Of a stretch of DNA of 64,000 bases, positions 1 to 64,000 are shown in pieces (position 1 is the stretch's first letter; every line of letters begins with the position of its first letter). The translations under genes and the position numbers were made by a program. The notes under the pieces were generated by a model. It did no database searches and was not told the origin of the DNA. It saw only the letters and a program-made list of their open reading frames with translations. Origin of the DNA: Terriglobia bacterium (GTDB taxonomy: Bacteria > Acidobacteriota > Terriglobia > JAJPHL01 > JAPKYU01). The DNA lies in the NCBI GenBank assembly GCA_965206645.1, contig CBDBKE010000003.1, forward strand, positions 1 to 64,000, given 5' to 3'.

Positions 1-631
1 GCATCGCCAACCGGATCGTCGATGTCGATGGCTTTGCGAACTGGGGTCATCCCGGTTCGATATTCGATTACGGCAATACGGGGGTTGTCGGCGGGGGGAT
101 TGATCGGGAAGAAGTTCACCCTCGGCGGCGCTCCGCTCAGGATCGAGTTGGACGGGACATTCGGTGACCTGTCGGCGAAAACGAGACAGCTCGACCCCGT
201 CGGTCTGGACGAGACTGCGGAAGCAAGGTTTCGATGGATCACCACGGTGCGCGCCGGGATTGAACAGTCCATCGAAGGTGCAAGGGTATTTGCCACCGGG
301 GGATTGGCAACCGCCAGAATCGCCAATTCGGTAACGGACATCGACTTCTCCCCAGGCATGCCGCCAGAGGTGGATCCTGACGATTCCTTTCACGACAGCT
401 CGACGGAGATCGGCTGGGTGATCGGGGGTGGGATCGAAATTCCGCTGACCGCTGCCTGGAGCCTGCGATTCGAAGGCTCGTATCTGGGATTTCGGGCGGG
501 GTACGCATAAAGTGAATCGTTCCGGAAATAACCGGTGCGGTCCGGGGAACCCTCGAAGGCCGTGCTCTTACAATGTTGAGAACAAGCTTGGAATCGTACG
601 CTGGGCAATCATCTACCGGTTCGGCCAGTAG
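1..631 (+). pseudogene. Outer-membrane beta-barrel protein (Omp31/RopB-like), 5' end outside window, two +1 frameshifts
   Basis: Frame 3 reads IANRIVDVDGFANWGHPGSIFDYGNTGVVGGG. It shifts at the G-run near 92-99 into ORF 22..510 (GWVIGGGIEIPLTAAWSLRFEGSYL). It shifts again at CTGGGAT near 486 to YLDFGRG...GIVRWAIIYRFGQ* (stop 629-631), a typical OMP C-terminal strand. Confidence 0.7.
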
Positions 632-720
632 AGTTGCGGTGCATCAGAATTTCCCAAGATTAGATCTATCCCATCGAACGTAGCTTTTCCTCTCCACAGA
701 ACGAGTCCGCTGGCTCAGCG

Positions 721-809
721 TGACCAGACCGATCTTTTGTACCAGCTGAAGTGAGAGAGAATCTCACGAAGGAGGAAACTGGAGATGTCGATCAGGAAGT
801 ACAAGGCGG
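721..809 (+). mobile_element. IS3-family left-end remnant
   Basis: TGACCAGACCGATCTTTTGTACC terminal repeat plus orfA start MSIRKYKA. Nearly identical to the IS3 left end at 36822. Cut off by the IS5 at 810. Confidence 0.85.
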
Positions 810-1871
810 GGCGTTGTTGCGTAATTCGCGCTCGCGGCGAACCGGGCCGAGAAGCTCATCCGCCTCAGTACACGCGCTCCGATCGTGGCATTCCAAGCTC
901 CGCCATCCGGTTCAGCACAGCGCACTTGATCGCGGCTTCGACTTTTTGGTTCTTGACCGTGCGGGCCGAGAGGCTTACCCCGAGTATCGCCTTGTACCGT
1001 GAGACCGCATTCTCCGCCACGCTCTGGCGAGTGCAGCCACTCGACTTCCGCCACTCATAACGGCCCTGCGTCCTAATACGCCGGAGATGGGTATCACGCA
1101 TCGCACGCCACGGAGGCGGATGAGAGTCTCGGCTGCATCGTGCATTGCGTCGCGGCAAGATCGTCACGATAGCGTCGTGCTGGAGCACGGCCTCGTAGCA
1201 GGAACCCGTGTCGTAGGCCCGGTCTGCGGAGACTTGCCCGATCGAACCAGGAGTCTTAGACAGCAACGAAGAGAGCCTTCGGGCGTCGTGGACGTTGCTT
1301 GCAGTCAGGTCCATCGCAACGATCTCTTTCGTCGTCTCATCGACGCCTAGGTGGAGCTTTCGCCATGTCCTACGGCGGAGGGTTCGGTGTTTTCTGATGT
1401 GCCACTCACCGGCTCCGTAGATCTTCAGGCCCGTCGAATCGATGACGACATGTCGTGGTCGATCCGTGGGCCCTACACTCAGTAGGACGTCGACGGCGCT
1501 TTGCCTTCGGCTCACCGTGCTGTAGTTGGGCACTGGGAGGTCGAGCGCCATGAGCGCCACGATGGATTGAAGGAACCCTTGAGTGGTCCGTAGGTTGAGG
1601 TGAAACACCGAATTCAGGACCAGCGCACATTGGATCGCCGCATCCGCGTAGACCTTGGGCCGGCCTCGCCCTTCGAAGGGTCCTGGATGACGCCAGGCAG
1701 CGACTGCCTCCGTGTCGAACCACAGTGTCAGCTGCCCACGTTTCACCAGAGCCCGGTTGTACTCCGGCCAGTTGCGAACTTTATATCGGAAGGTGTAGTC
1801 GCTTTTGCCCCTCCCCTAGCCTATCAGGGGGGAGAGCGTTGGGGATGGAGTCAGATTTCTGCAACAACGCC
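810..1871 (-). mobile_element. IS5-family (IS903-group) insertion sequence
   Basis: Terminal IRs GGCGTTGTTGC (810) and GCAACAACGCC (1871), about 1.06 kb. No matching target duplication. Confidence 0.92.
865..1746 (-). CDS. IS5/IS903-group DDE transposase
   Basis: Motifs VVIDSTGLKIYGAGEW, RRTWRKLHL and SADRAYD. The frame extends upstream (RYKVRNWPEYNRALVKR) without an obvious ATG. Confidence 0.93.
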   Translation of the reverse strand: MKRGQLTLWFDTEAVAAWRHPGPFEGRGRPKVYADAAIQCALVLNSVFHLNLRTTQGFLQSIVALMALDLPVPNYSTVSRRQSAVDVLLSVGPTDRPRHVVIDSTGLKIYGAGEWHIRKHRTLRRRTWRKLHLGVDETTKEIVAMDLTASNVHDARRLSSLLSKTPGSIGQVSADRAYDTGSCYEAVLQHDAIVTILPRRNARCSRDSHPPPWRAMRDTHLRRIRTQGRYEWRKSSGCTRQSVAENAVSRYKAILGVSLSARTVKNQKVEAAIKCAVLNRMAELGMPRSERVY

Positions 1872-1924
1872 ACGCAGTACGGGCGTTACGGGCCACCTAG
1901 AGTTTACATGCGGCTGTAAACAGG

Positions 1925-1968
1925 TTGACGGATGGTATCATTGCGTGATACATATCATCCCGTGATAC
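1925..1968 (+). promoter_or_regulatory. higBA promoter with two tandem palindromic operators
   Basis: TTGACG at 1925-1930. GTATCA-N5-TGATAC at 1935-1951 and ATATCA-N5-TGATAC at 1952-1968, the second overlapping the GTG start. Confidence 0.7.
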
Positions 1969-2243
1969 GGGGTTTTAAGAGTAAGCGGACCGAAAAGATT
2001 GCCCGAGGTCTATCACCAAAGGGATTCCAGCCCGACTTGCTTCGAAGGACCCGTGCCATGCTGGTCGCGTTGAATGCGGCGGTTGAGTTGGAGGATCTTC
2101 GCTTTCCGCCAGGCAATCATCTTGAGAAATTATCAGGCGACCGCAAAGGTCGCTATTCGGTTCGGGTCAACAGGCGATGGCGTATCTGTTTTGTCTGGAC
2201 CGATAGTGGACCGGATGAAGTCGAGGTTGTGGACTACCACTGA
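1962..2243 (+). CDS. higB: HigB toxin (RelE/ParE superfamily, plasmid killer type)
   Basis: [33 protein letters not shown]...VVDYH. Likely GTG start at 1962. Confidence 0.92.
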
Positions 2244-2249
2244 GGATCA

Positions 2250-2567
2250 ATGAAAATGACTGATATTCTTGCTCCGATGCATCCTGGTGAGGTTCTGGAC
2301 GAACTGTACCTCAAACCCCTTGAGATGAGCGCCGGTGCCTTGGCAAAGAAATTGGGCGTACCCCGTACGCGCATAGAGCGCATCGTAAAGGGCCAGACGT
2401 CGATGACACCGGATACGGCATTTCGACTGGCAAAAGTGTTCAGGACAACGCCTCTTTACTGGATGAATATGCAGACAAACTACGATCTTACCATGGCGAG
2501 CGCGACGGTAGATGTTTCGGATATTCAACCTCTTGACTCCATTCTCAGGAGTTCTGTCGGCTTGTGA
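2250..2567 (+). CDS. higA: HigA antitoxin (XRE HTH)
   Basis: PMHPGEVL...LAKKLGVPRTRIERIV...YWMNMQTNYDL, directly after higB. Confidence 0.92.
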   Translation: MKMTDILAPMHPGEVLDELYLKPLEMSAGALAKKLGVPRTRIERIVKGQTSMTPDTAFRLAKVFRTTPLYWMNMQTNYDLTMASATVDVSDIQPLDSILRSSVGL

Positions 2568-2650
2568 TGCACGCTTACCTGAAGAGAAGCGACGCGCCAG
2601 AACTTCCTTTCGGTCCACACAGTGGACGGCGTGCGGGAGCGGATCGAAGC

Positions 2651-3106
2651 GGCGTTGTTGCGTAATTCGCGCTCGCGGCGAACCGGGCCGAGAAGCTCAT
2701 CCGCCTCAGTACACGCGCTCCGATCGTGGCATTCCAAGCTCCGCCATCCGGTTCAGCACAGCGCACTTGATCGCGGCTTCGACTTTTTGGTTCTTGACCG
2801 TGCGGGCCGAGAGGCTTACCCCGAGTATCGCCTTGTACCGTGAGACCGCATTCTCCGCCACGCTCTGGCGAGTGCAGCCACTCGACTTCCGCCACTCATA
2901 ACGGCCCTGCGTCCTAATACGCCGGAGATGGGTATCACGCATCGCACGCCACGGAGGCGGATGAGAGTCTCGGCTGCATCGTGCATTGCGTCGCGGCAAG
3001 ATCGTCACGATAGCGTCGTGCTGGAGCACGGCCTCGTAGCAGGAACCCGTGTCGTAGGCCCGGTCTGCGGAGACTTGCCCGATCGAACCAGGAGTCTTAG
3101 ACAGCA
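2651..3106 (-). mobile_element. Truncated IS5/IS903-group copy (3' part only)
   Basis: Essentially identical to 810-1265 including the terminal IR. Ends at a GCA junction with the repeat module. Confidence 0.9.
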
Positions 3107-3880
3107 GCAGTTCATGTTCATTCTCCTTGTCGAAAGGATCGGATCGCGGCGGGGACTAGCCCCGCCGCTCTCTGATGCGCGTCGCACTAGGATTCTGCCT
3201 GAGGCTCTTCTGCCTGCTGAAGCTCGAAGATACGCGAGTGGGCCTGATCGGCCACTTTGGCGAGCAGCAACAGGTCGTTGCGACTGAAGCTCTGCGTGCT
3301 CTTCCATTCCTCGCCGTCCTTGTAGAGACGGGAGAAGGTGACATTGTGCCGCGTGCGGCCGTCGGTTCCGTTCGGCCAAATCGCAGCCTTGACGCGACCG
3401 ATGCGGACTTCAGAGATGGGTTTGGGGTTAGCCATGATGTGTTTCCTCCTGAAAGTTTAAGGGTTTGTGAGCGTTTCCGCTCACCCGCAAATGGCGGAAA
3501 CGGCCAAACCCTGACACGGGAGGAACAGCGCCGCCGAAGCCAGTGACGGGCAGGGCCGACAAGGGCAAGAGCGAGTGCCAGACGCCTGCCAGGCGAGGGG
3601 ACCGTTCTGGCGCGAGCCTTGCGTCGGAACAAAGCGGAACCAGCGAAGGCCAGCGGCTAATGGCGCAACCCCACACCCGTTCTCCGGTCGTAGGCGGCAA
3701 GTCTGATGGGGGAATCGCAACCGGAACGGGGCACCTGGAACCGGACCGCTATCCTCCGGCGAATGGAACGCAGCGCGAAGGAAATTGCAGGATGTATTCT
3801 TGCCAAAGTGAACGGTATGGGGCCACAAGCTTCATTTCAGCAGGAATCCTCGCCAGGGCAACACGCGCATCAGCGGGGGC
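3107..3880. repeat. Dispersed module copy A (82-aa ORF + ~440-nt conserved structured non-coding region)
   Basis: Aligns over its whole length with 29007-29778 and with 44085-46110 (IS-interrupted). Confidence 0.9.
3187..3435 (-). CDS. Conserved 82-aa protein, putative small ssDNA-binding beta-sheet protein
   Basis: Strong RBS AGGAGG and an intact frame in all three copies. Sequence KPISEVRIGRVKAAIW...HNVTFSRLYKDGEEWKSTQSF...DLLLLAKVA. Function is inferred only. Confidence 0.7.
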   Translation of the reverse strand: MANPKPISEVRIGRVKAAIWPNGTDGRTRHNVTFSRLYKDGEEWKSTQSFSRNDLLLLAKVADQAHSRIFELQQAEEPQAES

Positions 3881-3904
3881 ATCCCCACCTGCCGCCAGCC
3901 GACC

Positions 3905-4090
3905 TCATTTGCAAGCTCCAATTATATAGGCTGCGATCCAGTCTCCTGGCTCAGCGATCATCTGACGGCGGGTTGCGCTACACGCTGTCTTGACGCGCCG
4001 ATGGGCTGATACCGGCACGTCGACACGGAGCCGCTTTGTCGGCTCATGGGCCTTCGCCTGCTGGACGTTCTTCCGTGAAGGTTCTTCCAC
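3905..4090 (-). CDS. Possible ribbon-helix-helix (ParG-like) protein or remnant
   Basis: PTKRLRVDVPVSAHRRVKTAC fits the RHH beta-helix pattern. Short, and ends are uncertain. Confidence 0.4.
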   Translation of the reverse strand: MEEPSRKNVQQAKAHEPTKRLRVDVPVSAHRRVKTACSATRRQMIAEPGDWIAAYIIGACK

Positions 4091-4265
4091 AGGGTGCGGG
4101 GCGTGGACCCGACAGGGTGATTGTTACCCCTGCCACATGTCAGCGGAGACTATTCTGCAGCGAATCGAATAGTCGTCGGTCCCTTGAATAGATTCTGAGG
4201 GGCCCCGGATTTCTGAACTGAGATCAGGGTGCCTCTTGCGGGCTTTACAGGCCTTGGGATAGCTC

Positions 4266-4300
4266 TTGACAAGGCCGCATTACAATAGTATTGTTGTAAT
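4266..4300 (+). promoter_or_regulatory. Sigma70-type promoter with overlapping palindromic operator; likely leaderless transcript
   Basis: TTGACA (4266-4271), 17 bp, TATTGT (4289-4294). ATTACAA-N8-TTGTAAT palindrome at 4279-4300. ATG at 4301. Confidence 0.7.
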
Positions 4301-4780
4301 ATGCTTCCAGGGCTCGTCACTTTGGAAGGATCGCCTTGGGCAGTTCTGCCGCCGAGTGTACACCAGGCTGATCTTGATGAGGTTGAGACCACATTTGCTA
4401 CGAACACGTGGCGGCGCGATCTGTTCAACGGCTTGGTGGAGGCCGCGGGACGGCTTTGGTCAGCTGGGTGTTTGATAATCTACCTGGACGGAAGCTATGT
4501 GACGGGAAAGCTGCGGCCAAGAGACTTCGATGTCTGTTGGGATCCCGTCGGGGTCGATCACAGCAAGCTCGACCCTATTTTTCTTGATTTCAACAATGGC
4601 CGAGCTGCGCAGAAAGCGGCATTCAAGGGAGAGTTTTTCCCATCGTCCATGACGTGCGCAGATGTGAGCCAGACATTTGTTGAGTTTTTGCAATTGGATC
4701 GTTTCACCGGCAAAAAGAAAGGAATCGTTTCTGTTTCGCTTTCGGCCGATCCGGTTGTTTTGCGAAAGGGGCAGCCATGA
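4301..4780 (+). CDS. Pol-beta superfamily nucleotidyltransferase-like protein (DUF6932-like)
   Basis: hG[GS]...DhD signature in YLDGSYVTGKLRPRDFDVCWD. Confidence 0.75.
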   Translation: MLPGLVTLEGSPWAVLPPSVHQADLDEVETTFATNTWRRDLFNGLVEAAGRLWSAGCLIIYLDGSYVTGKLRPRDFDVCWDPVGVDHSKLDPIFLDFNNGRAAQKAAFKGEFFPSSMTCADVSQTFVEFLQLDRFTGKKKGIVSVSLSADPVVLRKGQP

Positions 4781-6054
4781 TTTACAGCACAAAACAATAC
4801 CGCGTATCAAGCACGGAACTCGCAAAGCTGAAGACTGCATTGTCGGCTGCGGAGGGTCGGGAAGCGGATCAGCTGTGGCTGAAGCAGGCCGAAATCAATG
4901 CGCTCAAGAGTCAGATCGCGGAGATCGAGGTGGAACTCTCGGAGTACAAACTACTCAAGTCCGGACAGATTTCTTTCTCGAAGACCTATGCTCTCGAAGA
5001 ACTGCCGCACGTGCTTGTGCAGGCTCGGATCGCGGCTGGCATGAACCAGACGAATCTCGCTAAGAAGCTCGATATGAGGCCGCAGCAGATACAGCGATAC
5101 GAAGCAACCGACTACATGGGCGCGAGCCTCGGCAGATTAATCGAAGTCTCCCGTGCGCTTGGCGTCAAGACCTCTGGAATGTTCGAGGGAGCCGAACAGG
5201 CCGGCAGCTCCGTATTCGTGTGGGGCGATGCAGATAATATCGTCTGGGGTCAGCTCCCATACAGGGAGATGATCAAGCGCAAATGGTTCGATGTACCGCG
5301 AAACGCGAACCAGTTAGAGAAAGCCAAAGAATACTTCCTCCGTGCTGCGGGTCCGCAATTTGCGACGGCGTACCATCGAAAGAAGATGCGCAGCGGAAAC
5401 GTGCCGAACGAGTACGCACTATTGGCTTGGCAGGCGCGCATCCTGGAGCGTGCACGAGACCTCGCAACGCATAACGAGCTTGCCGAGTTCGAGCCGGATG
5501 ATCGTTGGCTACCGGAGTTGGTAAACCTGACAAGGTTCAAAGATGGCGCGAAGCGTGCGAGCCGACTACTCGCGGAGAAAGGTATCGCTTTCATCATTGA
5601 ACGGGATCTTCCTGGATCATATCTCGATGGTGCGGCCATGCTCGGCGACGCAGAACGGCCGGTTATTGGCCTCACGCTTCGATATGACCGTTTGGACAAT
5701 TTCTGGTTCGTGCTACTCCACGAACTTGGTCACGTATTCCTGCATCTGCTAGACGGGCTGCGCTATGATTTCTTCGATGAGGAGAGCGCATCAGACACCG
5801 ATACCATTGAGGCCGAAGCGGATCAATTCGCGCTGAACGCGCTAATCCCTGAAGGCCTTTGGGAGCGATGCTTGTCGCGCTTCGCGCTTTCCGAGGAAGC
5901 GGTGCGCATCGACGCTGAGAATCTCGGCATTCATCCGAACATCATCGCAGGCCGCATTCGCAAAGAGCGTGGGAACTACACAATTCTAAGCGATCTCGTC
6001 GGTCAGAATCAGGTCCGCACACAATTCGAGGATGCGGTTAATGATCTTGACTAG
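4777..6054 (+). CDS. XRE HTH + ImmA/IrrE zinc metallopeptidase
   Basis: HTH in ARIAAGMNQTNLAKKL...QQIQRYE. HExxH in FWFVLLHELGHV and downstream EAEADQFA. ATGA overlap with the upstream gene. Confidence 0.9.
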   Translation: MIYSTKQYRVSSTELAKLKTALSAAEGREADQLWLKQAEINALKSQIAEIEVELSEYKLLKSGQISFSKTYALEELPHVLVQARIAAGMNQTNLAKKLDMRPQQIQRYEATDYMGASLGRLIEVSRALGVKTSGMFEGAEQAGSSVFVWGDADNIVWGQLPYREMIKRKWFDVPRNANQLEKAKEYFLRAAGPQFATAYHRKKMRSGNVPNEYALLAWQARILERARDLATHNELAEFEPDDRWLPELVNLTRFKDGAKRASRLLAEKGIAFIIERDLPGSYLDGAAMLGDAERPVIGLTLRYDRLDNFWFVLLHELGHVFLHLLDGLRYDFFDEESASDTDTIEAEADQFALNALIPEGLWERCLSRFALSEEAVRIDAENLGIHPNIIAGRIRKERGNYTILSDLVGQNQVRTQFEDAVNDLD

Positions 6055-7126
6055 CGACACGTATGTGCCCGCCCTTCGGTGGCGGCAGGGTGAATACCAA
6101 GCCCTCCTCCGCCTTACCGACCCGGTCAAGGATCGAATCGTGCCGTCCATCACCATTCCAGCAATTGAGTTTGATTTCGAGGAATGGCGGCCGAAGAAAT
6201 CCGCCCAGGAGCACGTCCATCCCTTTGCAGCCCGCTACAAATCGAAGTGGGGTAAGCGGTCGGCATGGGTCGGGGTGCACAAGAGTATCGTCCAGAAGCC
6301 CATGGATGATGGTCGAGATATTTTCACTTACGTTTTTGAAGAATTGCGAGCGTTCGATGCGAATGCCGTCCCCGCAATCCCCCTCAACGTAGATGGAAAT
6401 ACGGTCCGGGCAGTCGCGGCCATTGTGAAGAGGGACGGTCTTGGAGTGGCCATATCAGTTCGGCTCGAAGACCTGATGAAACCCAATCCGGATGCGCAGG
6501 TGCGAGCTGTGGCATCTTCGCTTGGTGTCAAGCTACCGAATACTGATCTGATCGTTGACTTGGCTGCCCCAAATTTCGAGCCGTATGGGGCATTCTCCAA
6601 CGCCATGATTGTGACCTTGCTCAAATTAAGCGCTCTGCAGGCGTATCGAAATTTGGTCTTGATCGGGACAGCGATGCCCGAGACGTTTAGGGATGTTGCG
6701 AAGGGTACCGATGAAATTCCGCGCCATGATTGGCTATTTTATCAGACCCTGATGGAAAGACTGCCCTCCGGGATGAGGCGCCCTAATTTCGGCGACTACA
6801 CGATCGTCCATCCCGAATTCACGGCGGGCGACATGCGCATAATCAAGCCAGCAGCTAAGATCGTCTACACGACGCCGCGTAGTTGGTCGGTGCGCAAGGG
6901 CGGAGCGTTTCGGGACGATCCCAAGCAGATGCATGATTACTGCGCGGATCTTGTCAGCAAGAACATTTTCAAGGGGCCGGGATATTCAAGCGGTGATAAC
7001 TACATCGCGAAATGCGCCGCACGGCAGGAAGGCCCTAGCAATCTGACACGATGGAAGGAGGTGGCGATCAATCACCACATCACGCATGTGCTGGATGATC
7101 TCGCCACACTTGGCGGCGCGCCATGA
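6041..7126 (+). CDS. Beta-family protein (phage P4 beta / sce7725-like)
   Basis: N-terminal YVPALRWRQGEYQAL, internal FGDYTIVHP, C-terminal SSGDNYI...WKEVAINHHI. Confidence 0.8.
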   Translation: MILTSDTYVPALRWRQGEYQALLRLTDPVKDRIVPSITIPAIEFDFEEWRPKKSAQEHVHPFAARYKSKWGKRSAWVGVHKSIVQKPMDDGRDIFTYVFEELRAFDANAVPAIPLNVDGNTVRAVAAIVKRDGLGVAISVRLEDLMKPNPDAQVRAVASSLGVKLPNTDLIVDLAAPNFEPYGAFSNAMIVTLLKLSALQAYRNLVLIGTAMPETFRDVAKGTDEIPRHDWLFYQTLMERLPSGMRRPNFGDYTIVHPEFTAGDMRIIKPAAKIVYTTPRSWSVRKGGAFRDDPKQMHDYCADLVSKNIFKGPGYSSGDNYIAKCAARQEGPSNLTRWKEVAINHHITHVLDDLATLGGAP

Positions 7127-7661
7127 ACTCGCGGATCGCGGCGGCCAATTCCCGAGTCGTCATGACCTCGCATAGCAGCTCGTAGAGCCGCTTCCGGGGG
7201 TGACGCAGTTCCTTCGGAGCGTATCCAATCCTGGAGAGCAGGTCGAGGATTTCCGGTCTCCAGAGAAGGTGTGCCAGCATAACGGGATCAATATCTGGGT
7301 TTGACCTGGCAGACCTGACAGAATGTAACCGTATTCCACCCCGTGGTCCCTGCTTAGCTTCGATCACACCGCACCAGTCTGGTACTTCAGACAGAATTCT
7401 AGACAAGTGCCTGGAGGCCGTGACGAGCGTCAGTTTCTGGAGCGTCTGTCGGTAGACTTCCAACTGGCTTCCCAAGCGATCTAGGTTGTCCTGGGCGCTC
7501 TTGATCTCGTAACCATGGATATATCCATTGATCACGGCGACATCGATTCGGCTTCGGGCATGGGCCAGACCAAGCTCATCGATGACCACGGTGTCGGGAT
7601 GCGACCTCTGATGCCGGAGGCGCTTGCGATGGAGAGCCGAGCGGATATCAGAATCGATCAT
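7080..7661 (-). CDS. sce7726-family PD-(D/E)XK nuclease-like protein
   Basis: DELGLAHARSRIDVAVINGYIHGYEIKSAQDNLDRLGSQ. Convergent with the Beta gene and overlapping its 3' end. Confidence 0.8.
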   Translation of the reverse strand: MIDSDIRSALHRKRLRHQRSHPDTVVIDELGLAHARSRIDVAVINGYIHGYEIKSAQDNLDRLGSQLEVYRQTLQKLTLVTASRHLSRILSEVPDWCGVIEAKQGPRGGIRLHSVRSARSNPDIDPVMLAHLLWRPEILDLLSRIGYAPKELRHPRKRLYELLCEVMTTRELAAAIREFMARRQVWRDHPAHA

Positions 7662-8572
7662 GGCGGCGAAACTTATTATAATGTTTGCTGAATCCATCGC
7701 ACTTTAACACGAATCCACTAACACTTGAACAAGGATCCACTCGGACTCGAACAGCAATCCAGCCGCACTTGAACGCGCGCTGACGCACATTCGGCCCGTT
7801 TTGCTGCCGCTGGACGATATGCCGGATAGTGTTCAGACCCTTCTCAACGCTGCGGCGATCTCCCTGTAGTTGGCTGCCAAGAGCTTCACTTGCTACTTCA
7901 AATCCTCGGCCAGATCAGGGGGTGTGTACCGAGTATGGGGATGTCAACGGGGCGAGCGATTGCTTGATTGCGCTGCGAGAACTTCCGACAGCGACGCGGG
8001 ACCGGGGCCGCTCGATCGACAGCTACGCCACTTGGATCACGAGCCGGTTGAGCGGGCCGGATTCGGACCTATGAACCACAAGAATGGAGCCCCAAAAGTC
8101 GGTGCCGGACGGGAAGAGTTTAAGAGTTGCCGAGGTCAAGGAGAGGGTCAACCAGATTGCCACACTGACAAAGGAGTGCGTGTGGCATTTTCCGAAGTGC
8201 GAATGTGGCACGACCCAATTTGGTATCTCGCTCAGTTTGCAGGTTGTATCCAGATATTTTCGGACTGGCCGTGCCGGTCCAGCTGAAGAGGGCAGGACGC
8301 ATTTGTGCTTGAGGCATGCGCCAACTGGTAATCGCAGACGAGCGCCTCGGCCCATGAGTGGGAATAGCAATCTCCCTCGGAGGCGATCTTCAAACAGAGC
8401 ATCTGTCCACGGCAGTCGCTCTCATGAACTTCCTGCTGTGCCGAAAATGTGTCAGAAATGCAAGTCAAACAGCCAAAAAGGGTTATGTGCTGAGCGAAAG
8501 CAGAGTCCCTGAATGAGTGTAAAGCTATGGAAAAGAAGGGAGAGAGTGAAAGGAGAAGAGGAGAGGTAGCCA

Positions 8573-8612
8573 CTTGTAAGGCAGGCGCTCTGACCAACTG
8601 AGCTAACCGCCC
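8573..8612 (-). other. att site: 5' half of tRNA-Val(UAC), not a complete tRNA
   Basis: The - strand reads GGGCGGTTAGCTCAGTTGGTCAGAGCGCCTGCC-TTACAA-G and then diverges (TGGCTACC) with no 3' half. It lies about 100 bp downstream of the integrase stop. Confidence 0.85.
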
Positions 8613-8713
8613 GACTGAAATCGCTCTATTGATTCTAAACCACTTCCGAATTTCGAAAAACTCCAGAACGCCCCCAGAGAGGGCCAAATACCCCTCGACC
8701 GTGACAAAACCCC

Positions 8714-9856
8714 TCAATTTGGTCGCTCCGTGACAAAACTCCGGTTGGCCTCGTTTGCCATCCGGTTCAGCTTTTGTAAAGCCTCACGCTTCATTTGCAG
8801 CTTCATTTGCGAATATTTCTTGAACACTTTCGCGTCCCCTTGACGGAGAAGCTGCGTAACCCACTCGTCCGCCACTCCGCCGGCGCTCAACCGTGTCGCG
8901 TACGTCGAGCGCAGATCGTAGATGCGGAAGTAAGGGACCTTGGCCCTTCGCGAAACGGCGTGCCAGACTGTCTTCAGAGTCTTTTGGTGCGTGCTTGGGT
9001 TATTGTGACTCGGGAAAAGCCAAGGGCCAGGCCCCGAGATTCGAATCTGACCACGAAACGCTTCAAGAGCAACGTTGGTCAGTGGGACCTCCGAGATTCC
9101 GTTGGGCGTCTTTGAATCCGCAATCCAGACCACCGCATTGTCCAGGTCCACCTGATCCTTTTTCATCGGCAGCAGCTCCTTGTATATGCGGAGTCCGGTC
9201 TCGGTGATGATCCGAATAATGTTTTGCAGATACTCGGGCGCTTGAAGTTCAACTCTCTGTTGTTCGGACCAGGACATGTAGTGCGGCCGGAAGAGCCCCT
9301 TGACTTTGACGGGGAACTCGACTCCCAGACACGGATTTGCCGGAAGCAGTTTCTTCCGCACCGCGACATTCAGCATTCGGCGAAGTACCCGCAATTCCTG
9401 ATGCACCGTTGCGGGCTTGAGCCGCCCGCGCTGAACGACACCTGCGGCAGTTCGGACTGGCACTCGATCCTGCAGCCGGCGCCGCAAGTAGAGCTCCACA
9501 TCGTCGGCTGTGAGATCGCCCAAATTCCGGTCCTCGAAAGCCTTCTTAAGATGCGCGCTGCACCGCAGATTAGCTTCGTGGGTCCGGTGCGCGCGAATCG
9601 GAGGCTGCGAGTAATTCTCCAAGAAAAAATCCACCCAATCAGCAAATCGAAAATGCTCTCCTTTCCGGACGATGTCCAAGATCCTATCGTCCCTTGCCTG
9701 AAGGCGCTCTCGGAGCTTCCGCTGCGCCTCGTCCCAATTCTCGGTGAACGTCGACTCTCGGATCCGCTTACCGCTACGGTCCCGATAGGACATCCAGAGA
9801 ATCCTGCCGTCATTGCGTTTATAAACGGCGCCATCGTGTTTACTCGGCCTTGCCAT
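8714..9856 (-). CDS. Tyrosine recombinase/integrase of the ICE
   Basis: TETGLR, SKTPNG, RIYDLRSTYATRL and VFKKY catalytic-region motifs. Adjacent to xis and the tRNA fragment. Confidence 0.93.
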   Translation of the reverse strand: MARPSKHDGAVYKRNDGRILWMSYRDRSGKRIRESTFTENWDEAQRKLRERLQARDDRILDIVRKGEHFRFADWVDFFLENYSQPPIRAHRTHEANLRCSAHLKKAFEDRNLGDLTADDVELYLRRRLQDRVPVRTAAGVVQRGRLKPATVHQELRVLRRMLNVAVRKKLLPANPCLGVEFPVKVKGLFRPHYMSWSEQQRVELQAPEYLQNIIRIITETGLRIYKELLPMKKDQVDLDNAVVWIADSKTPNGISEVPLTNVALEAFRGQIRISGPGPWLFPSHNNPSTHQKTLKTVWHAVSRRAKVPYFRIYDLRSTYATRLSAGGVADEWVTQLLRQGDAKVFKKYSQMKLQMKREALQKLNRMANEANRSFVTERPN

Positions 9857-10100
9857 TCTCCACCTCCTGTCTGAAGCTTGCGCGGAAGGGCTCGAGATCC
9901 GATTTGAGAAACCGGATGTTCCGGCCCATCACGCGGAGATGGGGAATCTGCTTTCGCTCGACCCAAAGATACACGGTTTGAGGGCTAACACCAAGGTACA
10001 TGGAAGCATCTCTAACGGTCAGGGGAAAATCCGTATTTCGCTGCTCTACGCTCCCCGGCATCAACTCTTCCCGTCCTTCCTCATAGCTGGTCCGGGCCAT
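9840..10100 (-). CDS. Excisionase-type HTH (recombination directionality factor)
   Basis: LTVRDASMYLGVSPQTVYLWV...IPHLRVMGRNIRF. Overlaps the integrase start. Confidence 0.85.
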   Translation of the reverse strand: MARTSYEEGREELMPGSVEQRNTDFPLTVRDASMYLGVSPQTVYLWVERKQIPHLRVMGRNIRFLKSDLEPFRASFRQEVENGKAE

Positions 10101-10534
10101 ATTTGCCTTCCCTTAAGAGTCCAGAAAAACGATTAGCGACCTGGGTGAAAGCTTGCCATGACGATTGCCCCACGCTGAAAACTCAGTCGCATCAGCGCTA
10201 CACGCAGGTTGAAGTTCCGCTCTTGGGGCTTTGTTAAGTAGGGTCGCGCTGTCCGCTCCGACCTCCGGAAAGGTGTTATGGCTTATCGCAGCACAGGGGA
10301 GCCCCGAAAAATTCGAACGTGGTCTTGGGAAGAAGCGACGCGAACTCCCGTCCTCTCCCCTCTCCACGCCGTCCCGAGCGCTTTACCAGATCCACCTTCC
10401 GCCCCGGATTGGCGAGTCCGGCGGCCCGCGTCTTCGGGAAAGAGGCTGTATTGTTCGGCGATCCAGGCCGGGACTTCCAGCGTCTCCTCACCACCCCGGC
10501 CGAGCTCCCGGTCGAAATCCTCGATCGAGAGTCT

Positions 10535-11500
10535 TCATCCGTCATCGTGTTCCCTCCAGATCGGCTCGATGAGCCAGCGGTTCTGTGGCGCGTCATAACC
10601 TTCGACGAGCAAGGCCTCCTCCACGAAGCGCCGTCCCTCGCGGCGCGTCATGTGAATCACCATAGCGATGCCGTCCACCACGCCTCGACAGGTCACCTCC
10701 CAGGGAAGCTCCCCGCCGCCCTGCATGGCGCAACTGGCGATGCGTGACAAGGCGCTCTCGGCGTTGTTGGCGTGTACGGTCGTGAGCGAGCCGCCGTGCC
10801 CGGTGTTCAAGGCTTGTAGCAGGTCCGCCGCCTCCCCGCCGCGCACCTCGCCCACGACGATGTGATCCGGGCGGTGACGAAGCGCGTGGCGGACTAAATC
10901 CCGGATCGTCACCGCTCCTTCCTGCAAGCCTCGAGCCTCGAAGCGAATGCAATTGGAGCGCTCAATGCGAAGCTCCAGGGTGTCCTCGATGGCGACGATG
11001 CGCTCGTCGTCGGGAAGCAATTCAATAAGTGCGTTAAGCAGGGTGGTCTTGCCCGATCCAGTGCCGCCTGAAACCAGGATGTTGCGGCGCGAGCGCAACA
11101 CCCGCTCCGCTTCCGCCCGCATGTTTTCGGGGAGTGCGCCTTGCTCAACTAAATCCGCCGCCGAGAACGCCCGCTTGCCAAAGCGCCGCATGGTGATCGC
11201 TACTTGAGGACTCGCGGGCGGAACACAGATGGCAACCCGCGAGCCATCCTCCAAGCGGGCATCCACGATCGGCGAGTGGGCCGGGTCCAGCCCCAAGGGC
11301 CGGGCGATATGGATCGCGGCCCGCTCCAGCGCCGCCGCATCGAGGCGGGGAGCATCGTGTGATAGGAGCTTCCCTCCCCGCTCGACCCAGACATTGAACG
11401 GCCCGTTAATCATGATCTCGCTGACTTCGGAATCTTCCAGGGCGCTTTCCAATCCCGGTAGAAACGGTTTCAGGTGTTCCAGTCCACTCGCGGCGCTCAT
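10535..11500 (-). CDS. virB11: VirB11/CpaF-family traffic ATPase
   Basis: SGGTGSGKTT, IEDTLE, RHRPDHIVVGEVRG, LNTGHGG. Confidence 0.92.
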   Translation of the reverse strand: MSAASGLEHLKPFLPGLESALEDSEVSEIMINGPFNVWVERGGKLLSHDAPRLDAAALERAAIHIARPLGLDPAHSPIVDARLEDGSRVAICVPPASPQVAITMRRFGKRAFSAADLVEQGALPENMRAEAERVLRSRRNILVSGGTGSGKTTLLNALIELLPDDERIVAIEDTLELRIERSNCIRFEARGLQEGAVTIRDLVRHALRHRPDHIVVGEVRGGEAADLLQALNTGHGGSLTTVHANNAESALSRIASCAMQGGGELPWEVTCRGVVDGIAMVIHMTRREGRRFVEEALLVEGYDAPQNRWLIEPIWREHDDG

Positions 11501-13625
11501 AATCTGCCCGCCTCTTTCGCTCTCCAATAGGAATAATCGAGGGGCAGATAATGAGGTTTGAGATAGACCCGGCGCGGTTCAATCGACTGCGACCCGTCAT
11601 AGGGCAGACAGATCGCTTGACAGTTCGAGAGCAGCGTGAAGTCTCGCGGGTGAAACACGGCCTCGCGTTGCTCCCGGAAAGACTTGGTAGCGCCGATGCT
11701 GCCCCCGCCTCCACCGGCGCGGCCCGAGAGCGGGGAGACTTCCGCCCGCTTGGAGGTCTCGCTGATCGTGTAAGATCCCTTGATCTTCGCCACCTGCCCG
11801 CACATTTCGCTTGCAATCTTGGCGCTGGCGTCGTCGCTGAGAGACAGGAAAATCCGTGTGCGGAGCGTCTGCAACAGCGACCGCCATGCTTCCGAGCTTC
11901 CCAACACAGATCGGAGCGAGGAAATAGATTGAGTGGCGACAATCGGGATGCAGCGGCATTGCCGCGTCAGCGCAAAGGATTTTTCATCGCCCGATGGATC
12001 GTCCTCGCCCACCGAAGCGAAGGCTTGATATTCGTCACAGATAAAGACGGCGGGCCGGAAATAGACCCCCGGCGACTCCTTCATCTTGGTCGGGCGCATG
12101 AGAAGCGCCTGTAGCCAGGCGTTTTTGAGCATCACGCCCACGGCGCGGGCCAACGCCGGGTTCGATCCGGCGGGCATGTTCAATGCCAGCACCTTGCCCC
12201 TTTCGATCAATTCATAGAGCGGGGGCAGGTGTCGCGGCCCGGCGATTCGTTCCTCTTCGACCGGCGGGATCGACGTGGGCGCGGGTTTGTCTCCTTCCCC
12301 GCCGTCCGGCTTCTTGTTCAGCTCCCGGGCTTCTTCCCCGGTCCGCTTCGCGGCCATGGCCTGAACGGAAATGGCTTGTGGATCGTCGGGGACTTCCGCG
12401 CGGGCGGGCAAAACACCTTCGCCACATCCGGCATGTCGAACATGGCAAGGAATACCGAAACCCCCTCGACAATCGAGGACTTCACTTTGTTGTCCAGCGT
12501 TTGCCAGTCGTTGACAAACCAGCGCTTCACCGCCTCCACTCGTTCTCTCACGTCGTCTCCGGGTCCGGGGTCCCAAACCACCCGGTAGGTCAGCTTGAGT
12601 TCGTCCAGTTTGTTGAGCATAGGGCGGGAGTAGGCGGCCCGCACTTCTTCCGTTCCCGGTATGTCTTTCCATAGCCATTCAGCCAAGGTCATGATGTGGG
12701 CTTGGTATACGACCTCCGGAATGAAAACCGCGCCTTTGTTCAACTCGTTGCTCCACGCTTCGGCTTGCTCGATCTTGGCAGCGAAAAGGTCCGGGTCGAT
12801 GGCACAGCGGTAGACCTGCTGCAACGTCACCCACCGTTCCGGGAATATCCGGTGAAGCTCAATGATCCAGCGGACCAGATTGGTATAGGCTTGCTGCCAG
12901 AAGGGTTCCTTGCCCTTGCCGAACAACTGGTTGAGAAGGCTCGAAACGGTGTAGGCCAGCGAGTAGGAATCGAGCCACCAGGCCGAGAGCGGGTTCCACT
13001 GCCAGCGCCCATTCATCCCCAGCTCGATGTAGTCCTTTCCCCGGCCCGCGTCGATCAGGATTCGCCGGATGTCGTGACAGAAATCTCCCTTGACTTCGAG
13101 CATGAGCGCCGCCGCCCGCATCTGTGGATTCCCTGCTTGCCAGCCGAGAAGCTGCTTGGCGAATGGGTGCATACAAGCCGAAGTCTTGCCGGACCCGACG
13201 GCTCCGAAAATCGCCACGCCGGTATACAGCCCGCGCTCCGGGATGGTGAGCCAGGAAGGATTGAAAATCTCCCGCGCCTCGACCGGGTGATGTACCTCCC
13301 CGATGACGATGGCCGGTGCCGTTTGCCGGGGTGAAAGCGGCCAGGTCGGGAGCGCCCCAAAGGGCGCGAAATCCCGCCGACGCGATTCCAGCCAGACCTT
13401 CCAAACGGACATGAGAATGAGGCCCGCGAGCATGACGGCGACGAAAGGCGAAGCGTAGTACCAGAGCATTACCCACCCGTAGAAGTTGGGGGTGTGGTAG
13501 TCCATGAGATCGAGCAGGGGACTGTCCCCTAGCATGGGGAAGGGACGGCGGACAAAGCTCCACAGGGCGTACCCCAGCGCGCCGAAAAACAGAAGGATGT
13601 GAGGAATGAAGCGCCTCCATTTCAT
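11497..13625 (-). pseudogene. virD4: VirD4/TraG-like type IV coupling protein, frameshifted near 12400
   Basis: N-terminal TM segments and Walker A (GAVGSGKT) are in ORF 12318..13625. Walker B (FICDEYQ) and ATQS are in ORF 11497..12678. The frames join at VFCPPA[P]EVPDDP. Confidence 0.85.
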
Positions 13626-13986
13626 AGCTCCGTCTCCCTTCCGTCAGCGCCCCCGCCTGGGGGCGCTCTTCCGAGCCTTCCCGCAGGGATCAATGAGGAC
13701 GATAGCGACCCCATGGGGCAGCGATAGGGGCATGTGACACAGTGCCGCTATCGGGGCCACATGACCCCCCGGTTTTCGGGGGGGTCGCTATCGTCCTCCC
13801 CAATTCTGCTCCTTCGGCGCAGCGGAGGCCGAGTGATAAGGGAGAGCCACAGAAGAATGAGAGAGATACGGAAATATGGAGTTGTGCCACCCCTTGTCGA
13901 AATCGTGTGACATCCCCCCCCTGTGACTGTCACATTTAACACGCGGCCGCCAGTCACACGAAAAAGCCTCGGATTTTTCCTCTCTT
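13626..13986. other. Inverted-repeat-rich spacer, candidate oriT/origin
   Basis: Perfect 18-bp IR GAGGACGATAGCGACCCC at 13695-13712 and 13781-13798, nested hairpins and repeated GTGAC/GTCAC motifs. Conserved in an inverted copy at 50320-50750. Confidence 0.55.
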
Positions 13987-14934
13987 TCATCCGGTTTCCC
14001 CTGCCGCCGCAAACCGGCTGGCCCGCCATGTCGAATAGTCGTCAATCGAGAGGCCTCCCGTCACCTTCGCCTCCGGGAGGCGTTGAAGCTCCGCTGACCG
14101 TCTCCCGGCTGCCGCGAATCCCCCGTACTGCGCCAGAAATTCCCGGTCCTTGTGGGTCATCGCCTCGTCAATCGCCTTGATTTCCTGCTTCACCGGCAGT
14201 CCTTCCTCGGTCTCCTTCGGTGCGGTCGCGGCCCACACGCGGAGCACCCGCGCCGTCCGATCCACGGTTTCATTCTCCGCCCCAATGCCGATCACCCGGA
14301 CCTGCCGCCCCTTCTTGCGGAGCGCATCCCAAAGCCGCCCATGCGCGGCTCCCCAGGAGTGCAACTCCCGATCCGTCTGGTGGCCCGGATCGACATAGGC
14401 GAAGGTGACGGTTTCAGCGTCCCCGGCCAGGGGAAGTTTGAGCGCAAAGTAGCGCTTCTGCGCTCCCACTGCCCCGTAGTAAATCCGGCGCGGGATCAGC
14501 CGCCGCGAGAGACCGAGCTTTTCGGAAAACGCGACCTTCTACGGCTCAGAGGGGAGCCAGTTCATGCCCGGATGTTCCAATACGAAATCCAGCGAGAGAA
14601 GCCGCCGCATCACTACCGGCGGGCGGGCTTGTCGCCGGTGACGGATGTTCTCAACTCCCAATGCCCGGTAGATCGGTTTGCTCGATATCCGGCACGACTT
14701 TCCTCCCCTATTGAACACCGGCCACTCGCTCTCGACAGCCGCCCGGCAATCAACCAATGTCTGCACAAAGCGGGCCGCTTTCCACCGATGCGCATCCCCA
14801 AAGTAATGACAGAACTGCGGGCGCGTGAAAACGCCGCTGTGCAGACACACCAGCGCGATCCACTCCGCTTCGCACCCCGTCCAGCCGAGCGCTTCCAGCT
14901 TCCGTTCCCTTCCCCGCAAGTGCTCGATCATCAT
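13987..14934 (-). pseudogene. Uncharacterised T4SS-linked protein (wHTH-like N-terminus) with an internal TAG
   Basis: ORFs 14539..14934 and 13987..14469 are one frame split by TAG at 14539-14541. The paralogue at 49390-50318 has GAG there (PTEPEKV). Confidence 0.75.
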
Positions 14935-15608
14935 TGCTTCCCGGTAACGATCGCCCGGTCGCCTTGCAGGTAAGTGATGACGATCCCCATAGGGTTGTGG
15001 ACGATCAGGTCCGGCGGGATCTCATCGAGGAACAGGAATTGAAGCGAGAGGGTCCAGCGTTCCCGGCTGACTTCGTTTGCCATCGCCATCCGCACCAGGT
15101 CAAAATCGGCCGTCGCGCTGTGCGGCTCCTGGGGATTGGCCTGAATCCGCAAAACGACGCGATCCACTTGCAGTTCATCCCGCGCCGCTCCCGCCGCGAG
15201 AAGGGCGATATTCTGACTCTCGGCGCGAAACGAGGCGTTGGCGAGTTCGGTGGTCAGGAAGCGCAGACTGCGGGACCAGTTCTCTTGGACCGTGGCTCGC
15301 CGCCGCGAGTAGAAGTCGTAAATAAAGCGATTGAGAAAGTACTTGGTGGTGGGGTCCAGAGGGTCCGCCTGGGCCTCCATCGCTTCGTAGGCGATGGCCT
15401 CGGCCCGGCCTACTTCATCCACCCTCACGACGATGGGACGGGGCGGATCGACCGACACAATGCGAATGACGACGATGATGAGCAAGAGCAAACCGATTCC
15501 CAACCCGACCGAAATCACCCGCAGATGACGGTTGGAGTGGATGGCCTCGCCCCATATTTCGGCGTACTCGGCTCCGGCGTCTTTGGCCTTGGTTCCGGGT
15601 TCGCTCAT
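14931..15608 (-). CDS. virB8: VirB8/TrbF-family protein
   Basis: Single TM, VVRVDEVGRA and C-terminal HNPMGIVIT motif. Confidence 0.85.
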   Translation of the reverse strand: MSEPGTKAKDAGAEYAEIWGEAIHSNRHLRVISVGLGIGLLLLIIVVIRIVSVDPPRPIVVRVDEVGRAEAIAYEAMEAQADPLDPTTKYFLNRFIYDFYSRRRATVQENWSRSLRFLTTELANASFRAESQNIALLAAGAARDELQVDRVVLRIQANPQEPHSATADFDLVRMAMANEVSRERWTLSLQFLFLDEIPPDLIVHNPMGIVITYLQGDRAIVTGKQ

Positions 15609-16603
15609 TTAATCCCTCCCGCGCCCGCCTTCGCCGCCGCCGCGCCTCCGGTGGCCGCAACCGTTCCCGCCGTGGTCGCCATTCCCATGAGACCGCTCCC
15701 GGCTGCTCCTGTGCTGGTAACGAGCATCGAGGCGAGCTCCCCGCACTTGAGGCTTGCCAGCATCCCGGCGACGAACAAGGGCACGACGGCGATCATCCAC
15801 AAGCCCACGTCTATGAAGCTCTGCATGTCCAGGTTGGCATTCCCCAAGCTCGTGATGTAGGAGATTCCGACAGCGGAGAACACGCGGAGCACCGCTCCGG
15901 CGATCACGGCATAAAGCGAGTAGGTAATCATCGCCCGGAACCATCCCCAGAACAGAAACGACAGCGGATCGAACACCAGAAACGGAATGAAGATCGGCCC
16001 CAAGATGATGAGGATGGCAAGCGCGATCTGCGCCCAGATCACTTGAGCGTAGGTGACGGCGGCCAACAGAAGCAGCATGAGAACCACGAACACAAACATT
16101 ACAAACCCCGCAACCGCCGTTATCGCGGCATGAATCCCGCCGGTGAGTAGGCCGAAGGTGTTCCCCGCTTGCGCCTGGGCCGCCTGGTTCGCCGCAAGGG
16201 AGCGAATGAGGTTCCCAAGCTCGGTCTGCATCGAATAGACGGCATCGCCGATCAGCAGTTCGTGAAGCCAATTTCCGCCCGCCGCGATCATCCCTGGGAA
16301 GGTGAAAGCCATCCCCGGAATGGTGGTGGTGTAGAACTGCAACATCACCCACGGTATCCATAGCCCGATGACGACCCGCACCAGTTCCCACGGCTGAATG
16401 TTTCCGCTAAAGGCGATCTTCACCCCGTTCAACACCACAACGATGAGCGCCAGACCCCCGAAGAGTGCGTTTCCGGTGGCGAAAACCTCCCCTCCCGCCG
16501 CCGCCGACAATCCGTCCAGAGCGACATCGAGAAACGACTTGAAGTCCCTCAGTTGTTCCGGGGAAAGGTTGGCCGGGATGTTGGGATCGAGTTGGATTTG
16601 CAT
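15605..16603 (-). CDS. virB6: VirB6/TrbL-family protein
   Basis: Polytopic membrane protein with LGPIFIPFLVF...LFWGW and an Ala/Gly-rich tail, in T4SS context. Confidence 0.85.
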   Translation of the reverse strand: MQIQLDPNIPANLSPEQLRDFKSFLDVALDGLSAAAGGEVFATGNALFGGLALIVVVLNGVKIAFSGNIQPWELVRVVIGLWIPWVMLQFYTTTIPGMAFTFPGMIAAGGNWLHELLIGDAVYSMQTELGNLIRSLAANQAAQAQAGNTFGLLTGGIHAAITAVAGFVMFVFVVLMLLLLAAVTYAQVIWAQIALAILIILGPIFIPFLVFDPLSFLFWGWFRAMITYSLYAVIAGAVLRVFSAVGISYITSLGNANLDMQSFIDVGLWMIAVVPLFVAGMLASLKCGELASMLVTSTGAAGSGLMGMATTAGTVAATGGAAAAKAGAGGIK

Positions 16604-16615
16604 CGGCGAAATGGA

Positions 16616-17530
16616 TTACTGGCCGTTCCCGCCGTAGGCCGGGTGAATCCGAAAGAGCAACCCTTCGCGCATGGAATCGCGGCGGGCATCGAGCCCGGCC
16701 TGTTGCGCCGCGAAGGTGATCTCGGCGCGGCGCTGCGTCTCGATCCATCGAGCCAGCGCCTCCCGCCGGGCGATCTCGCGTTCGTAATCCTCCGCCGCCT
16801 CTTTCGCGGCCTGGAATGCCATTAACTGCGCCATAGCAGCGGTGAGGTTCCCTTGCGTCACTGTCCCGGCCACCTGCGATTGGGCCAGCGCGGTGTTGGA
16901 AGTATTGGTGTTGTTTCGTAGTCCTTCGTAGGATTCCACGGCGTCTCGCGCCGCAATCATGAGATTCGCCGCCGCATCGCTCATTGCGTGATCGAGCACC
17001 AGGCGCTTGTCGCCTTCCTCCCGCGCCGCGAGATAGCCGTTGGCCGCCTGCGTCGCGATCTCCGGGCGATAGTCGTCGTACAGAGTGAGGATGTCGCTCT
17101 CGGTCACCGTGTCGGCGGCGGTGAGCCGCCCGCGCCAGGATTGGGTAAAACTCTTGCCGGTTTCGCCCATCTGTTCGACTGACGACGCAAGCTCCGCCGC
17201 CACGCCGGTAAAGTCGCTTTTCCACGATAGGCCCACGCCGATAAACTGCGCCGGTGCGGATGCCAATTCAGTGAACGGATCGGTCAGCGCCCCGACGCTT
17301 CCGAGCGCTTGCTCTTTCAGGTGCGACGCCTGATCTATCATCTGGGTGAGTTGGCCGTCAAACGTGATCTTCGCCATGGTGTCTTTGTAGATTTGGATGC
17401 CCTGATTGATGATCATCTGCGCCCGTTGAATGCCCGCCAGGATCGAGCCGAAGACGGCGTAGGCGGGCGTGGTGCTCAGGACGATAAAGAGTGGGATAAC
17501 AACTACTGCGGTCAAGATTCGATGTTTCAT
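16616..17530 (-). CDS. VirB5/TrbJ-like secreted helical protein
   Basis: Signal peptide (PAYA) and Q/A-rich helices, between virB10 and virB6. Confidence 0.6.
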   Translation of the reverse strand: MKHRILTAVVVIPLFIVLSTTPAYAVFGSILAGIQRAQMIINQGIQIYKDTMAKITFDGQLTQMIDQASHLKEQALGSVGALTDPFTELASAPAQFIGVGLSWKSDFTGVAAELASSVEQMGETGKSFTQSWRGRLTAADTVTESDILTLYDDYRPEIATQAANGYLAAREEGDKRLVLDHAMSDAAANLMIAARDAVESYEGLRNNTNTSNTALAQSQVAGTVTQGNLTAAMAQLMAFQAAKEAAEDYEREIARREALARWIETQRRAEITFAAQQAGLDARRDSMREGLLFRIHPAYGGNGQ

Positions 17531-17533
17531 TTT

Positions 17534-18892
17534 TCAATCTCCTTTTGTGGGCCGGGGCACCAGCACGTCGGAAGTGAACCAGACGCGAAGCCGATGCCCG
17601 GCGCGAATGGTGATGGTGGGTAAACGATTCAAGAACCGCTGCAAGATTTGGGTGGCGCTTTGTCCGAGCCCCTGACCTGCCCCTGCCCGGAAGCCCGCCA
17701 CGCCGCCCTCGTAAGGGTTGCCGCCTTGCGCCGTGAGTCCGGCCAGGATGCCGACCGCCCCGACAGCGGCGAACATGGAAAAGTAGTGTCGGTTGACTTG
17801 ATCTTTCAGGGCTCCCTCGCCGACTTGATTGAGCCCATGAAAGTCGAGCGACACCCAACGCCCGTCCGGGTAGATCAAGCGGTGGAAACTCACGGCGAGT
17901 CGGGCTTGGTCCTGATTGGATACGGCCTGAGCCGTGCCAATGACCCGCGCCCCTCGCGGCACCAGGATGCGCTGCCGGTCTGCCGAGTAAAAAGGCACCG
18001 AAACCACGGCCAGGACCGGGCCTGGGAAGTCACCGGAAAGCTGAGTGACCAGGGCCGCTTCCAAAAACGAGCCTTCATGGATGCGCTCCCAACCGGGGGG
18101 ATCATCCGGTGCACCAACACGAGCCGGAGAAGAGTAATCCCGCGCCGGTGGGGGGCCCGCTGACGCCGTGGGAACGGCGGGCGTGGCCGCAGCGGTTGGT
18201 GTCCCTCTGAGTGCTTCGATAAACGCTCGGTCCGCTTGGGCCTCCGCCGCTACTTCATCTTCGAGGCCGGTCGTGACGGTCCCAATCGTGTCGAGGGCCT
18301 GTTCGAGCGCCGCCGCCCCTTCCGCTCTCATGGCATCGACCGGGCTTGCGGTTTCGGCCCCCTGCCCCTCGGACGACGCCCCCTCCCTGCCGTCCAGTTG
18401 CCGGTAAGTCTGCGCGACCGGCGAACTGCGAAGCGACCGGCTGCGCCGCTCGAGGGCTTCCAGCCGCAAGCGTTCCCGGAGTTCCCATTCTTCCTCGGTG
18501 TAGGGTTGCCCGGTGTCGGGACTCGGCCCGGCCAGGAGCATCGCTTCATCGACACTCACCCGGCCAGCGCCGATCCCGCCTCCGCTGGCCCCCTGTTGTC
18601 GTTGCTGCCGTCCCTGCTGCTGCAACGCCCGCTCCGCCGCTTGTCGGCGCGTCGCGGCTCGAAGCGACTCTGCTTCGACCTGCGCGGCCATTTGATCGGC
18701 GAAGCTCCGGGGCGCGGTCTGCTCTGCGCCCGGATCGGGCGAAAGTTCCGCTTCCTTGCTGCCGCCGAAATAAATCCAGTACGTCAGAAACACGAGAACC
18801 AGAATGGTGATGATCCCGACACCCCATTGAGTGACGATGCCGCCCGGCAGCGATCCCGCCGGTTTGGGGTACAGCCGCCGCCAGCCGATCAC
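17534..18892 (-). CDS. virB10: VirB10/TrbI-family protein
   Basis: GSFLEAALVTQLSGDFPG, GALKDQVNRHY, LNRLPTITIRAG. GTG start overlaps the virB9 stop. Confidence 0.9.
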   Translation of the reverse strand: MIGWRRLYPKPAGSLPGGIVTQWGVGIITILVLVFLTYWIYFGGSKEAELSPDPGAEQTAPRSFADQMAAQVEAESLRAATRRQAAERALQQQGRQQRQQGASGGGIGAGRVSVDEAMLLAGPSPDTGQPYTEEEWELRERLRLEALERRSRSLRSSPVAQTYRQLDGREGASSEGQGAETASPVDAMRAEGAAALEQALDTIGTVTTGLEDEVAAEAQADRAFIEALRGTPTAAATPAVPTASAGPPPARDYSSPARVGAPDDPPGWERIHEGSFLEAALVTQLSGDFPGPVLAVVSVPFYSADRQRILVPRGARVIGTAQAVSNQDQARLAVSFHRLIYPDGRWVSLDFHGLNQVGEGALKDQVNRHYFSMFAAVGAVGILAGLTAQGGNPYEGGVAGFRAGAGQGLGQSATQILQRFLNRLPTITIRAGHRLRVWFTSDVLVPRPTKGD

Positions 18893-19731
18893 GGCCCGAT
18901 CTCCGGCGCCGTGAAGCGCCACCGGACTTTCTGTTTGCCGATCTGCAACCAGCCGTCACCCAAAACGTGACGGGCGATATACAGCCCGTCCTCGCCCAGA
19001 TCGTAGGCCACCAGCGCCGGTTTCCCGTCCTTCTCTTCGTACAGCGCGGGCGACTCCTGGGGGTTGGCGCGAAGGTAGGTAAACCGCCCGTCATGCCACA
19101 TCCCTTCGATCAGGAACGGCCATTTCTTCGCCTTGTCCTCCAATCGGTAAGGGAACTTGAGGCGCGTGGGATACTCCGCCCGGAATGCCTCGGTTTCCTG
19201 TGCTTCCTCCGCCGCCGCCTCCGCGATCCGGTTATCCGCGTCGACCTGTGCGGCCTTGGCCGTCTCGATGGCCGTTTCCGCCATCTGCTGATAGGCCGCG
19301 CCCTGGGAGCGAGCGACAAAGGCCGGTTCGTGCCCGGCCGGTGAGATGCGCGGGTCGGCGTCCGCCTGCGCCTCGATGCGAACCACCAGGTGCGGCTGGT
19401 CCGCACTTCGCTCGGTGACGAGGAACGAGTAGATGCGACCGGAGGCGCAAACCAGCGCGACGTTGGTAGTCACGCCCTCGGCGATGGGTTTGAGGAAGGC
19501 CAGATTAGCGGCCCCGGTCAGGTGCCAGTACTCGGAATCTCCCACGACAAAATCCAGCACGTTTTCCGTCGCGGGAAGCACGATGACGGTGGTGTGTCGG
19601 GTCTTGGCCCGAACCTGAATGATTTGATCCTGGGCCTCGATGACGCGGAGCACCTGCCCGCCGTCCTGAGCGATCAGCGGGCCGGTAAGAGCAAGTAGCG
19701 TGGCCGCGACGAGTGGAATGATCTTCAACAT
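18889..19731 (-). CDS. virB9: VirB9/TrbG-family protein
   Basis: Signal peptide, VVGDSEYW...FLKP...TN, WHDGRFTYL...PALY. Confidence 0.9.
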   Translation of the reverse strand: MLKIIPLVAATLLALTGPLIAQDGGQVLRVIEAQDQIIQVRAKTRHTTVIVLPATENVLDFVVGDSEYWHLTGAANLAFLKPIAEGVTTNVALVCASGRIYSFLVTERSADQPHLVVRIEAQADADPRISPAGHEPAFVARSQGAAYQQMAETAIETAKAAQVDADNRIAEAAAEEAQETEAFRAEYPTRLKFPYRLEDKAKKWPFLIEGMWHDGRFTYLRANPQESPALYEEKDGKPALVAYDLGEDGLYIARHVLGDGWLQIGKQKVRWRFTAPEIGP

Positions 19732-19734
19732 AAG

Positions 19735-22152
19735 CTACCTCCTGGACAGGTGTTCAATGGCCTCGGTGAGGCCATACTGTTTGACTGCTTCCGCCCGCTT
19801 CTGAGCATCGACCGGCGACGAGGTATAGAGCCAATAGCTGGCCGGATCGACTTCGAGCCGTAAGATGCCCGCCGCGTCGGTGCGCCGTAGATAAAGCTCC
19901 CGTTTGGGGATCAAGCCGCGAATGGTGTTCACTTCCGAAGGATTGAGTCGGAAGGTATCAGCGGCTTTCTCCGGCAAATCGGGGTTGGCAAGGAATAGCT
20001 TGGTCGGCATGGATTCGAGCAACGCTTCCGCCCCTGCGGTCCCGGTAACGTCCACGGCGCTCTGCGTGGCGACGACGAGCGCCGCATTCTTCTTGCGCCA
20101 GGTCTTGGCGGCCTCGGCCAGGTAGCCGAGAATGGCCGGGTCTTTCAGGTAGCGCCAGGCTTCATCGACCACCATGAGTTTTACCCTTGCGGTCTCATCC
20201 GGGTTCTCCAAAGCCAGCCGCAACCGTTCGAGAAGGTAGAACAGCGCCGCTTCGCACAAGTCTTCGTGCTCCGCCGCGCCCGCCATGTCGATCACCTGCC
20301 AGTCCTGAAAGTTGAGATCGTCTCCGTCTGCCGGGTTGTCAAAGTACCTGGCCCACGCTCCGGCTCCGTGCCAACGGCCCAAAGCGGGCCACATCTTTGC
20401 GGGAAGGGAACGGACCAGCACCCCAAGGGTCCGCCGCTGGGGTGCAAAGGCATAGAGGTCTTCGACGCGGGCGCGAATCTCGCTGGGGTCTTCGCCGCTG
20501 AGTTTCCACCCGCCGATCCTCAACAGACGCGATATCCAGCCGGTGAGGAACTGGAAGCTCCGCTCCCCGACCGGGAGCGAGAAGGGCCGCAACCGGAAAC
20601 CGGCGCCCGCGCTCCCGTCGGGGGATAGCTCCATATAGCCTCCGCCTAGAAACTGCGTGAGCCAGCGATAGGAGCCGCCTAGATCGAGAATGAGAACACG
20701 CGGATCGTATTGGAGCGCCTGAACCAGCAGGAAATTGAGCAAGAAACTTTTACCCGCGCCGGTGGCGCCGAGAACCAGCGTGTGCCCCACGTCGCCTTGA
20801 AACAGATCGTAGTGGTAGGGAGTCCGCCATTGGGTCTCAAGGATCGCCAGCGCCGGCTTCCGCAAGTGGCCGCTCCGGGGTGTCCCCACCGGCGGCCCGA
20901 AGATCGGGGCCATCGAAGCGACCGCGCCCGCCGATACAAACACGGATCGAACCTGCCGCCGTCGCGGTTGCGCGGGCATCCGCGAGAACCAGGCCGGAAG
21001 CTGCCCGTAACCCTCCCGGATCAGCTTGGCGTCGTGGCTGGCGAAGATGCGCCGGATATCTCCGTCCAGGCTCTCGGTCTCGGGTAACGGGCCGTGGATC
21101 GCCACGGTCAGGGCCAGGTCGCCGTAGGCGATACCGTCCGTCTCCAACTCGACCAGGGCATCGCCCAGGCGCTCGGATTCCGCCGCCGTGTCCACCATCG
21201 CCGACGCCGTTCCCTCGGTTTCCTGAACGTGCGCGGACATCGAGTAGCGCTTCGAGAAGTAATGCCGCTGCGCCCCACGGATTTTGCGCCGGGCGGCATC
21301 GAGGCGCTGCGGCCGCCATTCGAGCGTAACGGTCATGGTTGCATCGAGCCGGTAAAGACCCTGCAGAAGATTGGCGCGAGCCGCAGCGGGAGGCGAAAGC
21401 AGCGAGTAGAGAATGACGGGTTCCCCGTCCAGGCGCAGATTGCGCCGCTCCGCTTCGAGCTCGGAGACGGCCAGCCGCCAGTTCATGCCGCTGCCGGTCG
21501 CGCCGTCCCAAAAGGTTCCGGGCCGGTTCGTGAGTTCATTCAAGACGAGAGACGCTTCCCGTGCTTCAAGCATCCGCACCGGCGTAAGGTCATCGACCAG
21601 CGCCCGGCTCGCCTCGACCAGCTGCCGAAAGCCCGCCGCCGCCGATTCGATAGAGGAATGGAGGTAAACGGATTCATGCCGGTTCCGCCTCCGGGCCATC
21701 CAGTTCTTGGCATAGGCTATCCACCACGGCCCGCCCGTCCTCTCGGTGGTGACGGCGGACAGATGCGGATCGTGAACCCATGCGACGTAGGCACTCACGT
21801 CCTGCACCCGTTCTTCCAGGAACGCCCGCCGCTTGCGCCGTCCGAGCGCGGCCACGCCCGACGCCGCGCCATCGGACTCGTCCGCAAAGTGGATCGGGCG
21901 GCGCAACAGGTAGAAGTAAAGCCGCGTCCGGGGATCGAGCCCGCTCAACATCCGCTGCCAGCGGTCGATCACCCGATCCAGTTGTTCGGGGGTCTGGCCG
22001 TCCAGGACGCGAGGCGTCATCCGCCCGATGCTCATAAGTTCTCCCGCCCGCGTCAGGCACGTTCGCCCATCTTCGAGCCAGCCCCACCAGGGCAGTTCCT
22101 CGGCCAGCGATTCTGCCGCGTCATAGTCCATGAGTTCGTTGTCCACGTTCAC
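19735..22152 (-). CDS. virB4: VirB4/TrbE ATPase
   Basis: GHTLVLGATGAGKS, VVDEAWRYL, RKKNAALVVATQS. Confidence 0.93.
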   Translation of the reverse strand: MNVDNELMDYDAAESLAEELPWWGWLEDGRTCLTRAGELMSIGRMTPRVLDGQTPEQLDRVIDRWQRMLSGLDPRTRLYFYLLRRPIHFADESDGAASGVAALGRRKRRAFLEERVQDVSAYVAWVHDPHLSAVTTERTGGPWWIAYAKNWMARRRNRHESVYLHSSIESAAAGFRQLVEASRALVDDLTPVRMLEAREASLVLNELTNRPGTFWDGATGSGMNWRLAVSELEAERRNLRLDGEPVILYSLLSPPAAARANLLQGLYRLDATMTVTLEWRPQRLDAARRKIRGAQRHYFSKRYSMSAHVQETEGTASAMVDTAAESERLGDALVELETDGIAYGDLALTVAIHGPLPETESLDGDIRRIFASHDAKLIREGYGQLPAWFSRMPAQPRRRQVRSVFVSAGAVASMAPIFGPPVGTPRSGHLRKPALAILETQWRTPYHYDLFQGDVGHTLVLGATGAGKSFLLNFLLVQALQYDPRVLILDLGGSYRWLTQFLGGGYMELSPDGSAGAGFRLRPFSLPVGERSFQFLTGWISRLLRIGGWKLSGEDPSEIRARVEDLYAFAPQRRTLGVLVRSLPAKMWPALGRWHGAGAWARYFDNPADGDDLNFQDWQVIDMAGAAEHEDLCEAALFYLLERLRLALENPDETARVKLMVVDEAWRYLKDPAILGYLAEAAKTWRKKNAALVVATQSAVDVTGTAGAEALLESMPTKLFLANPDLPEKAADTFRLNPSEVNTIRGLIPKRELYLRRTDAAGILRLEVDPASYWLYTSSPVDAQKRAEAVKQYGLTEAIEHLSRR

Positions 22153-22155
22153 GCG

Positions 22156-22452
22156 CTATCTCCGAATCAGGATCGTCCAGGGAGCCACCGCCCACTTGCC
22201 GGGATCGTAGCGGGCGCGAAACTTTGCCGACGCCCGTAGGATTTCAAGCATGTTGGGGTCTTGTTTCCAGGCCCAGAATCCCACGCCGTAGAGCACTCCG
22301 AAAATGACTCCCCCGGTCACAATGGAGTTGATGGCGTTCCACATGGCAAGGCCCAACGTGGCGCTCAGAAGGAACCAGCGCCGTTCCACGCCCATGATCG
22401 TGAGCGGTTTGGAAAGCGCCGGGTATCCGCGCCATGTCTTGCCGCGCTCCAT
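22156..22452 (-). CDS. virB3: VirB3 protein
   Basis: ALSKPLTIMGVER...KQDP, two TMs, between the pilin and virB4. Confidence 0.85.
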   Translation of the reverse strand: MERGKTWRGYPALSKPLTIMGVERRWFLLSATLGLAMWNAINSIVTGGVIFGVLYGVGFWAWKQDPNMLEILRASAKFRARYDPGKWAVAPWTILIRR

Positions 22453-22745
22453 CAGAAGAGCCACGCCAGAAAGTTGGCCGCGCCCATGGCCATGCCAAGA
22501 CCGAAGACGATCCCGGCCAGGGCCTTTTTGCTGCCGCCTTCGCCAAAGGCGAACATGAGCCCGCCCACCACGATGGCAATCAAGCTCAGTCCTCGCGCAA
22601 TGGGTCCGGTGAACGCCGCCTGCAGCACGTCTATGGCTTGCAGCCAGGGGCTTGTTCCCTGCGCCATGAGTTCACCCGCCGATAGTGCAAGGATGCTCGC
22701 CAGGAGAGCTCCCCGCTTCCAGGTGATTAAGTTTTTGTTCTTCAT
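22452..22745 (-). CDS. virB2: VirB2/TrbC pilin
   Basis: MKNKN...SPWLQAIDVLQAAFTGPIARGLSLIAIVVGGLMFAFGEGG. Confidence 0.9.
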   Translation of the reverse strand: MKNKNLITWKRGALLASILALSAGELMAQGTSPWLQAIDVLQAAFTGPIARGLSLIAIVVGGLMFAFGEGGSKKALAGIVFGLGMAMGAANFLAWLF

Positions 22746-22777
22746 GCTTCCCTCCGTGTCTGTTGGGTTGTTGTGCG

Positions 22778-23101
22778 TCAGGCTCCGGGAAACTGCCCCC
22801 GGTCCTCTTGTTCCAGTTTTTCGGCAAGCTCGATTTGCCCGCCCTCGCCGCGCCGGATGGACCGCTCCATCAGATCGACCTTGCGGCCCATGTCGGCCAG
22901 CCCCAAGGCGCGGGCGGCGGAGTAGATCACGACCATCAGCGTCACCACGGCCAGCCCGCCATACCACGCAACCGGCATCCAGTAGTCGGTTGCGATGATT
23001 CCTAAGTACGGCTTGAGATAAGCGAAGCTCTCGCCGGCGAGCATCAAGGCCACGGCCAGGATGATGGCCGTCAGTCCAATGCTGATCTTCCACGGTTGCA
23101 T
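22778..23101 (-). CDS. Small two-TM membrane protein of the transfer operon
   Basis: RBS GGAG before MQPWKISIGL, two hydrophobic segments, tightly packed in the operon. Confidence 0.65.
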   Translation of the reverse strand: MQPWKISIGLTAIILAVALMLAGESFAYLKPYLGIIATDYWMPVAWYGGLAVVTLMVVIYSAARALGLADMGRKVDLMERSIRRGEGGQIELAEKLEQEDRGQFPGA

Positions 23102-23111
23102 CGCTTCTCCC

Positions 23112-24008
23112 TTAGAGTTCGATGGAGCCCTTGTCTCGTCTGCCGCCGCTTCCCCCTCCGCCTCCGGTGCTGTGGTCCTGGCCGAGCGACCGCGCCACTC
23201 GCGCCGCCGCCCGCCCATTGCTTCCATGCACGGCGAATCCAGCGGCGGCTTTCGCGCCGATACTCTTGGCGCTGTAGTGCTCGGTCGCAATCTCCACGTT
23301 CACGCGCCCGCTGCGGCCCTCGATGTCGTACTCCAGCTGCGCGTCCGGGTACTCCACCCGTCCATCCTTGACGGGGAGCCCCAGCGCCTCCGCCGCCTCA
23401 AACCGTGCGGCGTCCGCCGCCTCCTTTCCGCCTCGCGCTCTCGCGCTTTCCGTGGCGCGGGCGACCTCGCGCTTGAGTTCGGCGTCAATACGGACCCGCT
23501 TGAGGACGGCTCCTTGTTCGAGCAACCGCACTTGCTCAATCCTTGCGGCTCGAAACACCGCAACATCGTGTTGCAGTTCATTGGGCTTCACGAGGCCGCT
23601 CCATGCTTTCTGCTCTTTGTCGAGTCCTTGTTCGCGGGCTACCCGCCCGGCCCGCTCTACTCCGCGCTCGGTGAGCGTGAGCACCTCGTAGGCGCCGCCT
23701 TGCGGCCCCTCGGCAGTGTGCTCCCGGACGTGCCCGGCCCGAATCATGCGATCCACGGCCCGACGCGCCGCGTAAGGGTGTCCATCGAAGTGAGCATCGG
23801 CCAGATCGCGGTAGGCGACACCGCGATACATCCCCACGTCGGCCACCGCCCGATCCGCCCGCTCCTGGAAGTTCTGGCGCTCCGTGCGGGGATCGTATTC
23901 GCGCCGGTGGCCGTCGCGCTCCCGCTGTTCCCGTTCTTTGGTGTGGTCGCGCCTGGGGCGCGTTACGGTCCTGCGGGGATCGGTAGCTAGGTCTGGCGGA
24001 TCGAACAC
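23112..24008 (-). CDS. Replic_Relax / MOB_C-like protein (wHTH + PD-(D/E)XK), candidate relaxase
   Basis: wHTH wing LTLTERG, ELQHDVAV (H-D) and YPDAQL...NVEIATEHY (PD...E). Charged C-terminal tail. Confidence 0.65.
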   Translation of the reverse strand: MFDPPDLATDPRRTVTRPRRDHTKEREQRERDGHRREYDPRTERQNFQERADRAVADVGMYRGVAYRDLADAHFDGHPYAARRAVDRMIRAGHVREHTAEGPQGGAYEVLTLTERGVERAGRVAREQGLDKEQKAWSGLVKPNELQHDVAVFRAARIEQVRLLEQGAVLKRVRIDAELKREVARATESARARGGKEAADAARFEAAEALGLPVKDGRVEYPDAQLEYDIEGRSGRVNVEIATEHYSAKSIGAKAAAGFAVHGSNGRAAARVARSLGQDHSTGGGGGSGGRRDKGSIEL

Positions 24009-24017
24009 GACGGCTCC

Positions 24018-25103
24018 TTACCGGCTCAACCCAGCCTCGCGTTGGAGCTTCTGCGCGTGTTGTTCCGTGGATTGCTTCGGCGTCTGGCTGATCTGCGGCC
24101 CGCGAGCATGAGAATATTGGTGGCTCAACTCCGCCGCCGTCTTCTCCTTGACCGGCGCTTCGCGCTCGTGCTCGACCGCACGATCCATCAGGTAATTGGT
24201 CATCTGTTGCGCGTCCCGCGCCGCTCTATGAATCTCGTGCGGGTCTTTTTCCAGGACCGCAACCCAATTCTCGACGTAGGCCGCGCCTCGCTGCGGGTCA
24301 TGCCCCACGCCCACGCGCTCCCCCGTCATCATGGCGCTGATCTCGGCACGCAATTCCTCGCGGGCGTACTCCGGCGATCCAAAGCCCTTGTCCAGTCCAT
24401 CCTTGAGCGTGTCGCGGTTCATGCGGTCCGGATGCCCGGTCGAGTGGCCGCATTCGTGAAGCGCCGTTTGGTAGTAGCCGTTGCGCGTCGGGAATTGGGA
24501 CGGCTCCGGGAGCACCACCTTGTCTTCGGCGATCCGATAGTAGGCCCGATCTCCGGGGACGTGCTCGACCCTCGGCCCGCTGGCCTCAATCACCTTCTCC
24601 GCATCGCGGTGGGCGTCCCATTCGGGCCGCGCCTGTCGAGAGCGCGGCTTCAACTCCAATCCATCGACTTGCTCGACGTTGAACACGGTGTACTGCTTAC
24701 AGATGGGATGGGAACGCTGCTCTTCTTCGTAGATCGTCTTGCCGTCCTTGTCCTTGAGCACCTTGCCCTGCTCGTCCTTTGCGGGCCGCGCCGTCCGATC
24801 CGTGAAAAACAAGACCTGCGTCCCTTTCTCGCCTTTGCGAACCTGCCCGCCCGCCGCTTGGATCTGGTTGTAGGTACCCCAGCGGTTATCGCCGTGGCCC
24901 TGACGGATGCCCCGGCTCATCAGGTAGAGGCTGTTCCCGCCGGTGTAGGATTTGCCGGTCGAGAGGTTCTCCGGGCTGCTCTGCTCCCCCGGCTTCCACG
25001 GCTTCTGCCATGGCGCCACGCCCGCCTTGATTTGTTCGATGAGTTCCCCGCTGACTTTCTCGGCGTAGTCCTCGCTGCGCCGCCAGAACGACTTTGTTTC
25101 CAT
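24018..25103 (-). CDS. ardC: ArdC antirestriction ssDNA-binding/zincin protein
   Basis: APWQKPW, YTGGNSLYL, GGQVRKGEKG, VFNVEQ, LHECGHSTGH, YAREELRAE. Confidence 0.93.
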   Translation of the reverse strand: METKSFWRRSEDYAEKVSGELIEQIKAGVAPWQKPWKPGEQSSPENLSTGKSYTGGNSLYLMSRGIRQGHGDNRWGTYNQIQAAGGQVRKGEKGTQVLFFTDRTARPAKDEQGKVLKDKDGKTIYEEEQRSHPICKQYTVFNVEQVDGLELKPRSRQARPEWDAHRDAEKVIEASGPRVEHVPGDRAYYRIAEDKVVLPEPSQFPTRNGYYQTALHECGHSTGHPDRMNRDTLKDGLDKGFGSPEYAREELRAEISAMMTGERVGVGHDPQRGAAYVENWVAVLEKDPHEIHRAARDAQQMTNYLMDRAVEHEREAPVKEKTAAELSHQYSHARGPQISQTPKQSTEQHAQKLQREAGLSR

Positions 25104-25120
25104 GCCCCGCCTCCGTTTCT

Positions 25121-25315
25121 CTAATCGTGCCGGTCGTGTCGCGCCTGGTCGATCTCGGCGACGGTTCCCACGTCCTCGTTCATAGGCACTCCGATCCGCT
25201 CCGCCAGTTCCCGCGTCAGTTCAACCGCGAGCCCTCGATTCAGCGCCTCGTGAAATTCAGCCTCCGTCGTGGCCGTGGCGTACTTCTCGCCGTTCTCTTC
25301 TTTTTTTGGAATCAT
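25121..25315 (-). CDS. Hypothetical protein
   Basis: RBS GGAG, co-oriented just upstream of ardC. Confidence 0.5.
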   Translation of the reverse strand: MIPKKEENGEKYATATTEAEFHEALNRGLAVELTRELAERIGVPMNEDVGTVAEIDQARHDRHD

Positions 25316-25336
25316 GGTTTCTCCCTCTCTGGGTTG

Positions 25337-25789
25337 TCAGCGCCCATCAAGAAGTAAAAGATCGCTTGAGGTGCGGCCGCAGATGATGCAGGCGGGTTCA
25401 AATTCGGCGCTCTCGGCATATCGAGCCTCCCCGGAGACGCTTCCCGATCCGTTTTCGGACCGGGAGGGCTCCGCGGCCACGATACTGTCCGAATCGAAGT
25501 TCGCGGGGGAAGTATGATCCGTCACGCGGCGGCGGCAGCGTTCCCGGTAGGCCCGTTGCCGGTCGCGGTGATCGAGCCGTCCCTCCCGGCTTTGCTGGTG
25601 CCGCCGGTTGGCGGCTCTCAGTTGTTGCCGCCGTGCTTTCCGCCGGCATCGGTCGCTGCAGTATCGGTGGCCCCGGTCACAATGACGGCAGATCCAGAAC
25701 ACCGCGCCACAGCCGACACTCCGGCAAAACCGTTGGCGCAGGGGCTCTTCGCGGGTCCCCATCGCCGCCCTTCCGGCGGGACTGGCCAA
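25337..25789 (-). CDS. Cys-rich basic putative Zn-binding protein
   Basis: CxxxxC...CxxC...YCxxxC followed by an Arg/Gln-rich helix, plus C-terminal CxxCG. Confidence 0.6.
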   Translation of the reverse strand: MASPAGRAAMGTREEPLRQRFCRSVGCGAVFWICRHCDRGHRYCSDRCRRKARRQQLRAANRRHQQSREGRLDHRDRQRAYRERCRRRVTDHTSPANFDSDSIVAAEPSRSENGSGSVSGEARYAESAEFEPACIICGRTSSDLLLLDGR

Positions 25790-25857
25790 CCGCGACTCGG
25801 CTTGGCAGGCGGGATCTTATCTACGGAGGATGTTCGGTCGTTTTTCGGGTCGGCACA

Positions 25858-25890
25858 AAAACCCCGATCGCTGCTAACGGTCGGGGTTTT
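25858..25890. terminator. Bidirectional terminator-like hairpin upstream of the transfer operon
   Basis: AAAACCCCGA-N13-TCGGGGTTTT with A/T tracts on both sides. Confidence 0.6.
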
Positions 25891-26240
25891 CCATTTCCGC
25901 CTTCGGCCAAATCACGCGCCAGACCGCGTATCCCTCGCCTGGCGGCGGCTGTCCATCCGCGAAACGACAATCGCGAACGGGACGCACGACGCGATCTTAG
26001 GCGTGGCTATCTCAGCGACCCCGATCCTCCTGGTGCTCTGGATCATCAATCGGATGCGTCACCGGGAGCGGAGCTTCCAGAGCGCGGTCGGGGTCTCCCT
26101 CTTGGAATTCGTCCTTGTGCCTTCCGTATCGGCGGGCGCTGCTTTTCTTTGGGTTCGCTCGGGCGGGGAATTCAATCAGGCGCTCGGTGTGGGTGTCGTT
26201 CTCTACATCCTCGGTTCTTGGATGTTTCGCCGGCGGATCA

Positions 26241-26502
26241 TGTAGAGCGTATAGGGGCCGTTGCGACGGACATACCGATGCCGGTGGCCGGGGTTGGTGC
26301 GGGGCAGGCTGCACAGCACCATCAGCCGCGCCATGAAGCCTAGATCGGGGTCCGCTTCGCCGGCGCTGACAAGCTGGTTTACTTGATCGGCCACGGTGAA
26401 AGAGTGCCGCGCCTGGGGCGTGGCTTCGCGGATCGCCTTCACCGGTTCGTCCAGGCCGGAGAGAACTTCGGCGGCGAGAAGCAATCCTTGTTTGCTCTGC
26501 AT
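26241..26502 (-). pseudogene. N-terminal fragment of plasmid RepA (RepA_C / IncW-like)
   Basis: FTVADQVNQLV...DPDLGFMARLMVLCSLPRTNPG...RRNGPYTL. Similarity stops near 26241, where it meets a + strand membrane ORF. Confidence 0.7.
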
Positions 26503-26550
26503 GCCCTATTCTCCCATGCCCCTCAGACAAGACAGGGACACTACCGGCGT

Positions 26551-27873
26551 CTATTCCTGAGACATCCTCTCTGGAACCGGCACCACCGGAAGCGTCGTGA
26601 AGATGCGCGTGCCGGGGTCCATTTCCAGGGCCACGGCGGTAAACAGATCCCCCCCTGGCGCACTGCAGCGCACCGACCCTGCGAAGTCGGACGTATCGGT
26701 GCCGGGGAACGCCTGGTCGATGAGCCAGGCCGTCTGCCCGTTGGCCTCCAGAGGGATGCTCGCGCCGTCGAGCAGCACACCCTCTCGCATCAAGTCGCAG
26801 TGCACCAACCCCGCACTCGATTCCAGGTTGTGGAGCGCGACCCCCGTCGTGATTCCTCCCTCCTGGCGGCGCACCGGGAAGAGGGCGTCGCTGACGGGCG
26901 GGCTGGCTCCCACCCCGGCCACTCCGAGGTCGGGGTGCTCAAACCGGAGCATCCCGCCGATGGGACCCTCCGAGACCACCCGCACCGATCCCGACACCAG
27001 CGCCCCTCGCCCGTGGGTCGAGATCGTGAGTACTCCCAGCGGCTCCATCTCGGTGCGGACCGTCAGAGCGCCGTCCTCGGTGATCTCCAGATCGCCCGTG
27101 ATGTCCACCACCGATTCGGCGGCAATCGGGTTGCCCTCGGTGTCGTAGAAATAAATCTCGGGACGGCTCGGAAGGATGTCCGTATGAAAGGGGGTGGGGG
27201 CGGGACGGCTCGGCTGGATGGACAGATTCAAGAACACCAGATCGGTGATCCAAGTCCCGTTGGCGAAATGCGCAAAATCCAGGACCGTCTCCCCGCCCCC
27301 GCCTCCCGTCCGGTCCACCGGCACCACCGAAAGCGTGTTAAAGATGCGCTGGGTGGCATCCATCTCCACGGCGATGGCGGTGAACCGTCTGCTACCGAGC
27401 ACGGTGCAGCGCACCGACCCCAGGAAATCGGACGTATCGGTCGTGGAGAACGCCTCTTCGATGAACCAGGAAGCCTGCCCGTTGGCCTCCAGAGGAATCT
27501 CCACCTCTTCGAGCGAGACGCCCCCGCTCATCAATCGGCAGCTCACCCCCATCGCTTCCGATCCCAGGTTGTGGAGCGCCGTCGCCGTGCGGATTCCTCC
27601 CTCCTGGCGGCGGGCCGGGAACAGGACATCCCGGACGGGCGGGCTGGCTCCTACCCCGGCCACCCCGATCTCTGGGACGCCATAGCGCACGCCGCCGCCG
27701 AGGGGACCGTCCGAGAGGACCTTCACCGATCCCGACACCAGCTCGCCTTGCCCGTGGGTTGAAATCGTGAGTTCCCCCAGCGGCTCCATCTCCGTCCGGA
27801 CGGTCAGGCCTCCGTCCTCGGTGACCTCCAGATCGACCGTCACGTCCACCACCGATGCGGGGTCAATGAGATG
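26551..27873 (-). pseudogene. C-terminal part of a repeat-containing putative surface protein, 5'-truncated by a MITE
   Basis: Two homologous units (VDITGDLEITEDGALTVRTEMEPLG...FTTLPVVPV). The frame is open up to the MITE at 27874. Confidence 0.7.
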
Positions 27874-28004
27874 GGTACTGTCAAGTTGAGCAGAATCTGT
27901 CCGTTTTGCGGAAGGATTCTGCTGGATCAGAGACTGATAATCAATGACTTAGCGGTGGCGGCGGGCGGCGAGAATGCCGCCAAACTGCTTAACTTGACAG
28001 TACC
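27874..28004. mobile_element. 131-bp IS6-type MITE, copy 1
   Basis: 14-bp TIRs GGTACTGTCAAGTT/AACTTGACAGTACC, the same as the IS6 at 42433. Inverted near-identical copy at 54809. Confidence 0.9.
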
Positions 28005-28041
28005 TCGCGGCGACTGTGTCCGTATTCCAAGGCAGCGAGGG

Positions 28042-28212
28042 TCAGTCCAATGCTTCGAGAGTGATGGTGATGCGATTGGGGGGAGGCGTGGGGAGCGCCC
28101 ACTTCTGGACGTATAGGGTGCCGATCTTCGGCGGCTGCCCCGTCGTTTCCTCGGCGTAGCGGAACGTTCCTTTGGTCTCTTTCTCCAGCTTGAATTGAGC
28201 GGAAAGCTGCAT
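28042..28212 (-). CDS. Small hypothetical beta-rich protein (56 aa)
   Basis: RBS GGGAGGG, then MQLSAQFKLEKETKGTFRYAEE...IGTLYVQKWAL. Confidence 0.6.
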   Translation of the reverse strand: MQLSAQFKLEKETKGTFRYAEETTGQPPKIGTLYVQKWALPTPPPNRITITLEALD

Positions 28213-28338
28213 TTTCCCTCCCACTATTATTTACGTGCCTACTCAGCCCGTCTCCTCGGCATCTGTATCGCGCCGTCCAAGATTATCCCTGCGTTCCTCC
28301 CTGTTTGCGAACGTCCTAAACAGGGAAGCAATTTCCGG

Positions 28339-28644
28339 TCAGGCCGGAACGTAACGCTGGACACTGACTTCGTTTGCTCGCGCGCGCATCTGCGAAGCGT
28401 CGTGCCAGGCCTGCATCCGCAGCAGCATGTCCATGCTCACATCAAAGGCCTTCTCGATGCGCAGCGCCATCTCCGGGGACAACGCGGCATTACAGTTCAG
28501 CAGGTCCGAAAGCGTCGCCCGGCGGACACCGAGAATCTCCGCCGCCTTCGTCACGTTCAAACCCAGTTCCTCAATGACCTCCGTTCGGATGAAGTCGCCC
28601 GGATGGGAAGGGGTCATGTTCACCTTGATGTCGTTGGTAGCCAT
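28339..28644 (-). CDS. higA: HigA antitoxin
   Basis: PSHPGDFI...VTKAAEILGVRRATLSDLLN...SPEMALRIEKAF...LRMQAWHD. Confidence 0.92.
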   Translation of the reverse strand: MATNDIKVNMTPSHPGDFIRTEVIEELGLNVTKAAEILGVRRATLSDLLNCNAALSPEMALRIEKAFDVSMDMLLRMQAWHDASQMRARANEVSVQRYVPA

Positions 28645-28890
28645 CAGTGGTAATCCTCCAGGTTCAAGCGGTCGATGTAACCATCCTCTTCTTCAACGTG
28701 ATCCGTCAATTACCGGAAACTGAAACGCTCCATTCTTTCCGCCGGTAACCTGAGAGCCGGTGGACGCGCCAGCCGGGTGATGCATCGCCAATAAACCCGT
28801 CGATGTGCTCGGCCAGAATCAGTACCGTCAATATCTTACGCACCCGGTCGACCAGGTTCCGCCGCAGGAACCGGGGGTTGTCGTTCGCGC
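28644..28890 (-). pseudogene. higB: Degraded HigB toxin
   Basis: PGWRVHRLSG...EWSVSVSGN*RIT shows a Trp-to-TGA change. A frameshift follows before EEEDGYIDRLNLEDYH*. The 5' end is lost. Confidence 0.8.
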
Positions 28891-29006
28891 AATCCCCGGT
28901 GGCGGACAGAGCGAACGATCACGATAGTAATGTACGGTAATACCGTTCACCGCGCAAGTCCTTTATCGGCCGCCGCCAGGAAAGCTTGGGAGACTTCGCT
29001 CACGAT

Positions 29007-29778
29007 GCAGTTCATGTTCATTCTCCTTGTCGAAAGGATCGGATCGCGGCGGGGATTGCCCCGCCGCTCTCTGATGCGCGTCGCACTAGGATTCTGCCTG
29101 AGGCTCTTCTGCCTGCTGAAGCTCGAAGATGCGTGAGTGGGCCTGATCGGCCACTTTGGCAAGCAGCAACAGGTCGTTGCGACTGAAGCTCTGTGTGCTC
29201 TTCCATTCATCGCCGTCCTTGTAGAGACGGGAGAAGGTAACATTGTGCCGCGTGCGGCCTTCGGTTTCGTTCGGCCAAATCGCAGCCTTGATGCGACCGA
29301 TGCGGACTTCAGAGATGGGTTTGGGGTTAGCCATGATGTGTTTCCTCCTGAAAGTTTAAGGGTTTGTGAGCGTTTCCGCTCACCCGCCAATGGCGGAAAC
29401 GGCCAAACCCTGACACGGGAGGAACAGCGCCGCCAAGCCAGTGACGGGCAGGGCCGACAAGGGCAAGAGGGAGTGACAGACGCCCACCAGGCGAGGGGAC
29501 CGTTCTGGCGCGAGACTTGCGTCGGAACAAACCGGAGCCAGCGAGGGCCAGCGGCAAATGGCGCAACCCCACATCCGTTTTCCTGTCGTAGGCGGCAAGC
29601 CTGCTTGGGGAATCGCAACCGGGACGGGGCACCTGGAACCGGACCGTTATCCCCCGGCGAATGGACCGCAGTGCGAAGGAAATTGCAGGATGGATTCTTG
29701 CCAAAGTGAACGGTGTGGGGCCACAAGCTTCATTACAGCAGGAAGCCTCGCCAGGGCAACACGCGCATCAACGGGGGA
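29007..29778. repeat. Dispersed module copy B
   Basis: Collinear with 3107-3880, with scattered substitutions. Confidence 0.9.
29086..29334 (-). CDS. Conserved 82-aa protein, copy B
   Basis: Differs from copy A at 4 residues (V/I, G/E, D/E, E/D). Confidence 0.7.
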   Translation of the reverse strand: MANPKPISEVRIGRIKAAIWPNETEGRTRHNVTFSRLYKDGDEWKSTQSFSRNDLLLLAKVADQAHSRIFELQQAEEPQAES

Positions 29779-29904
29779 CAGTTCCCGACGCTTCCGATCC
29801 TACTTTCTAGCTACGAATATACGAGCTTCGATCAAGTCTCGTAGCTCAGCGAGCTATATATGGTCTAAGGATATAATCCCTAAGTTCTTGGCAGCAGACT
29901 ACAG

Positions 29905-30012
29905 GGCTTTGTCAAGTTAAGGCAGAATCAGGCACAATTGGCGGATGAAATCACAATATCGAGGGCATCGCTTTCCAGCTGAAATCATCAGTCACGCCGT
30001 CTGGCTGTACCA
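29905..30012 (+). mobile_element. IS6-family left-end remnant
   Basis: GGCTTTGTCAAGTT end plus MKSQYRGHRFPAEIISHAVWLYH. Confidence 0.8.
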
Positions 30013-30275
30013 CTATGTGCGCCCTGTGGCTTCCATCCCGATGCGGGCCGGACCCGGAAGTGCTGCGTAAAACTTCTGTGCTTCACCTGCCTCGTGGTCC
30101 AGTCGGCGCTCGATGATCTCGCCGGTCTGGCAATCCATCATTGCCATCTGCTGAAAACGTGTGTGAAAATCGCATCCGATTAGGGGCATCGTTCAGCTCC
30201 TCCCTTCCAAGACTGGGTCGTTCCATCACGACCCAGTCTACTCGGTCTCAAGAAGCCAACGCCTTCATCTAATCA
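30013..30275 (-). mobile_element. IS110-family 5' remnant (DEDD recombinase N-terminus + non-coding end)
   Basis: 30189..30013 reads MPLIGCDFHTRFQQ...ARIGMEATG*. Upstream hairpin AGACTGGGTCG-N8-CGACCCAGTCT. Confidence 0.75.
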
Positions 30276-30555
30276 CTCACTAGGATTGGTACAATAGATC
30301 GGCCTGTTCACTTTCGCCTACCGGCGAAGGTGGTGTGCAGGGTTCAGCGCGAAAAGATGTCGTATTCGGGGCAGCGCGAGTGTATCCTGTGACCGTGCCA
30401 GGAACAAAATAGAAATCCTGCCTGAAAAACAGTATTTGTAAGATATAAAATACTTTTTCATGCGGCTCCGGATTTCTCCATTAACAGCTACAGCCCCAAA
30501 TCATTTGCTGATCTTGCTGCGAATTGTCGACGGTACTAAGGGTGAATAAGCCGGG

Positions 30556-31698
30556 ATGACGCTGCGGCTCATACATACGTCGGACTGGCAGATCGGGAAG
30601 GTGTTTCGGTTCGTCGATAACGCGACGATGGGGCTGCTACAGGAAGCGCGATTACGGGCGATCACCCGCCTTGGTGAGCTTGCCGGGGAGAAGGGTGCCC
30701 AGCACATACTGGTCGCCGGCGATGTCTATGACATGAAAGAATTGTCGCCGCGCTCGCTCAACCAGCCGCTTGAGCGCATGCGCAATTTTGCCGGCGTGCA
30801 CTGGCACCTGATGCCGGGAAATCACGATCACTACCGTCCGAACGGGCTTTGGGATCAGCTTCGCCGCAAGGGCCTGCCCGCCAATGTGCATGTTCATACC
30901 GCGCTAGAGCCGGCACTCTTTGAGGACGAGTCGTTCGCGCTATTACCGGCGCCACTGCATCATCGGCGCATGCTGAATGATCCGACCGTTTATATGGATG
31001 AGGCGGACCTGCCTGACGGTCTTATGCGCGTAGGGCTTGCCCACGGCACCGTCACCGGCTTCGGGTCCGACGACAAGGATGTTCCGAACTATATCGCCCC
31101 AGACCGTCCCGCGCGGGCCGGCCTGTCATATCTCGCCCTTGGCGACTGGCACGGCCAGAAGAAGATCAACGACCGCTGCTGGTACAGCGGCACGCCGGAA
31201 ACAGACGCCTTCGACGTGATCGACGGCGGTCAAGCCCTTTTCGTGGAAATCGAGGGACCGGGAGCGGCGCCGGCGGTGACGCCGCTGGCGACCGGCCACT
31301 ATACGTGGGACCGTCATTCGGAGCAGGTTGGCGGTCGGTTCGATATCGACCATCTTGCTGAAAAGCTGCGGGGCATGGCGGACGATCTTGACCGCGTGCT
31401 GATTCATCTGGCGGTCGAGGGCGCGCTGTCCCTGGAGGACCGCCAGTATTTCCAAGATGAGATTGTTGATGGTGTTTCAGCGGCGTTCTGTTTCATGCGT
31501 GTTGATGACCGGCGCCTGTTCCCGCGCCCCACACCCGAAGACCTTGATCAGATTGATCGTGGTGGTTTTGTGCGCACAGCCGCTGACGAACTCAAACGAT
31601 TAACCGAAGAAGGCGGTGATGCCGAGCGCGACATCGCCGCCGAAGCCCTGCAGCGGCTTTATATCGAGCATATGAAGCTACAGGCGGGGCAGCGATGA
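30556..31698 (+). CDS. Mre11/SbcD-family metallophosphoesterase nuclease
   Basis: HTSDWQIG, AGDVYD, PGNHD, LAHG, LALGDWHG, YSGTPE. Confidence 0.92.
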   Translation: MTLRLIHTSDWQIGKVFRFVDNATMGLLQEARLRAITRLGELAGEKGAQHILVAGDVYDMKELSPRSLNQPLERMRNFAGVHWHLMPGNHDHYRPNGLWDQLRRKGLPANVHVHTALEPALFEDESFALLPAPLHHRRMLNDPTVYMDEADLPDGLMRVGLAHGTVTGFGSDDKDVPNYIAPDRPARAGLSYLALGDWHGQKKINDRCWYSGTPETDAFDVIDGGQALFVEIEGPGAAPAVTPLATGHYTWDRHSEQVGGRFDIDHLAEKLRGMADDLDRVLIHLAVEGALSLEDRQYFQDEIVDGVSAAFCFMRVDDRRLFPRPTPEDLDQIDRGGFVRTAADELKRLTEEGGDAERDIAAEALQRLYIEHMKLQAGQR

Positions 31699-34403
31699 AA
31701 CTGCGATCCCTTGCCGTCAACCAGTTCAAGAAATTCACGGTGCCGATGCGGCTCGACGACATCGAGAACGGCCTGAATGTCGTGGTCGGCCCCAATGAGA
31801 TGGGCAAATCAACCCTTCTCGATGCCCTGCGCGCGGCCCTCTTCGAAAAATACAGCTCAAAGGCCCAGCCCATCGTCGCCTTACAGAATGATCGCAACCA
31901 GGCCGGGCCGGTTGTCGAACTAGCATTCGAGCTTGATGACGGCGTGTATCGGGTGACTAAGAGGTTTGTAAAAAAGCCCTATGCCCACCTGTCATGTCCG
32001 GACGGGCGCACGCTTGAAGGTGATACTGCCGAAGACACGCTGCGGAGTCTTCTCGGCTTTGACGAACCGGGCAAGACCGGTGCAAAGGCGGAAACGCTCG
32101 GCATGTGGAATGTCCTCTGGGTACAGCAGGGGCAGTCCTTCGGCGCGCTCGATCTTCCCGAAAGTGCCCGATCGAACCTGCACAGCGCCCTGGAATCCGA
32201 AGTCGGCACCGTCCTCGGTGGCCGCCGCGGGCGTGCTTTGCCGCAGGTGATCGAGAAACAGCTTGGCGAACTGGTCACAAGCAACAGCAAGCCGCGAGGC
32301 GCATACAAGGACCTCATTGAGAAAACGGACGCTTTGCAGAGCGAGCTTGAGGGCCTGAGCACGCGGCGGCACGAACTTGCCAAAACGCTTGATGACCTTG
32401 AAGAAGCGCAGGAAAAGCTGGCACGCTTGTCCGCCGGCGACCGCGACCAGGCCGACCAGACGGAACTGACCGAAGCGCGCAAAAGGCACGCACAACTGAC
32501 CGAGCTAGAAGCGCGCATCGCAGCCGCCGCCAGTGACCTGGAACTGAAAAAACGTAATCTTGAGCAAGCCAACAATGCACAAACGGAACGTGCTGGCCTT
32601 AAGGAAACTATTACTGCGGAAGAAAAGGCCGTTGAACAAGCCGGGCAGCGGCTGAAAAACGTACGCCAGCATGAAAAGGACGCCCGGTCGCAACTTGATG
32701 CGTTGCGCGCCGGTGTGCGTGAAACCGAGGCGGCAGTCACCCAAGCTGACGGTGTCGTTTCACGGCAGCGCCGCACACTGGCCGCCGTGGAACGGCAGGC
32801 GCGGATTCGCGAGTTGGAGAGCCGCTGCGGTAAAGCGCAGGCCGCTGAAAAACGTCAACACGAGGTCCAGCAGGGCGCCGCCGCCATCCTGGTTACGGAC
32901 GAGGTAATTGAAGCGATACGCGGTGCGGCCAAGGGGCTGGAGACTGTTGAAAGCCGCCTTAACGCCGCCGCTACCCGCATCGTTTTTGATATGACCCCGG
33001 AGGCTCTGTCCGGCATCGAAATTGACGGTCAGGCGTTGTCGGCCGAGCAGCCTTCGGTTCAGGCCGTCGAGCCGGTAACAATCGCGATCCCCGATCACGG
33101 CCGAATCACGATTGAGCCGGCCATCAAGGACCGGGACAAGTTACTTGGTCAGCAGCGGGACACTAAGGCCACGCTGAAGGACGCGTTGCAGGCGGGTGGC
33201 ATCAAGACCGTCAATGATGCTGAAGATCAGTACACCCGGCGTCAGAAGCTCCTGCAGGCGGCGGAGCTTGCCCGGCAGGAGGCAGAACTGCACGCCCCGG
33301 CCACAGACGATCATGACGCCGGAGCGCAGGCGCTTTCCGACTATATCGAGGGTTTTCGAAAAATCCTGACCCGCGAGATGGCCGACCTCGACGCGGAGAA
33401 ATTGCCCGAACACGCGGAAGCCGAAGCAGAATTCCGGGCCGCTGTGGAGCACTCCGAAGAGGCACGGCGTGCTGTGGTCACGGCACGGGCCGCACTTGCC
33501 GGCCCGGAGAAGACTTTGAGCCATTTCCAAACCGAACGTGTCACCGTCAAAGTGCGGTATGACGACGGCAAGGAGCGACTTGAAAGGCTCCGGCGTCAGC
33601 TCGCGGACGCGGAACAGGAGCTTTCTGACGATCAGCTTCAGGCAAGAATAGATGCCGCCCAGGCCGAATTGTCAGAGCAGGAAACCGCCGTCGCAGGACT
33701 TGAGGCGCAACGCACAGACGAAACGATCCCGCAGTTGGAGGCTCGCACTACGCGTCTTGACAGGGCTATACAGGACAGGCGGGACAAGCCCGGCAATCTC
33801 AAGGAGAAGATTGCCGGGCTCCGGTCGCATGTCGAAGCGCTGGAAGGTGCCGGGCTTGACGAAGCCATTCAGCAAAAGGCGCGTGAGCTAGAATTCTGCG
33901 AGGAAGAACGTCGCCGCACTGCGCGCGAGGTGCAGGTTCTCAGTCTCTTGCTGTCAACGCTGCGTGCTGCCGAGCAGGATGCCAAGGAACGCTATTTGTC
34001 GCCGGTGATTAATCGCGTCCGGCCTTATTTGCAGCTCCTGTTTCCCGGTGCCGAAATCACGATCGACGAGAATCTGCACATCGTCGGCGTGGTCAGAGAA
34101 GCAGGCTACGAGGAAGCCTTTCATCATTTGAGCATGGGAACCCAGGAACAGATCGCCGTTCTGATCCGGCTCGCGTTTGCGGAGATGCTGGTCGAACAGG
34201 GGCATCCGGCAACCGTCATTCTTGATGATGCGCTTGTGTTCTCCGATGACCGGCGGGTGAGCCGCATGTTCGACATCCTCAATATGGCTGCGCGGAACGT
34301 CCAGGTGATCATCTTTACGTGCCGGGAGCGACTGTTCGAGGAACTTGGCGGTAGGCAATTGTCGTTGCTGCCCGGAAGCAGTGAAGAGCTGGTATCGGCA
34401 TGA
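31695..34403 (+). CDS. Rad50/SbcC-like (YhaN-type) coiled-coil ATPase
   Basis: GPNEMGKST, long coiled coil, LSMGTQEQ signature, ILDDALVFSD. Confidence 0.9.
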   Translation: MKLRSLAVNQFKKFTVPMRLDDIENGLNVVVGPNEMGKSTLLDALRAALFEKYSSKAQPIVALQNDRNQAGPVVELAFELDDGVYRVTKRFVKKPYAHLSCPDGRTLEGDTAEDTLRSLLGFDEPGKTGAKAETLGMWNVLWVQQGQSFGALDLPESARSNLHSALESEVGTVLGGRRGRALPQVIEKQLGELVTSNSKPRGAYKDLIEKTDALQSELEGLSTRRHELAKTLDDLEEAQEKLARLSAGDRDQADQTELTEARKRHAQLTELEARIAAAASDLELKKRNLEQANNAQTERAGLKETITAEEKAVEQAGQRLKNVRQHEKDARSQLDALRAGVRETEAAVTQADGVVSRQRRTLAAVERQARIRELESRCGKAQAAEKRQHEVQQGAAAILVTDEVIEAIRGAAKGLETVESRLNAAATRIVFDMTPEALSGIEIDGQALSAEQPSVQAVEPVTIAIPDHGRITIEPAIKDRDKLLGQQRDTKATLKDALQAGGIKTVNDAEDQYTRRQKLLQAAELARQEAELHAPATDDHDAGAQALSDYIEGFRKILTREMADLDAEKLPEHAEAEAEFRAAVEHSEEARRAVVTARAALAGPEKTLSHFQTERVTVKVRYDDGKERLERLRRQLADAEQELSDDQLQARIDAAQAELSEQETAVAGLEAQRTDETIPQLEARTTRLDRAIQDRRDKPGNLKEKIAGLRSHVEALEGAGLDEAIQQKARELEFCEEERRRTAREVQVLSLLLSTLRAAEQDAKERYLSPVINRVRPYLQLLFPGAEITIDENLHIVGVVREAGYEEAFHHLSMGTQEQIAVLIRLAFAEMLVEQGHPATVILDDALVFSDDRRVSRMFDILNMAARNVQVIIFTCRERLFEELGGRQLSLLPGSSEELVSA

Positions 34404-34422
34404 ATTGAGCAGGGGAGCCGTT

Positions 34423-36364
34423 ATGAGAATATCGTCTGTTCGCATTGAGAACTTCAGATCATTTAAGGACGAAACGCTGCCGCTGAACAACTATGCGTGC
34501 CTGGTTGGCTCGAACGGTGCTGGCAAATCGACGGTACTTACAGCCCTCAACGTCTTTTTTCGGGAGTCCGAGAATCTACCTACCGATCTGAGCCAGTTGG
34601 ACCAGGAGGATTTTCACTGCAAGCACACCGACAAGCCGATCCAGATTACCGTCACATTCACTGACCTTGATGACGAGGCCCAGGAAGACTTTTCTGACTA
34701 TGTGCGGCAGGGTCAGCTTGTTGTCTCTGCTGTTGCCACGTTCGACGGTGCCACGGGGAAGGCACAGGTCAAACAATACGGACAGCGCATCGGCATGCGC
34801 GCGTTTGCGCCATTCTTCGAAGCGGCGGATGCGGGCAAGAAGGTATTGGAGTTGAAGGAGATTTATGCCGGCCTTCGCGAAACCTGCCCAGACCTTTCGG
34901 CGCCCGGCACCAAAGACGCCATGATCCATGGCTTTGCACGATTTCGAAGCAGCGCGGCCGGGCGAATGCGAGCTTATCCCTAGCGAGGATCAGTTCTACG
35001 GTTTCTCTAAAGGCGCCAATCGGCTCGCCAAGCATATCCAGTGGGTATACGTCCCGGCGGTGAAAGATGCGACATCCGAGCAAGTCGAAGCGCGGAACTC
35101 GGCTCTCGGCAGACTTCTCGCCCGCACCGTCCGTTCAAAGACCAATTTTGATGAGACGGTGAAGGCCTTGCGAGCGGAGATGCAGCAGCAATATCAGGCT
35201 CTTCTCGATGGCAACCAGCACGTCCTTGATGATATCTCCTCGGCTCTTCAGATGCGGATTTCAGAATGGGCGCATCCCGATGCGCGATTGCGCTTGCAGT
35301 GGAAGCAGGACCCCGACAAATCCGTGCGCGTTGAAGAGCCATGGGCTCACATTCTTGCAGGTGAAGGCGATTTCGAAGGGGAACTCGCACGCTTCGGCCA
35401 CGGGCTTCAGCGGTCATACCTTCTTGCCCTGCTACAGGAACTTGCAGGCACGGATGCTGCAGGAGGCCCCACACTGATACTCGCCTGCGAGGAACCAGAA
35501 CTTTATCAGCACCCGCCGCAGGCGCGTCACCTCGCCGCCGTATTAAATAAACTCAGCCGTAGCAACTCGCAGGTCATCGTCTCCACCCACGACCCATTGT
35601 TCGTATCTGGTGAAGGTTTTGAAGACGTGCGGATGGTACGCAAAGACGCCGGTAGCCCATGTTCGTCGGTTTCCCACATGTCTTTTTCTGAGATCGCGCA
35701 ATCTGTTGCAGCGGCTACCGGCGAACAGCCTGTCAAGCCAAAAGGCGCTCTTGCGAAGGTCCATCAAGCCTTGCAGCCGGCTCTTAATGAGATGTTTTTT
35801 ACCCGCCGGCTTGTTCTGGTCGAAGGTCGAGAGGATGTAGCCTATATTCTTGCGTACCTCAATCTACTCGAAAAGTCAGAAGAATATCGCCGCATGGGTT
35901 GTCATATCGTCGCTGCGAACGGAAAGAGCGAGCTGTTGCAGCCATTGGTCATTGCGAAGCATATGAGAATACCGACTTATCTCGTCTTTGATGCTGATGC
36001 GGACAAGCCCGATAAGTATGGCAGGAGAGCCGAGCATGAAAAAGACAACAAGGCGATTCTGACGCTCGTCAACAAGCCGAACGAAGAGCCGATGCCGACT
36101 CAAACAATCTGGGGCGATGGCTTCACCATCTGGCATGCCGATATTGGTGCCGTTGTCGAAGCGGAGATTGGGAAGGAGGACTGGGAAACATTTCGTGCCG
36201 AGGCCGATAAGCGTTACGGGCATGCGGGCGGACTCAGGAAGAATTCTCTACATATTGGTGCGAGCCTCGCTTTTGCATGGGAGGCGGACAAGCGTTCGGA
36301 CAGCCTCGAACAGCTTTGTACCGCTATTTTGTCCTCGGGTAACAATGTGCCCTGGGGGCAGTAA
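34423..36364 (+). pseudogene. OLD-family ATP-dependent nuclease (ABC ATPase + Toprim), frameshifted near 34928
   Basis: IENFRSF and GSNGAGKST, then in the second frame GHGLQR, EEPELYQHP, STH, VLVEGRED and FDAD. Confidence 0.85.
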
Positions 36365-36464
36365 AGAATGCTGGTTAACCGATGAGTGACTCCCCGACAT
36401 TGGAGAATATCGATCCGAAATCGGCTTCGGCAGCGCCGACCGCCGCTCAGGTTTCGGGTGGAAT

Positions 36465-36789
36465 CCCGGGATCAATGGTTGTCGGCTGGCGGTTTGTTGA
36501 CGACAACCGACTATGTGATCGACGAAACTCTGACTACCCTCCGCTTCCGCCTCGGTCTTGATGCCGCTGAAGCGTGGTGGCTTCAAATCGATGGCTCAAC
36601 TCGACTGCGCATTGAGTCCATTGACGAAGCGCGAGGAGAACGGGCAAGGTCGCTCTTTTTCCGCTATCGCGACAAGGAATTTTCATTTACCGACTGCTGT
36701 AGCTTTGTTTTCATGCAAGAACTGCGAATTCTCCGGGTATTGACATTGACCATCACTTCCGGCAGATGGGCTTTGAGGTTGTTCCGTAA
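36465..36789 (+). pseudogene. PIN-domain VapC toxin remnant
   Basis: TTDYVIDETLT...FSFTDCCSFVFM, then a frameshift to DHHFRQMGFEVVP*. The N-terminus is missing. Confidence 0.8.
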
Positions 36790-36821
36790 AGTTCGCGGGG
36801 TTGTTCTCTGCTGCCTAGCCT

Positions 36822-37495
36822 TGGCCTGACCGGCCCTTTTTGTACCAGCTGAAGTGAGAGAGAATCTCACGAAGGAGGAAGCTGGAGATGCCGATCAGGA
36901 AGTACAAGGCGGAACAGATTGTAACCGTGCTGCGGCAGATCGAAGTGCAGATGGCAAATGGGAAGACCGCGCCGCAGGCGTGCAAGGAAGCTGGCATCCA
37001 CACCCAGACCTGTTACCGCTGGCGGAAGGAATACGGCGGACTCAAGCTAGACCAAGCGAAGCGGCTGAAGGAACTCGAGAAAGAGAACTCTCGGCTCAAG
37101 CGGTTGGTGGCCGAGCTTTCCCTGGAGAAGCAGGTTTTGCGGGATGTGGCGCAGGGAAACTTGTAAGCCCTGAGCGGCGACGTTGTGCGGTGGAGCGGGC
37201 ACGGGGGAAGTATGGCCTGTCGGAACGGCATGCCTGCCGGCTGCTGGGGCAATGGCGAGGGACACAACGATACGAGCCGAATCCTGTGCTGGACGAAGAT
37301 GGCCTCACCCGAGCGATCGTTGCCCTGGCGACGCAGTACGGGCGCTACGGCTACCGGAGGATCGCGGCCCTGCTGCGGGGTGCAGGCTGGCCAGTGGGCA
37401 AGGATCGGGTGCAGCGGATCTGGCGGCGGGAGGGGCTGAAAGTGCCGCAAAAGCAAAGACCCCGGGGATGGTTGTGGTTGAACGCGGTCCGGTCA
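36822..37495 (+). mobile_element. Internally deleted IS3-family element
   Basis: TGGCCTGACCGG left end, orfA 36888..37166, GGGAAAC slippery site and partial orfB joined to CGGTCCGGTCA. 4-bp TSD GCCT on both sides. Confidence 0.88.
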
Positions 37496-37536
37496 GCCTG
37501 GCCGTAGATTCAAAAAGAAGAGAAGGATGGAGAGGA

Positions 37537-38997
37537 ATGTTCAAATTCAATCTGTTTGCGGCCATGCTATGTCTGTTAACCCTAAACTTGATGGCGCAAA
37601 CCGTGCCGCGGCCCGCAGGTCCCTACTTCGAGCCACTCCTGGATTGGCAATACAGAGCAGGAATATCGAAGCGCGACATCGTGATCGCCCCCGGCGACAG
37701 CATCATTCCCCAGATTGCAAACAGTGGGACCCCGCAAAACGGGGGATTCTTTATGATCTTCCAGGCCAGTAATGTCTCGACGACCGTGGCGACGTTCCAA
37801 GTGGACTTCTTCGACCCGAACGGGGAATCCATGAACATGCCACTCGCAACAAGTCCCGATGACCTGACTGGCACACCTGCCCGTGGATTTCAGGGGGCCC
37901 TCTCCCCGGGCGGTTACGGTGCGCAAGTTACGATTCCAGACGGCTCTCCCACGGCCATTGGTTATGCCGTGGTGACCATGAATCCGGCCAAATCGGTTGC
38001 AGTCAACGCGACGTTCTTGCAGTTAGTTCCAGGGCGCCCGCTGTTTATGGCCGGCGTGCCACTGTCGAACGTCCTTCACAAGACGGCATTCATGCCGTAC
38101 CTATCAGGGGCTGGGTTCACTCCCACCCTGGCTTTGGTGTCGCTGCAGTCTCAGGATGTGACACTGATTGCGCGCACCGGCTTTGACGGAGCCGAACTCT
38201 GTAGAGCCACAATGGACTTCGGTGCTGGGCATCACCGAGCGTTCCTGTTAAGGGACGTTCTTTCCTGTACGTCTACGTCGGAGGGAACGCTTGAAATTCG
38301 CGGAGATCCTCTGTTGCCTGGCTCCATAACAGGGATTGGCTTTGAAGCGCATGACGAAGGAGCGTTTGTGACCCAGCCGATCTGGACGAGCTTGGCGCGA
38401 GTTACGGGCGAGATGTTCGCTCCGGCAGACGAAGCTGCGTTCAACGATCTCTTCGTTGGCAAACGGGGATCGACGAACTACCCGACAGCATATGTGGATT
38501 TTGTCAGTCCTGGGCGTTTCAGGGAAACCGAGGGCGCGGACACCTATACAGGAAGCTATACCTATCGGAACACGGGTCCGAATACGGGAACGTTAACGTT
38601 TAACTACGATGACGGCGATCGCTGTACGGCCAGCCTTACGTTTGATTCGACGACCTCGGGCACCGCAACCTCCACGTGCGACGACGGATCGAGCGTAGAA
38701 TACGACTGGCGGTTGATTGATATTCCCACCGGCGGAGACGATACAGCCGAAACACGGTACAACGTGGGTGACGTGATCACCACCTTGCCCACCGGAACCT
38801 GGTTTCCTGACCGGCTCAGCGGCAGCGTCGGGTTCAGGTTCGTAGACGGCAAGGCGGACATCCGCTTCGGCAACGGCGGGCTTATCGAAGAGAATGGCTA
38901 CAGATACATGTGCGAGAATGCCGGAGGTTGCCACGTCAATGACCGGGAGGTAAAAGCCAGGACGATTGTGGAAACCTCAACAGAGAACAACAACTGA
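37537..38997 (+). CDS. Hypothetical secreted beta-rich multidomain protein
   Basis: RBS GGAGAGG and signal peptide MFKFNLFAAMLCLLTLNLMAQ. The longer track ORF borrows IS sequence. Confidence 0.75.
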   Translation: MFKFNLFAAMLCLLTLNLMAQTVPRPAGPYFEPLLDWQYRAGISKRDIVIAPGDSIIPQIANSGTPQNGGFFMIFQASNVSTTVATFQVDFFDPNGESMNMPLATSPDDLTGTPARGFQGALSPGGYGAQVTIPDGSPTAIGYAVVTMNPAKSVAVNATFLQLVPGRPLFMAGVPLSNVLHKTAFMPYLSGAGFTPTLALVSLQSQDVTLIARTGFDGAELCRATMDFGAGHHRAFLLRDVLSCTSTSEGTLEIRGDPLLPGSITGIGFEAHDEGAFVTQPIWTSLARVTGEMFAPADEAAFNDLFVGKRGSTNYPTAYVDFVSPGRFRETEGADTYTGSYTYRNTGPNTGTLTFNYDDGDRCTASLTFDSTTSGTATSTCDDGSSVEYDWRLIDIPTGGDDTAETRYNVGDVITTLPTGTWFPDRLSGSVGFRFVDGKADIRFGNGGLIEENGYRYMCENAGGCHVNDREVKARTIVETSTENNN

Positions 38998-39324
38998 CAG
39001 GCTCTATGTGCTCGATTCGCAGCACAAGGTCCACACGTATTGGACCTTAGGACAGCGCGATCCGGCTTTTGACTTCGACCTGGACGCCGAGATTGTACTT
39101 GCTGACGGGCTCAATCCTACTACTTTCTTCTCCGGGGACTAGAGTTTTAGAGTGGAGGTCCCCGAGGGGGCGGCAGCGCTCAGCGCCAATCTGGACGAAC
39201 ATGGCGCGAGTTCTAGAGTAGCGCATCGCCTTTTTGTGACGAAACGTGGCCTTGTCTGGCAATTCCGGCGATGTAGGGTGCCGCCCGGATTGCTGCAACA
39301 ATATCTTTTCAGGACGATGAGCCT

Positions 39325-42231
39325 GTGACTGCGGCTAGGAAGAAAAACATGCTACTCGGAAAGCTTGACGAATCCGCCGGCAGGGTGAGTTCCATGGTGT
39401 CTCTGGTGTTGCGCCGCTCAGGGATTTTCTTTCTCCTGGCATTTTCTCTGCTGGCGCAGTCAGCCTGGGGCCAACGGATCGGGCCGCTGGTTCTGGACAA
39501 CCAACAGCGGTCGAAGGCGTCGCCGGCCGAGCGCGCGGTGGCGGTCGGGCCGCCCAGCCTGCGACTGAGCCTTCCGCCGCCAGCCGCGATTGCTCTACCG
39601 CCGTTGGGTCCCGACGATTTGCAGCGTTTGCAACCGCAGGAGGGCCAACCTCCCGTCATCGGCGTTCACCGTCGGTTGCCGCCGGGAGCGGTCACGCGGA
39701 GCTTCTCCGGGGGGGCCGTCAAGACGACCGCCGAGCGAGCGTGGCAATCAACCGCAGTCGGACGCCTTTGGCGTCTGAAGACAACCTCCCCCGGCGCTCG
39801 CGCGATGCGCATTCACTTTCGGGACTTCGCCATCGGGGCGGGCAGCCTCTGGCTCTACTCGGCGAGCGGGCAGGTCGTCGGGCCCTATACCGGCTCGGGT
39901 CTGTACGGGGACGGAGACTTCTGGAGCGGCATCGTTTTCGGTGACAGCCTGACGATCGAGTATATGCCCGATGGGGCGTCGGCGAAAGAAGCCGTGCCGT
40001 TCCAAATTGTGGCGATCAGCCATATCTGGGACGATGCTTTTGGGGGCGGCGTGGGGGGGGGCGTCCGATGGCCGCAGGGCGCGTTGGGAAGCTCAGACAG
40101 GCGAGGATCGCTAAAGCCGCTGCCCGACCGGATCGACGTTGCGGTGGGAACGCAGTTGAAGAAGTCGCGGCTGACAAAGTCGCGGCTGACAAAGGCAATA
40201 CAGTCGGTCGAGCGGTCCTCCTCCCTGCAACAGCCGCGCCCGAAAGCGGCAAGACAACTCACGCCCGGACAACCCGTCAGCTTCCGCCGGGGGCCGGCTG
40301 ACGCGCCGACGCTCTTCAACGGGGATAACTCGTTCCGGCTGGAGGTTCCCGAGAACGCCTCCCGCGTAACCTTCACGCTGGAATCTGATGTCGACGTGGC
40401 TCTGCTTGTCCGCTATGGCGAGGACAACGACGTTCAGGATGGGAGGCCTGTCTTTGACTACGCCGCTGACGAGTTCTTTGCGGGCACCGAGGAGATTGTC
40501 ATTACCTCCCCATCCGATCCGCCGCTCCGATCTGGAACTTACTTCGTCTCGGTATTAGTCTTTGATACGGGCGTCGTCGCCAACTGCACGCTCACGGCGG
40601 AAGTGGAACTCGACGGAGAAGCTCCGCCGCCGATGCCCGGCGGCCGCCCGCTCACGCCCGGACAACCCGTCAGCTTCCGCCGGGGCCCGGTTGACACCCC
40701 GACGCTCTTCCATGGGGATAACTCGTTCCGGCTGGAGGTTCCTGAGAACGCCTCCGGCGTAACCTTCACGCTGGAATCCGATGTCGACGTGTCTCTGCTT
40801 GTCCGCTATGGCGAGGACAACGCCTTGCAGGATGGGAGGGTTGTCACGAACTACAGCTCCAGAAACCCCACGGGCAACGAAGAGATTGTCATTACCCCCC
40901 AATCCGATCCGCCGCTCCGATCCGGAACTTACTTCGTCTCGGTAGGAGTCTTTGCTACGGGCGTCGTCGCCAACTGCACGCTCACGGCGGAAGTGGAACT
41001 TGACGAAGAGGATCAGACACCGATAAGCGGCGGCACGCTCACGCCCGGACAGCCCGCCGACTTCCGCCTGGGACCGGTCGACTCCCCGACGCTCTTCACC
41101 GGAGATCACTCGTTCCGGCTGGAGGCTCCCGAGAACGCCGCCCGCGTAATCTTCACGCTGGAATCCGTCGATCCCGATGTTGATTTGGCTTTGTTTGTCC
41201 GCTATGGCGAGGACAACGCCTTTCAGGATGGGAGGCCTGTCTTTGACCACGGCTCCAAGAACCCCACTGGCAATGAACGGATCGGCATCACCCGACGCTC
41301 CGACCCGCTGCTGCGAGCCGGAACCTACTTCGTCTCGGTATTAGTCTTTGATACGGGCGTCGTCGCCGAGGGCACGCTCACAGCGACAGTGGAGACGGAC
41401 ACCGTGGACTGTCACCTTGACGTGACCTGCTACCCAGAATGGTCGAGTTCCGCAACGGGCGTCGCGCAAATTCTCTATGAGACAAGCGAGGGCAGTTTCG
41501 TCTGTTCGGGCACATTGCTGAATAACCGCCAGCAGGACTTCATTCCCTACTTTCTCACCGCCGCCCACTGCGTGCATACCGAGGAGGAAGCGCGGAGCGT
41601 GACAGCGTTCTGGTTATACCAGACACAAACCTGTAACGGAGAACTGCCGGACTTTCAGAGCGTGCCGCATACCGAGGGAGCGCGCCTGCTCTCGACCTTG
41701 GGCGGCGGCACCATCGAAGGAAGAGCGTCCCCCGACGGCGATATGACGCTGCTGCGGCTCGAAGGTGGTTTACCGGACGGTGTGATGTTCCAAGGCTGGG
41801 ACGTGGAACCTCAACCTATCGGCGCGCAGGTCACCGGCATTCATCATCCCGGGAGCGATTGGGGCTTCTTTAAGCGGATTTCCTTCGGTCAGATCATTCC
41901 CGACCCAGCATCTAGAATTTCCGTCGATGTCTACGCCTTCGTCTCCAATACGCAAGGCTACACGGAGGGAGGCTCTTCCGGGTCCGCCCTCTTTAGCAGT
42001 CCCGGAACCGTGGTTGGGGCGGCTAGTTTTATCCGTGGCGGAAGAGCAGAAGCAGAAAACGCCTGCCGGACCGGCAGCGCTCGTCATGGCGGCTACACGC
42101 ACTTGTCGCTTTTCTATCCCCATATCCGGCAGTTCATTGACAGCAGCGACGGCGCGCGAGCGCCGCTGTTGGAAGAAATACGAGGTCTCCTTCCACTAGT
42201 CTCTCGTCCGACAAAAGAGTTGACGTACTAA
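39325..42231 (+). CDS. Lysyl-endopeptidase-like S1 serine protease with three PPC-like repeats
   Basis: TAAHC, DMTLLRL and GGSSGSAL triad, GIHHP, propeptide SPGARAMRIHF. The true start may be at 39394. Confidence 0.85.
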   Translation: MTAARKKNMLLGKLDESAGRVSSMVSLVLRRSGIFFLLAFSLLAQSAWGQRIGPLVLDNQQRSKASPAERAVAVGPPSLRLSLPPPAAIALPPLGPDDLQRLQPQEGQPPVIGVHRRLPPGAVTRSFSGGAVKTTAERAWQSTAVGRLWRLKTTSPGARAMRIHFRDFAIGAGSLWLYSASGQVVGPYTGSGLYGDGDFWSGIVFGDSLTIEYMPDGASAKEAVPFQIVAISHIWDDAFGGGVGGGVRWPQGALGSSDRRGSLKPLPDRIDVAVGTQLKKSRLTKSRLTKAIQSVERSSSLQQPRPKAARQLTPGQPVSFRRGPADAPTLFNGDNSFRLEVPENASRVTFTLESDVDVALLVRYGEDNDVQDGRPVFDYAADEFFAGTEEIVITSPSDPPLRSGTYFVSVLVFDTGVVANCTLTAEVELDGEAPPPMPGGRPLTPGQPVSFRRGPVDTPTLFHGDNSFRLEVPENASGVTFTLESDVDVSLLVRYGEDNALQDGRVVTNYSSRNPTGNEEIVITPQSDPPLRSGTYFVSVGVFATGVVANCTLTAEVELDEEDQTPISGGTLTPGQPADFRLGPVDSPTLFTGDHSFRLEAPENAARVIFTLESVDPDVDLALFVRYGEDNAFQDGRPVFDHGSKNPTGNERIGITRRSDPLLRAGTYFVSVLVFDTGVVAEGTLTATVETDTVDCHLDVTCYPEWSSSATGVAQILYETSEGSFVCSGTLLNNRQQDFIPYFLTAAHCVHTEEEARSVTAFWLYQTQTCNGELPDFQSVPHTEGARLLSTLGGGTIEGRASPDGDMTLLRLEGGLPDGVMFQGWDVEPQPIGAQVTGIHHPGSDWGFFKRISFGQIIPDPASRISVDVYAFVSNTQGYTEGGSSGSALFSSPGTVVGAASFIRGGRAEAENACRTGSARHGGYTHLSLFYPHIRQFIDSSDGARAPLLEEIRGLLPLVSRPTKELTY
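40258..41395 (+). repeat. Three intragenic ~390-bp repeats (PPC-like domains)
   Basis: Units start at 40258, 40651 and 41038 (LTPGQP...SFRLEVPENA...DPPLRSGTYFVSV). Confidence 0.9.
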
Positions 42232-42432
42232 ACCCGGATTTCCACTTTAGTTTCGGTTCTGCTAACCATCGGGTGGCCTCGGACGCCTTTATTAATGCGG
42301 GTTTGAAAGCACTCAAGGCACTGAGGAGATCAACACTCAATGGGTGAAAAAGAAAACAAATGAAGAATCAATCGTGTGTTCGACCGCGGCAAGAACAAGA
42401 ACGACTCCCGAGAGCAAGGCAATGCGTAGCGC

Positions 42433-43236
42433 GGTACTGTCAAGTTAGCGTTCGTCGAGCGAGCCGGTACTCGGGATCGTGATCTCAGTTCGAGTCAGGC
42501 GGCGATCGTGACTGCATCCCAAATGAGAAAAGAGCGTCCTCGTAGCTCCCGATGATGCACCGCTCGCACCAGGTGACGGCCAACGCGGAAGAGGTTGCGG
42601 ACGAGTCCATGCACGGACAAGAATCGTTGTGCCTGCCCGGGAGATTTGAACCGGCGCATTTGTCGCTCGCGTTGCCGTGTGGGCTGGTGGGAGACTTCGG
42701 CGCGATTGTTCTCGTATCGGTCCGTGCGATGGGCGACGGACGGCATGACCGCTCGGTGCGCAGCCCTGTAGCTGCTCAGCTTGTCGGTGACCAACCGCCC
42801 AGGCGTACGCTCCTGGCCCTTCAACAGCTTGCGGAAAAAGCGTGTAGCCGCCCGACAGTCGCGACGCGACTGGACGAGGATATCGATGACGTCACCATCT
42901 TGATCGACGGCACGCCAGAGATAGCGCCGCTGTCCCTGGATGGTGACGAAGACCTCGTCCAGGTGCCAGATGTCGCCCAGCCGGCCCTGTCGACGATTGA
43001 GCCGGCGAGCGTATACTGAACCGATCGTGAGGCACCACAGCCGGATCGCTTCGTAGGACACCGTAATGCCGCGTTGGGCCAGGAGATCTTCGACATCGCG
43101 AAAGCTCACACCGAAGCGGTGATACAGCCAGACGGCGTGGCTGATAATGTCGGGTGGGAATCGATATCCATGGTAGCTCAGCGTGTCGCGTTTCATCGGC
43201 CAAGTCTGCCACGCTCCCACTGAACTTGACAGTACC
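42433..43236 (-). mobile_element. IS6-family insertion sequence
   Basis: 14-bp perfect TIRs GGTACTGTCAAGTT, 804 bp, no TSD. Confidence 0.95.
42495..43196 (-). CDS. IS6 transposase
   Basis: YHGYRFPP, WHLDEVFV, LWRAVD, VTDKL, NNRAEVSHQP. Confidence 0.95.
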   Translation of the reverse strand: MKRDTLSYHGYRFPPDIISHAVWLYHRFGVSFRDVEDLLAQRGITVSYEAIRLWCLTIGSVYARRLNRRQGRLGDIWHLDEVFVTIQGQRRYLWRAVDQDGDVIDILVQSRRDCRAATRFFRKLLKGQERTPGRLVTDKLSSYRAAHRAVMPSVAHRTDRYENNRAEVSHQPTRQRERQMRRFKSPGQAQRFLSVHGLVRNLFRVGRHLVRAVHHRELRGRSFLIWDAVTIAA

Positions 43237-43870
43237 TGGCAGCGAGTTCGTCGTCGAGTGGAAAGTAGGTGTCCTCCGCCGACCACTCGGCGAAGTGCTC
43301 ATAGGCGCGCTGTTCGTCGATGCCGCACGAAACCAGGTGGGCGGCCCATAGACGGTAGGACCGCGCGCGCGCCACCGGGTGTGCGCTGATGATCACGTCG
43401 GCGTTCACGAATACGCCGCCGGGGCGGAGCGCCCGGTAAATGCGTTCATATAGAGTGAGTTTGCGTTCCATGGTGGGGACGTGGTGCAGGGCCAGGGAAG
43501 TGGCCACGGCATCACATTCGGGGAGCAGAGCATCGAACGAACGGCGGCGGCAACGCGCGCGGGTTCCAAATCGCTTGAGCCGGATGCGCGCCTGGGCCAG
43601 CATCTCCGGATCTATGTCCACAGCTTCAACGGAACCGACGCATTCATGTTCCAGCACCGCTTCGGCCAAGGCACCCGTTCCCGCGCCGAGGTCAAGCACC
43701 AGGGTTGGGTGGGCACCGGCGATTTCGTTTGCGGCCCTGGTCAATCCTTCTTCGTAGCCTGGGATGAACTTGCGGATGGTATCGTCGTAGGCATCAATCT
43801 CAAGGCGAAGATGACTGCGGACGGAGTGGCTCATAATTTGATCGTAGGCCGATGGTTCATAAACGCTCAC
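43237..43870 (-). pseudogene. Class I SAM-dependent methyltransferase, C-terminally truncated by IS6
   Basis: VLDLGAGTG, SLALHH, LRPGGVFVNAD. The frame runs into the IS6 end. Confidence 0.85.
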
Positions 43871-44132
43871 GTGCAGAACTTCTTTGCATCATCAAGTGGC
43901 ACTGGTGCATGAATCGGCATAAGCAAGCACGCTGGAAACGCTTGTGAAACTGCAGGTTGGCTTATTCCAGGCTTGTTCTGGCTTAACCAAACGCAGACTG
44001 AGCCGCCCGCAATTCATATTCAGCGTAATGTAAAGCAGGCTCTGTTCAACCATCAAGACGTGTCAGGCTCACTTGTGAAGGTTCGGAGAGCGGCGGGTAC
44101 CGGCCCCGCCGCTCTCCGATGCCTGCCGCACA

Positions 44133-44381
44133 CTAGGACTCCGCCTCCGGCTGTTCTTCCTGCTGAAGCTCGAAGATGCGCGAGCGGGCCTGATCGGCCA
44201 CTTTCGCCAGCACCAACAGGTCGTTGCGACCGAAGCTCTGCGTCCTCCTCCATGCATCGCCGTCCTTGTAGAGACGGGAGAAGGTGACATTGTGCCTCGT
44301 TCGGCCTCCGGTTTCGTTCGACCAAACGGTAGCCTTGACGCGACCGATACGGACTTCAGCAACGGGTTTGGAGTTAGCCAT
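44133..44381 (-). CDS. Conserved 82-aa protein, copy C
   Basis: MANSKPVAEVRIGRVKATVW...SRLYKDGDAW, same length, frame intact. Confidence 0.7.
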   Translation of the reverse strand: MANSKPVAEVRIGRVKATVWSNETGGRTRHNVTFSRLYKDGDAWRRTQSFGRNDLLVLAKVADQARSRIFELQQEEQPEAES

Positions 44382-44544
44382 GATCTGTTTCCTCCTGTGA
44401 AGTTAAGGGTTTGTGAGCGTTTCCGCTCACCCCCGAATGGCGGAAACGGCCAAACCCTGACACGGGAGGAACAGCGCCACCGAAGCCGGTGACGGGCAGA
44501 GCCGACAAGGGCAACGGCGAGTGCCAGACGCCGGAAGGCGAGGG

Positions 44545-45824
44545 TGACCTGCCTGGCGATTTCCGGACCAGCTGAAGCCTGAGAGAATGGCGCCCTCGGA
44601 GAAACGAGGGAGCCATGAAGAAGACCCGGTTTACCGAAGAGCAGATGGTGACGATCCTCCGCGAGGCCGATCAGCGGCCCGTTCCGGAGGTGGCCAAAAA
44701 GAACGGCGTCAGCGCCCAGACGCTCTACGCCTGGCGGAAACACTTCGGCACGTTGGAGCCCGCCGATGTGAAGCGGCTGCGGCAGCTCGAGCAGGAGAAC
44801 GGCCGGCTGAAAAAGATGGTGGCCGATCGAGATCTGGAGATCGACGTGCTCAAGGAGATCACCCGAAAAAAATGGTAGGCGCACGCGTGCGCCGGCCGCA
44901 GGTCGCGTATGCACGTGCACGCGGTCTGTCGGGTCGCCGCGCGTGCGCCTTGCTCTCCGTCGCACGGTCCACGCTGGGCTACCAGTCGCGGCTGGTCGAC
45001 CGGGATGCCCCGGCGCTGGCCGCGATGCGTCGTCTGGCGGCGCAGTATCCGCGGTACGGCTATCGCCGGATTCGGATTTTCCTAAAACGCGAAGGGCACA
45101 CGATGAGCACGGACCGGACCCATCGCCTCTGGCGCCAGGCGGGGTTGCAGGTGCCTCGGCGGCGGCCGCGGCGCCGGGTCGCCCTGAGCCGGCCCCGCCC
45201 GGTGCCCGCCACTGCGGTCAATCACGTCTGGGCGTACGACTTCGTGTTCGACACCTGCGCGAATGGGCAGACGCTCAAGTGCCTCACCGTCGTCGACGAA
45301 TGGACCCGCGAGTCACTCGCGATCGACGTGGCCGGCGGCATTCGGTCCGGGCGCGTTATCGAGGTGCTCACGCAGCTCGTGAGCGTCCACGGAGCCCCAC
45401 GTTACCTCCGGTCCGACAACGGCCCCGAGTTTGTTGCGGGTGCGATTCTCCGGTGGCTGCTCCAGGCGCAGATCGAAACCGCGCTCATCGAGCCGGGGAA
45501 GCCGTGGCAGAATGCGACCGACGAATCGTTCAACGGGAAGTTCCGCGACGAGTATCTGAGCCTGCAGTGGTTTCGGAACCGCGTGGACGCGAAGGTGGGG
45601 ATCGAGCAATGGCGACGGCACTACAACGACGTGCGACCGCACTCGAGCCTTGGCTATCTGACGCCAGCCGAGTTCAAAGCGCAGCTCCGTGCTGGCTCGG
45701 ATGACGGTGGGCGCTCGCCGGCGATGCCGGCTCACGCTGACCAAGAAGAACACGAGAGCGACTTAACCATGCCGACTGGCGCTGTTCTCCAGTAATCGGT
45801 GGTCCGAAGAAAGCCGGCAGGTCA
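44545..45824 (+). mobile_element. Complete IS3-family element (orfA 44615..44878, orfB to 45795)
   Basis: TGACCTGCC...GGCAGGTCA ends, 4-bp TSD AGGG, A7 frameshift site, WAYDF / SDNGPEF / ESFNGKFRDE. Confidence 0.95.
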
Positions 45825-46110
45825 AGGGGACCCGTTCTGGCGCAAGCCGTGCGTCGGAACCAACCGGAACCGGTGAAGGCCAGCGGCAAATGGCGCAACC
45901 CCATACCCGGCTTCCGGTCGGAGGCGGCGAGCCCGATTGGGGAATTGCAACCGGGACGGGGTACCTGGAACCGGACGCGCCATGCTCCGGCGAATGGAAC
46001 GCAGAGCGATGGGAATGGCAGGATAGATTCTTGCCAAACTGAACGGTGTTGGCCCACAAGCTTCATTTCAGCAGGAAGCCTCGCCAGGATAACACGCGCA
46101 TCAGCGAGGG

Positions 46111-48720
46111 TGTCCATTGCGAATTGATATGTTGAGCGATTCTACCCGTGACCGCTGCCCCAGTGAGGCGAGTGCACACTGGCGGAGTACCCTCGGTAGC
46201 AGCGAAACAATCAGATCAGACAACCGCTCCGCGTTGACAAGCTAAAACAGCGAATGGTTTCGTAGGAAGTGCCCGCCTGCCGATGTCCGCCGGTTACCAC
46301 AGGGAGCACCAGTCTTTGGAGAATCAGGCAGTCATTGGGGTGTGATAGAGGCCTCTGCAGTGGCGTTGCCATCCATAGGAATGGAGCCTGGCGACTGGTC
46401 GTGGTATAGGCGTGACTGGATCAGGCGTTCTCCCTTCCAGTCCAGTGTGCGAGCGATACGCATTGAAATATGTCCTGAAATCGAGCAGCTTGTTCTCCAG
46501 GTCCGCCGTCGTCCAGAACAACCTGCGATCCAAATACTCGCGTCGAATCGTGCCGATCAACCGTTCCACAAAGGGATGGGACAGGGGAACATAGGGGACG
46601 GTTTTGATTTCGATTACCTCCAGGATCCGCAGATTGGCTTGCCACTGCCCAAACCGATACAGGGGATCATGGTCGGAGCTGAGGTAGTTGAGCATACAGG
46701 GTTGCCATCGAATGGCGCGGTTGAACATGCGGCAAAGTGCCACGCCATTGACGGTTCCGGCGTGGACGCCGAACCCAATGATCCGGCGGGTGTATTGATC
46801 CATGACGACCAAGTGACCTGACCGGCACTTTTTGTACCAAGTGGAAAGAGAGAGAATCCACTTGAGGAGGAAGTGAGGTCATGCCGACAAGGAGTTACAA
46901 GCCGGAGCAGATTGTAGCGGTGCTACGGCAGATAGAAGTGCAGATGGGGAACGGGAAGACTGCGCCCCAAGCCTGCAAAGAAGCTGGAATCCACACCCAA
47001 ACCTACTACCGGTGGCGGAAGGAATACGGCGGGCTGAAGGTGGTGCAGGCAAAACGGCTGAAGGAGTTGGAGAAGGAAAACACGCGGCTGAAGCGGTTGG
47101 TAGCGGAGCTTTCTCTGGAGAAGCAGGTGCTGCGGGATGTGGCACAGGGAAACTTCTGAGCCCTGAGCGGCGGCGTTGTGCGGTGGAGCGTGCGTGGGAG
47201 CAACACGGGTTGTCGGAACGGCATGCCTGCCGGCTGCTGGGGCAATGGCGAGGGACACAACGATACGAGCCGATTCATCGGGTGGACGAGGATGCTCTGA
47301 CCCGAGCGATCATTGCCCTGGGAGCGAAGTACGGGCGATATGGCTACCGGAGGATCACAGCGTTGCTGCGGAGTGCGGGCTGGGAAGTGGGCAAGGACCG
47401 GGTGCAGCGGATTTGGCGGCGGGAAGGGCTGAAAGTGCCGCAAAAACAAAGGCCGCGAGGACGGCTGTGGCTGAACGACGGTTCCTGTGTACGACTGAGG
47501 CCGGAGCGACCGAACCACGTGTGGAGCTACGACTTCATGAGTGCCAGAACGCACGAGGGGAGAACGCTGCGGCTGCTGACCTTGCTGGATGAGTACACGC
47601 GGGAATGCCTGGCGATCCGGGTGGAGCGGAGAATGGGCAGCCAACAAATCATTGAGGCGTTGTCGGACGTGATGTTGTGGCGAGGGATACCGGAACAGAT
47701 TCGATCCGACAATGGTCCCGAGTTCATCGCCAAACAACTGCGCCAGTGGTTGGCAAATCTAGGGACCGGGACACTGTACATCGAACCGGGCAGTCCCTGG
47801 GAGAACGGGTACTGCGAGAGTTTCAATGGGAAGCTGCGGGACGAATGCCTGAATGGAGAGATCTTCTACTCGTTGAAGGAGGCACAGGTGGTGATTGAAC
47901 AGTGGAGGGTGCAATACAACACGGTGCGGCCGCACTCGGCGCTCGGCTATAGGCCCCCGGCGCCGGGGGCCTATAGCCCTCCCCTGCCACTGAAACCAGT
48001 TTCACAGCCCCAGGCTGCGATGTAAACTCTCACTACGGTTGGTACAAAAAATCGGTCTGGTCAGTCCGCAACGTGGCCGATTCGCACCGGAACAGATCTA
48101 TACTCCAGAGGCTGTCCTTCATGTGGCCAATGAGGGTCAGCCAGGATGGACCACCGGAGTCCTTTTTCGGCCGATAGTGGCTGGCGAGAATCCTTCGAAC
48201 AACGTCTTTGTCGATGAGGATGTCGAAAGCCAAGGCAATCTGCTGAGCGATTCGCGGGCAGCCCCAGGCGGGATTGCGCTGCTTCATCTGGACAACAGCG
48301 TCGATGAGTTCTTTGTTGGGTCCGTTTGGTCCGGGCTTACGCCGGTGCTTGGATGAAAAGAGCAGGCAATATTTTCGGTTCCTCAGAGCCCGGTGGAGGC
48401 CCAAAAGAGTCGAAGGCTTCAGCACGATTGCTGAGCGGATCAGGCGGGCGGGGCGGATGAGGAGAGCACACAGGCCGGCGGCGAGGCGATCTGAAGTGCG
48501 TAGATTGGGAGATCGCTGTCGCGAACGATTGAGGATCAGGAGTTGTTGCTTGACAAGAACGGACTCGGCGATCACAGAGCGAATGCCACCCGGACCCAAG
48601 AGCCGGGCAAGAGTAGCCATGACATGGACAACAAGGATAACGAGATTGCGCATCTCAGCATCTTAGCAAGAACCGCTAAACCCAGGAATTAGGCCGTAAA
48701 CTAGCAATTCGCCAGGGACA
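46111..48720 (-). mobile_element. rve/integrase-core (IS481-like) element interrupted by IS3
   Basis: Imperfect TIRs TGTCCATTGCGAATTG (46111) and CAATTCGCCAGGGACA (48720). The transposase is split into 48064..48653 and 46324..46813 (IDLFRCES...VVMDQ, SDHD, VERLIGTIRRE). Confidence 0.75.
46814..48063 (+). mobile_element. Complete IS3-family element (orfA 46881..47159, orfB to 48025)
   Basis: TGACCTGACCG...CGGTCTGGTCA ends, 1250 bp, GGGAAAC slippery site, DDE motifs. Confidence 0.95.
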
Positions 48721-48769
48721 TCTTGAGTTCTCCAAGCGCGCGCTCTGTTAGCAGCGCCGCCGCAACGTG

Positions 48770-49039
48770 TCATGCAGCCGATTTCTCCTGGCGCAAACGC
48801 TCTTGTGCCAGTTCGTAATGCGCCTGGCGCCGTACCCAGAAAGCAGCGTTGCTCCAGCCGATGCGCTCCAACGCCAGCGCCATAGCTGGCGATATGCCGC
48901 CGCGCCCGTTCAGCACCCGTGAGAATGTTTGCCGGGTACAGCCCAGTTTCGCGGACGCCTCGGTCACGGTCCATCTCTCCGCGGCCATCGCGTCCCGGAG
49001 GCTCTCGCCTGGGTGCGCTGGATCGTACATCATCGTCAT
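48770..49039 (-). CDS. higA: HigA antitoxin
   Basis: PAHPGESL...VTEASAKLGCTRQTFSRVLNG...SPAMALAL. Confidence 0.88.
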   Translation of the reverse strand: MTMMYDPAHPGESLRDAMAAERWTVTEASAKLGCTRQTFSRVLNGRGGISPAMALALERIGWSNAAFWVRRQAHYELAQERLRQEKSAA

Positions 49040-49049
49040 TGTTCGCCTC

Positions 49050-49326
49050 CTAGTGGTAATCAATCAGGCCCACGTCCACTGCCACGCCGTCCACGAAGCG
49101 GAAGACGATGCGCCAGTTCCCGGATACGCGTACGCTCCATTGGTCGCGCCGGTTGCCAGTCAGCGGGTGCAGCCGATAGCCGGGAATGTCCATGTCCCCC
49201 GACCGTAGCGCAGCGTCCAGGTCCGACAAGATGCGCCGAATACGCGGGGCCAGTGCCGCAGGGATTCGGCGTGCGTCACCCCGCTCGAAGAATGCCCGCA
49301 GTCCCTTGTGCTTGATGACTATAACG
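49050..49326 (-). pseudogene. higB: HigB toxin, frameshifted in a C-run near 49262
   Basis: IKHKGLRAFFERGDARRIP, shift, AALAPRIRRIL...PGYRLHPLTGNRRDQWSVRVSGNWRIVF...IDYH*. Confidence 0.82.
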
Positions 49327-49389
49327 AGTTATCGTAACATGGAATATGTCATATTGCAATCTGTCGGAATAGACGATAGTCGGCGACCA

Positions 49390-50318
49390 ATGATCGAGCA
49401 CTTGGAGGCCGGGAGCGAAAGCTGGAAACGCTCGGCTGGACGGGCCGGGAAGCGGAGTGGATCGCGCTTGTCTGTCTCCATAGCGGGGTTTTTATCCGGC
49501 CTCAATTTTGTCACTACTTCAACACGGATCGAAAACAGGCTCTCCGGGTTGTCAGGGCATTGGTGGCGCGGCGGGCTGGCATCGAAGGGGATTCAATGAT
49601 GTTTCCCGGTGGCGCTCGATTGTGCCGGATTTCGAACATGGCGATCTGCCGGGCGCTCGGTGTCGAGAATATCCGGCATCGGCGGAAGGCCCGGAACTCT
49701 GTTCTGATGCGCCGGCTCCTGTCGCTTGATTTTGTCCTGGAACATCCAGGGTTGAACTGGCTTCCCACCGAACCGGAGAAGGTCGAGTTTTTTGAAGGGC
49801 TCGGCATTTCTTCCCGCTTGGTTCCCCGCCGGATTTACTACGGAGACGATGGCGCGAAGAACCGCTACTTTACGCTCAAGCTCCCCATCGCGGGGGGCGC
49901 TGAAACTGTCACCTTTGCCTATGTCGATCCAGGCCGGGAGAGCACCGGTGAACTCAACACATGGGGAGCCGCGCATGTTCCGCTTTGGGATGCGATCCGC
50001 GCCAAGGGACGACAGGTCCGAGTGGTTGCCATTGCCGCCGAACATGAACCCATTGAGCGGGCGGATCGGGTGCTAAGGGCATGGGCGGCGGCACCGGAGA
50101 AGGATGGAACCGGCATGTCGGTGAAGCAGGAGATCGCGGCGATCAAAGATGGGATGCTGCGGGGCGATCACGAATTTTTGGAGCAGCGGGGAGGGTGGCA
50201 CCCGGCCAGGGAGCGGTGGTTCGAGCTTGAAAAACTCCCGGAGGCTAACCTGGCGGAAGGGGTTAAGATTGACGAGTGTTCGACGTACCGGGCAACCCGG
50301 TTTGCGGTCCCGGTATGA
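49390..50318 (+). pseudogene. Paralogue of the 13987-14934 T4SS-linked protein, frameshifted near codon 6
   Basis: MIEHL, shift, RERKLETLGWTGREAEWIALVCLHSGVF...RALGVENIRHRR...RRLLSLDFVLEHP...LKLP...TFAYVDPG. Confidence 0.8.
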
Positions 50319-50319
50319 G

Positions 50320-50750
50320 GGGCCATATATATCAAATGCTATATAAATCAATACTCCGCGAGAAGGTGCGCCCGGAGAGGCTAAATCGAGGGGTTTTTCT
50401 TGCCACAAGTGACCGCTTATTTTTTGTTACAGGGACAAAGGGGGGGGTGTGACAAGATTCGGGACGAAGGTGTGACAAAGCCCTATTCCCATATCTCTCT
50501 CAGTCTGTTGTGGTTATACCATACTCATCGACCCCCGCTGTGCCGAGCAAGGAAAAAAAAGGGGGACGATAGCGACCCCCCTCAAAAGTAGGGGGTCATG
50601 CGGCCCCGCGTAGGCGTGCAATGTGGCACGCCTTCCCGGGGCTCCCAGGGGGTCGCTATCGTCCTCATTGATCCCTGCGGGAAGGCTCGGAGCAGCCCCC
50701 CCGGCGGGGGCGATGAAAGAAGGGAAACGGACTCTATGAAATGGCGGTTG
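50320..50750. other. Second copy (inverted) of the oriT-like IR spacer, ending in the first codons of virD4
   Basis: 17-bp IR GGACGATAGCGACCCCC at 50564-50580 and 50648-50664. ATTGATCCCTGCGGGAAGGCTCGGA block and ATGAAATGGCGG (MKWR) match 13614-13700. Confidence 0.7.
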
Positions 50751-50766
50751 CGCCAGTGGGCAAGAA

Positions 50767-50896
50767 CCCCCTTTTCCCTCTCCCTTGGATGATTCCAGAT
50801 CGGTCCTCGCCGTCAAGGGTCCGCTTTCGCCGCTTCGCGCCCTGGACTGCTGCGGGCCGATCCGAAGGGGATGGCTGTTTATGAGGGAAAAGGGGG
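50767..50896. promoter_or_regulatory. Long imperfect hairpin, candidate single-strand (Frpo/ssi-like) element
   Basis: Nested stems CCCCCTTTTCCCTC/GAGGGAAAAGGGGG, GATCGGTCC/GGGCCGATC and GTCAAGGG/CCCTGGAC. Confidence 0.5.
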
Positions 50897-51114
50897 GTAA
50901 GAGCTTTTTCCGCTGCCTGCCGCTGGCCCTTGTTTCGCCGTGGTTTGCCGTAAGTTTTTTGTTTTCAGTTTTTACCCATAAGGAAGGTTTTGGTTTTGCC
51001 TTTTGCGGGGGGCGTTAGCCCCTCTCTTGGGTGGTTTATCTTTTGTTTTCAGCGAGTTACCCACAGCCGTAGCCGCTCCTACTACTTGTTCTTTAACTAC
51101 TTGTCTTACGACTT

Positions 51115-51170
51115 GTATGGGTAGCCGGTATATGCGGAAAACCCAGTGGTATGGGTAGCCGGTATATGCG
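51115..51170. repeat. Two exact 22-bp direct repeats (iteron-like)
   Basis: GTATGGGTAGCCGGTATATGCG at 51115 and 51149, preceded by three ACNACTTGT motifs in a T-rich tract. Confidence 0.75.
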
Positions 51171-51236
51171 TGGCCCCCCCCCTGGATCACCGGCACCTGT
51201 GCAAAACTTCGCAGCGATTGAGCTTGTAGGCCGCCC

Positions 51237-51711
51237 TGACCTGACCGGCACTTTTTGTACCAAGTGGAAAGAGAGAGAATCCACTTGAGGAGGAAGTGAG
51301 GTCATGCCGACAAGGAGTTACAAGCCGGAGCAGATTGTAGCGGTGCTACGGCAGATAGAAGTGCAGATGGGGAACGGGAAGACTGCGCCCCAAGCCTGCA
51401 AAGAAGCTGGAATCCACACCCAAACCTACTACCGGTGGCGGAAGGAATACGGCGGGCTGAAGGTGGTGCAGGCAAAACGGCTAAAGGAGTTGGAGAAGGA
51501 AAACACGCGGCTGAAGCGGTTGGTAGCGGAGCTTTCTCTGGAGAAGCAGGTGCTGCGGGATGTGGCACAGGGAAACTTCTGAGCCTGAGCGGCGGCGTTG
51601 TGCGGTGGAGCGTGCGTGGGAGCAACACGGGTTGTCGGAACGGCATGCCTGCCGGCTGCTGGGGCAATGGCGAGGGACACAACGATACGAGCCGATTCAT
51701 CGGGTGGACGA
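51237..51711 (+). mobile_element. Truncated IS3 copy (left end + orfA 51304..51582)
   Basis: Matches the 5' part of 46814-48063. Confidence 0.9.
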
Positions 51712-51712
51712 C

Positions 51713-52962
51713 TGACCAGACCGATTTTTTGTACCAACCGTAGTGAGAGTTTACATCGCAGCCTGGGGCTGTGAAACTGGTTTCAGTGGCAGGGGAGGGC
51801 TATAGGCCCCCGGCGCCGGGGGCCTATAGCCGAGCGCCGAGTGCGGCCGCACCGTGTTGTATTGCACCCTCCACTGTTCAATCACCACCTGTGCCTCCTT
51901 CAACGAGTAGAAGATCTCTCCATTCAGGCATTCGTCCCGCAGCTTCCCATTGAAACTCTCGCAGTACCCGTTCTCCCAGGGACTGCCCGGTTCGATGTAC
52001 AGTGTCCCGGTCCCTAGATTTGCCAACCACTGGCGCAGTTGTTTGGCGATGAACTCGGGACCATTGTCGGATCGAATCTGTTCCGGTATCCCTCGCCACA
52101 ACATCACGTCCGACAACGCCTCAATGATTTGTTGGCTGCCCATCCTCCGCTCCACCCGGATCGCCAGGCATTCCCGCGTGTACTCATCCAGCAAGGTCAG
52201 CAGCCGCAGCGTTCTCCCCTCGTGCGTTCTGGCACTCATGAAGTCGTAGCTCCACACGTGGTTCGGTCGCTCCGGCCTCAGTCGTACACAGGAACCGTCG
52301 TTCAGCCACAGCCGTCCTCGCGGCCTTTGTTTTTGCGGCACTTTCAGCCCTTCCCGCCGCCAAATCCGCTGCACCCGGTCCTTGCCCACTTCCCAGCCCG
52401 CACTCCGCAGCAACGCTGTGATCCTCCGGTAGCCATATCGCCCGTACTTCGCTCCCAGGGCAATGATCGCTCGGGTCAGAGCATCCTCGTCCACCCAATG
52501 AATCGGCTCGTATCGTTGTGTCCCTCGCCATTGCCCCAGCAGCCGGCAGGCATGCCGTTCCGACAACCCGTGTTGCTCCCACGCACGCTCCACCGCACAA
52601 CGCCGCCGCTCAGGGCTCAGAAGTTTCCCTGTGCCACATCCCGCAGTACCTGCTTCTCCAGAGAAAGCTCCGCTACCAACCGCTTCAGCCGCGTGTTTTC
52701 CTTCTCCAACTCCTTTAGCCGTTTTGCCTGCACCACCTTCAGCCCGCCGTATTCCTTCCGCCACCGGTAGTAGGTTTGGGTGTGGATTCCAGCTTCTTTG
52801 CAGGCTTGGGGCGCAGTCTTCCCGTTCCCCATCTGTACTTCTATCTGCCGTAGCACCGCTACAATCTGCTCCGGCTTGTAACTCCTTGTCGGCATGACCT
52901 CACTTCCTCCTCAAGTGGATTCTCTCTCTTTCCACTTGGTACAAAAAGTGCCGGTCAGGTCA
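51713..52962 (-). mobile_element. Complete IS3 copy, inverted (orfA 52617..52895, orfB to 51751)
   Basis: 1250 bp, near-identical to 46814-48063. Confidence 0.95.
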
Positions 52963-53468
52963 GATGGACCTGACTGCGAGCAACGTCCACGACGCCCGAA
53001 GGCTCTCTTCGTTGCTGTCTAAGACTCCTGGTTCGATCGGGCAAGTCTCCGCAGACCGGGCCTACGACACGGGTTCCTGCTACGAGGCCGTGCTCCAGCA
53101 CGACGCTATCGTGACGATCTTGCCGCGACGCAATGCACGATGCAGCCGAGACTCTCATCCGCCTCCGTGGCGTGCGATGCGTGATACCCATCTCCGGCGT
53201 ATTAGGACGCAGGGCCGTTATGAGTGGCGGAAGTCGAGTGGCTGCACTCGCCAGAGCGTGGCGGAGAATGCGGTCTCACGGTACAAGGCGATACTCGGGG
53301 TAAGCCTCTCGGCCCGCACGGTCAGGAACCAAAAAGTCGAAGCCGCGATCAAGTGCGCTGTGCTGAACCGGATGGCAGAGCTTGGAATGCCACGATCGGA
53401 GCGCGTGTGCTGAGGCGGATGAGCTTCTCGGCCCGGTTCGCCGCGAGCGCGAATTACGCAACAACGCC
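52963..53468 (+). mobile_element. Truncated IS5/IS903-group copy (3' half)
   Basis: Matches 810-1315 inverted and ends in GCAACAACGCC. Confidence 0.9.
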
Positions 53469-53606
53469 ATGTGTTCCCCATATGTTGAGGTTCTCCCAAG
53501 CACGTTGACTTGCCTGGGAGTGGCGCGTAACATGGCCACCCCCAATGCGGCTAAGCCACGACCGAGCCCTCCAGGAAGGGCGGCTGCGGACGGAAGGAGG
53601 CAACCT

Positions 53607-54476
53607 ATGAGAAACTTTTCTTTGATCACACCCCTGGCTCTGCTTGTTCTCAGCACGGGCCTGGCAATGGCCCAGCAGGACTTCTCCAAAGTCGAAATCA
53701 AAGCTGCCCATGTGAGAGGCAATATTTACATGCTGAATGGGACAGGCGGAAACGTGGGGGTTTCGGTCGGCGCAGATGGGGTTCTCATCGTTGATAACAA
53801 GTTCGCCCCGTTGGCGGACAAAATCCGAGCGGCCCTGAACGATATTGGTGGCGGCAAACTCGAATTCATTCTTAATACTCACTTCCATGGTGATCACGTG
53901 GGCGGGAATCAGGCGTTTGGGCCGGAGGCTCTCATCATTGCCCATACCAATGTTCGAAAACGCTTGATGAGAGAACCAGAAGAAGCCTGGCCCGTCATTA
54001 CTTTCGATGAATCTCTGTCGGTTCACTTCAACGGAGAGGAAATCAAGCTGATCCACTTCCCTCATGGGCATACCGATGGCGATGCTGTCATGTTCTTCAC
54101 CGGATCCAATGTGGTCCACATGGGGGATGAGTTTTTTTACGAACGATTTCCGTTCGTCGATCTAAACAGTGGAGGAGACGTCGAGGGTCTCACCAAGAAT
54201 ATTGCGGCGGTGATCCGCCAAGTTCCTGCCGATGCGAAGATCATTCCGGGCCACGGCCCAGTTTCCACTCCGAATGATCTAAAAAACTACCATCGAATGC
54301 TGGTTGAGACAACTGCCGTCATTCGCCAGCGGATGGCTGCAGGGAAAGGTCTCTATCAAATCAAGGCAGAAGGTTTGCCCGAGAAATGGAAGCCGTGGGC
54401 CACTGGGTTTATTTCAACCGAGCGATGGATTGAGACGATTCACCGGAGTCTCTCTCGGAACTCGACCAACCAATGA
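53607..54476 (+). CDS. Secreted MBL-fold metallo-hydrolase (cyclase-like)
   Basis: RBS AGGAGG, signal peptide, NTHFHGDH, GHTDGD, HMGD, IPGHG. Confidence 0.9.
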   Translation: MRNFSLITPLALLVLSTGLAMAQQDFSKVEIKAAHVRGNIYMLNGTGGNVGVSVGADGVLIVDNKFAPLADKIRAALNDIGGGKLEFILNTHFHGDHVGGNQAFGPEALIIAHTNVRKRLMREPEEAWPVITFDESLSVHFNGEEIKLIHFPHGHTDGDAVMFFTGSNVVHMGDEFFYERFPFVDLNSGGDVEGLTKNIAAVIRQVPADAKIIPGHGPVSTPNDLKNYHRMLVETTAVIRQRMAAGKGLYQIKAEGLPEKWKPWATGFISTERWIETIHRSLSRNSTNQ

Positions 54477-54808
54477 GCTGACATTCCCATTGTGGTGCAG
54501 AACCCCGCTAGTGACGCTACCGCCCGATTGCTTCGCAAGGTCCCGACAGCGCGCCTCACCAGCTTGCCCGGTCCTCAGGGTTGGAACGAAACCATCCTAG
54601 AAGTGGTGAACCAGCACCCTGTGTTGGCTAAATAACCTGCGGCGAGCAGAGTCACCAGACTACACATCAGCACTTTTTAGCTTGATGGCCGCTGCATGAG
54701 GAATTCGATGATCAGATCCATGTACTCATGCACAGCCAATCGCAGTTCATCTGCAAGGCGGCCGTGCAGCTTGATGTCCTGCGGCTGAGAGCTTGGTCTT
54801 TTCACGTA

Positions 54809-54939
54809 GGTACTGTCAAGTTAAGCAGTTTGGCGGCATTCTCGCCGCCCGCCGCCACCGCTAAGTCATTGATTCTCAGTCTCTGATCCAACAGAATCCT
54901 TCCGCAAAACGGGCAGATTCTGCTCAACTTGACAGTACC
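54809..54939. mobile_element. 131-bp IS6-type MITE, copy 2 (inverted)
   Basis: Reverse complement of 27874-28004 with a few substitutions. Confidence 0.9.
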
Positions 54940-55495
54940 GCATCGAGAGCTTTATTTCTTTCGTGTGCTCGGGTAAGCACGGAGAGGTCTATATTGGCTT
55001 CGACCGTCAGGTCCGAATTCGGTGGGATGAGGGGTTTTTGGGCACAAAGAAGCTCCGGGCCAAGTGGAGCGGACGATCCAAGCCCGAGGAAGCCTATTTT
55101 GTGGAAAATGGGAGATTCATTCACTTCGTCAAAGTCGAGGAAACGATGAAGCACTTGGTGGAATGGAAGCGGAAGGAGTTGAAATTGGAGGTTCCTCTCG
55201 TTCCCGAAGGGAACGCGGTCTTCCGGTATGATCTCAGTGGGGCAGCCCGTGGAATCGCCGAGGCAAGGGAGAAGTGTCGAAAGGGAGAGGCGTAATAGTC
55301 TTCGTCAATGAGCAAGCCACAACGCCTGCCGCAGCCCCGTCCCAAACAGAAGCAGCAGCAACAGGCGCGGGAACGGCAGCGCGGGCCGGAGCGGGACTTT
55401 GGCCCGAGCCGGTAATGACGAGGCGGATGCTGACGTCACAGGCGGCCTAGTTTAGGCCGCCGAGTTGTCCAAGAAACCGGGTCCGATACAACTAC

Positions 55496-56077
55496 ATGAA
55501 GGACGATCTTCTCCCTCACATTCGCCATGCCTATTCGACGGCTGAAGCGCAACGCTACGCGGACTTCGCCGACGAGAAGAAGTGCCTGGACAAGGTCGTT
55601 TCGATCAGCAAAGAGGTACTTGGGCACGTTCCTCCTTGTGCTGGGGCGTGCGCGATCATGAGTGCGTTATGGACAGCGCTTGTTCGAGATCGTCTCGACT
55701 TACCTGTTTACTGCGTTGCCGGAGATCTGTTGGCAGACGGCAGACTGGTCTTCGGTCACGGCGCCTCCTCAACAGAGTTCGCAGTGGCCTTTGGCGAATC
55801 AAACCTAGATTGGGATGGCCACTGTTGGCTTGTGCTTGGAGAGTACATCGGGGACCTCTCCGTGTTTCGAACGGCTTACGCCGCGACCAGTCCAAGACCG
55901 CTACGTGACCTAGTCCTCTCAAGGTTCGGGCTTGGAAGGGGACTCTGGCTTGCAACTGAGGCGGTATCTGTCGCAAATGGCTTGTCCTACAAACCGAGGT
56001 ACGTATTAACCAATCAACAGCTTGACGGCCTCGTGCTTGGAGGACGAGCGTTGTTCGATTCAGGCGGTGCCGTTTGA
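55496..56077 (+). CDS. Hypothetical protein, possible transglutaminase/papain-like fold
   Basis: GACAIMS...DGHCWL...IGDLS gives a Cys-His-Asp order. Confidence 0.6.
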   Translation: MKDDLLPHIRHAYSTAEAQRYADFADEKKCLDKVVSISKEVLGHVPPCAGACAIMSALWTALVRDRLDLPVYCVAGDLLADGRLVFGHGASSTEFAVAFGESNLDWDGHCWLVLGEYIGDLSVFRTAYAATSPRPLRDLVLSRFGLGRGLWLATEAVSVANGLSYKPRYVLTNQQLDGLVLGGRALFDSGGAV

Positions 56078-56495
56078 CAGACGAATGGAGCTGACGCGAG
56101 ATCGGTCTCGCCTAGTGGCGGTCCGAATCCCTGTTTACGTGCTTCATTAAATCCGTCATAAGCGCAAGGTCCCCAGACGTTGCAGCAAGGTATCGCCGAT
56201 CACCTGGATTTGGCAATACCGTTTCGCACGGCGTAACCCGTTGGAAACACGTCCGGGGTCGAAGTGTTGCAGAACCGTTCCTTTGTGCAACCCCGTCCAC
56301 TGATGGGCACGGCCCGGAAGGAAAGAAGCTCCATAGAAGCTCCATCGGCAAGCGCAAGCGCTCATGGCCGCTCTCAGTGAGAGCGCTCGTCACGTCGTTC
56401 TCACGCTGTGTTGTAGACGGGCCCGATGGAGTACGTGCCTTCACGTAGCTCCTGTGCACTTGCAGTGTGATCACTGAATCACTCTAATTATTCCA

Positions 56496-58112
56496 ATGAT
56501 CCCGTCACTACGGTCACGACTTTTGGGTAAAGAGCGTCCTCCATTTGAGCCGGGCGGGCGACATTTACGCGTAACGGTGTACTGCCCGCAGCCAGACCGG
56601 CTCTCGGAAGAGGATCAGTTTCGCCTGCGTTTCCTGCGAGAGTTGGCTTACCTTGACCCTCTCCGGGTCGTCGGGACGGATCGGTCGTTCCCTTGGCGCA
56701 TCGAGATCGATCCGACACCGAATGAAAACGGTGTGGGCGCAGTTAATTTTGTTGACCCAGAAGATCGATACGCCATTGAGCACGCGTTCCGGTCGACCGA
56801 TTGGAGCGAGGAGGCGATCAGGTTCAGGTTGCTCGGCACTGGAAGCCCGCCGGACCAAAAGGCATGCGCCTTAGCTCTCCGTTTGCCCGTACTCGAAGCG
56901 CACACTCAGACCCATCGAGACTTGTTTATCACATCTCACCCGGACTTCTTGACCCTAAGGTCGCGCATTCTCGATGCGAACATCAAGGATCTCTGCGAAG
57001 GGCTGCGGATCGTCGGACTTTATCTCCGTTGGTCGGGAGACTTTACAATCCGCGCGTCACAGAAGACCAAAAGGTGTTTCTATCGCCACTTGTTCTACTG
57101 GGTCTTGTGTAGGCACCGGCTGCCCGCGATGTGGAGATACTTCTCAGCCTGTCTGCAATATGGCCGGGAGACACACACCCAAAACAAGGAGCTCGGGGAC
57201 CTCGCGGGTACCATTCTCAATCGCTGTGTTCGTGTGCTGCAGGCACGCGACGAAGTGGGATTTAGGTTCTACCAGCGGCAAGACTATACGACGCGCGACG
57301 AAATGCTTTACCACTTCAACTACTTAACGATTCTGCTCTCTGGTACGTTCGACGCTGAGGCGCGCATCGCTCGACAGGTATACGAGATTACAAAGGTTCC
57401 CGCGCGGAGCACAAGTTTCCGCAACCATGATTTTCGTAAAGCTCTGAGAGACGCTGGCGGTCAGAGCCTCGCCGATGTGGTTAATGATGTTAGCTTTCAA
57501 GCATTCCAACGGTTTCTCGGAGTGTTGAGGAATTCTATCCACAGCGTCGGCCTTCACGGTCTCGGCGTAAGTCGGGCCGGAGAGCAAGAGTCCTCCCTTG
57601 GGCGGGTCTTCGAGGGCGACAAGGACATCTGGGAAGCGGCCGTTGCACTTGGCTCATGCGACGATATCGGTGTCACAAAACACAAAGCGGGATCGGAGGT
57701 AGCGGTCGAGCCATATACGTGTGCCGTCCGGCTCTGTGAACTCGGCTTCAGGAATTCTATCCACAGCGTCGGCCTTCACGGTCTCGGCGTAAGTCGGGCC
57801 GGAGAGCAAGAGTCCTCCCTTGGGCGGGTCTTCGAGGGCGACAAGGACATCTGGGAAGCGGCCGTTGCACTTGGCTCATGCGACGATATCGGTGTCACAA
57901 AACACAAAGCGGGATCGGAGGTAGCGGTCGAGCCATATACGTGTGCCGTCCGGCTCTGTGAACTCGGCTTCAGGTATGTCAATCACGTCGCTGAAGCGAC
58001 GGATGTTGAGCGGCTACTGGCCGCTGGACCGACAGCGGAATTATTGGCCGGCCCACCCGAGGACAGAATATTTGGGAGCAATATCCGTCGGCGGATCGAC
58101 GCTTTGGGGTGA
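56496..58112 (+). CDS. Hypothetical protein with PIN-like and HEPN-like motifs and an in-frame 74-aa tandem duplication
   Basis: EAH...DLFITSH, LLSGTFDAEARI and LRNSIH (duplicated). Confidence 0.6.
   Translation: MIPSLRSRLLGKERPPFEPGGRHLRVTVYCPQPDRLSEEDQFRLRFLRELAYLDPLRVVGTDRSFPWRIEIDPTPNENGVGAVNFVDPEDRYAIEHAFRSTDWSEEAIRFRLLGTGSPPDQKACALALRLPVLEAHTQTHRDLFITSHPDFLTLRSRILDANIKDLCEGLRIVGLYLRWSGDFTIRASQKTKRCFYRHLFYWVLCRHRLPAMWRYFSACLQYGRETHTQNKELGDLAGTILNRCVRVLQARDEVGFRFYQRQDYTTRDEMLYHFNYLTILLSGTFDAEARIARQVYEITKVPARSTSFRNHDFRKALRDAGGQSLADVVNDVSFQAFQRFLGVLRNSIHSVGLHGLGVSRAGEQESSLGRVFEGDKDIWEAAVALGSCDDIGVTKHKAGSEVAVEPYTCAVRLCELGFRNSIHSVGLHGLGVSRAGEQESSLGRVFEGDKDIWEAAVALGSCDDIGVTKHKAGSEVAVEPYTCAVRLCELGFRYVNHVAEATDVERLLAAGPTAELLAGPPEDRIFGSNIRRRIDALG
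57528..57974 (+). repeat. Exact 222-bp tandem duplication
   Basis: Units 57528-57749 and 57750-57971, bounded by AGG microhomology. Confidence 0.95.
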
Positions 58113-58238
58113 TGGAAATCGCGACGACGCTGTACAGCCTGCCCTGACGCCAGGCTGGGGTGTACTTCACTCCGACATCGCCAGAGGCCTAGTGTCGGTC
58201 CGTGAGTCTGGACAGCGTGCGATAATGGAGCGCGGAGC

Positions 58239-58555
58239 ATGGCGAAAAGACCGGCGAAGCAGCGGGACGGTGCGGGGGCGACCCTGAATGGCGGCGCCAC
58301 GACGGGCCATGAAGCGGAACTGTGGGCCATGGCCGACGCCCTGCGCGGCTCGATGGACGCCGCCGAGTACAAGCACGTCGTGCTCGGCCTGATCTTCCTG
58401 AATTACATTTCAGACGCCTTCGAGGAACGCCGCGCGGCGGTGCTCGCCCAGTGGGGCAAAGACACTGCGGAGGACCGAGACGAGTACATCGCCGAGAACG
58501 TCTTCTGGGTGCCGCCGGAGGCCCGCTGGTCGCATCTCAAGGCGCAGGCGCGGCT
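58239..58555 (+). pseudogene. hsdM: Type I R-M HsdM N-terminal fragment
   Basis: [34 protein letters not shown]...[11 protein letters not shown], truncated after about 105 aa. Confidence 0.9.
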
Positions 58556-58597
58556 TGTGGTGACAAAGAACCCGGGGTGAGGGAGTGTACTCGAGGC

Positions 58598-59581
58598 TCA
58601 CACCGAGATGCGCTCGACGATGTTGCGGGTGACCCGCTTCTGCCGCCGGTCGTAGATCTGGGTGGTCTTGGGGTTGGCATGGCCGGCCAGGTACTGGACG
58701 TCCTCGAGAGGCACGTCCTGGGTGAGCAGGTCGGTCACCACCAGGACGCGGAAGCTGTGGGGGCTGAAGATGTCGGGCAACCGGGCATCTTTGAGCCGTC
58801 GCTTGAGCATGCGCCGCATGGAGTTGGCCGACAAGGGGTTCCTGGAGAGCTTCTTCTGTTTTCCCAGGGCCGCCCGGAACAGGGGCGTCTCCTTGGGGTC
58901 CGCAGCGATCCGGGCCGCCTGCAGGTACGCCTCGAGCCAGCGATCGAGGTCGTGGCGGACGGGGATCTCGCGCTGCTGGCCGCCCTTTTCCCGGAACCGC
59001 AGGACGCGCTGGGCGCCCTGGTCCTCGAGGTCCCCGCAGCGCAGCCGGGCGAGGGCGCCGACACGGGCCCCGGTGTAGGCGAGGGTTCCCAGGAGGGCGC
59101 GGTCGCGGAGGCCGACGACGTGGGAGAGGTCGATGGAGGCGAGCAGGTCCCGGGCCTGCTGGATGGCGAGCTGGGGGGTCTTGCCGTCCACGACGGCGTG
59201 CTTCCGCCCCCGCACGGAGGAGAACGGGTTCAGAGCCACGGCATGGCGGATGACCAGGGCGTCGAAGAAATGCCGCAGCGCCGCCAGCGCCAGATTCTTG
59301 GTGGGGTCCGATCCGGGAATATCCTCAATGAAGCGCCCGGCCAGCCCCGGCGTAACCTGACGGAGCTCGATTCCTTGTTCTTCGCACCAGGCGAGGAAGC
59401 GGCCAACGATACGGGCGTAGGCGCGGCGGGTGTGGGGGTTGGAGATGCGGGCGGCGAAGAACTCATCGGCGGCGAACAGGGCGTTCTTCCCGGCGCGCCG
59501 CAGGACGGCGGGAGCGGAGGGGGCACGATCCAGGGCCTGGGCAGCGGGCAGGAGGGCGGCTTGGGAAGGGGCTTGAACCAT
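58598..59581 (-). CDS. XerC/D-like tyrosine recombinase
   Basis: RDRALL...YTGAR, EKGG, SPHSFR, LAGHANPKTTQIYD. Confidence 0.92.
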   Translation of the reverse strand: MVQAPSQAALLPAAQALDRAPSAPAVLRRAGKNALFAADEFFAARISNPHTRRAYARIVGRFLAWCEEQGIELRQVTPGLAGRFIEDIPGSDPTKNLALAALRHFFDALVIRHAVALNPFSSVRGRKHAVVDGKTPQLAIQQARDLLASIDLSHVVGLRDRALLGTLAYTGARVGALARLRCGDLEDQGAQRVLRFREKGGQQREIPVRHDLDRWLEAYLQAARIAADPKETPLFRAALGKQKKLSRNPLSANSMRRMLKRRLKDARLPDIFSPHSFRVLVVTDLLTQDVPLEDVQYLAGHANPKTTQIYDRRQKRVTRNIVERISV

Positions 59582-59605
59582 GGTGATATAGGGGATGATA
59601 ACAAC

Positions 59606-60834
59606 GGTGGTCTCAACCCATCGACGCAACACTTTGCCTTGAAAGGAGGAGGTGGAGTGTATGCGGATGAAGCAAAGAGCTCGTCGCGGTTACACGCTGG
59701 CGGAACTGGAGGAGGTGTGGGATCGGTGGAAACGAGGGGAGTCGCTCAAGTCGATTGGACGAGTGTTTTGTAAGCAGCCATCGTCTGTTTACCATCAGCT
59801 TGCTCCGTACGGAGGCATCCGTCCTCGGCCACCACGCCGTTCATGTTGGGCACTGACGTTGTCGGAGCGCGAAGAGATCTCTCGAGGCATTGCGGCACAT
59901 CAATCGATACGATCCATCGCCGGGTTGCTGGGTCGCTCACCATCGACGGTGAGCCGGGAGATTCGGCGGAATGGCGGCGATAATGACTATCGAGCAGCGG
60001 AGGCCGATGAGCAAGCCGGGGAGAGGGCCCGCCGGCCGAAGCGGTGTCAGCTGGTCAAGCATCCACAACTACGACGGGTAGTGGCCAGAAAGCTCAGCAT
60101 AAACTGGTCGCCTGAGCAGATCGCCAGCTGGCTGAAACGAGCCTATCCGAAGGATCCGTCCTATCACGTGTCTCACGAGACCATCTACCGCAGCCTGTTT
60201 GTTCAAGCCCGCGGTGCGCTGAAGGCAGAGCTGATGCAGCATCTGCGGTCAAAGCGGACGATTCGTCGATCCCGACATGCAAGTCTGAGAGGCCATGGAC
60301 GAGGACAGATCACCGACATCGTATCGATCCGTGAGCGCCCGGCCTCGGTCGAAGATCGTGCCGTGCCCGGTCATTGGGAAGGCGATCTGCTGTCCGGATC
60401 GAAGAACAGCCACATTGCGACTCTGGTCGAACGTCATACGCGCTACGTGATGCTTACGAAAGTATCCAGCAAGAAAACGGAGACGGTCGTGTCGGCGCTC
60501 ATCAAGCACGCGAAGAAGCTGCCGACGGAACTGTACAAATCTCTGACTTGGGATCGAGGCCTGGAGCTCGCCGAGCATCGACGGTTCACGTTGGCGACCG
60601 ACATTGACGTATACTTCTGTGATCCTCAGAGTCCATGGCAGCGCGGTTCGAATGAGAACACCAACGGTCTACTCCGACAGTACTTCCCCAAGGGAACGGA
60701 CTTGTCGGTGCACTCTCAGGCGCATCTGAACAAGGTGGCACGTCAGCTGAACGAACGGCCCCGTCAGACGCTGGAGTTTGAAACTCCGGCAGAACGATTT
60801 AACGCTTGTGTTGCATCGACCGGTTGAGCTGGCA
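59606..60834 (+). mobile_element. IS30-family insertion sequence (transposase 59667..60827)
   Basis: IRs CTCAACCCATCGACGCAACAC / GTGTTGCATCGACCGGTTGAG, 2-bp TSD AC, motifs GHWEGD, TWDRG, WQRGSNENTNGLLRQY. Confidence 0.93.
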
Positions 60835-60907
60835 ACCTTTATCGGGCTCTATTAACTCGCCCTCCCCCGCTTCCTCCAGCCAGCGATCCGGAACACCAGC
60901 AGCGCGG

Positions 60908-61198
60908 TTATGCTTGGCCCGAAGACAGCAATGCACGCTTGACGGCCTCCGGTTCCCTTTCGATCACCCGCAGAAGAGTTGCGGCCGGGCCACTAACCCG
61001 GCGCGTCCCTTGCTCCCATTTCCGGTAGCCGGAAAGGCTCATGCCCATCAACGGTGCCATCTGCGCCTGCGTGAGGTTCGCATGCTCCCGAACCTCACGC
61101 GGGGTCACGGGAGCGTGCAGGATGGCGGGGCCATCTCCCTTTGCGTGAGCGAGGGCTTCATTGAGGGACTGGATTAGATCGTCGCCAAATGTGCTCAT
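60908..61198 (-). CDS. XRE HTH antitoxin (HigA2-like)
   Basis: LIQSLNEALAH...LTQAQMA...KWEQGTRRVSGPAATLL. Confidence 0.88.
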   Translation of the reverse strand: MSTFGDDLIQSLNEALAHAKGDGPAILHAPVTPREVREHANLTQAQMAPLMGMSLSGYRKWEQGTRRVSGPAATLLRVIEREPEAVKRALLSSGQA

Positions 61199-61533
61199 TT
61201 CATCTCCTTCCGGGCGGCCTTGAGTGCGGCTGCGAGCTTTGAAACCGTGCGCCTTTCATCCGGTGTCATGTCCGTTTTCGCGGTCTTCGCATAGGCGAGC
61301 AGCGCGTAGACCGGCATCGCTTCTTCCAGGTAGTAGTAGATCACCCGCGCACCGCCTCGCTTGCCCCGTCCGAAGGCCGCAAAGCGTAGCTTCCGGACGC
61401 CGCCCGTGCCAGGAATTTCATCACCCGCCAGCGGATTCTCCGCGAGGAAGTCGATCAGTTCGCGCTTCTCGTCCTCACTGAACAGCTTGTCAGCTTGACG
61501 GGAGAATGTCGGGGTCTCGGCTACTGTCTGCAT
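61195..61533 (-). CDS. RelE/HigB2-type toxin
   Basis: GDEIPGTGGVRKLR...GKRGGARVIYY...AYAK. Confidence 0.9.
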   Translation of the reverse strand: MQTVAETPTFSRQADKLFSEDEKRELIDFLAENPLAGDEIPGTGGVRKLRFAAFGRGKRGGARVIYYYLEEAMPVYALLAYAKTAKTDMTPDERRTVSKLAAALKAARKEMK

Positions 61534-61780
61534 CGAGCAGTATTATATACCCCATTGGGGTAGTCAAGATAGGCGTGGCGGGTTTTCTAGTCCCGCTTAG
61601 CGGGCTACAACTCGGCTTGTTGGTAAGAACTCAATGATCTCTGAGGGGCACGCGCTTTGTCAGCTCGAATTCTGCGATGTGTTGTGGTCGTGATCGGGGA
61701 AGGGATCTGTCTGAAACGGAAGCTCTGCTAGCTGAACAGCGCCGTTCGCAAGAGCATATTGATTGCTAAAAACAGGTTCT

Positions 61781-62335
61781 GAGGTTGTGCCCTTCTAAGA
61801 ACGCTTCGGTCGTCTCAGCCGGAAACGCCATCACGAAGCAGTCGTCCGATTGCGGCAGGTCCATCACGAAATAGTGCGCCTTGCGCTCCACCCCGCCGAT
61901 CACCACTTGCGCTTCCCCAAAGTCGGCCTGGGCGTCGCCCGGTGGATGCTCCAGCGGCACGAACATCTCCCGCTGGCTCAGCTTCCGCAGCCGCACGTAG
62001 TCCTTCACGATGGTGTATCCGCCCGGGAATCCGTGCTCCTCCCGCAGCCGCTCAAAAACCTGCTTGGCCGTGTGGCGTTGCTTCTTGCTCTGGGCCTGAT
62101 CTTGCTCCAGGATCTGGTCGATGATCCCCACCCAGGCATCCAGCTTCGGCCGCCGCGCCGGCTGCTGCCGCCGATAGCCCGGAGGGATCGAGTACCACAG
62201 CATCTTGCGGACCGTCTCGCGGGCCAGCCCGAACTGCCGCGCCGCCTCCCGTTCACTCCTCCCCTCAGCCTGAACTGCTCGTCGAACACGCGCATAGAGT
62301 TCTACTGTGTGCACACCTCCGGTGTTCCACAAAAC
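61781..62335 (-). mobile_element. IS21-family IstA N-terminal fragment
   Basis: TVELYARVRRAV...RHTAKQVFERLREEHGFPGGYTIV...AQADFGEA. Truncated. Confidence 0.85.
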
Positions 62336-62988
62336 ACGGTCCAAGGGATCGCTGTCGTAGGCCTTATCCCCGATCAGTTTCGCCGGAAGTTCATTGAGGA
62401 AGCTGTTCCCGAGGGCCTCTTCGACGAGTTGGCTTTCATGCGGCGAAGCAGCCTGGACACTGACGGCGAGAGGAAGACTGTGGCCAGTGGCGATAGCCGT
62501 GATCTTCGTCCCTTTGCCTCGCTTGGTCGGGCCAACCCCAAGCCCCCTTTTTTTGCCGCCGCAAAGGGTCGCGTCGATGAAGGCTTCTTCCAAATTCAAC
62601 CGACCCTCGGCCTGCAACCGTTTCGCCAGCTTCCGCAAGACCTTCTCCAACGCTCCCGAACGCACCCACTGCTGGAACCGGCGATGGCAGGTCTGGTAAG
62701 GGAGGATACTTGCTCGGCAACTCCCGCCACTGCGCCCCCGTACCCAAGATCCATAACACCCCATTCAGCACCGCTCGGGTATCCGCCGGCGGTCTCCCCT
62801 TCCCATCAGGCCGTTGCTGCGGCCGCAGAATCGGCTCCAAAAGACTCCACTGCTGATCGCTCACCTCCCAGCGTCCACGCATCTCTATGGTTTTGCTTCA
62901 AATCGCCAGAACTCCTTCAGTTTCTATCCTTTCCCGCTGCTCCTGTTACTCCTTTCTTGGCCCTCGAACCATTCTTGAGACAGGTTGC
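62336..62988 (-). mobile_element. IS5-family (two-ORF, frameshifting) element, 3'-truncated
   Basis: VLNGVLWILGTGAQWRELP, FIDAT, AAAAAAAGGGG shift site, GDKAYDSD. End motif TGAGACAGGTTG near 62976-62987. Confidence 0.85.
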
Positions 62989-63004
62989 AGTAAAATGGTG
63001 GCGG

Positions 63005-64000
63005 ATGATCAACAGCGTCCAGCTACTCAGAAACATCGGCCTGTTCGATTCCGTCAGCGCCGGTGCCAATATCTCCCTCGCGCGCCTTACGCTGGTGTAT
63101 GCCGAGAATGGCAGAGGTAAGACGACCCTCGCTGCGATTCTGCGTTCGCTAGCAACTGGCGACCCGATCCCGATCGCGGAGCGGCGTCGACTTGCTGCCC
63201 AGCATCCCCCGCATGTTGTTCTGGACTGCGACGGCGGCACTGCGCCCGCGATGTTTCAGAATAACGCCTGGAACCGCATGTTATCGAACCTAGATGTGTT
63301 TGACGACGTGTTCGTTGACCAGAACGTCTACTCAGGTCTGGCCGTTGAGGCGGGACACCGGCAAAACCTGCACGAGCTGATCCTTGGCGCTCAGGCAGTG
63401 GCGCTGAACCAGCAACTGCAGCAGCTTGTTCGGCGGATAGAAGAACACAATGCTGCCCTTAGGGAAAGAGCGGCGGCGATACCAACAGCAGAAAGAGACA
63501 GGCTTTCGGTAGATGATTTCTGTGCGCTTCCGGCGCGTTCAGACATCGACACGGCGATCGAAGCCACAGAACGCAACCTGGCCGCGGCACGCGAGCGAGA
63601 TCCAGTTCGGACCACCGCGCTCTTCGACGCCCTGAGCTTGCCAGCCTTTGACATCGTGGCCATCGATCGAATCCTCGGGGAAGACCTACCGTCCCTTGAT
63701 GTGGCTGCCGCGGCGCAGGTACAAGTTCATCTAGACGGACTGGGTCCAGGTGGCGAGACATGGGTAGGCGAGGGCATGCTGCGCGTACGGCAGCCGGCCG
63801 CAGGGACGAGGAGGGTGAACTGCCCATTCTGTGCCCAGGATCTCACCGGATCACCCGTCATCAACCACTACCGCGCGTACTTCAGTGCGGCATACGCCGA
63901 CCTGAAGCGCAGGGTTTCGGAGGCTCTTGCGGATATTAATCACACGCATGGGAACGATCTTCCGGCGGCGTTTGAGCGAGCGGTTAGGGTCGCTGTAGAG
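63005..64000 (+). CDS. RloC-like SMC/AAA ATPase, partial (runs off window; absent from ORF track)
   Basis: MINSVQLLRNIGLF...YAENGRGKTT, VFDDVFVDQNVY, coiled coil and CPFC zinc hook. Confidence 0.8.
   Translation, partial: MINSVQLLRNIGLFDSVSAGANISLARLTLVYAENGRGKTTLAAILRSLATGDPIPIAERRRLAAQHPPHVVLDCDGGTAPAMFQNNAWNRMLSNLDVFDDVFVDQNVYSGLAVEAGHRQNLHELILGAQAVALNQQLQQLVRRIEEHNAALRERAAAIPTAERDRLSVDDFCALPARSDIDTAIEATERNLAAARERDPVRTTALFDALSLPAFDIVAIDRILGEDLPSLDVAAAAQVQVHLDGLGPGGETWVGEGMLRVRQPAAGTRRVNCPFCAQDLTGSPVINHYRAYFSAAYADLKRRVSEALADINHTHGNDLPAAFERAVRVAVE

Follow-up and report, generated by a model that had tools for sequence, protein, structure and literature searches.

To our knowledge, early gene expression from an incoming single strand is known from a few enterobacterial plasmids, where one sequence family, Frpo/ssi, underlies it. 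In the leader of IS200 tnpA, one hairpin occludes the SD and an end hairpin stops transcription arriving from outside, in an element with one small ORF. The early genes of phage T7 carry RNase III sites in hairpins between genes, and the virion RNA polymerase of phage N4 uses hairpin promoters on a single-stranded template. FinP is an antisense RNA and served as the model for one of the explanations weighed below. In the F plasmid, the leading genes, oriT and the tra genes all run in one direction. Single-strand promoters of the Frpo/ssi type are described on IncF and IncI plasmids, F Frpo1 and Frpo2 among them, in the available text of two papers (PMC9849209, PMC11541004), and that of a third describes a zipper-type attenuator within the 456-nt leader of the pLS20 conjugation operon (PMC13401043).

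The stretch analysed here, referred to as the window, is 64,000 nt of a Terriglobia bacterium (contig CBDBKE010000003.1, positions 1 to 64,000, forward strand). It carries a gene for an 82-aa protein behind a conserved non-coding leader, for which an earlier note, made from the letters alone, had proposed either a large folded single-strand promoter or origin or an antisense structured ncRNA paired with the protein.

The repeated module and its genetic setting

Matches and alignment confirmed three copies of the module in the window at about the positions first reported, with matched stretches at 3185-3484, 29084-29383 (97%) and 44131-44430 (88%). The description as a three-copy module proved too modest, as 17 intact copies of the 82-aa ORF and one fragment were counted genome-wide. 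The leader had also been taken as one folded element of about 440 nt. Folding of the whole 445-nt region was no better than that of shuffles on either strand and with either chemistry (z -0.2 to -1.3); only sub-elements stand out. The supported structure consisted only of the ~190 nt adjoining the 82-aa gene, which form two hairpins of ~75-90 nt each, D1 and D2. The repeat first noticed is real, with its copy number set too low and its structured size too large. The features are given below, with a strand where one was assigned.

3107-3128, minus strand: SD and beginning of the unit's second gene (copy 1), truncated at 3107 by an IS5-type insertion (2651-3106)
3135-3183: downstream arm of an inverted repeat, holding a terminator-like hairpin (3146-3168) directly past the stop codon
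3187-3435, minus strand: 82-aa gene, copy 1 (P0001), an orphan family, from its translation
3440-3527: D1, a three-tier hairpin (model R1, 73.1 bits at window positions 3433-3532)
3556-3618: D2, a branched hairpin (model R2, 77.7 bits at window positions 3555-3629)
3630-3950: distal upstream region, non-coding, 250-320 nt, with conservation that decays with distance and no supported structure
3862-3905: upstream arm of the inverted repeat, itself a G+C-rich hairpin, with its best local match at -470..-427
29086-29334, minus strand: 82-aa gene, copy 2, from the genome ORF count, upstream of and co-directional with ArdC and T4SS genes
29332-29527: D1 (29332-29431) and D2 (29453-29527) of copy 2, at 71.1 and 79 bits
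44133-44381, minus strand: 82-aa gene, copy 3, 78% identical to copy 1
44379-44573: D1 (44379-44478, 69.4 bits) and insertion-damaged D2 (44501-44573, 32 bits, E 1.2e-4) of copy 3

Copy 3 is interrupted by an IS3-type insertion with an rve transposase at 44587-45795, and the match pieces of its leader pick up beyond the insertion at 45825-46110. The end of the IS5-type element that truncates the second gene of copy 1 recurs ~30 times in the genome, and its transposase has a Pfam match.

On the minus strand of the window, module copy 2 is followed by genes for ArdC (24018-25103), a VirB4-like protein, TrbI, a coupling protein, a VirB11-like protein and an integrase, all co-directional. A total of 17 modules were present in the genome against 4 T4SS/ArdC sets. 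In six Bryobacterales loci, D1 occurred 4-8 times per locus, always on the gene strand and each time ending at a start codon. The genes preceded by D1 in these arrays, up to eight in succession, included ones for NADAR (5.1e-25), DUF3560 (7.1e-33) and orphan proteins, and the distance from a stop codon to the next hairpin was as short as 40-44 nt. The module belongs to a widespread leader-cassette family carried by conjugative elements of Acidobacteriota, and a diverged form of the family occurs in Phycisphaerae. Among 31 non-redundant leaders from Verrucomicrobiota and other Planctomycetota, no clear structure was seen except in Phycisphaerales; the template strand had the lower energy in 20/31 of them, a count that depends on unreliable start-codon calls.

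No match to the module was obtained in the PLSDB plasmid collection, and no publication on the hairpin family was found in the literature. An Rfam comparison, which the earlier note had suggested, was made with release 15 on the window and four related loci; no family reached the gathering threshold, and the only rows up to E 10 were at chance level.

Variation in the 82-aa ORF was skewed to third codon positions (41 vs 28 and 25), and every indel was of 3 nt. The protein had 1324 homologues and no match in Pfam, NCBIfam, PHROGs, PDB sequences or the ESM Atlas. Its AF2 model (pLDDT 87.5) predicted four strands followed by a long helix (E-E-E-E-H), and was compared with the PUR, PC4 and Whirly class of single-strand nucleic-acid binders. 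The matches to human PURA (Z 5.2, rmsd 2.8 over 62 residues), to a PC4 homologue (Foldseek E 0.64) and to a YbaB-like protein (Z 5.7) were all below the level at which the tools regard a match as meaningful.

The module had been described as lacking terminal inverted repeats. A weak inverted repeat does flank it, with arms at -470..-427 and at +4..+52 after the stop codon (z up to 9 in close copies). When the post-stop segment was compared with the upstream reverse complement, the best match fell at or inside -470..-427 in 14 of the genome's own 17 copies, and one relative (L019) carried a perfect 26-nt flanking repeat of different letters (score 52, z 18.5). The terminator-like hairpin at 3146-3168 has no T-run behind it. 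This repeat raised the possibility that the module is a small cassette that moves or recombines, with hairpin-forming inverted repeats at its borders and an IS200-like layout; we judged this unlikely and give it very little credence. Such a cassette would explain 17 dispersed copies beside 4 T4SS sets, and in four copies the shared homology is confined to about -460 to about +301/+320. Against it, homology in most copies extends beyond the two repeat arms, the downstream boundary lies between +266 and +1328, usually next to an IS, and the start region of the second gene is conserved past the right arm in other module copies and in L019. Moreover, the 82-aa protein matches no transposase family, and relatives hold its gene inside ordered arrays beside T4SS genes.

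Structure of the two hairpins and the distal region

The proximal stems first proposed, TGTTTCCTCC/GGAGGAACA, AGGGTTTG/CAAACCCT and CGTTTCCGC/GCGGAAACG, were found to be real and to form together a single hairpin, D1. In its outer stem the SD (minus strand, 3450..3445) is paired with an anti-SD (3519-3525); GGGTTTG/CAAACCC makes up the middle stem and CGTTTCCGC/GCGGAAACG the inner one, closed by a loop in which GTGAGCG, as read in the mRNA sense, is conserved. Each of the 70 strong D1 hits lay on the gene strand. The model hits had the start codon at their 3' end, and the hairpin stopped 5-9 nt before it. The stability of D1 as RNA was about -38 kcal/mol. When folded as DNA, D1 reached z -3.70 on the + strand (0/200 shuffles as good) and z -2.65 on the - strand.

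The second group of stems, CCGAC..GTGCCAGA/TCTGGCGC..GTCGG with CGCC-loop-GGCG, likewise held up and forms the branched hairpin D2. This comprises P1 (CCGAC/GTCGG), P2 (GCAAG/CTTGC) and P3 (GCCAGA/TCTGGC). Inside P3 lie a small hairpin and the one with CGCC-loop-GGCG, and D2 has internal motifs that are conserved. Every D2 hit was on the gene strand (30/30). The DNA fold had a z of -2.80 on the + strand and -1.75 on the - strand. The template-strand arm of D2 reads nTGACAGAC, which contains a -35-like nTGACA, in 22 of 29 distinct sequences, and in one sequence (L054) it matches the -35 consensus in full; no -10 was seen.

Covariation, which had been named as the check on these stems, could be demonstrated for both hairpins. 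Changes on both sides of a pair were present in 20/25 pairs of D1 (66 distinct sequences), a number reached by 0/500 shuffles, with slid controls at 5-12. For D2, compensatory changes were present in 16/28 pairs (29 distinct sequences), with 0/500 shuffles as good on four measures and 17/500 on a fifth. In the outer helix of D1, 8/9 pairs showed compensatory change and 72.5% of cells were paired. The SD:anti-SD pairing was kept across the 66 distinct sequences, with compensatory changes beside the SD. An SD inside a stem is a hallmark of translational control and points to control at the mRNA level.

The remaining stems, CCCCA/TGGGG, CCGG/CCGG and GCAGGA/TCTTGC, were placed in the distal region and were not recovered there. 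Identity was 95-96% in the proximal leader, 94% in the ORF, 87% at -330..-196 and 75% at -494..-331. Consensus folds of the distal region, run without a control, were weak and gave no supported stems. A + strand ORF in this region (ATG at 3651, open to 3929) was rejected as coding because codon periodicity was absent (59/55/54) and indels of 1-2 nt, which break the frame, were frequent. A double-strand promoter would need to lie in 3630-3950, where the promoter scan returned no site.

Strand asymmetry, promoter signals and transcripts

The folded strand had been proposed to be the template strand of the 82-aa gene, that is, the + strand, and the folding energies agree with this. With RNA parameters, the energy was lower on the template strand in 70/74 D1 and 25/29 D2 sequences, counts that overstate independence because the sequences are related. 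The mean gap was 4.8 kcal/mol for D1 and 3.9 kcal/mol for D2, of which about half is base composition (2.3 and 2.2 kcal/mol), and the means of all 20 shuffled sets were below the observed ones. With DNA parameters, the template strand was predicted in silico to be lower in 10/10 pairs (z -2.5 to -4.9). As controls, F Frpo1 and Frpo2 favoured the template strand by 37 and 21 kcal/mol (shuffles 9.5 and 11.3), and the tRNAs of this genome favoured the sense strand in 39/48 cases. Most sense-strand mismatches in the hairpins were pyrimidine-pyrimidine or C-A, the kinds that destabilise RNA most. The wobble pairs from which the strand was originally argued do not fix it by their counts alone, as D1 had 62 sense G-U against 73 A-C cells and D2 had 50 against 19. 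Wobble counting as a strand test was set aside, since its result shifts with the register in which the SD stem is aligned, and the two hairpins contradict each other.

A -35/-10 pair with 9 of 12 matches was detected in none of 70 leaders on either strand and nowhere in the window. This sigma-70 scan is uninformative and not negative, because the real Frpo1 and Frpo2 of F were missed by it as well. At 8 of 12, 7 sense and 2 antisense matches were returned, which did not exceed the shuffles (6.2). The terminator scan found no site in 3050-4050, and the D1 stem runs into the start codon without a T-run.

Contigs from RNA libraries (four libraries from two studies) carry the ORF together with D1 and D2 in single pieces, for example 3383-3538 with one difference and 3458-3628; they come without strand or ends, and DNA may be their source. 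A full-length leader RNA probably exists because these metatranscriptome contigs hold the three parts together. Contig depth was rejected as a map of transcript starts, as the drop past ~3657 in all four runs parallels the drop in conservation together with the 88% likeness cut-off.

These findings bear on a purely mRNA-level leader, in which D1 would hide the SD until it is opened or cut and the genes would be co-transcribed or served by an upstream promoter. RNase III could do this, as it does between the early genes of phage T7; another candidate is a dedicated protein, for instance the 82-aa product, and D2 would be a protein-binding or stability domain. This explanation is nearly as likely as the entry-stage reading that we prefer and set out below, and is likewise only tentative. 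The SD:anti-SD pairing kept in 66 distinct D1 sequences, with compensation in 8/9 outer-stem pairs, agrees with it, as do the gaps of only 40-44 nt between a stop codon and the next hairpin, the lack of a promoter-like site in any leader, the contigs that connect ORF, D1 and D2, and the excess of sense G-U over A-C cells in D2 (50 vs 19). Structured leaders before the first gene of a conjugation operon are also described, e.g. the zipper attenuator in the available text on pLS20 (PMC13401043). However, the asymmetry is opposite to that of the tRNAs (sense in 39/48 against template in 70/74 and 25/29), the sense mismatches are mostly pyrimidine-pyrimidine or C-A, and the contigs lack strand and ends and come from libraries in which DNA can occur.

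An antisense RNA made from the folded strand, FinP-like, and pairing with the leader and SD of the 82-aa mRNA was also weighed and appears highly improbable. The better folding of the + strand and the strandless contigs would suit it. Nevertheless, no promoter-like site was seen on the + strand inside or beside the ORF, the arrays would require one antisense promoter per gene, and no mark of an antisense 3' end was present.

A proposed entry-stage reading and comparison with known systems

The reading we prefer, with less than firm confidence, is a Frpo-like entry-stage element that doubles as an SD-occluding mRNA silencer. D1 and D2 would act on the transferred single strand, which would be the template strand of the gene and the + strand of the window; that the + strand is the one transferred is assumed from the F-like layout. 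On the incoming strand, the hairpins would serve as a signal for entry-stage expression, in the same role as Frpo/ssi of F and ColIb. In the full-length mRNA made from double-stranded DNA, D1 would occlude the SD, and the gene would be silent in established cells. Candidates for the reader of the hairpins are a host polymerase of other specificity, a transferred protein and the 82-aa protein itself. The single-strand reading of the earlier note is thus viable and partly supported. The setting, the template-strand folding and the absence of an Rfam match speak for it; the unit is not large as supposed, and D1 always buries the SD. Some observations run against the preferred reading: an ssDNA promoter needs no SD in its stem, the wobble counts are without a template-strand preference, about half of the energy asymmetry is base composition, a full-length leader RNA probably exists, and 17 modules stand against 4 T4SS/ArdC sets.

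A more specific version, a two-state switch, is rather unlikely in our estimation. Here D1 and D2 would be read without sigma-70 boxes on the incoming strand and start each establishment gene, and later read-through mRNA would be translationally dead. The PUR-like 82-aa protein or a transferred protein would perhaps be the helper on the single strand.

Alternatively, the hairpins could act in the manner of ssi, priming synthesis of the complementary strand on the incoming strand instead of serving as mRNA promoters. The strand and context evidence for this is the same as for the entry-stage reading, and Frpo is reportedly also a source of primer RNA, as in the title of Masai and Arai (1997). 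We consider priming improbable, since D1 ends at the start codon and includes the SD, which is needless for priming, and as many as eight such sites within 6 kb would be too many.

The element is unrelated to Frpo/ssi in sequence, yet it occupies the equivalent place in soil Acidobacteriota and Phycisphaerae with the same strand signature; if the entry-stage reading holds, this would point to folded DNA as a general means of entry-stage control in conjugation. The R1 and R2 covariance models would then be a searchable marker for leading regions and anti-defence cargo, useful in phyla whose oriT and relaxases are not easily recognised. With its SD occlusion, the element also hints at how establishment genes may stay silent in established cells. 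Were the two-state switch true, it would represent a new single-strand regulatory class outside Proteobacteria, with a copy for each gene and a small protein dedicated to it. Even under an RNA-only reading, this would still be an undescribed leader family, more conserved than its gene.

Among the known systems, the leader of IS200 tnpA resembles the element in its upstream G+C-rich hairpin, its RBS-hiding hairpin, its one small ORF and its multicopy state. It differs in that the protein here is not a transposase, a second branched hairpin (D2) is present, the element sits in conjugative gene arrays, and the strand asymmetry is opposite to that of the true RNAs of the genome. Like phage T7, the element has one imperfect hairpin before each gene of the DNA that would enter first and, like phage N4, it may have promoters that exist only as template-strand hairpins; these are phage systems of no sequence relation, and neither processing nor a dedicated polymerase was found here.

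The pLS20 leader, as the available text describes it, shares the length, the long imperfect stem-loop and the position before a small first gene of a conjugation-related operon. That leader ends in an intrinsic terminator and switches transcription, whereas here no terminator-like site separates the hairpins from the start codon and the SD is hidden; the two are not homologous, and the pLS20 family belongs to Gram-positive hosts.

When R1 and R2 were run with filters off against 16 kb of the F leading region, the best E values were 0.12 and 0.095. The element differs from Frpo/ssi in the lack of sequence or structure homology (E at least 0.095), in units of ~75-90 nt against a ~550-nt repeat in F, in the lack of a recognisable -10 box, in a D1 that contains the SD and stops 5-9 nt before the start codon, in lineages that have one copy before every gene, and in hosts that are Acidobacteriota and Phycisphaerae, not Enterobacteria. 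Given no homology and no recognisable -35/-10, we infer an element that is Frpo-like in action and not of the Frpo family. In common with Frpo/ssi, as the available text of those papers presents them, it is non-coding, hairpin-forming and repeated at high identity, and lies before establishment or anti-defence genes, co-directional with transfer genes. In both, folding is better on the template strand than on the sense strand.

Module copies and their genomic setting

All three copies of the module that an earlier note had described in the window could be verified by DNA match and alignment. Each consisted of a gene for an 82-amino-acid (AA) orphan protein on the minus strand and conserved non-coding DNA located 5' of it. 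The elements of copy 1 were as follows, where D1 and D2 are the two hairpins of the leader and SD is the Shine-Dalgarno sequence:

3187–3435, minus strand: 82-AA gene, copy 1 (from translation)
3440–3527: D1, a hairpin of three tiers, with an SD/anti-SD outer stem, a GGGTT/AACCC middle stem and an inner stem of conserved sequence
3556–3618: D2, with stems P1–P3 enclosing a junction from which two small hairpins branch

Copy 3 was interrupted by an IS3-type insertion, and copy 1 was cut directly downstream by an IS5-type element. The window starts at position 1 of contig C3 and covers 64 kb; the genome (4.4 Mb) contained 24 DNA matches to the module, with the 82-AA ORF present as 17 intact copies and one fragment. 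Homology among the copies extended from approximately -515 to approximately +300 relative to the start codon, and its downstream limit was variable, mostly adjoining an IS.

The 82-AA ORF is a real gene, since its variation was concentrated at the third codon position (41 vs 28 and 25), its indels were all 3 nt long, and 1324 homologues of the protein could be found. The 80 homologue loci examined belonged to Acidobacteriota (Acidiferrales, Terriglobia, and Bryobacterales), Verrucomicrobiota, and Planctomycetota.

The genome was heavily IS-laden, and IS insertions truncated most module copies. The end of the IS5-type element was located at 810–1265 and 2651–3106, with approximately 30 occurrences genome-wide at 98.7–100% identity, and its DDE_Tnp_1_5 transposase at 865–1746. 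The 1774-nt region 2607–4380 had a 100% identical counterpart at 1979220–1980993 of contig C4. It comprises module copy 1 together with an IS5 end and a further 500 nt, and its presence on both contigs suggests either a very recent segmental duplication or an assembly repeat. Five IS3-type transposase genes were each preceded by a 64-nt leader (715–778, 36818–36881, 44541–44604, 46810–46873, and 51233–51296) that contained an SD and a short hairpin and is probably the IS left end or a 5' UTR.

Conserved hairpins of the leader

When the 445-nt upstream region was folded as a whole, neither strand did better than shuffles (z -0.2 to -1.3). Among 20 close copies (15 from this genome and 5 loci, each compared with copy 1), identity over the 195 nt nearest the gene was 95–96%, above that of the ORF (94%). 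Beyond 195 nt, identity was 87% and then 75%, with many 1–2 nt indels and without codon periodicity. The first five stems proposed earlier corresponded to those of D1 and D2; the three distal stems could not be recovered in the consensus fold of the distal region, where no supported consensus structure was found.

A search using R1, the covariance model of D1, revealed 70 hits at E < 1e-6 from 31 sources, and R2, the model of D2, produced 30 hits at E < 1e-3 in 81 sources, every one of these hits being on the gene strand. In alignments fitted to R1 and R2, and thus with some bias towards the structure, changes on both sides were evident in 20 of the 25 pairs of D1 (66 distinct sequences), and compensatory change in 16 of the 28 pairs of D2. 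None of 500 shuffles reached any of five measures for D1, and slid controls gave 5–12 pairs; for D2, no shuffle reached four of the measures and 17/500 reached the fifth. There is good support for identifying the element as a leader of conjugative establishment genes that is made up of two covarying hairpins. Rfam gave no match for the window or four related loci, and no account of hairpins of this kind in these phyla came up in full-text literature searches.

The template-strand arm of D2 carried a conserved nTGACAGAC in 22 of 29 sequences, facing a conserved mismatch, and at L054, a related locus, this arm was a full match to the -35 consensus. Such sequence constraint on both D2 arms suggests that a protein recognises them.

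Directly after the 82-AA stop codon lay a G+C-rich hairpin that lacked a T-run, in a segment that was an inverted copy of the one at -470 to -427. The best inverted match lay at or inside -470 to -427 in 14 of 17 copies of this genome (z up to 9), and the related locus L019 had a perfect 26-nt inverted pair in different letters (z 18.5). The repeat could serve in insulation from outside transcription or in closing a large loop in the single strand, or could be a relic of mobility. A 12-nt perfect complement was also observed in copy 2 between the 82-AA coding region (29152–29163, the part encoding the conserved LAKV motif) and a site in the distal leader (29697–29708), for which the estimated chance expectation is about 0.03 per 950 nt; by eye, its equivalent in copy 1 had one G-T on the plus strand.

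Gene neighbourhood

The minus strand of the window carried, after module copy 2, an orphan gene containing an internal repeat, followed in turn by ArdC, a secretion system of the Trb/VirB type, a coupling protein, and an integrase; genome-wide, there were four T4SS/ArdC sets against 17 modules. The orphan ORF (26551–27852, minus strand, 433 AA) had no Pfam family, an internal duplication of approximately 740 nt (26576–26875/27317–27616, 74%), and three further copies in the genome, two of them near ArdC copies.

In the Bryobacterales loci, the 82-AA gene was the first of an array in which D1 was repeated before 4–8 successive genes, every D1 hit terminating at a start codon, with gaps of down to 40–44 nt between the previous stop codon and the hairpin. 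Two of these genes encoded NADAR and DUF3560 proteins, and the rest had no Pfam family. Some Terriglobia loci carried D2 and D1 also in front of a second gene, and in Phycisphaerales weak D1-like hits preceded the 82-AA homologue, with strongly structured leaders. In one Bryobacterales array (L036), two same-strand genes at 3620–4267 and 4621–5787 preceded the 82-AA gene; one encoded a 215-AA membrane protein that by eye looked similar to VirB8/TrbF, and the other a protein of 388 AA with no Pfam assignment.

Defence-type genes were located beside two module copies (4777–7126 and 30556–36364), one group having an HTH and M78 peptidase gene with a 'Beta protein' gene, and the other a metallophosphatase, a 902-AA SMC-like ATPase, and an OLD-family nuclease. 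Repeats were also present within two ORFs: three tandem units of approximately 390 nt (40258–41393, 66–91% identity) in a 968-AA ORF (39325–42231) ending in a trypsin-like peptidase domain, and a perfect in-frame 222-nt tandem duplication (57525–57968, +74 codons) in the ORF 56496–58112.

Folding strand and mode of action

Folding on the template strand, the window plus strand, had been proposed earlier from wobble pairs and A-rich linkers. The wobble counts left the strand undecided, with 62 sense G-U vs 73 A-C cells in D1, where the SD stem can be aligned in more than one register, and 50 vs 19 in D2; the folding energies favoured the template strand. Among distinct sequences, this strand was lower in energy for 70 of 74 in D1 and 25 of 29 in D2, counts that overstate independence as the sequences are mutually related. 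The mean advantage was 4.8 (D1) and 3.9 (D2) kcal/mol, which none of 20 shuffled sets reached; composition-keeping shuffles gave 2.3 and 2.2 kcal/mol, and therefore about half of the strand effect is due to composition. The sense strand was C-rich, and most of its mismatches were of the pyrimidine-pyrimidine or C-A type. When DNA parameters were used, the template strand was lower in 10/10 pairs, and for D2 its z was -2.5 to -3.0 vs -1.1 to -2.0 for the sense strand. Among 48 control tRNAs of this genome, the sense strand was, as expected, favoured in 39.

Seven RNA-library runs contained part of the module, and contigs connected the ORF with D1, and D1 with D2 (four runs, two studies). The leader thus occurs in RNA libraries, where the contigs do not resolve strand and ends and DNA carry-over is possible. 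These contigs and the SD pairing argue for a leader acting purely at the RNA level, a possible reading that ranks just behind the one we tentatively favour, in which the leader would act on the incoming single strand and SD occlusion would add a second layer. The single-strand reading is favoured because of the genomic setting and the Frpo-like strand signature.

The 82-AA protein had no sequence-family match in Pfam, NCBIfam, PHROGs, PDB sequences, or ESM Atlas. Its AF2 model (pLDDT 87.5) consisted of four strands and a long helix, with best structural matches to PUR repeats (Z 5.2), a PC4 homologue (E 0.64), and a YbaB-like protein (Z 5.7), all too weak to count. As a lead only, a protein binding single-stranded nucleic acid would fit either mechanism.

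A scan for sigma-70-like box pairs revealed none in the window, and none on the two strands of 70 leaders, each 240 nt long; the same scan also finds none in Frpo1 and Frpo2, the single-strand promoters of the F plasmid, and therefore carries no weight either way. Only -35-like hexamers appeared in Frpo1/2, on the template strand. In the two Frpo repeats, 89% identical across approximately 550 nt, folding energy was lower on the template strand, as expected of these controls, the difference being 21 and 37 kcal/mol (shuffles 11.3 and 9.5), and the leading and tra genes of the F plasmid are in the same co-directional order as in the window.
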